Shown: in pieces, positions 1-60,000 of the stretch | Layout of the letters: every line of letters starts with the position of its first letter | Position numbering within the stretch: position 1 is the stretch's first letter | Assembly: GCA_051294905.1 (NCBI GenBank) | Contig: CM119373.1 | Span: 5,086,001-5,146,000 of the forward strand | DNA length: 60,000 bases | From: Botryllus schlosseri | Lineage: Eukaryota | Reading direction: 5' to 3' | Translations under genes and position numbers: made by a program | Notes under the pieces: generated by a model | What the model saw: only the letters and a program-made list of their open reading frames with translations | Database searches by the model: none | Told to the model about the DNA's origin: nothing

Positions 1-9708: not shown

Positions 9709-12700
9709 AAATGGATTCTAGCCTAAGCATACTATCCCTAAACGCCAATGGGCTTAACACCCACTGGTTCAAAGTTAAAAACTTCCTTAAAAAAGAAAAA
9801 AACTGGAATATAGTATGCTTTCAGGAGACTCACAGGGTAGATACAAATAAAATAGGAAAATGGACAGAAAAAAACGGATACCTATACTACCCAAACCATA
9901 TTAACACAGGACAAATTTGGACGGATACAGAAGAAGGGAAAAAACTCTATTATAGAGGAACGAGTATAGTTATTAAAAAAGAAATAGAAACCAAATTCGG
10001 AATTGATCACCAGATTATAAAAGAACATAGGGCCCAAGCGCTAAAACTTACGCATAAAGAAACGAACGAAAACACCTCTGTATATAATATATACGGACCA
10101 AGCGATGTTGGAAGACACCAAACAACATTCTATAATGAAATAATATCGGAACTTGAAAAACACCCAGACACCACAATAGTCTGCGGTGACTTTAACATAG
10201 TCACCGCAAAAATAGACTCGAAAAACATCCAGAACTTTAAGCTAACACCCGCGGCCAAAATCTGGAAGTCCTTTACGGAAATTTATAAAATCAGGGACGC
10301 ATGGCGTTGGCGAAACCCAACAAAAAAACTATATACGATCATGAAGACAAGACAATCGAGGCGCATAGACAGGATCTACGTCTCAGAAAGACTCCTAACG
10401 AGAGTCAAAAGAATAACATACCAACTTAACACCATCTCGGACCACATCTTTCTTCAAAAAATAACAATAGAAGAGTCGGCAAACAACATAAAATGGGGTA
10501 ATGGAACCTGGAAAAGTGATCCCAGGCATTACTCCAATGAAGAGCTCTACAAAGAAATAGAAGAGGTCCACCTAAAATGTACAGAAAGAAAACCAATGTA
10601 CAATGATGTATACGAATGGTGGGATTACCTTAAAAGAGAAATTAAAAAGCTGCTAAAACATCACAGCTGGACCAAAAGGGTCGAAACCAACCAAAAAACA
10701 GAAGCATTGAGAGAGGAAATAGGTCGAATCCAAAACGACCCAAACACGGACGAGGACCCCTTCGAAGCCATCAAACAAATAAAGAGGCTCGAAGATGACG
10801 AGACTAGACATCAAGCCCAGCTCTACAAAATAAAAGATCTAGAAGAGGGCGAACGACCAACTAAATACTTTTTTCAAAAAATAGAGCAAAGAAAAGAGAG
10901 AAAAGTACTTAATAGTGTGGTCAATGAAAATGATATGGAAATAACCACCAAAGAAGAGGTTATTAAAACTGTAGAGGATTATTACACAAAACTGTGGAAT
11001 AAAACCGAATACACTAACACAGGCCTCCAGGAAAAGTACCTTGAACAAGTGGAAGGGATAGAAATATCCCAAGAGCAAAGAATAGACTTGGAAACCCAAA
11101 TAACCGAAGAAGAAATAAAAGCAATAATACAGAAGATGGAAGGTGGCAAGACTCCCGGGTCGGATGGCCTACCCAGAGAGTTCTATGCCACCTTCTGGAA
11201 AGTGATTAAAAAAGACCTCCTAGACGTAATCAACAACGCGTATATATTTGGAGGCATATGCGAAACGTGGGCGGATGGGATATCCACGATAATATATAAA
11301 AAAGGTAACCCCGCAAACCTCAATAACTGGAGGCCCATCACATTACTTAACACTGATTATAAAATCCTAATGGCAATTATATCAGCCAGACTAAAAGGAA
11401 TATTACCTGACGTGATACTCAATACACAAAAATGCGGCATAAAGGGTAGAAAGATCACTGATGTACTCAGAAACACCCAAGCCGCGGTGGACTACGCAAA
11501 AGAACGAGGCAAACAGCTATTCCTGGTCAATTTTGACCAGGAAAAAGCCTTTGATAAAATAAATCATGAATATATGTATAGAATTTTGGAGGGATACCGC
11601 CTCCCTGGGAACATCATTAACCTAATAAAAAAACTATACAGCACTTCAAACAGCAGAATACTCGTTAACGGAGCCCTTACGGGAAAAATACATCTAAAAA
11701 GAGGAATAAGGCAGGGGTGTCCGCTAAGTATGGCGCTATACGCCATCTGCAGCGATCCCCTAGCCCGAAAAATTGAAAATAACCGAAACATCCAGGCTTT
11801 TAGACTGGGAAAGAGCACGATCAGGTTACAGCAGTACGCTGATGACCTGACCTGCTACCTCACCCAAGAAAAAGACGTCGAAATGATATTCCAAGAATTC
11901 GAACGATACGCAAGAGCGACAGGACAAAAATTGAACGCCAATAAAACTGAAATCCTACACATCCCACCGAGACGCGGTACCCTAACCAATAGATTCCAAT
12001 ACAAACACCTAATAAAACCAAGTATTAAAATACTCGGTCAAATATATGGTGTAAATCAAGAAAGAGAAACATGGGATATACGCACTATGAAAATAAAGCG
12101 AATTCTCAATGCTTATAAACAAAGACGATTATCCTGGGTGGGGAAGAAAACAATCCTCAACTCCATGGCGTCCAGCCTCATCATATATAATGCCAGAGTA
12201 ATTGAGATGCCAAAAAAATATCAAAAACAAATAGAAAAGATGTATTTTAATTTTATCTGGAATCCGGAAAAAATGGAATCAATATCGAGGAAAACATTAA
12301 TAGCGGAGAAAGAACGAGGCGGATTTGAAATACCCGATGTCGAATCTAAAATAAAAGCCTGCGAAGTAGAGAAAATACTCGAATTGAAGAAAATAGAAAA
12401 ACCGAATGAAATATGGCACCAATATGCGATATACGAAATCGGGACAAGAATAAAACAAATAAACGAGCGACTGTATAAAAATACGGAACCTCACAAATAC
12501 CCTGTCCCCCGAAAATGGATTGACAGTATCGAACTTAGTAAGAAAATAGAATTCGATGAAGAGGAGTGGCAGGAAGCTACGCATAAAAGCTTATATAAAG
12601 CAATAAAATGTCTAAAAGAAAACAGACCAACTATAAAAACGGAAGAAGGGAAAGATATAAACTGGAAGAAGATCATCCAAACACAATATCAAGCCCAAAA

Positions 12701-13166
12701 AACTATTACGAATCAAGAACTTATCATAAATTTCAAAACTGCACACAACGCGTACATTTTCGGCAATAAAAAACGCAGCCGAAACATAACCCACACAACA
12801 ACCGGGAAAGCGCTAGACCTAAAGTGCAAATTTTGTAACGCGGATAATGACGACGCAAAGCACATCCTGACGTCATGCAGATATGCAAAAAAAATCATAA
12901 CCCACCTAGAGAAGATAATTGGGAGGAGTATAAGTACCAACAATATACTCTTCAACATCGGAAATCGAAAAATGGACTGGACAATCCTGTCCATCTACAA
13001 AAAAAGCATCATCAACTTCAAAATATCACTTGATATTGAAAATAGAAAAGTTGCGGATGAAAATATAACAAAAAAGATAATAAACAAAATCAAAAGAAGA
13101 GTCAGCCGTATAACAGCTGACACACACACAAACTATATACTTGACAACATAGACAAATTGACTTAA
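9705..13166 (+). CDS. B1 ORF2 (1153 aa), AP endonuclease + reverse transcriptase + CCHC domain
   Basis: Motifs SLNANG, CFQETH, GDFN, RIDRIY, ISDH; KTPGSDG, NWRPITLLN, DQEKAFD, GIRQGCPLS, QYADD; CKFC...HILTSC. Overlaps the ORF1 stop as ATGA. Confidence 0.96.
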   Translation: MKMDSSLSILSLNANGLNTHWFKVKNFLKKEKNWNIVCFQETHRVDTNKIGKWTEKNGYLYYPNHINTGQIWTDTEEGKKLYYRGTSIVIKKEIETKFGIDHQIIKEHRAQALKLTHKETNENTSVYNIYGPSDVGRHQTTFYNEIISELEKHPDTTIVCGDFNIVTAKIDSKNIQNFKLTPAAKIWKSFTEIYKIRDAWRWRNPTKKLYTIMKTRQSRRIDRIYVSERLLTRVKRITYQLNTISDHIFLQKITIEESANNIKWGNGTWKSDPRHYSNEELYKEIEEVHLKCTERKPMYNDVYEWWDYLKREIKKLLKHHSWTKRVETNQKTEALREEIGRIQNDPNTDEDPFEAIKQIKRLEDDETRHQAQLYKIKDLEEGERPTKYFFQKIEQRKERKVLNSVVNENDMEITTKEEVIKTVEDYYTKLWNKTEYTNTGLQEKYLEQVEGIEISQEQRIDLETQITEEEIKAIIQKMEGGKTPGSDGLPREFYATFWKVIKKDLLDVINNAYIFGGICETWADGISTIIYKKGNPANLNNWRPITLLNTDYKILMAIISARLKGILPDVILNTQKCGIKGRKITDVLRNTQAAVDYAKERGKQLFLVNFDQEKAFDKINHEYMYRILEGYRLPGNIINLIKKLYSTSNSRILVNGALTGKIHLKRGIRQGCPLSMALYAICSDPLARKIENNRNIQAFRLGKSTIRLQQYADDLTCYLTQEKDVEMIFQEFERYARATGQKLNANKTEILHIPPRRGTLTNRFQYKHLIKPSIKILGQIYGVNQERETWDIRTMKIKRILNAYKQRRLSWVGKKTILNSMASSLIIYNARVIEMPKKYQKQIEKMYFNFIWNPEKMESISRKTLIAEKERGGFEIPDVESKIKACEVEKILELKKIEKPNEIWHQYAIYEIGTRIKQINERLYKNTEPHKYPVPRKWIDSIELSKKIEFDEEEWQEATHKSLYKAIKCLKENRPTIKTEEGKDINWKKIIQTQYQAQKTITNQELIINFKTAHNAYIFGNKKRSRNITHTTTGKALDLKCKFCNADNDDAKHILTSCRYAKKIITHLEKIIGRSISTNNILFNIGNRKMDWTILSIYKKSIINFKISLDIENRKVADENITKKIINKIKRRVSRITADTHTNYILDNIDKLT

Positions 13167-14239
13167 AACACAAAAACAAGACAAAAAATGAGAACGAAAC
13201 ATAAATCACCCCCCCAACGGGAGCCCAAACGCAAGTTTGGCCAACTCAACGGAAACTAAAGAGATAAAAACAACAAAAATCTCTTCAGGAGAGTGGGGAG
13301 GCGACGACAAAGAACCCCCCAACTGCACGCAACCAGCGGTTGGCCTTCGCTCCACCAACGGAAATACGGAAATATCAAAAATCGGATAAATTGGAGTAGT
13401 TGGTTGTACTAAGGTACACACCCTCTACTCCAGTAAGAAGAATAAACACATGAGTGAAAACATAAGAAGAAACCGTTAAAAGTTATGTTCAAATGTACCA
13501 GTTTAAAAACCTTTAAGTTAGAAAAATCAAAAATCAAAAATAAATAAAATGTGTAATAAAGACCCCGGCGGGAGGTAGCCCTAGTCTCAGAGAGGGCTGC
13601 CAAACGCCGGCGGATACGGAGAGCCGTATAAAAATAAAAAAAAAAATACCTCTATGGAGCGGACACTTTTTATAAATTCTGAAAGCTCCAAGAAATTGGA
13701 GTATTTGGTTGTTATAAGGTTCGCGTAAGTATTAACGGCTTGTTTCAGATTTAAAGACCCGTCGATTGAGCCGCTGCGGCCACTGTAGCTAAACTACCGT
13801 AAAACTTATTTATATTGTACCGTACTACTGCCGTACCTAGGATAGAACGTCTTCTTAGGCTACTTCTACTTTACTTCTTTTCTCTCTCTTTGCCGGCGAC
13901 GAACTTCGAGTCTCCTTTAGACTCAACTCTCTTCAGGTCTTGACTCTCCCTCTCGAGTCAAGACTTGTCGAGCTCTCCCTCTCCTAGTCTTGGCTCTCTC
14001 TCTCGAGCCAAGTCTAGGAGAGTCTGACTTCACTCTAGCGCCTCTCTCTAGAGACGTCGAGAGACTGCCTTCTTAACCTCGAGTGAACTCGCCTGACGTC
14101 AGCCGTCTGGCGAGTATCGTTCGATCTTACCGTGCCTCTTGAGCGAGCAGCCTACGCCCATCGAGACGTTAGTATCGATTTCGCGAGCGTCTGGAAACGC
14201 CTTGCCTTGCGTTCGATAGATAGACAGAAAGACAGTAAG

Positions 14240-15502
14240 ATGGCTTATGCAAACGCATTAACAGGACAGGGAAATCATCAAATTACATACGGGAACAGGC
14301 CTAGATCACTGGACATAACAACGCCACTTGACTGCCAGACAACAGAAGTGATAGATGCTATCACCACTCACCCTGCACTCAAGGAATACAGTGAACACAT
14401 CGCTTCTATCTTCCAAATCGGCAGAACAACGTTCAACATATCTTTTCACACACACCCACAGACAGAGACGATTCGCGAAGAGTTCCTCGAGAAAACAATC
14501 ACGGGAATCAACCTCGCAAACGGTACGATGTACGTTAGAAAGCCCAGGCCACCGGCGGCACAAGTCAACATCAGAGCTGTGCCAACGGAGGTGGAAGAAC
14601 GCGAAATCAGAAACAAAATCGCACAATACAACTGCGGCACGGTCCGTGACATCAAACTGATATATCACAGGGGCACTAACCTGCAAAATGGGTACAGGCA
14701 AATCAGTATGGAAGATTACATACCGGGAAGACTCCCGTCTTTTATTTACCTAGGGCAAGCACCCTGTAAAGTATATACACCTAACGACGAAGGAAACGAG
14801 ACGTGTTTCAAGTGCCTGCAGAGAGGACACACGGCAAGTCAATGTCCAAACACAACAGTCTGTTTCCTTTGCAAACAAACAGGGCATCGTCGACACGAGT
14901 GTCCAAACAAAAAAGAACAACAAACAGTCACAAATCAGAGGAAAACACTGAAGGTAGATGAACACATCACACAAACAGATATGGAAGTCTTAGATGAACC
15001 TGAACCCGAACAAAACAACGAAGAACAGAGCCCAACCCCTGCACCAAGTGAGGCAGATGTTGAGGAGACAGAGAATGAGGAAACAGAAGGAGAGGAAGAA
15101 AAAGATGATAATGAAGAAGAGGAACCAGTAGTAGACTTCTTTAACCTAGAGGAAAACTCGCAAGCACCAAGTGAACTCGACGAAACGATCATTCCAGGTT
15201 CACAACAAGAAAGTGAAGCTGGAGATCTACAAATAGACACAAGTGGAGACGAAAGTCAAACACAGCTAGATAACGGCCAAGGCAGCAAAAAGCCAAAACA
15301 CACCTTGAACAAAGACAGGAATAGCCAAACGTCGATCCTTCGACAAAGATTTGAAGTTAGTCGTTTCACGGAACAGGAATTCTTTAGTGCAGCACAACGC
15401 TCACCAAATAAAAGAAGCGCCGAAACACGGAGCCCAACTTTGCCAACGTCTAGCAAAAGCAGACGTAAGCTGGCGAAGCCAAGCCCGGACAAAAAAAAAT
15501 AG
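14240..15502 (+). CDS. B2 ORF1, zinc-knuckle protein
   Basis: The MAYANA start aligns with B1 ORF1; two CCHC knuckles; open frame. Confidence 0.88.
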   Translation: MAYANALTGQGNHQITYGNRPRSLDITTPLDCQTTEVIDAITTHPALKEYSEHIASIFQIGRTTFNISFHTHPQTETIREEFLEKTITGINLANGTMYVRKPRPPAAQVNIRAVPTEVEEREIRNKIAQYNCGTVRDIKLIYHRGTNLQNGYRQISMEDYIPGRLPSFIYLGQAPCKVYTPNDEGNETCFKCLQRGHTASQCPNTTVCFLCKQTGHRRHECPNKKEQQTVTNQRKTLKVDEHITQTDMEVLDEPEPEQNNEEQSPTPAPSEADVEETENEETEGEEEKDDNEEEEPVVDFFNLEENSQAPSELDETIIPGSQQESEAGDLQIDTSGDESQTQLDNGQGSKKPKHTLNKDRNSQTSILRQRFEVSRFTEQEFFSAAQRSPNKRSAETRSPTLPTSSKSRRKLAKPSPDKKK

Positions 15503-15539
15503 AAAACCGAAATAGTAACCCAGCCCCCTCCGCTATCCA

Positions 15540-18500
15540 ATGGCTCTCGATATCATCTCTCTCAACATAAACGGGCTTAACGCTCATTTTTACAAGCTCA
15601 AATGTTTCTTAAAAAATAACAAAAGATGTAATATCCTTTGCATCCAAGAAACTCATAGGGGGGATAAAAAAAGAATAAACAACTGGGCCCAACAGAATAA
15701 CTGGACATACATCCCAAACCACATCGATAACGGACAGCATTGGACAGACAAAATAGGGAATAAAAAACACTACTACCAGGGAACTGCGATGCTCGTAAAA
15801 AAGGAATTAGAGATCAACCATACCATAGAGAATACCACCATAATAGAAGATCGAATACAAATGATTAAATTAACCAACAAAGAGGACGACCAGCCAAAAT
15901 ACATATACAATGTATATGGGCCGCCTGATGTGGGGAGGAATCAAACGGACGTCTTCAAGATACTAACACAGCGCATCGAACCCCACGCAGACAGCGCCAT
16001 AATTTGCGGCGACTTTAACATATTAACTACACTGTAAAAAATCTGGTAGATTTACTGAGAAATCTCTGTAAATTTTACAACGAATTATCGGTCGCAGCCA
16101 ATAACTGTGCGTAGCTTGTAATTATATATTTTGATATGTAATATTACCTTATTTTAGCTGTGAAGTCAAGTTTCAAGAATATCTTCGCAAAATTACTGAC
16201 AGTTACTCGTAACAGCAGTTTACCAGGCTATTGGGAAGATTGATTAGCTTCATAATCGCTGCAGCCAATATATACGTGGAACTGAATGTTACTGATATAT
16301 CATTCTCGGGGTGATTTAACCTGATTCAACCTCGTTCGCAAAACTGGGGCGTGTCGTACGGAAATTGTTGGCCCCAGTACCAATTTCAGTATAGTACATA
16401 GTAGGGTACAAGAAACAACTGACAATCGTAGCTAATGTGGTTACACCATAGCCATTATATTATATTATAAGGCTGTGGCTATACGGCCGTTCTCGCTGGT
16501 TACATTCGTTGTTACGGATAGGGCTGATAAGTTAGAAAATCAGTTTAGGATGTTTAATATTGTTCGGGAAACTAGAAATATCAGCACCTCATGCTCAGTT
16601 GACCATTTGTTATGGCGGACAAGGCGACCTGTAACACCCGTTGCTTCGTAGTAAACAACCAACGCACAACTGTGACATCACAAGCAGCGTCTCGTTAAGT
16701 AAGTACAGTAAGTAGTGAACAACACTTGGGCTAAATATCAATTTATACGAAATTAGATGGAAAAGAAAGGGACTATATGTAATGGTAAATGTTTCTGTAT
16801 GAGAAAGAAATGACCTAAGTCAAATATTATAACGTGGCCAGTAAATATTATTGATGGCATGTCAGCGGATGAATACCCCTTATTTCGAAATCGTTCGAGT
16901 GTCGTATCGTCGTCTGGCCATTATTGAGATTTGAGCAAAGGGTGGAGCGAAGCTTGTTGTTCTTGATTAAAGTGGACACGATCGTGGAAGATTCCTAGGA
17001 ACGCTGAATGGGATACGCATCGTAAAAGGTACAGTAGGCTACTACATAGTATTTGTTACCGTGAATATCTGCGACTGTGCAGTGTGCACACCACTTTGAT
17101 TTCATGATTGGAATATTTCATTCGCCGCATTCTCTGTTCTATTTTGGGATATAAGTCGACTTATATAGTGAACTGTGACACCACATACTCCGCCGCGGAG
17201 TTGAAACTGTTGGCTTGTTTATGTAATTTTGGGGCCATAGCATAGAGATTTTTTTATCCACTGCTGGATTTGTTAGGCAGGCCTCAAATGAGGAACCTTT
17301 GGCTTCAGTACATTAGATAAAGTTAGTCATGAATCTCTGCTATATCATGTACAAGGCGGAGCCTTCATCACACAATGTACCAGTACCGGTACTTCAAAAC
17401 ATGTTGTATTTTTTTAGCCTATTTGTCTCAAGTCTTTATAATGTCATGTCTAGGTTAGGAACTTTGCTTTATATAGTGACTTACTCATGAATTCTTTTTA
17501 GTGGAACTGCAAGATACTAGGTACACAGAAGTAATGAGGACGAGAAAAAGAAACAACGGGAAGTTTGGCCGGTGGTGGAATTAATTCACCTTTTCTTGAG
17601 ACCACTCGTGTTACTGCATGTCTCCTAAAGAAGAATTAGACCTCCAGCAGCAATACTTTCCCATCGATAACCACTTCATCGTGATATCATGAATGAATAT
17701 ACAGTTTGTTCCAATGTCATTTTGGGAATGTGAAGAAAATTTTGCGATATTTTAGCATCGGGTTGCTTTTCGATAGGTATGGATGTACACGTGAATTTAC
17801 AAGGCGGTATGTAATCATGATTTACAGGGACAGCATGTAGGTAGGTAGGCGGTAAAATGACAGTATCGGTCGCAAATGTACAGGAGAACATGTAGATTGG
17901 ATATACCGGAGGTAACTGTAACATTACAGTCTGGCGTGTAAAGTGAGATTACTTGACGAGTGTAAGTGAAATTTACATTGACTAACGGTAATGTCAGATT
18001 ACCACGAAATGTCTGGCTACCGTGCTTCCAAACATTTCGCGGTAAATCGAGGTTTTTATTTTTTACAGTGTAACAGTCTGGACTCAAAAAACAACAGAAA
18101 TTTTCTGCTCACCCCAGCGGCGAAGACCTGGAAAGCATTCATAGAAACATATAAATTAAGAGACGTGTGGAGATGGAGGAATCCAAATAAAAAACTCTAC
18201 TCCGTAATCAAAACCTTCAATTCGAGAAGAGTCGACAGAATTTACATAGCAGAGAGATATCTCAGCCATGTGCAAACCTGCACATATAACATCAATACAC
18301 TAGCGGATCACGTGTACCTCCAAAAACTCAAACTGAGGGAACCCCAACAACAGCACTGGGGCAATGGGTATATGGGTAAGAACGACGCAAGATACTACAC
18401 TGATGAAAACCTACAGAAACAGATTATCGATTTACACAAAGAATGCATAGAAGAAAGACCACACTTCGAGACAATATACGAATGGTGGGATCACTTCAAA

Positions 18501-21031
18501 AAAAGAGCAAAAAAACATCTACAGCTCTATGCACGCCAAAAAAGAAAGGCGGAAATAAACAAGGAAAACAAACTACGTGACGAAATATCACGCTTACAAA
18601 GGGACAACAACAACGTCTCAGACGTAACAAACAAGATCAAAAAGCTGAAGCAGATGGAGGAGGACAAAATCCTCCACCAATGCCGGCTGAGCAAGGTCAA
18701 AGATATTGAAGAAGGCGAAAAGCCAACTAAATATTTTTACCAAAAACTGAAACAGAGGAAGGAGAGCAAAATAATTACAACTGTAGAGAACTCCTCCGGA
18801 AAGGAGACCACAAGCAGTACGGAGACTCTGCATGAAATAGAATTATTTTACCAAAAGCTGTGGGCAAAAACACAACAAGAAGATCACCGTGTACGAAAAG
18901 TTTACCTAAGTGCGATTGAAGGCGTTCACATCACACAGGAGGAAACAGAGGACCTGAACACAAAGATCCAAACCACGGAAATAAAAAACGCCCTTTTCGG
19001 CATGGACGGAAATAAAACCCCAGGCTCTGACGGCCTATCAAAGGAATTTTATACGTGCTTTTGGAACATAATCAAAAATGATCTATTAGAATTAACCAAT
19101 AACACATTCACCTTCGGAGGCCTTTGCGAAACCTGGAAAACCGGAATTACGATCATGATATATAAAAAAGGGCACCCGAAACACCTGAAGAACTGGCGAC
19201 CCATTCATTACTCTACTAAATACTGATTATAAAATGATAACATCCATATTGGCAAATAGACTCAAACCCATCTTACCGAATTTGATCAGTGACACCCAAA
19301 AATGTACAATAGTAAACAGAAGCATAATAGACATCCTTAGGAACACACAGGCCGTCATAGAGACAGCCAAGGAGAAAAATCAAGAACTCATAATCGCCAA
19401 CCTGGACCAGGAAAAGGCTTTTGATATGATCCATCATGAATACCTATATAAAATTATGGAGAAATATCGCCTACCTAAACATCTGATACGCTTGATCAAA
19501 AACATCTATAAATCAGCCAAGAGCAAAATCCTGGTAAACGGAGGATCAACAAATGCGATAAAAATTGAAAGGGGAATCCGCCAGCGGTGTCCACTCAGCA
19601 TGGCACTATACGCCATGAGCTGTGACCCCCTGGCAAGGAGAATACTGAAAAACGAGAAAATCGAGCCCTTCAGATTCGGGAAGAGCAGTATCAAAGTCCA
19701 GCAATACGCAGATGACATAACCGTATATCTGAGGAAGGAAGAACACCTGAAACATGTCATCAGCGAGTTTGAACGCTTCGAAAGAGCCACGGGGCAAAAA
19801 TTGAACAAGGACAAAACTGAGATACTGCACATAAATAGAAATAAATACCAAACCCGAAAACACCACTCCTTCGATACACAAAAAAAGAACACGATCAAAA
19901 TACTGGGACTACACTATGGTGCGAACCAATCCAACATCGTTTGGAACGAAAAACTATCCAAAATAAAACGGACGCTGTCCGCATATAGACAGCGGAAGCT
20001 CACCTGGATCGGGAAAAAAAACATCTTAAATTCCCTAGCATCAACCCAATTTGTATATAGTGCCAGGGTAATACACATGCCCAGGCGCATACAAAAAGCG
20101 ATCGAAAGAACCTACTTTAACTTTCTTTGGCACCCCGAAAAAATGGAAGCGATCTCTAGGAAAACTCTAATCGCGGACAAAAAAAAGGGGGGCCTTGAAA
20201 TACCGGACGTAGAATACAGAGCGATTACATGCCAACTCGAAAAAATAGCAACGCTCAAAAATTTAGAACAACCAACGGAATTTTGGCACAAACACGCCAT
20301 CTACCTGACTGGAACCAAAATGAAATCCATCAACCCAAAATTATATAATAACAGCGAACCGCACTTATATCCCATCCCAAAAGACTGGAAGGATATTCTA
20401 AAGCTCGCGGAAAACTTGAAATGGGACGATGAAGAATGGAAAGACTCTTCACATAAAACATTATATCTATCGGTCAAAAACTCCAAAGAAATTAGACCAG
20501 AAATCAAGACTCGGAGCGGAAAAGACGTAAATTATGAAAAAATCCTCCAAACGAAAATGAAAGGAGAAAAACTAATAACTAATGAAGAGATGATAATCAA
20601 TTATAGATCCGCGCTAGACGGATATATATTCGGGAACAAAAAATGGGGCAGAAACCTGCGTTTCGACAATTACAACAGGCCCCTGGACCTGAATTGTAAA
20701 TTTTGCGATTCGACCAACGATAACGTAGCCCACATAATTTGGGATTGCAAATTCATAAAGAAAACAATCAAAGAACTCGAAACAGCGTTAAAAACTAAAC
20801 TTTATGAAGACGCTATACTCTACAATGAAAACACAAAAAAAAACAGACTGGCTACTAATATCAATTATGAAAAAGGGTATAATTAAACACAAAATCGCAC
20901 TAGACGTCGAGAACGTAAAAGTCGGAAAAGAAAATTTGACCAAGAAAACACTGGAACACTGGGGAGGACCAAAAGGAGAATCGAGACCCAGCCAGCAACC
21001 CTGCTCCGGGCCGAAGCTATATCAAAAATAG
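15540..21031 (+). pseudogene. B2 ORF2 (APE-RT-CCHC), disrupted
   Basis: Fragments 15540-16029, 18073-19226, 19234-20886 and 20804-21031 are homologous to B1 ORF2; QQYADD present. Confidence 0.88.
16030..18070. mobile_element. Non-autonomous CACTA/EnSpm-like element
   Basis: Termini CACTGTAAAAAA / TTTTTACAGTG with a 2-bp TSD (TA). Removing it restores the in-frame GDFNILTNSLDS of ORF2. Confidence 0.85.
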
Positions 21032-21535
21032 AGCAATATTTGATAAACCACACATAATGCAATCTTTAAACAATAAACAATGACTGCTTTGGGTTCCAAA
21101 CGAAAGTTTGGTAAATCCGACAACGATCGACAGGGAAAAAGCGGGAAAAAGCCCTGCCGGGAAGGAGGGAGGGGCCGTTCAAAAACCCCCAGACCACGCG
21201 CCACCGGCGGGAAGCTTTTAACACATAAACGCAAATATACAACATCACACAACTCCAACCATTGGAGTAGTTGGTTGTACTAAGATACATGAACAACAAC
21301 CATGCAGCCAACCATTGGTGTAGCTGATTGCACCAAGATACCTGAACAATATGTTCAAAAAATAAGAGCAAATAAATAAGAAGAAACCGTTAAACTCCTA
21401 AGTTAGAAAATACAAATAATAAAAAAATAAACAAAAAATGTGTAATAAAGACCCCGGCGGGAGGTAGCCCTATTCTCAGAGAGGGCTGCCAAACGCCGGC
21501 GGATACGGAGAGCCGTATAAAAAAAAAATACCTCT

Positions 21536-22842
21536 ATGGCCACAGATAAGAGGAAACAGCGACCACGCTCGCTAGATGTGCAAATTCCAAGCAATATGCA
21601 GGGAAGCGAGGTATTCCAAGCCGTGCTTGCTTATGAACCGCTCAAGCCTCTGCTGAACAAGATAGACTCTATGTACTGAATAGGCTTCGAAACTTTCAAC
21701 ATCACAGTAAAAGACACACCGGATGCGCAGAAAATCAAAAACAATATACTCTCAGCGTGCCAACATGGCATACCAACAGCCAATGGCACCATGAGAGTCA
21801 AAGATGCAAGCGAACCACTAAAACTTATAAACATACGCGCTGTTCCAACAGAAGCGACGGACGCAGAAATCGCGATATTGTTAGCTCTCTACCAGTGCGG
21901 TAAAGTTATCAACGTAGTGAAAGTAAACCACAGCAAAACACAATACCACAACGGGTATAGAAAAGTACTCATCGCCAAATACGAACCAGGCAGGATTCCG
22001 CAATACCTAAAGATACGCGGCTACAGCTGTAAGGTTTTTCTCCCACCGGGAGAGCAAACGGTGGAAATATGCAACCAATGCCTACAGCATGGGCACATTG
22101 CAAGAAATTGCGATAATGAAAATCAAGTGCCTTCACTGCCAGCAAACAGGCCACAAAAGAATGGCTTGTCCGCAGCTGAAGGAAAGCTACCCTACGATTA
22201 CAGAGCAACGCAATAAAATCACAGAAGCTCAAATACACAACACTCGTGAACAAAGTAACGCACAAATGCATGAAGTGCATGAAGAACATGTACAAATGCA
22301 CGAAGAACACGTACAAATGCATGAAGAACAACAAGAAGAAGAAAAAACACACGAAATTGTCGACAATGACAATGTATACATAGTAAACACACCCGAAGAA
22401 GAAAACAAAGAAGAAAAACAAAGAAGAACAATACAATGATACCAGCGAAGGAGAAACCGATGAACACACTTCAGGTGACCTCCAAATAGAGGAGACACCG
22501 GAAAGTGACGGAAATAAAACTCCACACTCGGCAGGAGACTCAAATTGGGAAGACATTTCCCAGCACACAATTAGGGACAGTACGCAGATACCGACGCCAA
22601 CTTCGCCACCGTTACAATCAAGGCGAAAAGCGCTGTCCGACCCAGCGCCATACAGAGTAAGCGCAGATGACCTAAAAAACCTGCAAGCGTCTCCTATCAA
22701 ACGGACAAGGAGCGGCAGTTCGGACGAAAATCTCAAAGTCAAAATAAACAAAAATAGGCCAGTAGTTCCGCCAAAACCCGCAAGTAAGCTACGCAGGACA
22801 GGCGTGGCAGAACAGGACTTGAAAAACCTCTTCAAATCTTAA
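21536..22842 (+). pseudogene. A2 ORF1, with premature stop and frameshifts
   Basis: MATDKRKQRPRSLDVQIP...DSMY*, then homologous fragments ending QDLKNLFKS*. Confidence 0.82.
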
Positions 22843-22859
22843 AATTCGGCGTCCCACCA

Positions 22860-25800
22860 ACATACATAGTGTCTATAAACATAAACGGAATACAAGCGCA
22901 CTGGAACAGCTTGCAAGTTTTCATAAAAACAAAAAAAGCCGACATCGTATGCGTCCAAGAGACGCATAAAGTCAAAAAGCACCAGCTCACAACCTGGGCA
23001 GCAACACAAGGCTACAAGCTGTTTCTGAATGCGCTTGACAAAGATGAAAAATGGGAACCACAAGACGAACAAGGGCCCAAACACTATCAGGGAACAGCAA
23101 TCCTACTTAAGGAACGCTGGCTCCCTGACAACGCGAAAATACAACACGAGATCATCAACACACACCGCGCTCAGCAAGTAACCATTCAGCTAGAGCACGA
23201 AGAGTCGATGACAATCACTAATGTATATGCCCCATCATCAGGTTTGCAAAGGAAACTAGACTTCTACAAGGAATTGACAAATAAGCTAGAAGCTAGAACA
23301 ACACGCACGAACATACTCAATCATCCTTGGTGATTTTAATATCGTCACAAAAGCGATAGACGTTGAACGCGCAGATACGTACACCGAAAGTCCGGCATCC
23401 ACCGCCTGGAAACAGTATATAAAAGTACACAACGTCATAGATGTCTACCGATGGATCTTCCCAAACACAAAGATATACACATCAAACTCCCCTAAAGGCA
23501 AGAGAAGAATAGATAGAATTTACATAGGGAAAAACGTGATAGGCGACGTAAAAAGCATAAGCCTACCAAATCAACCCAATTTCGGACCACACACACTACG
23601 TAGAAATGCACCTGAAACAAAAACAGATGGAAAAACGGGGAAAAGGTAGCTGGAAGAACAACACAGCGCACCTAAACCAGCAAGAATACAAAGCCCTCAT
23701 ACGAAACGAAATCACAATGTTTGAACTAGAAAAACCATTCTACCCAAATATAGGACAATGGTGGGACGCCTTAAAGAACAAAATTAGAATAGCATCTATA
23801 CAATACGGCATAGAGAAAAAACAAGCAGAAACGCAAGAAACAAACCAGAGAAAGAAACTACTACAGAACCAAAATTTAACAAATGAGATGAGAGATAAGC
23901 TAACCAGGGAACTGAAAACCCTGGAAAAGGCTAAGATAGACTTCCTGATGAACTCGGAATACAAAAACAACATGGAAGATCAAGAGAAACCGACAAAACA
24001 GTTTTATGACAAACTGAAAGTAAAACAAAAGGGAAAGAATATCACGGAGCTCACCGGTAACAACAATGAGCAAATTCGGGGGGAAAACAACATCCTTACG
24101 CACGCACAAAAATACTACCATAAACTTTGGGGCATCGCGCACAGCGCACCGAAGGAGAGCATTGACACCTTGGTCAAAGAGCTCGATAAACAAATCTCCC
24201 AGGAACAACAAAAACTTCAAGATCAAGTGATATCTGAGGAAGAAATAAAAGCAGCACTAGGCTCACAGAAGACGTCCACAACACCGGGACCAGATGGCCT
24301 TTCGCCAGAATTTTACACAGCCTTTTTTGAAACTCTTAAGAATAGTGCACTGTTGTATATTTCTGAGAGACTATGTTTCATCAACACACCAGGATCCTGG
24401 GGCAAATCACAAGTAACATTAATCCCCAAAAAAGGAGACACAAAACTCCTAGATAACTGGCGCCCTATATCATTATCGAATTGCGACTATAAGATAATGG
24501 CAAAAATCCTGGCCAACAGAATCAAAGAATCAATGCCGCATATAATAGGGCAAGCACAAAAATGTTCAGTCCCGGGCGCCAAATCTCGGACGTCCTAAGG
24601 AACGTGGCCGCAGCTAAAGACCTGGCACAACAAAGAGGAACACCCCTACTGATAAGTAATTTCGACCAGAAAAAAGCCTTTGACATGGTGTCACAAGAGA
24701 CCCTCTTCGCCATCATGGAACACCTCAAGTTCGGGAAGAAGATCACTGACTTGATAAAACATGTGTATCAAAACTCGACCAGTAAAATTCTAATAAACGG
24801 GGCAATGACAGAAAAAATCAACATCAGAAGGGGCATCCGACAGGGATGCCCGCTAAGCACATACTTATACGTCTTAGCTGCAGAACCCCTAGCTGAAAGC
24901 ATCCGGAAAAACAATCTCATAAATGGAATCAAACTCGGCAACAAAACAACTCAAATTCAACAATACGCGGATGACGTGACAATTATCACAACGAATTACA
25001 AATCCATAAAACAAGCCATAACAGAATTTGAAAAACTAAAACAAACCACAGGCCAAGAACTTAACTTAAATAAAACCGAAATTTTACAAATAAATTCACC
25101 GAGAGATGAAAACATCTACAAAAAACTAAGAAAACCCACCATTAAGGTGCTGGGACAGCAGATTGGCGAAAACCAAAACCACCTAAACTGGGACAAGGTG
25201 GTACAACGGGTACACCAATCGTGCGCCGATAACAACAAAAGAAAACTGACATGGTATGGAAAAAAGACGATTATCAACACCATAATCGCCCCAAAAATCC
25301 TATACCAGGCGAAAACCTGCCCCCCACACAAAAACATCATTGCCGAACTAAACAACATCATCTTCAAATTCATGTGGGCCCCAGAAAGAATAGAAGTCAT
25401 CAGGCGAAACACCATTATGAGGGCCGTCAATGAGGGGGGATTCGACCTCCCACACATCGAGAGTAAAATTCAGGCTTGCCGACTGGAAAAAATCTTGGCA
25501 GCAATGGACGAACCGAACCAGTTCTGGCCTCACCATGCCATATACTGCCTTGGATCTAAAATCAAGTCCATAAACCCTGACCTACAGAACATCAGAGGCC
25601 CCAAAAGAGACCTCCTCAATGAGGAGTGGAGAGAGCTTCTGAACATTAGAGAACTCTTAGGCTGGACGCGAGAACAATGGGGAGAGGCCACGCAAAAACA
25701 ACTACACAGAGCCCTCAGAGATAAAAACACGAGTGTCAACCCAGACACCCCCCAGGCCCAATGGTCCAAACTACTATACGACCAGCCTGGGGAGGAACAA

Positions 25801-26310
25801 CTCATAAAAAACAACGAAAAAATAGCAGGCTATAGAGCCGCGCACGAGGGCCACCTCTTTGGGGCAACTCGTAAAGAACTAAACATACTCACCACCAGCA
25901 CAGGCGGAACGGCAAGGCTGCACTGCAGACAGTGTGGACACCCCAACGAGACCACTGCCCACATCTTGTGGGAATGCAGCGCAGCCAAACCAATCCTCAG
26001 CCTCCTCGAAAATCTCTTGCGTAAGAACGGAAAGAAAACACCACTACAGAGAGACAATATACTCTATGCGAAACCTACTGAAACTAACCAAAAACAATCA
26101 AAATTCATAACCACATTGTACAAAACTCAAATGCTCAAACATCGACTCGTATTAGATCGAACCAACCAAAATGAATACGACAAAGCCAATCTGACCAAAA
26201 ACATATACAACAGAATCACAACAACAGCAAAAAAGAGGCTTGCAAACAAAACTTTCCTCTGTGGTGAGCTTCAAAACCTAAACAACAAGATTTTAGAGGA
26301 ATTATCTTAA
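22860..26310 (+). pseudogene. A2 ORF2 (APE-RT-CCHC), frameshifted
   Basis: Track ORFs 22869-23333, 23606-24598 and 24562-26310 carry CVQETH, NWRPISL, QQYADD and CRQC..HILWEC. Confidence 0.88.
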
Positions 26311-27308
26311 AACCCCTGATCAAGATGGGTTCCAAACGAAGGTTTGGTTAATCCATCAACGATCTAAAAGGGGAAAAAAGGCTAAAATCCTTTCAATAGA
26401 GTGGGGAGGGGCCGACCCAAAAACTCGGACCTGCTCGCGACAGGTGAGCTGCTTCTTAGCCACAAGCAGAAAAAGCAAAACCTACCCACTCCACAAATTG
26501 GAGTAGTTGGTTGTGGTAAGGTAAAAATTTATATTTAATTTAAAAACCAGTTACCTTAGTTAAAAATAATATGTAATAAAAATCCTGACCTGGAAGCGAC
26601 CCTACATCTAAGAGAGGGTCGAACAAAGGCAGCGAATACGGAGAGCCGCAAAAAAAATGTATCTTTTTTGACATTTTTGAAAGTGTCCTCGGTCCTTGGA
26701 GTATTCGGTTGTATTAAGGTAGCAACCGGCGTAAGTATACTAACTAAGATTTAAATACTGTTCCGGAGCCGCTGAGGCAACCTAGTGTAGTAATTACCGT
26801 AAACCTTAGGTTAATTTCTAGATTTACCTAGGCTACTTACTCATTTCTTTCTTCAATCTTTTCGTCGCCGCTGGACTTCCGTTTCACCTTCGAGTCTTCT
26901 GCAGACTCATCACCTCTCCCTCCTGAGACTTGACTGCTCTTTGTGGTCAGGTCTCAAGGAGTCTGTTTCTACCTCCACTAGAGCTTGACTCGTCTTCGTG
27001 AGTCAACTCTAGTCGGAGTCTTTTCTCTTCAGGTTCTGACTCGACCGCGTGAGTCAGAACTTGTCGAGTCTTTTCTTTAGAGACTTGACTCTCTCGAGTC
27101 AAGTCTCTACTTTCTCTCCCTCTCGCGTCTCTCCCTTGCGACGACGAGAGCCTTTAACCCTAGGTCAATTCGATTGTCTGACGTCAGTCGCCAGACATCG
27201 AACGATCCTTGCGCGTCTGGAAACGCCTTGCGAAACCGCGGTATCGACTTCTCGCTTGTCTGGAAACGCCTCGCTTTGAGTTGCATTACAAGACAAAAAC
27301 GCCACAAT

Positions 27309-28557
27309 ATGGCCTATTCAAACGCAATAAAAGGACGTGAATACCAGCGTATTACCTATGGACACAGGCCGAGATCACTCGATGTAATGACGCCTTTCGG
27401 CTGTCAAACAAGCGAGGTGATAGACGCCATTATCACAGATCCCAGACTTGAGCAATATAAAGAACATATATCATCAATATACCAAATTGGGAGAACAACA
27501 TACAACCTAACATTCCATCAACAAGCAGACACAGAATCAATTCGCGAAAGGTTCTTGGAAACAACGCACCTTGGAATACTTACAACAAATGGAATGATTT
27601 ACTTCCAGAAGCCGAGGCCGCCTGCAGCACAGGTTAACATTAGAGCTGTACCCACGGAAGTGGAGGAAGTTGAAATACGCCACAAAATAGCTCAATATCA
27701 ATGCGGCACGGTACAAGGAGTAAAACTAATATACCATAAAGGAACCGACATACACAACGGGTATCGGCGGATAACCATAGAAGGCTACACACCCTGAAAA
27801 CTTCCACCCTTCATATATCTAGGCCAAGCCCCGTGCAAGGTCTATCCCCCGAATAACGAAGGGAACGAGACATGCTACAAATGTCTACAGAGAGGACATA
27901 CTGCGAGCCAGTGTCCAAACCAAACAGCGTGCTTCCTGTGCAAACAGACAGGACATAGACGTGATCAATGTCCAACAAAAACTGATGAACAAATACCTTC
28001 AGGTCAGCGTAGAATACTAAAGGTCGATGAACACTTAACATCTGTCGAAATGGAGAGCCAGACCAACCTGATTTGAGTGAAAACGAAGAAAAAAGCCCAA
28101 CCTTTGTAGCGAGTGAGGCAGAGGTTGAGGAGACAGCCGAACAAGAAGACAAAGATGACAGCGAAGAAGAAGAAACAGCAGAAGACTACTTCAACTTAGA
28201 ACAACAACCACAAGCAGACAGCGAACTAGACAACAGTAATCGAAAGATCAGACAACGAAAGCAAATCGGAAGATGAACTACAAATAATCACAAGTGATGA
28301 TGAGACAGACGCAAACAGGGCTAAACAAAACCACAAGCGGTAGCCCGCCAAAACGTACATTAAACAGAGACAGATCCAACCAAACATCGATACTGCGACA
28401 AAGATTTGAGATTAGTAGCTTCACAGAAAAAGAGTTCTTTGGCCAAACACAATGCTCGCCAAACAAAAGAAGCAAGGACGTTCGTAGTCCAACATCGCCA
28501 ACGGCAGGCACAGCCAGACGAAAGCTGGCAAAGCCAAACCGCAGCGATGAGAAATAG
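27309..28557 (+). pseudogene. C ORF1, with stop and frameshifts
   Basis: MAYSNAIKG start; in-frame TGA at 27795-27797; knuckle region and C-terminus (QTSILRQRFE) homologous to B2 ORF1. Confidence 0.82.
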
Positions 28558-30130
28558 AAATGTGCCCTAAAGCGAACAAGTCTCCCCTCACCCCAAGGAA
28601 AAATGGATTTTGATCTAGATATAATTTCTTTGAACGTAAATGGAATGTCTACCCACTGGCATAAAATTAAAAGTCTCATAAAAACAGAAAAACATACAAA
28701 TATCGTATAAAAACAGAAAAACATATCGTATGTCTCACGGAAACCCACAGGGTAGACACTCAAAGAGTCCAAAAATGGGCAAACCAAAACAACTTCTCAT
28801 ACTACGCGAACCATATAGACCTGAAACAAAAATGGGTAGACCTGAAACAAAAATGGGTAGACACAGTAGAAGGGAAGAAGTTATACTACAGAGGAACTGC
28901 GATTCTAGTCAAAAAAGACCTAGAAAAGCAATACGACCTGGCACACAAGATAATTAGAAAAGACAGGGTGCAACTACTAACCTTCGGAGAGGAAACAAAC
29001 CTCTATAACATCTACGGCCCACCCGACGTAGGGAAGAACCAAACAGAGCTATACCAAGAACTTATAAACGAAATTGAAAGGAAACCGAATGATGCTATCA
29101 TCTGTGGAGACTACAACATCGTCACCGATAGAATGGATGTGAAAAACGACACAAACTTTACTATGACCCCAGCCGCTAAGATCTGGAAATTCTTCACCGA
29201 TATCTATAAAATCAGGGACATCTGGAGGTGGGGGAATCCGAAAACAAGGCTGTACACAGTAATAAAACACAAACAATCTAGAAGAGTCGATAACATCTAT
29301 GTATCAGAAAGATTCCTTAGCCGAGTTAAGTCATGCGAACACAAACTAAACTTCGTCTCTGACCACATCTTCTTACAAAAGATACATATAAGAATGAAAC
29401 CAAGGCAGAGCAGATGGGGCAAGGGAATCTGGAAAAACGACACCAGAGAATACGCAGATGATAGTCTACGGAAACAGATAGAAAACCTACACGAAAGATG
29501 TGTCCAAGACAAACCAATCTTTGATGACATCTATGAATGGTGGGATCAGTACAAAAAAGAAATGGGGAGACTAATAAGCACAAACGAAAGGCACAAAAGA
29601 ATCGCGGCAAATAAAGAAAAACAAGCGATACAAGAAAACATAGCAAAAACCTTACAAAACACCAGTGAGGACCAAAACACATACGAAGAAGCAAAAAAAC
29701 TCAAAAAAACAGAAGAAGAAAACATAAGATACCAATGCATACTGCACAAGTTGCATGACATCGAAGAGAATGAAAAACCCACCAAGTACTTTTACGATAA
29801 ACTAAAGCAACGCAAAGAAAGTAAAATCTTCACAACTTTAGTGAACGAATCGGGAGTAGAAACACAAAATAATATAGAAACTATGCGCGCAGTGGAAGAA
29901 TTCTATAAAAACCTGTGAGGGAAGTCAAAGCAAGAGGACTCCAAGCTGCAAGACGACTACTTAGAAAACATAAGTGATCTTCACATAAGTGAAGAAGAAA
30001 GAGCTCAGCTGGAAAGCCAAATAGACGAGGCAGAAGTCCGACACGCGATCCAAAACATGGAGAATAGAAAGACTCCCGGCTCTGACGGACCGTCCAAAGA
30101 ATATTATGCGACATATTGGAACATTCTTAA

Positions 30131-31987
30131 AGGTCAACTATATCGACCAAAACAACTTTTGCTCATTTTGTAGAGTTTTTTATGCTGATTCCAATAATAT
30201 ACATCCTAACTTCTAAAATTACGTATTTTCTGAGATATCGCAGTGCAAACTGCCGACCTCTCAGAAACGGCTGTAAAATCAGCAACCGTGTCGATGACGC
30301 ACTACCATGAGGATTTTGCCGATACATGGAACACTGAATGGGATGTCTAAGTCAATCGTTGGTTGTTGTCTTCGCCTAAATTACCTGATGCTGCGTTGTT
30401 TTGATTCGTCATGCCCGACTGGACTATTCAATCTTCATTTTATGGTTCTTTAGGTTCTTATAATTTGCGAAGGCTTGTGTAGAGGAAGTACAGAAGCCAA
30501 CGTGCAAGGCAAGCAGTTCTGTTTCCATCTCATGTATTGATCCCATGGAAACGCCACCTCGGTAAGGACGAGGACGGCTAGCTGCCCCGCACTTCAATGA
30601 AAACAGATGCAGAGAGCAGAAGAAATGCAAGTCCGGAAAGTCCCTTTTGCAGCCCAATATAAGGAAGGCTGCTGTGCTCACCGATGTACAGTGTTTTTCA
30701 ATGAGCTGCTGTAGTGAGAGTAGGAGCACTTTGCCATCACACTTTCTCTACCGCAAAGGATGCTGTACAATGGTGAAGAACGACTTCTGGAGGCACATCT
30801 GTCATTCAATCGTTGACCACGAGGTGTGGCCAGAACCCCCTCCCCTTGCTGCTGCACGTGCAAGATTGCAACGAGATCAAGCCATACATCACGATGATGC
30901 CGTGTCAGGGTAGGTAATTATTATTTCAACCTCACTTTTCCCAACAAATTCAGAGTTTTGTAACTACGAACAACCACCCCTGATCTAGGCTTACATAAAA
31001 AACTCTTGTCTTGCTGCTGGCTTTCACATAGACATTGAACCGGTGTTACAATAAAAATAAAGTAAATGGAGTGTTAGTGAGTGTATATGATTGAATTTCT
31101 GCTTTAAATTATTATTTCAGAAACATTGACAATCCTGGCCTAGGGCATCATGCTGGAGCATAACATCAAAAAAAAGAAAATTCGCCGAAGAATCCTGGGA
31201 AATTCACTTATTCACAGAGATTTATTGAGATAATTTCCTTCTATATTATAATTTTTGCGATTCTGTATTTATTAGAACCCAATAAAAGCTTTCGACTTTT
31301 CTGTATGTATTAGAATCCAGTAAAAGCTTTTGAGTAAAGCCATTTTATTACATACAAAGATAAAGTGGAAGTAGCAGTCTGTGAGAACTGATCAGCGATG
31401 TCGGAATACTTCGGATCCAGTTGATGCGGCGAAGCTGAATTCCTTTGAGTGAATCTAGTCTGGTCTAGCGTCTCTGAAAAGTCAATATGTATTAGTTATA
31501 TGCATCGTTCTTCAAGCTTAGATCGTCAGCATACCGCACAATCTTACATGCATGCGTTACAATAATTGTTTTAGACGCGCAAGTCCAATCATTTGACCAA
31601 ACGGTACGGTACTTTCGTCGTCCAGTAATGCCTGATTGTATATACCATTCAATGGCTTACCTATATACGAGAATTCCTCAATAGCGTCGGAATCAGATTT
31701 ACTAGACACCGTGTAGCTATCAGTTCAGTCCACAGCTTCAGAGGTTGACATTATCCCACTTCAATACATACACCACAGCCGCAGCATCAGAAATCCTCAT
31801 GGTAGTACGTCATCGACATGCTTCATTGATTTTACTACCGTTTTCGTCTGTGGTGGCATTTTGCGACTTTCGCTGCTCGATATCTCAGAAAATACGTAAT
31901 TTTAGAAAGTATGGTGTATATTTTTGGAATCAGCATGTAAAACTCTACTGAATGAGCCAAAGTTGTTTCGGTCGATATAGTTGACCT
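30131..31987. mobile_element. Non-autonomous Kolobok-like DNA transposon
   Basis: TTAA TSD (30127-30130, 31988-31991), purine (AGG) termini and ~110-bp imperfect TIRs beginning AGGTCAACTATATCGACC. Removal restores WNILKKEL. Confidence 0.82.
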
Positions 31988-32524
31988 TTAAAAAAGAACT
32001 GACGGAGGTTATCAATAATGCTTATATGTTTGGTGGATTATGTAAATCATGGACAACGGGTATTACAACATTACTATACAAAAAAGGAGAACCAAAGAAA
32101 TTAAAAAACTGGCGGCCAATAACTCTCTTGAACACAGACTATAAAAATACTAACCGGAATCATATCGAACAGGCTAAAACCCATCTTACCAAACCTTATC
32201 CACCACACACAAAAATGTGCTATAAAAGAACGGCAGATAACCGACGTCCTAAGAAATACCCATGCGGTAATAGAATATGCCCAAGAAAAACAAAGAACTC
32301 CTGGTCATGAACTTGGACCAGGAAAAGGCATTTGATAGGATTCATCACGAATACCTCTTCAAAATCTTGGGGGTATATCAACTACCCAACAACCTGACAC
32401 GCATAATACGAGAAATCTATGAAAACGCCTCCAGCAAGATCCAAGTCAATGGAGCACTCACAAACCATATAAAAATAGAACGTGGAATCAGACAGGGGTG
32501 TCCGCTGAGTATGTCGCTCTACGC

Positions 32525-33745
32525 CAGAGGTCTCAAACTCAAATGTGCTCGCGGGCCAGTTTTCCAGTTTTGACGACGCCGCGGGCCGCAGCATTTATAG
32601 GGGTATTCTATGTCTTTCCAAGTAGACCTTATTTGGCGGGAATGAATTGTCCTGTGGAAAGTAAGCCGATCAAGCAGACTGCCAGTAAACACACATCGTC
32701 AAAATCACAAATGTGATTTACTCTTGTTTCAATTTAGGCCTGGCACGAAAAGAATCATCACATCTTTAACTTTTTGAATATAATTGATGTTGTATACTTG
32801 ATATATAATTATAAGATATAGACATCATGAGCAGACAAATGTATGATGCCATTATAAAAGCTATCGGGTTATAATTTTGCAGTTTCTATGAATATTTTTA
32901 ATTTAACAGATTGATAATAGACTGATCTGAAATTAAAACATTTTTAGGTTGGGCGTTGTAATTCCGATGGGATATAGGATTCGGGTATACTTCTGATAAA
33001 TAGGCTATTAATCTCATGGCCAAATATCTTCAAATATAGGAGCAGAAAAAAATATAAATATAATATAAATATGTTAATAACTGTGTCCTAGTGATTGAAA
33101 TGTCCGAACGCCGAACGGCCCATTGTTGTTACATCGTTGGAGCGTACCACTTGGGTACTCGGTACCTTTAAGTGGCCTTAATAACATGGTTTAGCGACCA
33201 AAGATGTAACTAACAGATTGCCAATGGTTGCCATAAATACTTGCTTAGTTAGCGAAATACCAAGCTGCGACCTTCTGATCTATTACCATTCCCCTGATAC
33301 GCGATTATAGTTGGTTGCGTCCATGCTTCTAATAAATTCACGGCATTCCGAGTAACTCCCAGTCCACTCGAGTCTCATTTTCATTTTGCCATCGAGTTAG
33401 CCCGAGTGTGAGTAATTCTAAGAAAGGTCGCGTCTAAGTCCAACTCACAAATTTAAGTCACGAATCGTCTAAGGGTCAGGTTTTGTCATCATGAATTGGA
33501 AACGTGGCGAAATAGTGAATCTTCCACTGCATGGTAGCGTTTACAATTGATGTGATAGTCAAGTTTGATCAATAGTTTCAGGCTTTCGTGGCAATTTAAG
33601 AGGGAATTTTCACTTTATAACCTGAAAAGATATATGTGACACTGATATATTGCAAATTATTAAAAATCTAAAATGTCATCGCGGGCCGCACAAAATGCTC
33701 TGGCGGGCCGCATGCGGCCCGCGGGCCGCGTGTTTGAGACCTCTG
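32525..33745. mobile_element. Non-autonomous hAT (Charlie-like) element
   Basis: TIR CAGAGGTCTCAAAC/GTTTGAGACCTCTG, 8-bp TSD CTCTACGC, GCGGGCCG subterminal repeats. Confidence 0.92.
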
Positions 33746-35635
33746 CTCTACGCCATCAGCAGTGACCCCCTGTCAAGAAAAATCGAAAACGACAAAAAAA
33801 ATAAAGCCATTTAACATCGGCAAAACGAAAATCAAAATTCAGCAATACGCTGACGATATAACCTGTTACCTAACCTGCGAAAAGGACGTAAAACAAATAT
33901 TAGGTGAATTTGGCAAATTCGAACGCGCAACGGGACAAAGACTAAACACCGGAAAAACCGAGATACTACATATTAACCCGATAAAACATCGAACTCGAAT
34001 CCCGGAACTGGAAAGCAAAAAAAAGATATGATAAAAATACTCGGACAATATTACGGTAAAAATCAAAATAAAGAAACCTGGAAAGAGAGAATAGCCAAAT
34101 TAAAACGTATTTTTTACGCCTACCGGAACAGGAATTTGACATGGACAGGGAAACTTACCATCCTAAACTCCCTCGCGTCAAGTCAGATATTGTACAATGC
34201 CAGAGTAATAACACCGCTCAAAGAGCACATCAAAAACATCGAAAAACTATATTTCGAATTTCTGTGGCATCCACAGAAAATGGAATGTATCGCGAGGAAA
34301 ACGCTCATTGCAAACAAAGAAAAAGGCGGGATCGGATTCCCTGATGTAATAGGGAAAATCCAAACCTGCCAAGCAGAAAAAATTGCAATTCTAAAAAACC
34401 TTGATACCCCAACAGAAATATGGCACAAACATGCCATCTATGAACTTGGTACCAAACTTAAAGGGATTAACAGTAAATTATATAACAACTCAGAAGCACA
34501 TAAATACCCGACACCCAAAAATTGGATACTGGAACTGACGGAAGAAGAATGGGGGGAAATAACACACAAAAAATTGTACACAAAAATCAAAAAAACTGAG
34601 TGAAAATAACCCAACTATTAGATTAGAAAACGGTACCGAGGCAAAATGGTCAAAAATCTGGAAAACGAAATACAAGGGCCAAACCGTCATCACGAAGAAT
34701 TGGAAATAAACTACAGAATTGCAATAGAAGGGTACATATTTGGTGAAAAAAAAGCGAAATAGAAATATGACGCACACCAAATATAACAAACCGCTGCTAT
34801 TAAACTGTAAATTTTGCGGAGCAAAAAATGATAATGCAAAACACCTGATCACGGAATGTACATATATAAAAAAGATCATAAAAAATATAGAATGTGCACT
34901 ACAAATCACGCTCTCCAATGACGCGAATTTGTATAACAATGAAAAAAATAAAATCAACTGGATATTAACATCCATCCTAAAGAGGAAAATCATAATAAAC
35001 ACAAAAATATCGCTCGATATTAATAACGAAAGAGTAGACCGAGAAGACATCGAAAGGAAAACTCTCAAAATAATGAAAAAGAGATTAGAGAGAATAACAC
35101 CGAACCCAGAAACACTCGAATGGGTGGAAAAAATAGCACTATATTTGGAAGAGACACAATAAAATCAGCAGGAAATCTCAAGACAGAAAAAAAAATGAGA
35201 ATAAAATACAGGGTCCCAGACGCAAGCTGGGTCAACCCAACGAAAAATAAAAGGAAAAAAGTGACGAAAAACTCTTCAGGAGAGAGGGGAGGGGCCGTCA
35301 AAGAACCTCCCAACCACTCGCACCCAGCGGTTGGCTTTTGATCCACAAACTAAAATATGAAAATAATAAAAAATCGTTTACATTGGAGTAGTTGGTTGTA
35401 CTAAGGTATACACCATCTAGAAACAAGAATACGCAAATAAGAGACAAAACAAGAAGAAACCGTTAAAAATTACGTTCATAAACTGTTTAAAAATCCCTGA
35501 GTTAGAAAAAAAAAAAAAAACTATAAAAATAAACAAAATGTGTAATAAAGAAAGACCCCGGGCGCGAGGCAGCCCTATTTTGAGAGAGGGCTGCCAAACG
35601 CCGGCGGATACGGGGAGCCGTAAAAAAAAAAAAAA

Positions 35636-35732
35636 TATGGAACGAGAATTGGAATATGGAACAATGCAAGTATGGTATGGAATGGAAGATTTTAATCTAT
35701 GGTATGGAACGACATTTCCATACTTCCATACA
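35636..35732. repeat. TATGG-rich end of an interspersed repeat (related blocks at ~37205-37335 and ~37938-37982)
   Basis: Recurrent TATGG/GTATGGAA units with an inverted TTCCATAC at three loci. Confidence 0.55.
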
Positions 35733-36409
35733 TTGGTGCTTTATACATTTTATCGTGATCTGTGCAAGCTTCATGAAGCGTACGTTGTTCGTTGTTCACG
35801 GAATACGATCGTCGATCTCTTTTGTTATGTGTGAACGTGAACTATTGAACACTGTGTAGGAGCAGATACACGCTTGTGCAAAGGTTTTAGGAGCACTTGG
35901 AATGACTTGATTATGTGATGTAATAATGACAGCAGTAGTAAAGTTGATCCGATATTCTCTCGAGTCGAGAGACACGACGTCTCCGAGTAGAGTCTGTCAT
36001 GTGACACAATAATTGGTAATGTAGGCTACTCCAACTACCTCATTCCTTAAGTGACGACAGCTTACAAACAATGATGATGCAACGAACTAAATGCTCAATG
36101 TGATTGATGATTACATTTCTTCCGAAACATTGTCCGCACATCTATACTATTTATATACCAAATATATCTTATTGGTCATATTTCAAACGATCTCGCATTA
36201 GGATTATAGATCAGGGAGTGGGGTGGATGTAAGTTTGGAATTCTCGCCACGCTAACCCCGACCAAATACTGTACTAATAATCATGCAGATTGCCTGCAGC
36301 TGGGATATTTTATGGGTGTGCCTAAACTATAAATTATTTTGCGAGTATTTACTTCAAACTTGCATGTGCCTCATGCCAATGTACCGGAAATGAGATGATA
36401 TGCATGGAG

Positions 36410-36962
36410 CAGGGGGCGGGCAACTTCTCCAGTCGGCGGGCCGGAAATATGGAAATTAGGTACTTGGCGGGCCGGAATGCTGAATGGATAAATTATTCGC
36501 CCATGTATACAAGGAATAAATCGTATTTAATGAATGTATTTTATCGACAGCAATGTCACTTCAAAGCCATTTCTCGCCGATAATGACTACAAGGTTGATT
36601 TGAGAATAGCATTGCCATACAGGCACCGCCGTGTCTGCTTCTTTCTGATCAAATAACTCACGGTGCAATCCTTAATTAAGATTTCAAAGCGTTTGATAAG
36701 CCCGGTACCAAAAATTTACCAAGAATAAATTCATTAGGGTTCAGCACATCGTAAATGCCGATAATGCAAGTCTTCTCGCTTCGACGAACTTACGCGTAAC
36801 CTCCACTATCGCACGCTGCACAGTGCGCACACCTATATAATTACAGTCACTAAAATTTTACGTTTAGGCAAGTGATTATGTAAGACGGGAAACTGTCCGC
36901 GGGCCGGAAAAAATCTTGTTTCGGGCCGCATCCGGCCCGCCGGCCGTAGGTTGCAGGCCCCT
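36410..36962. mobile_element. Degenerate hAT (Charlie-like) MITE
   Basis: CAGGGGGCGGGCAAC ... GTTGCAGGCCCCT termini, GCGGGCCG subterminal repeats; TSD imperfect. Confidence 0.55.
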
Positions 36963-37389
36963 TTTATGGACAGTACTAGATAACAATCTGCTCACTATCT
37001 CATTTTGCTCGCGGAAGCAGTAGAGTAGACGTACACGGCACCTCACCACCGTGAACTAAACCTCACCAAAACAGACTCTATAAAACTATTACCAGTACTT
37101 AGATTCGCATTAGATTCGCTAGTTTAACCAATAATGACATCCGAAATATCAATAATATAGGTGCTATAAAAGGTACTATACTTATGATATTGAAGTATTT
37201 GAAAGTATGGAATGTATGGAAAGTATGGTATGGAACAATGTTGGTATGGTATGGAAAATTGCAAGTAAGGTATGGAGATAGTAAGGCAAGTATGGAGTAT
37301 GGAAAATTCTCGTTCCATACCATACCATACCATGGGTTCATGTGCCGTGTTGATTACTATATAAATATGTGGTCTATGTACTCTCTCTA

Positions 37390-37423
<34 letters not shown>

Positions 37424-40400
37424 AACTTCTATGAGAATACACCTTTGCATATTCGCAGAGCGCACACGAGTGACAACTGTACCTGATACTGCATCTGCTA
37501 CTACTGTCTGCCTCTAAACGTGGGATACATCCACATTCCGCATGCGCGGCCTTGGTCACGGACCAATTGTGCAATTATCAATCACGGACTCCGCGGCAAA
37601 TTAGCAACCGGCTAATCTGTATGAACAACACCCTTGCGCACGTTAACCGCTGTTCTTGGTTACAGTCGAATCTCGTTTTGCAGTGATATTTTTGCAACAT
37701 ATCGGAACAGCCCAGATCGCACATTCATCTGGGCGCGGTTGATGAACAAAATATATCGTATTCGTGCCCGTCCGGTCTATTTTCATAGTCCTTTATCAAT
37801 TTTAGGATGTCAAATGATCGTCTTATGTTGCGTAGAAACCTAGACACCTTGTATCGATGCTATGCATATAATATATAGTCGACTATCATCATTTAATAGC
37901 CCTCGACAGTTTTCTTTGTATGCACTTCAAATTTATTTATGGTATGGTATGGTATGGAACGAAATTCCGGTATGGAATATGGGGTGCAAGCAGCACCGTA
38001 ACTGCCGCACCCCAAACCCCCCAATTGGGGGGGCCCGAGCTCGAAGGGGGCCCCAAATTATTTCGTGAATTAGCATAAATTCTAGAGTATTTTTTGAAAA
38101 TTTATGCAATTTTTTCCAAAATTTTTCGCGCAGTGCGCGATTTGAAGTTGCCAAATATCTTGATTATTTGGTACTCTTCCCCCAAGAAAAAACACGCAAG
38201 ATTTATAGAAATGGACATATCGGCGTTGGCCATTAATACGCCACTACGCACCAAGATATATAACGATTTAGGACTTATTACATGCGACTCCCAAGAAGTG
38301 TGCCAGAACGATCGGCAGCGCGAAAACCTTGGCCGAAACAGACTGCCCTTACGCAGACCGAAAACTTCGTTATATATACAAAATAATAGGTTTAATTGTC
38401 CATAGGCGCTTAGATGACTGGCGCCATATGTTGCTTCCTGTCTTGGCAATCTGAACCTCAGAAGACAAATACCATCCAGCAGGAAAAAAATATATGCCTG
38501 TGAAGAAATACCAATTTGAAATCGTGTGCGTCTTTTAGTTTAGTACGTTTGAGCGATTCTATATTTTTGATATAGCAGACAGGAGGTCACGAAATAAAAT
38601 CATGTAACGCAGTCATACCAACGGGTCCGGCCGCCCGAAGATGTTTAATTATTATTTACGGGCCCTACAGTTTCCGGTAAATCTGATAACGTGAGCAGAG
38701 AGGACAAGATATTGATAGCAATATATTTGCAATTCCCGATCTTATTGACCGATTGTATCATGAATTATCGAAAATTTTCGCGCTTCGAGCTGGCTCACTA
38801 AACAGTGCAGCTAAGTTCGTGGCAAAAGCGAACACTGTGATGAGGGGGCCGGTTTATCACCCTATGAGACCCCCAAACCCAAGTTTTTGTGGGGGGGGGG
38901 GGGCGAGGCTGACAAAGTGCTGTTTCGTTCCTGCCAACGGGTATGCGCCCGAAGATGTCTAATTATTATTGGGCGGTCCTACGTTTTAAAACATACCTCG
39001 CTCAGCTCTACCGGTAAATCTGATTACGTGAGCAGGGAGAGGATCAAAATTGATAGCAATATATATGTAATTCCCGATCATATTGCCTGAATGTTCTATT
39101 CATACTTCCAAACTTTTCCATTCTTTGTCAGTTTTGCCAGAATCATGGCAGTGATCTTACTTTCGATTTGTCAAATTGATTGGATACCTCAAAAAATCGC
39201 TCACTGAGTGCACGCGGGTCATACTAGTCGTCGGTCACCGGTCCCAGACGTATACACCTAATATAATGCCTCGAGTCGGGTCTGCACGACCGTGTACCTG
39301 CGTCCATGTTGATACCAATTCGTCACTGGGTAGCATTAACTTATTGTCGGGTTGTTCGCAAATCGCGATGTCAGCACGTCACCATCCACACATAACAATA
39401 CCGGTGTTTGTACGATTCAATCATTTGCATGCATGAATATACAATTATACATGCGTTGTATAACTATAACAATCAATGACTTACCGATCGGTATACTCCT
39501 TCTCCATTAACAGTATATCATCCAAGTACACAACGGTACAATAATTTTCGACTGTCTTTGTAATCCGACAAAGAAGCATTAGATCAGGCGTAATGCATGC
39601 GTTACAAATCTGAGCAGATACGTTCGTTATGTTATCATGAACATTTACCACGACCTATCCACACACCGTGGTGTTACAACAACATCAACGCCGACCAGGT
39701 TATCTTCCTAATAAATACATGCGTATATCCGTTCTAATGCACAACAAATTTGTTGTGTTTTAAATCGAAAGGAGATATTCGTATCAGACAATAACGATAG
39801 TTACGTCACGAATATTCAGCATATGTATCGGTTACGTCGTCTAATATACATAGTGAAAGGGCCACGCCTATCACTGCACTACCAACTAGTAGAAGTAGAC
39901 CAACATTCAAGTCAATACAGTTGTCGATGATACCGGCGATACTACATGACGTAATAGACGTGGTTACACCTAGCGCTCGTGCACATAGTCGACATCATCA
40001 TGGGCGTGTATACAGGCGGTTATTATTACTATTGCTTGCGACTGTTTCTGTTGATTGCGACTGTTTCTGTGCAAGTGCGCAAACTACGTAAGGAAAACCA
40101 TTCATAATAATTATGCTCGCATTGAATGACGACAGCTTACCGTCTGTTCAGGGCCCGTTTGCACCATCGAAAAGTCATCATTGAAGTTATTTTTTATTTA
40201 TATAGATCATTCGATAATATGATGCTCTTGCTGTCGAGATCGGTGTATGACCAGTATAATCCAGGTCGTACCATCAATTTGCTCGACCCGGTAACTGTAG
40301 CCCGTGTCGTCTGAAAGGAACATGAGGTAACGTAACCATTTGGTCCTGACTATAATTGTATGCTCCAATGCGACGTACCATACTCGCCTGTATCATCCGC

Positions 40401-40858
40401 CACTCCACTGGTTTCTCCTTCGTCGGACACGGGTTCAACGCTGCAATGTATTGGTGGTAGTCGACGCCATTATAAATGTTATCGTATAATAAATGCTCAC
40501 AATTTGTATTCGGCATGTTCGGCTTCGCCCGCTTGAAGTTGTGTATCCCAACTAAACGCACCACCGTTTTTTTTATAACACCGTGTAGGACAGTTAAGCG
40601 ATATACTGTGTGTACAAACCTGCGTGTTTCTACAGTAGAGATTCCCATATCGACTGAGGAGTCGTCCCTCATCGAGCTGTAACATAACATTATGCCTATC
40701 ATTATCCATGATAGCTGCATATTATACCAACTCAACACACACCAATGGCGTGTCTATACAAGTACTATACAAAGCAGCACTTACTCCTCATCAGTACGGC
40801 TGTGGTAGTCGCCGTCCGTGGCCGCATCTTGGACAGGGTCCACGCATTCTTCGGTCCG

Positions 40859-40966
40859 CTCACGTATTTCAGGAATACCGGCGTATTCGTCCATCTCACG
40901 TATTTCAGGAATACCGGCGTATTCGTCCATCTCACGTATTTCAGGAATACCGACGTATTCTTCCAT
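40859..40966. repeat. 36-bp tandem repeat x3
   Basis: CTCACGTATTTCAGGAATACCGGCGTATTCGTCCAT units; encode EMDEYAGIPEIR in the minus-strand ORF 40781-41260. Confidence 0.9.
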
Positions 40967-42653
40967 CTTTTTCCGTAAATGGCACAGCCGCTCCACTTGA
41001 ACATTAGTAATCAACGTCGGAACTGGCAGTGGCTTGACCACTGTGACGACATAGCGCTCTCGTACCGGACGTGGTGGCATTAGCCTGATGAAGTGTTTGC
41101 GGCTCCCGTATTGGTCGTGCGTATAAAGTAAAAACTGCTGCTTTTTCCGTATGAACGTACAGTGCATGGCTAGTGGGACATTGCATATATTGACATTTTG
41201 AAAACCTGCGAGTGTCGCTGTCCTATCTGTCGCGTTATTATCTTGGACCGGATTCGTCACTGGTCGTCCTTGGAATCAACATTATCACAATTAGCATAAA
41301 CGTTTTGTGTTACCAGCTATGGACAGCGAATTCTCACGTGCCATTATGCAATTTATATTAAGAAAAACCTTCGGAAAACTTATGCTTGCATTGACATGCG
41401 TTACATTCTGCATTGTGTTAGGCACCCCTTTGTACTATCAAACAGTCGTCGCGTTTCATTCCACAAGCTTTAATACTGAATAGTCGTGAAGCACGGAATA
41501 ATTACATAATAATGAATCTTATTTTCAGGGTGGCGTCGGCTTAGGATACCGGCGGAATATAAATTTGAGTCGGGTAAGGCAATCGATTTTCTCGACTCAA
41601 TACTGGTCGTCTTCATTCACTCCTGAAAGCAACATGAGGTAACCATTTGATATTTACTACAATTATGTTCCACTACGACGTACCATTATTATCTGTATCC
41701 GCCGCTACGGTAAGGGGCATATCTTCCGATTGCTGTACTTTCTCGGTGACTGGATCGTTTTCATAGTGAGCGCTGAAAATGTATGGGTCTGAATACGCGA
41801 GACGACGACATTATAAATGTAAGCGCTTAATAAATGCTCACAACTCGTCTCCGGCACGGTCGCTGTCGCTCTTTAATGGCGATGTGAGCTGCGGGTACCA
41901 ACTAAACGCAATATGTTTTTGATGAATACCGTGTATATATATACGACGGTTAAGCGACAGAGTATGTGCACAAACTAGCGTGTTTCTCTGTTATTGAATT
42001 CTCGTTCACATTCGGCCGAGGAGTCGTCATTGGTCGAGCTTAACAATGAAATTATTCAGATTATAATACATTATAGTTAACTATTACAACAACTCTATAC
42101 ATAACATTGGTACTTATATACAAGTACTATACAAAAGTATCACTTACCATGCAGTATCCGTGGTAGGTTCACTGTCCGTGGCTGGACAATGGTAATTACA
42201 CTCTCTAATTTGTGGGATGCTGTTGTTGTCGTCCATGTCGATTTTACGAATTGGTACATTTGTTCCCCTGTTACATTACTAATCAACGCCGGAACCGACA
42301 GCGGCTTGGCCATTGTGACGACTACTGCTATCGTGCAGAACGAGGTGAGCATTCGAATGTTAAGGGTGTTATGGTGACGTCTATTAATCGCTGACATCAT
42401 ACATACCACCAATGGGGTATACAACCAATTATGTATGATTAGCGCATGTTATTACATTGCTTGATAACGAGACAACTTCGCGCATTTCTATTCTTATTTT
42501 GTTTTCTAGCGATCGTTTTGTAAGCTATGCACTAACAATTGTCATTCATCATTGTGAGTACTGACCTGTAATAAAGTAGATTAGTCCTTATGTTGCTGCA
42601 AAGTACATTTCGTTTGTGTCGTAGCGACGGATGCCCATAGCGTTAGACTAGCC

Positions 42654-43363
42654 CAGCGCTGGCCAACCTTTTAAGCCAAAGGGCCACATTCGATTGACGA
42701 ACTTTTGCGCGGGCCACTATCCGCGCGAAGCGCGAAAATTTTCTGAAGTTCATAGCTCAATAATATTGTCACTTGACTATGTTGTGGGCCTGCTATATAT
42801 CGCAGGGCTAAGTTTGCAAGGACTGGACTATTCGGCGCATGGACATATCGATATCGAAAGCTGCGACCAACATGCGTCAATCATATCGTGCCTAGGTTTC
42901 ATAGTCGACAGTCTTACTGCGAGCGCAAACGCGAAGTCGCATATGCTGAAGGACACTTTGTCTCGTAATCGCGAATATGGTTGGACTCAATCTGATACAT
43001 TAGGTGTTCTTCCATTTTGGCAAAAGGGCAACAATATTAAAAACAAGAAATCGAGTGACAACATATAGCGCTAAGCTTGTAGAAAATTTTTAACTTTGAT
43101 AAATTTATCGCAACTTATTCTGCTTTATTGTAGTGTACGAATATCTACCAATATGTGAATGGCTGATGGATATGTCAATGCGTCGGAACTGATATTTTAG
43201 TCATCACATCCCAAGTGTTGCGGCCAGACTAATCAAATTATTGGTTGGCCTTGCAAGTTTACAATATGTGCAATCCATTTTTGATGATATTAGAAATTTC
43301 GGAAATTACCTCGCGGGCCACTGAAAACCTTCTCGCCCGCGGGCCACGGGTTGGCCGGCCCTG
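42654..43363. mobile_element. Non-autonomous hAT (Charlie-like) element
   Basis: CAGCGCTGGCCAACC / GGTTGGCCGGCCCTG termini, 8-bp TSD GACTAGCC. Confidence 0.85.
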
Positions 43364-43855
43364 GACTAGCCCGTCCTGCCGATTTTTATATCCCGATATC
43401 AATGTCAGTACGTCAAATGAACATATTATTTCGCGTCAAAATCTACATATATGATATGCATATAGTAGATCAGTGCTTTAACCTTTTTTCCTCTAGCGCC
43501 CCCTTTCAAAAATTATCGTGCTCCAGCGCCCCCCCACCTCATATTGTAAGGACTGTAATAAAGACAGTGGGTAACAGGGAGCACTTCGTCAGCTCCCCTC
43601 AAAAAACGATTGTCTTGGGCACCCATCGCGTGATAAACCAAACTCATGAGAGGGCTTGGCCACCAAGAACCCCGTAGCGTGATTTCGATGGTCAGCAAAG
43701 TTTATGTGGCCTGGTTGCCGTAGGAGCCAAAATTTTCTATAATGCATGAATGAAATAGGTTGTAATTGCATATATATGTCACTATACACTTTTTATTCTC
43801 TCAGCCCACGTAATCAGATTTACCAGTAGCGCTGAGTGAGCTGTTGCATTGGAAT

Positions 43856-46781
43856 CAGACATGGGGTGATTACTTTATGAATGTAATCGATTGCGATTAC
43901 GATTACTTCGGAATCACGCGATTACGATTACGATTACGATTACAGCAAAATACAGAAGTAGTCGATTACGATTACGATTACATTGAAAAAGTAATCACGA
44001 TTACTCACGATTACATTTGTTTTGCTTAGGACTATAATCTTAAATGATATATGGGAAGACAATACAAGGATTGCGATGAAAAGGCTTAATGAGATATCAA
44101 CTTTCTTCATACATCATGCGTCATTTCCTTATTACGTCATAATGTATCAATTGCCCAACTTTATAGTGGATGATTTATCGCATCCAACGATTTGCATTAT
44201 TGCCAGGTCTTTACCTGCCACACCCCAAATTCCTTAATAGAGTGGGGAGCGTGCTCGAAGGGGACTCATAAGTATTTCGTAAACCAACATATATTATAGA
44301 GTATTTTCGAGAATTTAATTAATTCTTGTAAATGTTTTTCGAGCTTTGTGATTCAAATATCTCTAGTACAGGGGTCACCAACGCGGACCAAATGAGTCGC
44401 CCGCGGTCGCTGTAGTAGTGATGGCTTTTGGGGTGGGCGAGGTGGGCGGTCGCCAGGGGTGAGGGGCTGGTCGAAGGGCTCCCCTATTTGGATTATGCGC
44501 TTTTTTCAAGGATAATAACGAATAAACACGGAAAGTCGTGTAAGGCAAGAATAGGATTCCGTACAGATGTGTCAATCATCATCAAATCTCTGCATTTGTT
44601 AGAAAAGTACCATATCCCGATAATCATCACGTCTCTGCATGCGGTAGAATTACTTAGTTTTAATGTCGTCTATCTTTGCACACATGAAAAAATAGACATG
44701 GCTGAATTCAGCACCTGGCCAAACCTTGATAGATAGATAATAGTAACATATGCGAAAGAGGGGTCTGGGGGGGCGAAGCCCCCGATAAGTTACGGATAGA
44801 TACTTATAGGGGGCCCCCGGTAAGTCTCGCCTAGCAAATATCCAAATGAGAAATTTGATAGTTGAAGCTCGTTTCATATGAGCAGCAGTTGAACATGGGT
44901 CGGCCGACGCCAAGGAACATACGAACGCGGTCGCTCGGGGCATTGCTTGTCTTCGCCCACGCGGCGGCTCAACGGGAATCTATAGTTAATATTCCCGAGT
45001 CTAGACGCGGAGATCGGCTCTTCTGTGCGCACTGCAACAACGCAACTGAGCTTGGAGGAGCTGGTGTGGGACGTGTGAGTCCCTGCGAGTGAGCGTTTTT
45101 TCTTGGTAATGGGGGGAAACCCGGCCCAGTGCTCTGATTGTCTTACTATAAGTGAAGAAATCCAACTGAACATGGATAAACGGACGGCAGTACGTGGTAA
45201 CCCGTCGGTCGTCGCAATAATCAGTACACACTACACAAGAAGTAGCTTTTCGTTTCAAAACAGTTGGTGACTTCTGTTCCAGTAGATAGCTGGGTTTGAA
45301 ATGCATACCTCTTCCCCTCAAGAAAACACATACATAGGCTATATTTTATGGGAACAGGCATTTCGTAGCCGGTCATTACCGCGGCACGATCCCACAACAC
45401 CAAAAGACATATGCAGTTTCGGCCAACACGCAACTCCACGGGATGTGATACCAAAGAAATACCTTGGCCGAAACTTAGGGTATTCGTCAATTGTCAATAG
45501 CCACTCTGAGTGGGCGTGACTAATAACTCCTGTCCTTCCAATCTGGGCCCACAATGCAAATGTCACCCGGCGCATCCACAAATGAATAAAGCCATGACAA
45601 TTTGTGTGTGCGTCTCACAAAAGATATTCTTTTAGTCTGCTACGTTTGGGCGAGTACAATATCTTGTGATTATACAACGGACTGGAGGTCGCGAATTAAC
45701 AACATACAGTAATTATAACAACATACCAGATGCTATGAATATGAATTACGTGCCCCAGCTTCACAGGTAAATCTGACACTCGGGGCTCAGAGAGGTTATT
45801 AATGAATAGTAATATAATGCAATTACCAATATTATTGACGAAATTCACCTTTGAAAATTGACCAACGGTTGGACAGGGGAATTGCTGTTTTGGCTGAATT
45901 GCTGATTCTAGCTACCTACAACCCACGCTAACATGTCAGGGGCTATATAAGCGGATGGTTATGGCGGCAGGTCCAAATGCTAAGTAACGAACTGTGAAAT
46001 AACGATTGACGCCCGTTTCAAGTAGTTATATGAGAATAAGATATGGTTAACATAAAAATTCTGCCTTCAACTTAATACATATACAGCGAAGTGCTGTTAC
46101 GAGAAACGGCTAAGCACGGCTCGGTTATGATATATATCAGCAGCTGTTTATTTGTAATGCTTCGTTGTGGAAACTGCAATGTCTTATTCGACGAGTACAA
46201 AATTCCGAATCTTCGTCAGGTGCACGTGCGTACGTAGGCCTCCTGCTCGCCAAGCAGCAATGGTAAACTGCGTTTAACTAAGCACAACCAAACATTAATA
46301 CATAAGTTACTATTTGAAACTATAGGCAGAGTGGTGATCAATATCCTGCTGCGAGGTATCGGCTTCTGTAGTGTATTGATAACCTGATATACACCACGGG
46401 AGGTATTCTTACAATCACACTACAATGTCCATCGCATGTCTGTTTACTATGTGTGGATACTTGTTACGCAATGACGAGCGGAGCTAATACTTCTGACGTA
46501 ATAATGAGTCAGTGGCGTTTGAAAACAGACGTTCGTGCTATCGCTAACGTGGTATATATCTCATTCTTGTTCACGAATATTCAGTTTATGTCATAGTCCT
46601 TGTACAAACAAAAAGTAATCATTCTTTCACAAACAAATCGATTAGATCTGGGAAGTAGTCGATTACGATTACGATTACTTCGGATATTTTTCGAATGTAA
46701 TCGATTGCGATTACGATTACTTCAAAATGCTGTAATCGCCGTAATCGATTACGATTACTAATCGCGATTACCCCATGTCTG
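43856..46781. mobile_element. Nested hAT-type element with GATTAC subterminal repeats
   Basis: TIR CAGACATGGGGT/ACCCCATGTCTG, 8-bp TSD ATTGGAAT, (CGATTA)n at both ends. Confidence 0.88.
45000..45600 (-). pseudogene. Possible piggyBac-like transposase remnant
   Basis: Fragments LTIDE and a C-terminal CVVC...RRVTTYC resemble the piggyBac catalytic and Cys-rich domains; highly decayed. Confidence 0.35.
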
Positions 46782-49700
46782 ATTGGAATATGAAGGCCAC
46801 GTAACGTGATTAATAATAATTGAACATATTTGGGCGTGCCCGTTGGTACAATTAAATCGTTACATGTTATTTTGTTACCTCTTGTCCGCTATATAGTCAA
46901 AAGTTATTGAAACGCATAAACGTATTAAACTGAAGTAAGCTCGTGATTCAAAATTGGTATTTCGTCACTGGAAAATAATTTTCTCTGATGGATGTTATTT
47001 GTCCTGTGGGGAGCAGTTTGCGATGACATGATAATTTGGCACGAGCGATTTAAGTACCTATGGACAAGACTTATATAAATCAAAGTTTACGCTCAACATA
47101 AGGGCAATCCTCTCCAGCTAAGGTTTTCTCGCTGACGATCTTTTGACACACCTCTCGGAGTCCCATATTCACCGGAACTTCATATGCCTTTGTGCATCGT
47201 GGCGTGATAATGGCCGAAGCCGACATGTTTATTTATATTTTCTCTAATTATGCGTATTCTTCCGTGGGGGATTCGTAAAAACATGATGTTCAATTTATGT
47301 TCATTCACCGAAATAATTTAGGGCACACTTCGAGCTAACCGATTGGGGGTTTGGGTTGCAGCAGTTTCGGTCTTGGTAAGAGGTCAAAGTTCAGTCGACC
47401 TTTTTGGGACTTTGGTATTGGAAATATTTCGCGCTTGAATCGCGCTTGAGCACCATTGGACTATAATAAACAATATAATATTTGTGTGTGGTATATTCAG
47501 GGGTCAAATCTAGGTTGTTATATCAACAATCGGGCGCAGTCTCATACCCTGTGGTTCGAACCCTCCCGAATTCACATCGGCGATTGGCAATACGGAGAAA
47601 TTAATGGTATTGGATTTTGTCTTAGTGCTTTGTGTAACTAAGTAAGTCAACGGAGAATTGGATGCATATATCTGCTCACATTGAATTTAGTACTGTACCC
47701 AGTTATTAATTTTAACACGAATGTATTCCAAACAAAGCAACTCGTATTATATAACGTTCATGTGAGGTTGTGAACCACAACACGAGATAGTATCATCCTT
47801 TATGATACGATGAAGAAATATTTTGACGATTTAAAAGTACGCGCAATTCGTTTAAATGAATTATAATACTACATTTATGAAAACATATGTAGCAAACATC
47901 GTCACGCAGCGCGACCAAAAATTTCGGGATTTGACATGTTTTGTTGGATGTTAATTTGTTCTGAATACTCATTAAGGATATGTCCTACTACCACATAATC
48001 TACAGCGAAGCCATTTTTCTTCAGCGCCCCCTTATCGCCCCCCTGAGCCCAGCGCCCCCCATATCGCCCCTTGAGCGTTTCCGCCCCCTTCAAAATCGCC
48101 AGCGCCCCTTGGGGGGCGCTGGTGACAAGGTTAAGAACCACTGTAGTAGATAGTCGACTATCCTCAGTTAATAGCGCTTGACCGTTTGGTTTGTATGCAC
48201 TTCAACTGTGTGTTATGTAGATCATGGATGTTTACCACAAATTAATGCCTACGGTCAGCTTGGATGTAGTAAGCTTGTCATAACATAGAACATGACTATA
48301 CAATATAAATGTTTATTCTGAATAGGTCAAATGTAGTCCAAAGGAAGTATGTCGTCAATACCCATTGTCGTAAGTCCATGTCCTTAGTTCTACAACAACA
48401 ATGTTGTGTTCTGATAACTCCTGTCATAATATATAAACACATCAGGCGTCAGTGTATTGAGAAATGATTCGGCGACTATTAGTTGTAACCATATTATATC
48501 GCAATCAGGCATGCATATTATCCGTCACGTGAAATGTATACTATACATATCAGCAACCAACCACTCGTAACAGTCCTTGAATAGCATTGTAATAGAGTGT
48601 TCGACATTGAAAGCGGTTAGTAGCTGACATTTTGTACGATCGTGGTCACAATTTATATGCACCGGTTTCTTTTTAGATCTTATACAAGTCGACCTTCGGA
48701 CATAGCCTACTATTGCGTATCGCTCCAACACACATCTCACAGCTTTAATGTGACATAATGACAACGTACTTGTAATATACTTTGGAAAATATGTCCGTTA
48801 GATATAAAATATAGCCGTACTGGTAACCATGGTTGTAAGGAGTGGACTCTGTCCGAGTGAGGGTGGGTCGATGGATGTATTCGACAATGCAAGCGTTATT
48901 AGCTGACATTTATAGACGTTCGTGGTCGCCATTTTTACATGGTTCTGGTCTCCATTTATATCAAATATTAGTCGACATTGTGAGCTGGAATTAGGAATCG
49001 GGACAATGTACCTCTCACCTCAATCAGTATACAAAATTATAATGTAATAATTATCATCAAACCATATCCATGATGGTATGGAAGGTTATGGCAGTTGATG
49101 ATAGATTAGTGAAATATCTAAGCCGGACAATACATGGAGCAATAAATCGAGCCGGGCGCGAAAAATATTTCCAATAAACTTCGGCTTCGCTCCCCCCCCC
49201 TTCTGATGCTTTATCACGCCCCAGTTCGAGAACCACCGCACTGAAATGTATGTATATATGCAATGGTAGGCTACAATGCTTATTTTATTGGTCGCTGCCT
49301 TCCGAGCAGTGTGCAGCTTAAATAGCCTTGATGTTGAGCGAAGCTTCCAGTTTTTCTGAACTTCGCCCTCCCTTAACCGAGTGTTTCGTGTTTTTGTCAT
49401 CAGACCGACTTTAATAAGGGGCACTGCACTCTAAAAAGGATGTGGTCTCAAATTGAAGGGCAAAACGAAAAAAAAAATTGGCTGCAACGGTTTTCTTCAG
49501 AACGCCACCGTAATGGAGCTGCAATTTATTGAAATTTCCACAAGAACTTCACGCTCCAGCAGTCACGCAGAGATCGATCTTTATATAGTTACTTGTCCGC
49601 CGATGTTATGAAGGAAATATGTAATCGCGGCATATGAATTAGCAGGCTTCAAAGTAAACGAATTTCCTGTTCAGTTGATACAGTGTATGGGTTTAGTCAT

Positions 49701-50399
49701 TCACAAAGGAAATTTTATGTTTTGAATTCCAAACAACCTTTCGCGGGCTGCACAGAATAGCTTCGCGGGCCGCATTTGGCCCGCGGGCCGCACTTTGCCC
49801 AGGCCTGGTCTAGGACTAGGTAACATTCTACCAGTGTTGGGATCGAGTAACTACCTTCGAGTAATGAGTCATTTATAGTCGTGGCACAGTTGGACTCAAT
49901 TCAAAACAATCAATTGTCGAAGGTGATTCGATTCAAGCCCAGTCATTCGATTTTGAAGGTGACTCGACTCGATTCAAGTATAGTAAAGTCAAGTAACGTC
50001 ATGAGTCAAGGCACAATTTCAGTCATGTTGCAGTTTCGAAGTATTAAGCATGATAATATCATTGGATTTTGTCAAAACTATTAAAGTGATACTGACTTGT
50101 CACTCCGTAGATAACATTATAGGGTAGCGATGGGGGTGGTTGACATTGTAAGAGATCTCAGCATATTTAGATGTTCGCGGTAGCCTGCATCACAGCTGAA
50201 CACGATAGCTTCTCGGTATGACCAGCTCCTTCGTACCTAAGTTTTCCACGTCATAAACGAGACATATGTGAGTAGAGCATCACATGTGACTTCGAGACAG
50301 CCAGTGCACCCACGGGAAGACGTTATCCGCCAGATAGATTAACAGTATCTTGAAGTTCCAGCGAATGATGAGTTTAGGATTTCTCCGGATATCATCCAG

Positions 50400-51900
50400 T
50401 CCTCGGCGTCAGAACGCTGCAGAAACACCGGAACGTACTCAATTCCGTATGTTCACGACCTTACCGCTCACTTAAGCGGGGAGTTGCGTATTTTCAAAAG
50501 TAGACCTCGTTAGAGGATGCCATTTACAAGTCCCGGTAGCACCCGATGACACTCCCAAGGCCGCGGTTTCACACCTTTGTAATATTCGAGTTCCTTCGCA
50601 TGCCCTATTTCGGTTTGGAGAACGCCGGTCACACGTTTCAACGACTAATACACAGTCTCTCAATATTTCCCTCCCAATCTTGTACGTTCATCGTGATGAC
50701 ATCTCAAACTTCGAGATGGTTGATCAAAATCTTTGAGACCAGCATCTTCGCACTCTTTCGGCAATCAACAAAGGAATGGGAAGGATAAGCTTATGTTCTC
50801 GAGTCACATAGTGCAACCAGGAGGAATCGAGTTCTCCCCCCTCCCAAGTCGACGCAATCAAGCAATTTCCGTCGCGCAAAACTCACCAGGACTTCATTAG
50901 AATGGTCTTTCTATCACCGATTCGTCCCTGCGATTGCAGATGTCACGAGACTGCTTTATCGCGCGCTGGCCGGCAAGACACGAATATTAGTGTGAAGCCC
51001 TGAGCTAGAAAAGCGTCCAATGCAGCGAAGGAAGCGTTAGTAAACGCAACAATATTTCACCATCCAAGATGCGCTGCTAAAACCGCGCTCACTAAAACGC
51101 CTCAAACGGCAGGTAGGGAAGTCCTCGAACAACTAACTGGTCATGAAAATGGTAATTCCTGGCGTTTTTATTCAGACGGCAGCTGTATAAGCCGAAGACA
51201 AAATACAGTCAGTGCCTTCGACCGATAACTTTGTGGCGCTACATTTGTGCTTCAGGCATTTCCGATATTTCGGTGAGGGAAGCCCTTTCACAGCTTTTAC
51301 CGACCACAAGCCACTATACTACGTATTCACCAAACCTTCATAGCTTCGGTCAGCACGACAACAGCCTCACCTTCGCGAAATCCGAATATATCATAGACAA
51401 GGGAAAAGCAACACGGTCGCGCACGCACGAAATCAACGATATCTACTGCCCGCAACCAGCAGCCGACGCTTTTAGACCTAATCCTCTACTGCCCGCAACC
51501 AGCAGCCGACGCTTTTAGACCTAATCCTCTACTGCCCGCAACCAGCAGCCGACGCTTTTAGACCTGAACCTCTGAAACTTAGTTAGCTAGAGACAGAAAA
51601 AGGGAACCAGGCCCAGTGCCCAAAAAAGCGACGAGGGGCGGGCTTATCGCACCGAGGTTAGAAACCGACAGACATTCCTATCGGAAATTCAGCGGTGACG
51701 CTGCTATACGATAACTCTTGCAGACAACCCCGTCGTGTAGTTCCCAAACCTTGATGGGAAGTTTTCGAATGTCACACCCGTCATTCGCATAACGAAAAAA
51801 CTAGCGAGCTCGAAATTCGTTTGACACGGAATACAGAAAGAAGTGGGTTCGTGGGCCAAACAATGCCTGGCACGTCAGCGTTCAAATTTCATGCAGCATG
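50400..51900 (+). pseudogene. Ty3/Gypsy pol remnant (RT, RNase H, integrase Zn-binding)
   Basis: FEFLRMP.FGL.NAG.TFQR, KYS..FDR, FTDHKPL and WAKQC fragments in shifting frames. Confidence 0.75.
51442..51565. repeat. 43-bp tandem repeat x~3
   Basis: TCTACTGCCCGCAACCAGCAGCCGACGCTTTTAGACCTAATCC units. Confidence 0.9.
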
Positions 51901-53106
51901 TCTCTTCACATTGATAAGGAGAGACCCTGCCTTAATGCCTAGGCAAAACCTACCTCGGACTAACTTTTATTAGATTTGAAACGTATAAAACTAATTAATA
52001 CTTATTTAATATAAGGGCGTAATTGCCTACAGAAAAACGTATGAAATTATAATACTCCTTTATTATCAGAGCAATTGCCTACAGAGAACGGCAAGGTAAC
52101 GACTAATTAAATACAGAGAACGGTAATAGTAAAGGTATAGAGGGTTTACAGCGAAAACGTGAAACTGAAGATATCCGTCTGACGGATAAGGATTTCTTCG
52201 ATCGCAAGCCGTGATTTATTTCGTCTTTGCATAACGTTCTTGTTACAAGGTCCATGTATGAATCGGAAATCGGCGAAGGTCGGATCTCATAATGTCTTCC
52301 GGACTTCGAAACGGAACGAGTCCGTACCTTCCGTGATGTACACCAACACTCCTAGGCACCATAAATCGAGGCGAGGTCCGTGGTAGGAATGTTCTGTGTA
52401 CCATTCTGTAGGGTGATATGTTCCGGAGTATTGATGTTACCGGAGTGTCTGAAATAGCGAATAACAATTGAGTCTTGTAAGATTCAATGTCATTGAAGTC
52501 TTCAAAGTTTTAAATTGAAGCCTGCGATAAAATACGAAATAACGTCGGCGCGTGGCGTCATCACAAAATATGGACGTAACAAATCGATTCCTGGATTGTC
52601 TCATTGTCTGTGATGTATCAAATAAGCTTTTTTTGTTTTGACGTATTGGAATTTAAAAGGCTACTGGTTATATCAGTATGGTTTGATGATAAATCGTCGG
52701 CCACGTACCTGAAACCTCATACCGCATCCAAAATCAATCAGCTTGGGTGCAAAAGTGCGCGGATCCAGGAGGACATTTTTTGGCTTGATGTCACGATGCG
52801 CGACCCCCGGCTTCGTGACAGTGTGAAACTGCTAGAGCGACCTGATTGAAGACGCATCGCGCGGTGTGGAATCCTCTTGAAAACGCGCCGTAGTTGCGCT
52901 TCCACTGCCGAATATCAACAGGACGGTAGTAGTATAGTAGATCGCTCGTGATTGGTAATGGGCTCTTACGGGCCCGCTGGTGAGGTGCCGTGTTGGTGAT
53001 GGCACCCTTTTGACCATCCGCTGGTGAGGTGCCATGTGTTCTTATGGGATCTCTGGTGATGGTACCCTTTCAGGTATATAGGCTTTCAGGTATAGGCTGC
53101 GTCGGT

Positions 53107-53975
53107 GAGAGAGAGAGAATTTTTTATTCATCGTCGTAAAATAACAAAACAGGCACCAAAATAGCATAAACTTCAGAATCACGGACACATACAAAAAACA
53201 TGGTTACAGTGTCAATTTCAAAGCAAATGAGATGTGTACGAATACGATTTACAGTTCATAGGATTGGCCAATATGTTTTATGATTGCAAGATGAAGCTGC
53301 AGCGAAGTGATCTGTTGATCATCGAGTCTACTGCAGCTGATCGAAGTAGATTGGCTATAAATTGCATACATCGTACTGCAACAGTGAATTGTAAGATTGA
53401 CAGGATAAATGTAAGAGCACATGTTAGGAAAAACGGAGGAAAAGAATATAAAGTGTTCTGGTCTGAAGCAAACAAGATATGTTGACCGGTACTAGTTCAC
53501 ACTAAAAATATATTTTAGCTTTTGTATGATTCAATAAGGAAGGCACGATACATGGTTTTAAATACATATAAAGTATTGCTCCTAATATGCGAAGGAATGG
53601 AGTTCCATATTAGAGGACCTTGATAGGCAATGGTTTTGTGATGGGCCTTAGGTAAATACAGATTCATAACAGAACCTCTTGTAAAATGAGAATGATGTTC
53701 ACTGATAGGTGTAAAGTAGTTTGAGAAAATGTCAGGTAGGGTGTTATTGTAGAACTTATGCATCAGAATGCCGACTTCAAATCTGTAAATATCATCAATT
53801 TTCAGGATTTTTAAATTATAATATAAAGGGTTAACGTCTCTACGATTGGCAAGGCATATTAGTTTGATGGCTTTATTTTGCAGGCTCCTAATTCGATCCA
53901 AATGTTTCTCCCATGTGGATCCCCAGAGAATGATACCGTAAGTTAGATGAGAGTGAAATAGGATATGTGATGTGC
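53107..53975 (-). mobile_element. 5'-truncated CR1-group (CR1/Crack/Daphne-like) LINE
   Basis: ORF2 C-terminal motifs HSHLTYGIILWG, LQNKAIKLI and YQGPLIWNSIP; the 3' UTR ends in AATAAA followed by (TC)n on the minus strand. Confidence 0.78.
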
Positions 53976-54564
53976 TTGTCATGTATTCTTACGGGATCTC
54001 TGGTGATGTGCCATTGTTTCTTATGGCATCTCTGGTGACGGCACCCTTTCGGGTATAGGCTGTGGCGATGATGTGCCCGTGGATTCTTGTGTGATAGTGT
54101 ACTACCGTTATAAGTATATGGATTTCTGGTGAAGTCGTCCTGAATATCAAGGATAGTAAACTGTGACGCCAGTACTTGGCTGATTCCAGGTAATCCTAAC
54201 GTTTGCGGTGAGTGCGACTTTAATATATCGGTATTCTTATGGTAACGTAGCTGATATAGACGCGACAGGATAGCGTTACAGGTATAGGGATCGCTCACGA
54301 CATGATAGCGTTACAGGTATAGGGATCGCTCACACGGTTCTACATGAAGACGCCGTAGTTCAGTCGTGACAAATGACCGATCGTGTTCGAACTCAAGTGT
54401 TTCCTCGCTGCCAATTGATTCCTACGTAACCTGAATTATTCCAACTTTCGATTCGGATTATTCGCACCTTCCATACCGCTGTTTCGCACCTACAGAATAG
54501 TCTGCTGTTCACAGTTACAACAGGAATCACGAGTATACACATTATACATTCATTGTATTTATTA

Positions 54565-55944
54565 GGGGAGACCGGGGACAATTGTAACACTTTTCGTATT
54601 TTCCAACATTACGTGTTCTTCTCGTGGAAATTTCACTTCCAAAGTTTTATATAAAGAAGCCAACACCTCGATAGTTGATATGAAAACTAAATTGGAACTC
54701 AATCAACAATCAATCAATCATGGAAATTTTGGGTCGCGGAAATCGCTGCTCAAATGTTACAATCGCCCCGTACCCAGGGGCAATTGTACCACCCTTGCGG
54801 GGCAATTGTAACAGTGTTATTTATAACCAAACATAAACTGAATGAACAACGAAGACGGAAGCACAAATTGTAATATTGCATGAAACTAAAGGAAGAGACG
54901 TTTGAACGCTGCCAGGCTACGCCCCATCGCATTTATGGCATCTGAATGCAATATCACCCTTCGTGTCTTGTTCAAGCTTAAATTGTACAAGAGACACATT
55001 CATTCCATCATCTCCCTACACATATTCAGCCTCTTCTACCAAGGTTCTATTGTTCAGCGGGCATAATGGGTTGGTCATTCGGTCACCTGCGAAGGTGCGA
55101 AACCGACCTGGCTAACATATCTTGGTTGAATGGGCCGATGATAGTATAGTAAAACGAGGACGCAACATTGTGTGGCGTCAAAGCTATAATGGCATTTATC
55201 TGTGCTGTAGAAAATTAACATAAATTGTTCACATCAAATATCAAAATGTAAGTGGGCCATGATCAAAGTCAGAGGACGAGAATTAAGACATGACTATTGA
55301 AGTTCGACACACCAAAATTCGATCAACATGAGAAAGGGTGGTTGAATCACGAAAATAACCGAACCGTCAGATTCACATCAGCACTATTGTATGGCCTTTT
55401 CGACAGATGATCATGTTAGAATTGGTATAGCAAGGCAGTATCTGTTCTGGTGAACTTCTGGCTGTTGCAAGATTATTCTGCAGTAGATGAATGGTAATAC
55501 CAACATATGAACAAAGACAATCAGAATTGATAACATATTGTAACGTGGCAAAAGTAACAGAGTGTTACGATTGCCCCTGACACGCTCGAACATGATTAAT
55601 GTCTCAGTATGGTACCTTCCCGGCGATGCAAGTCCTATTCTTTCCATCACCACGGTAGACTATAGTAACATTGTTCCAGCTACACATATTACGTGGTAAC
55701 TACTTGAGGTACTATTCGTCCAGACAAATTATTCCAGACCAGAAAAACTTTACTCAATGGTCTAAAATTTCGTTTTTTGCAAATTATTCCGGGGTTTCGC
55801 ATCGTAGCTCAACGGAACTCCAGGTATAATAGGAGAGATAACTACTGCATGCGCACTTAAAATATCAAGCTGATTTCTCCATCCTACTAGCGGTGAGGTC
55901 GATTGTTACATTTGCCCCTAGTTACATTTGTCCCCGGTCTCTCC
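54565..55944. mobile_element. Non-autonomous Tc1/mariner-superfamily (pogo-like) element
   Basis: TIR GGGGAGACCGGGGACAATTGTAAC / GTTACATTTGTCCCCGGTCTCTCC flanked by TA. Confidence 0.8.
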
Positions 55945-58739
55945 TACTCTGAAATCAAACTCTTAACAGAACACGAACACGCTTAACAAAACACGCAACT
56001 TATCATTAACCAACTCTGGCATCACCTAAAAATTCAGGTATCGTTGATTGAAAATCCTTGAATCCTTATTATCAAAAATGTTATAGTACGGTATCGGAAT
56101 CCACTCGCGAGATGTACTAAAGGTAAATTCAGATAATCCAAAATGGAATATTTTGACTTTGTTGTAGTGTGAATCGAAATAGGATAGACAGAATCGAAAT
56201 AGGATAGACAAACATGACTACCAACTTTCACCCAGTCACAGTTCGAGATTATACGCACATTGATTTGAAACAAGTATTGAAACATTACAAAACTCCATTC
56301 GCGACCTGTCTTTGTTTGTCAAAAGAGAGTTTCGGAAATAGCATCACTATGACATCTTAACATTTTAACATCTTACCATACACAAAAGAGTCGAATACGA
56401 AAACCTTGCCAAGTAAATCCGTTTGTAACGTATCATGCCAGCTCAACCACTGTCTATATGAAAAGTAAACAAGACTACGCGAGTAATCACTACAATCTAA
56501 AATCCATCAGGCACACTCTTTGAATATGGTAAGATGGTAAGATGTCGAGACGTAATACTATTTTCGTACACTCAATTACAACAAAACATAACCCGCATTC
56601 AAATAAGCCGTAAGCTACAAGTGGATTTAAAACTTGATGCTGTTTTGTTGTTAACTCGAGTCGGTGGTCATGTTTGTGTTGATTTCAGGAATGATCATGT
56701 CGAGTTGGACGGGTGAATTAGGTAATGCGATAGTAACTATGACCTTACAGAGGTTAAGGCATATACCGCCAACTCGTCTTTTTTGTTCAACTGCAAAAGT
56801 CGTTACTATTCTGCAAGACAAAGAAATTATTACTATGCGGTATATTTTGTAAGACAAAAGTATACTTCTCGGTGCCGGCGACTTGAGATTAACATAATAT
56901 GTTTGAGTATACGTCTGACCCGATGATGTTCACTGCGTCTGACCCGATGATGTTCACTGATTGCATACTAGAACTATTTGTGCAACGCACACGATCAGAG
57001 AAATTGGAAATTTTCCCATTGTCATTCGTCGTCATAATACTCACTCACTAAAAATACCTTACTTGTGTGTGATTGAATTGCCGGTAATTAACTCGCTAAA
57101 TCAAACCCCTAAGAAATTTCACTCATTTGATAAAACAACATCGCTTAATCGGTGTGAATCGTTTTTCTAAATGCAAATCATATCCGTCCAATCTAAAACA
57201 ATTTTCACTCACTTGAGTGATGAAACTGAGGTCTAGGTCTTCATTCGATATTTTGTTTGCGTGAAATACTTTACAATAAACAAACTGGAGTGGTCGCGCT
57301 TTACATCGTCAAGCTGTCGTTTGTATCGTTTGATTAACCGACATTTAGCGATTGGTGAACATACCGAACGATACACAGCCACTTCGAAATACCCCGTTGA
57401 TCTTAATTTCCACCATCGTGATAATCGAAGTACATTTGTTTCGAATTCGTAACAACCGCCTTTTCTATGACATGAATATTTTTGACAAGTTATGCTTAGA
57501 AAATTGGTGCATATCACGAAAAATAATATACCTCTCATATTGATACTTTTACTCCATTGGTCGGTATTTTCAAACGAGTCGATTATCAAACGAGTAAAAT
57601 TGATTACTTGAGTTGTTCCGCTTACTATATTTAAATGTAAACTCACCCATATTTCAAAACCACACCAAACAATTTACTGATGAGAAAACCGAGTTACCGA
57701 ATGATATTTGGTCATATCAAAATAACTAGAAGGTGGAACTATATTTAAAAACGTTGCTAATCTTCGCACACCAACCAACAATTTTCCAGAGTCGGGTTCT
57801 ACTTATTTAGTTGTGTTACGGGGCTATAACCCGAGAGACACGAAAATTGACTAGATTTACCTGAACGTGTAAAAGATCGAAAAGTTTTTAATCGATTTCA
57901 TGAGGTCTTTGTTGTGGCTTCAAACTCCAGACTGTCCACCGCGAGCTGGATGAACATTTACACAGAGTCAGGGGTTGTGACAACGAATTACGGGAACCGG
58001 TCGACAGCCTGAATCAGTGGGAACATTTCCTACTGAAATGCTCGAGATACGCGACTAATAGACAATCTATTATAAAAGCTACACGGAACCACGACGTGAA
58101 CATTGCATTATCAAAAAAAATTCTTACTAATCCTTTCACTACAACACCTATTCTAAAATCCACACTCCTGTCGACTCGAGTAAGTTAGAAAAGTCTTGTT
58201 CTAAGTAAGTTAGAAAAGTATTGTTCTAATCAAACTCTCGGTCTGGTGTAGGCTACAAGACTCCAGTAGTCGAACACCAATAAAACCCATACCAATCAAC
58301 TACATATAGACTCATCTCTCTTGCATCACCGACTTCGGAGACCGAAGGGGAATTTATTATTCTATCGAGGTACGAAACTCGATAAGGTATTTACCAACAT
58401 TCGGATTTCATTGAGCAGCTAGATGTGTATTCAGCCAACGTCCGATACTTAATCTGTCCATGTCATTATCACGTGTTACTCAGTAATTCGCTTTGACTGT
58501 GAAAAAGTCAGTCATTATCACGGTTTGTTATCAAACTAGCTTTGACTGTGAATATGTGCGTAAGTCGGTCAGATGTACCTGCGCTGAAGCACCCCTCCCA
58601 CTGAGCTCAATCAGCGCCTTTAGGTGAGTCCATACCTAATAACTCGAGAATGTTCCAGATATACAGCGACACGATGAATTCACAACCTCGATGAATATTT
58701 ATTTACACTGGTAAATAACAAAAAAACGCAGGATCTAGC

Positions 58740-59200
58740 TGCGTAAATGAGTAGCGAGATGTCTTTTCAAAGACAGTTGGGAAGTAAAATCTTTCCCACA
58801 GATATATAACAACCGTAGCACTCCATATGTATTAAGAAATGGCGGCATAGATCACTTGTGCGCGCGAAATATTTCTCACAAATCTCACAGCCGTACATAT
58901 TTTTTACCGCAGCATGCGTGAGCGTATGAGAGTTCAATGTGCTCTTTTTAGCAAAATGTCGGCCGCAAACCTCGCAACCGTGGTTCTTTACATCAAAGTG
59001 GCCCGTAATGTGTGTTTTGAGGTTTCCTTTTTGCAGAAATCTTCGACCACAAATCTCGCATTCGTGGTTCTTGATGCCAGCATGCTGTTGCAGGTGCTTG
59101 TTGAGCCGACCTCTCTGTTGGTGAATCTCCTCTCACATATCCAGCATTCTTGGAGAGTAACCTCGGCGTTTTCCATTATTATCCACGTAACCATATTTCT
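58740..59200 (-). pseudogene. C2H2 zinc-finger array fragment (frameshifted)
   Basis: The minus strand reads CWICERRF / LNKHLQQH-AGIKNHECEICGRRFLQKGNLKTHITGH-FDVKNHGCEVCGRHFAKKSTLNSHTLTH-..YGCEICEKYFARTSDLCRHFLIH, with a frameshift in the first finger. Confidence 0.75.
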
Positions 59201-59699
59201 GATATGATAACAGGATAAGTATAAACACATTCCAAACTCTCGAAGTCTAAACGAGCGAAATAAGGCTGGTCTTCCCAATATACGCAATAATATAATTACC
59301 CTAACCGCTTAGGTTTGTTATTTACCTACATCATCATTATAACAGTAAAAACAAGCCTCAACACACTCGCTATCATTGGTGAGTATAGTCGGCTTCTAGT
59401 CTACAGTTCGATACGTTAAATTACGTGAACATTTACGATTTCCGACTCAAATAAATGATTATGACCGAGGTCAAAAAATGTCAAAATTGTTTACGAAGAT
59501 AAAACTTTTTTGCAACCTGCATTTCGTTTGTATCGTAGATTTTGCGCTTTCGGGGAACTTATCATTTCGCATTTTGCAGCTTGTAGCCTACTTTATAGGC
59601 ATACCGTTGTAGAAGGCCCCTTGTCTGCGCATTGGGAATCAAATTATACATTCAAATGAAACAAATGGTGTTATGCTCAACGTACCGCAATATCACGAC

Positions 59700-59946
59700 T
59701 GAAGCAAGACTGCGTGGTTCTTATATTATCAAGAAGCGCAAGAGGAAAAATTGTTATATAGACAACGTTGTCAGAATGAAGCAACACGGTTGGTCACCAG
59801 CAGTGTACGCACAACTTCAGTGTTGTCAGCCAACAACTGCTGCTGTTGAACGTTCTTTCTCCATTCTTGGGAAGCTACTTAGTAAGGACAGACACTTTCT
59901 ACCCGAGAATGTAGGAAAGTGTTACATCTATTTAAAGACAACGTAG
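59700..59946 (+). pseudogene. hAT transposase C-terminal dimerisation domain remnant
   Basis: PTTAAVERSFS motif (hATC consensus P.tSa..ERsFS). Confidence 0.65.
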
Positions 59947-60000
59947 CGCAACGCGCATATGAAGTGAAATAATGGTTATTTCTGATAAAAGAATGGATGG

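What the first reader, a model, noticed from the sequence alone, without database searches (positions are those of the whole stretch)
13390..13482. 3' UTR SL-like exon is embedded in anti-SL hairpins and echoes the 5' head
Seen: copies at 7282-7305, 13390-13413, 21261-21284, 26497-26520 and 35382-35405. Four retain GT; B2 has AT. Local antisense partners recur by different means: upstream ACTCCA (A1, A2, B2), downstream CTACTCCA (B1), and TT(A/G)CCTTAG pairing the donor (A1, A2). B and C copies have AAACCGTTAAA downstream, resembling TACCGTAAA in the 5' heads. Inference: this is an SL-RNA-like module about 150-240 nt before the poly(A). In head-to-tail arrays it could splice onto the acceptor of the next element or a downstream host gene, or act like the 3' promoter/terminal redundancy of Drosophila HeT-A/TART.
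Basis: partly seen in the sequence, partly recalled or inferred. Interest (0 to 1): 0.75.

Follow-up and report, generated by a model that had tools for sequence, protein, structure and literature searches.

The report
Spliced-leader mimic in LINE 3' UTRs
Five distantly related jumping genes (LINEs) in a sea-squirt-type genome keep a near-copy of the host's spliced leader near their tail end, usually folded shut in a hairpin, which suggests that they imitate a host RNA-processing signal for a purpose not yet shown.

Summary
The five 3' copies are real and sit at the stated coordinates. They are 2-3-mismatch copies of the host's 24-nt spliced leader (SL), which a literature consensus and capped RNA reads confirm. 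They lie in the 3' UTRs of five L1/Tx1-group LINEs whose ORF2 proteins are 34-63% identical and whose silent sites are near saturation. Still, 17 consecutive bases are invariant, including one shared change from the host SL, so the motif is under selection. Hairpin masking is strong for B1 (z -5.3), moderate for B2 and A1, and not significant for A2 and C. In B2 the GT donor was already lost before a 53-nt duplication, yet the first copy stayed unchanged (0 versus 5 changes): the exon, not splicing, is what is kept. RNA reads list no start or splice junction at the three 3' copies covered, but the elements are barely expressed there. Best reading (0.35): a closed, cis-acting SL decoy on full-length RNA that binds SL-recognising factors. 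Target pairing, 3' promoter and splice donor are weaker. The scan earlier noted SL-headed LINEs elsewhere in this genome; the 3' copy was noted only on this window.

The parts
13390..13413 (+). B1 3' UTR SL-like exon (differs from the host SL at positions 10 and 20), followed by GT
13414..13434 (+). B1 anti-SL arm; closes an 18-pair hairpin over the whole exon, with the exon's last four bases as the loop
   Evidence: 0/200; z -5.33; still 1/200 with the letter that the X1 contigs show at 13431
13469..13479 (+). AAACCGTTAAA motif shared by the B1, B2 and C tails; function not shown
13225..13240 (+). 6-bp hairpin with a 4-nt loop, conserved at the start of all five 3' UTRs
13563..13646 (+). B1 terminal structured segment after AATAAA (13555), plus poly(A); conserved in all five elements with a few two-sided changes; probably the RT recognition site (inference)
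   Evidence: z -5.37
7282..7305 (+). A1 3' UTR SL-like exon (changes at positions 10, 19, 20 and 1), followed by GT and an AT-rich 9-mer also found in the SL gene of L001
7237..7278 (+). A1 upstream partners: 7237-7252 pairs exon 3' half plus donor; 7261-7278 pairs the exon 5' part
26497..26520 (+). A2 3' UTR SL-like exon, followed by GT; local pairing not above shuffles
21261..21284 (+). B2 3' UTR SL-like exon, identical to those of B1 and C, followed by AT
21314..21337 (+). second, decayed SL-like copy of B2 (53-nt tandem duplication, 5 changes, also followed by AT); folds on itself
35382..35426 (+). C 3' UTR SL-like exon, GT and a decayed form of the B1 arm
7764..7789 (+). B1 5' head: exact host SL plus GT
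13655..13748 (+). B2 5' head: upstream anti-SL arm, SL-like exon (13695-13718), GT, and a branch-point/acceptor-like segment ending at 13748
   Evidence: 0/200; z -4.64
26695..26748 (+). C 5' head: SL-like exon, GT, downstream partner, weak acceptor-like AG
   Evidence: (1/200)
7459..7628 (+). head of element A2 (fragment X): begins at the last G of an SL exon, where A1's poly(A) abuts it; ends in the 11-bp word that is repeated at A2's start codon
   Evidence: end homologous to A1's 5' UTR end, 9/1000
7737..13646 (+). element B1, intact: ORF1 frame 8374-9708 (CCHC knuckle), ORF2 frame 9669-13166 (AP endonuclease + RT)
13647..21528 (+). element B2, broken (2-kb insert at about 16028-18070, frameshifts)
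21529..26657 (+). element A2 body, broken
930..7458 (+). element A1, broken; 5' end cut off by another repeat at about 929
26693..35635 (+). element C, broken by two inserts

Best explanation
The motif is a selected RNA mimic of the host spliced-leader exon in the 3' UTR of one clade of L1/Tx1-group LINEs. It acts in cis on the full-length element RNA and is not normally spliced or transcribed on its own. Shown: SL identity, deep conservation, hairpin closure in B1 (weaker in others), exon kept after donor loss in B2. Inferred: the exon is a binding handle for host factors that read the SL sequence (SL snRNP or trans-splicing proteins, or SL-dependent translation and transport factors); the local arms keep exon and donor closed so that the spliceosome does not cut off the element's 3' end; the bound factors help the particle to assemble or to reach SL/snRNA-rich loci, where these elements land and pick up SL heads.
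For: 17-nt block invariant in 5 of 5, the longest invariant run of the UTR alignment (next 9); 7 of 20000 column permutations reach it. ORF2 identity 34-63%, fourfold sites 21-40% identical in the pairs computed. A1, A2, B1 and B2 fall in one RT clade with three unnamed relatives (SH-aLRT 97, quick tree, C left out), so one origin is enough. All five share G at position 10, unlike the host SL and the three heads; only 7 of 3358 laid X23 reads fit two places, so a G10 host leader is not common there. B2: 0 versus 5 changes in two tandem copies that both lack GT (one-sided chance 1/32). B1's two changes strengthen its hairpin more than any of 150 random double changes; A1's rank 7/150. SL-like copies in two heads are also closed by arms (0/200 and 1/200). 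DNA contigs of run X1 join the exact SL plus G or GT to several element heads (tables 5 and 5c), which shows repeated contact of this clade with SL sequence.
Against: No binding partner or function was tested. Pairing is not above shuffles for A2 and C, and the compensation test fails for 5 of 7 variant copies (18, 21, 37, 45 and 47 of 150). G-U-rich pairing is expected from a C-free exon and does not prove RNA-level selection. The SL gene of L001 itself shows no such closure (159/200), so the hairpin is not a copy of the natural fold in that species. Similarity to that gene's Sm-like stretch is borderline (A1 21-41/500, A2 40-66/500, others weaker). The B2 argument rests on one copy and could come from gene conversion. 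A DNA-level binding site would explain the invariance equally well.
Confidence: 0.35

Rival explanations
1. Target mimic (SART1-like): the SL-like exon and donor pair with the cut or opened strand of an SL-donor target during target-primed reverse transcription.
For: A1's poly(A) abuts the last G of an SL exon in A2's head; X1 contigs show SL plus G/GT in front of element heads; earlier unchecked notes report SL-donor preference in this genome (e1-7803915, e1-7804379); SART1Bm can start reverse transcription at target-like words inside its 3' UTR (PMC7265360, passages).
Against: 5 of 5 elements end in the terminal structure plus poly(A), none at the internal donor; 4 of 5 3' junctions (B1, B2, A2, C) are not at an SL donor; the fixed G10 is a mismatch to the host SL; closed hairpins hinder pairing.
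Confidence: 0.2
2. 3' promoter or start site (HeT-A-like, first reader): transcription starts at the SL-like A and gives a small capped RNA or drives the next element in the array; the exon would be a DNA promoter element.
For: Head-to-tail array; invariance of the exon without need of GT fits a DNA site; HeT-A and TAHRE 3' UTRs hold sense promoters (PMC5537684, passages); the bin holding B2's tail has X23 depth 5.8/6.8 against 0.5/0.2 upstream, with 107 reads running into poly(A) behind 21438; a promoter role of the SL exon in a nematode is recalled, not found in the library.
Against: No start or template-switch end listed at 13390, 21261 or 26497; depth around B1's copy is 0.1-0.23. The B2 signal lies on an A-rich stretch, is nearly absent in the two single-cell runs (0.0-0.7), and 94% of laid X23 reads fit only in part. 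None of the 5 copies starts an element. 855 loose ends were not shown.
Confidence: 0.15
3. Working splice donor: the motif is spliced to the acceptor of the next element or a host gene, or back to the element's own head.
For: GT kept in 4 of 5, as G|GTA like the SL gene of L001; acceptor-like segments lie 191-335 nt downstream in three places.
Against: No such RNA joint among the 15 shown (53 hidden); exon conserved without GT in B2; donor closed in B1; splicing removes the element's own 3' end; pairing between an element's own head and tail is not above controls (49/500, 183/500, 302/500, 357/500).
Confidence: 0.1
4. Functionless relic of an ancient SL capture, kept similar by gene conversion between families or with SL genes.
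For: Families sit side by side in arrays; C and B1 3' UTRs are 79% identical although their ORF2s are 50% identical, so UTR exchange may occur.
Against: Conversion from host SL genes would erase G10; A and B tails keep lineage-specific letters at 19-20 inside the motif; flanks on both sides have diverged (mean column identity 68%).
Confidence: 0.1
5. Poly(A) control through a U1-bound, unspliced 5' splice site upstream of AATAAA (mechanism recalled from viral and cellular cases).
For: The donor lies 54-160 nt upstream of the last AATAAA in all five.
Against: Explains the donor only, whereas exon positions 2-18 are the invariant part and B2 lacks GT.
Confidence: 0.07

Closest known systems
Tx1-clade LINEs and SINEU (Kojima 2015, PMC4494074; passages read)
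   Same: AP-endonuclease/RT elements, often target-specific (Keno in U2 genes); repeated addition of snRNA-derived pieces to 5' ends.
   Different: In the passages read the snRNA pieces are U1/U2 and at the 5' end; 'spliced leader' has 0 occurrences in that paper. Here an SL copy is fixed inside the 3' UTR.
SL-gene-specific elements NeSL-1, SLACS, CRE, CZAR (NeSL: PMC4640811 passages; the others recalled)
   Same: Non-LTR elements tied to spliced-leader sequence.
   Different: Those carry a restriction-like endonuclease; these carry an AP endonuclease. An internal 3' UTR SL copy is not something I know of for them (recalled).
SART1Bm 3' UTR target-like words (PMC7265360, passages)
   Same: A site-preferring LINE with target-like sequence inside its 3' UTR.
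   Different: SART1's words are 3-4 nt and prime internal starts; here the match is 24-26 nt, carries a fixed mismatch, is folded shut, and no internal start is seen in 5 of 5.
Drosophila HeT-A/TAHRE 3' promoters and TART non-terminal repeats (PMC5537684, passages)
   Same: Head-to-tail arrays; related sequence in 5' and 3' UTRs.
   Different: No start shown here; the shared piece is 26 nt and not identical between the two ends of one element; arrays mix distant families.
Ascidian-type SL RNA gene ('Chordata 1' consensus, PMC3795323 Table 1 passage; loci L001/L002)
   Same: 24-nt exon and G|GTA donor; a 9-10-nt AT-rich word after the donor in A1, A2 and the B2 head.
   Different: 2-3 fixed changes, no capped RNA seen, no matching intron stem, embedded in a long polyadenylated transcript.

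Membership tests
L1 group / Tx1 clade | ORF2 with AP endonuclease and RT, closest to L1 among solved structures | tested here: met
   Pfam PF03372 + PF00078; best PDB match L1 ORF2p E 8e-61 versus R2 1e-24
L1 group / Tx1 clade | ORF1 with CCHC knuckle (feature recalled) | tested here: met
   PF00098 in B1 and B2 ORF1; no family found in A1 ORF1 or the C fragment
L1 group / Tx1 clade | RT groups with named Tx1 references | tested here: inconclusive
   Only one relevant named relative (BAC82621.1, 'pol-like protein', zebrafish), and it lies on another branch; no labelled Tx1 set was available
L1 group / Tx1 clade | Target-sequence preference | tested here: inconclusive
   B1 and B2 share one 3' junction word; A1 lands at an SL exon end; A2 and C differ; 5 junctions only
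SL RNA gene | Exon equal to the leader on mRNAs | tested here: not met
   2-3 fixed differences (4 in A1 counting position 1); capped reads map to the exact head copy at 7764 (464 reads)
SL RNA gene | GT donor right after the exon | tested here: met
   4 of 5; B2 has AT
SL RNA gene | Sm-binding site after the donor | tested here: inconclusive
   A 9-mer shared with L001 in A1/A2 only, 21-66/500 shuffles; that this word is the Sm site in L001 is my inference
SL RNA gene | Own short capped transcript | tested here: inconclusive
   No start listed at the 3 copies covered; low expression; 855 loose ends hidden
SL RNA gene | Upstream snRNA-type promoter | not testable with these tools
   No genome held; this species' SL promoter is unknown
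HeT-A/TART-type 3' promoter or terminal redundancy | Transcription start in the 3' UTR that drives the next element | tested here: inconclusive
HeT-A/TART-type 3' promoter or terminal redundancy | Perfect repeat between 5' and 3' UTR of the same element | tested here: not met
   Head and tail copies differ at 2 (B1), 3 (B2) and 3 (C) of positions 2-24
SART1-type 3' UTR priming site | Insertions that begin at the internal target-like word | tested here: not met
   0 of 5 elements in the window; small sample
NeSL/CRE SL-specific elements | Restriction-like endonuclease | tested here: not met
   AP endonuclease at the N-terminus of ORF2
Any Rfam family | Covariance-model match | tested here: not met
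   Whole window: only U6 above its gathering score; B1 and A2 tails: nothing near a gathering score

The most novel reading that the evidence does not exclude
A LINE clade encodes a switchable spliced-leader RNP mimic in its 3' UTR: when the arm opens, the element RNA loads the host SL snRNP machinery and is carried to SL/snRNA gene loci, which would make target choice depend on RNA mimicry of a host snRNA and would explain the serial capture of SL and other snRNA pieces at the 5' ends.
Probability: 0.2. Interest if true: 0.85.

Novelty: new variant of a known kind. Interest (0 to 1): 0.62.

Why it matters
Why SL exon sequences are so conserved, beyond donating a cap, is an open question. A parasite that has kept 17 of those bases unchanged across saturated silent sites, in a place where they cannot give a cap and in one lineage without the donor, points to a factor that reads the SL exon itself in chordates. 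B1 has intact frames, so the motif can be mutated in a retrotransposition assay and used as bait. It could also show a new way by which a LINE chooses its site or controls its RNA.

Tried and rejected
No genome is held for this window, so no genome-wide count of copies or junctions was possible. Collection scans with the SL-like pattern: metagenomes gave 2 loci, both an SL gene/U2 repeat without a LINE; prokaryote genomes gave 2 and viral contigs 19 loci, none with an ORF2 match (0 of 23 loci), taken as chance. No RNA holder was listed for 12000-14300; this is no evidence either way. Idea that the tail's CCGTTAA pairs with the head's branch-point segment (seen as an inverted repeat) to allow back-splicing or to mask the acceptor: not supported within elements (B2 49/500 and 22 of 45 body windows as good; A2 357/500; C 183/500; B1 302/500); the best of 20 pairs were between elements (2/500, 10/500, 16/500). 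Idea that B2's AT is a spliced junction onto a head exon: 89/1000, rejected. Direct head-SL to tail-SL pairing: only -3 to -7 kcal/mol. General compensation between each variant and its arm: holds for 2 of 7. Rfam: nothing. The careful tree did not finish; the quick tree used 46 rows (B1, B2, A1, A2, the top 40 hits plus 2 named ones, of 120 listed); C was dropped as too short. Literature: searches listed no paper whose title or abstract start describes an SL copy in a LINE 3' UTR; I saw these as listings, and read passages only of PMC3795323, PMC4494074, PMC4640811, PMC7265360, PMC5537684, PMC7986045, PMC5137427, PMC3691228 and PMC4893630. Subscription papers and Repbase were not searchable, and no supplements were read; those of PMC4494074 and PMC3795323 may bear on novelty and on which species carry this SL.

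Full report
Setting. ORF2 has an AP endonuclease and an RT, ORF1 of B1 and B2 a CCHC knuckle, and the closest solved structure is L1 ORF2p. Only B1 has both frames intact. An 11-14-bp word at 7618, 13647 and 21529 shows the nesting: B2 and then a U6-B1 composite landed at the start codon of A2, so that 7459-7628 is A2's own head (its end matches A1's 5' UTR end, 9 of 1000 shuffles). A1's poly(A) abuts that head exactly at the last G of where an SL exon would be. No whole genome is held.

The leader. The 24-mer at 7764-7787 equals the 'Chordata 1' SL consensus in Table 1 of PMC3795323 (passage). In bulk RNA run X23 (about 6% read) 464 reads carry the template-switch primer directly before 7764, and in X22 25 molecules begin at 7763. 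So this is the capped leader of this animal, most likely an ascidian (inference). A metagenome scan gave two contigs with the exact exon, a GT donor and a U2 gene in a tandem unit of about 1.3 kb, a genuine SL gene of some species with this leader.

Observation. The window holds 8 copies within 3 mismatches, against 0 in 100 shuffles: three heads and the five 3' UTR copies at the stated places. GT follows 4 of 5. Distances to the poly(A) are 152-258 nt. The antisense words are there, but their weight differs. B1 folds an 18-pair hairpin over the whole exon (z -5.33, 0 of 200), and it survives the allele that the X1 contigs show in the arm (1 of 200). C has a decayed form of the same arm (17-18 of 200). 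B2 (2 of 200) and A1 (6 of 200) pass when I choose the segment, but not with fixed flanks (13, 36 and 41 of 200); A2 never passes (22-67 of 200). The ACCGT(T)AA echo has 7 of its 12 window hits in heads or tails but is short and absent in intact form from A.

Selection. In the pairs computed, ORF2 identity is 34-63% and fourfold sites are 21-40% identical. The five UTRs align at 68% mean column identity, yet exon positions 2-18 are invariant, the longest run (next 9); 7 of 20000 permutations reach it. All five have G at position 10, where the host leader and the three heads have T; positions 19-20 are lineage-specific. A quick RT tree puts A1, A2, B1 and B2 in one clade with three unnamed relatives (SH-aLRT 97). 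The simplest history is one ancient capture kept by selection. B1's two changes improve its hairpin more than 150 of 150 random pairs of changes, and A1's rank 7 of 150; the other five variant copies do not stand out.

What is kept. B2 has a 53-nt tandem duplication. Both copies are followed by AT, so the donor was lost before the duplication. The first copy is identical to those of B1 and C; the second has 5 changes. Under equal rates that split has a one-sided chance of 1/32. This suggests that the exon stayed under selection without a donor. It rests on one copy, and conversion could mimic it.

RNA test. I laid X23, X21, X22 and DNA contigs of X1 on 7740-27000 at 90% likeness. The bin with B1's copy has depth 0.1-0.23 in all RNA runs. 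No start, loose end or joint is listed at any 3' copy; the one RNA joint among the 15 shown lies in the insert within B2. But 53 joints and 855 loose ends were not shown and B1's body has depth 0-0.5, so this is a weak negative. One point is open: B2's tail bin has X23 depth 5.8/6.8 with 107 reads running into poly(A) behind 21438. The place is A-rich, the single-cell runs show 0.0-0.7 there, and most laid reads fit only in part, so I take it as probable noise, not as excluded. The DNA contigs join the exact SL plus G or GT to B2's head (13662), to an SL-like copy 16 nt further on, and, over 30 other letters, to the copy at 13390. SL-plus-arm-plus-SL-like heads thus recur.

Mechanism. The evidence favours an element-owned, selected mimic of the SL exon whose value does not depend on splicing and which tends to be folded shut. 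I think it most likely (0.35) that it is a cis-acting handle for host SL-reading factors on the full-length RNA, closed so that the 3' end is not spliced off, and used for particle assembly or delivery to SL/snRNA-rich loci. Every step after conservation and folding is inference. Target pairing as in SART1Bm (PMC7265360, passages) gets 0.2: A1 landed at an SL exon end, but all five elements end at the poly(A) and G10 mismatches the host. A HeT-A-like promoter (PMC5537684, passages) gets 0.15, an active donor 0.1, a converted relic 0.1, poly(A) control 0.07. Pairing of an element's own head and tail, which would allow back-splicing, was tested and not supported.

Comparison and novelty. It works most like the snRNA-derived pieces of Tx1 elements and SINEU (PMC4494074, passages) and the target-like words of SART1, but it is not an SL gene (exon differs, no transcript seen), not a TART-type perfect repeat and not a NeSL/CRE element (AP endonuclease). 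Membership in Tx1 proper was not shown by a labelled tree. Five library searches listed nothing on an SL copy in a LINE 3' UTR; Repbase and subscription papers were out of reach. Earlier notes of this scan describe SL heads and SL-donor preference on other pieces of this genome; they are unchecked leads, and I could test them only on five junctions. I rate the finding a new variant of a known kind, interest 0.62.

Noticed in passing
window 7618-7631, 13647-13660, 21529-21539: Two families only about 51% identical in ORF2 (B1, B2) share one 3' junction word, which holds the start codon of A2's ORF1: a possible element-into-element target preference.
   Followed up: partly
window 7628-7797: U6 retrocopy with poly(A) (Rfam), then about 27 nt that look like the 5' end of U1 (recalled; also note e1-7880426), then the exact SL plus about 10 nt, all inside one target duplication with B1.
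   Followed up: partly
window 7764-7797: 184 X23 reads fit the SL plus 10 nt and run on into a mixed consensus (agreement 0.64) that could pair back on those 10 nt and shares a 9-letter word with the SL gene of L001; it may be this species' SL RNA or an SL-headed short element.
   Followed up: no
window 16028-18070: High-copy 2-kb insert in B2 (empty site in X1 contigs) that is well expressed, with template-switch ends near 16920-16925 and a spliced GT..AG joint 17026->17500 in all three RNA runs.
   Followed up: no
window 13563-13629 and equivalents in the other four elements: Conserved terminal structure of about 70 nt after AATAAA (B1 z -5.37, A1 z -2.84), without an Rfam match.
   Followed up: partly
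window 7470-7496, 13724-13748, 26726-26748: Each of these heads packs a second donor-like word, a branch-point-like word and an AG into 18-26 nt, too short for an ordinary intron (inference); possibly a trans-splice acceptor.
   Followed up: partly
window 26658-26692: The 35 nt before C's SL-like exon seem to belong to another, high-copy repeat (69 X22 reads run on into other letters behind 26692).
   Followed up: no
L001:690-860 and L001:129-322: SL RNA gene and U2 gene in one tandem unit of about 1.3 kb in two metagenome contigs.
   Followed up: partly
window 30124-31994 and 32527-33745: Two inserts with terminal inverted repeats (about 200 bp for the first) split the RT region of C.
   Followed up: no
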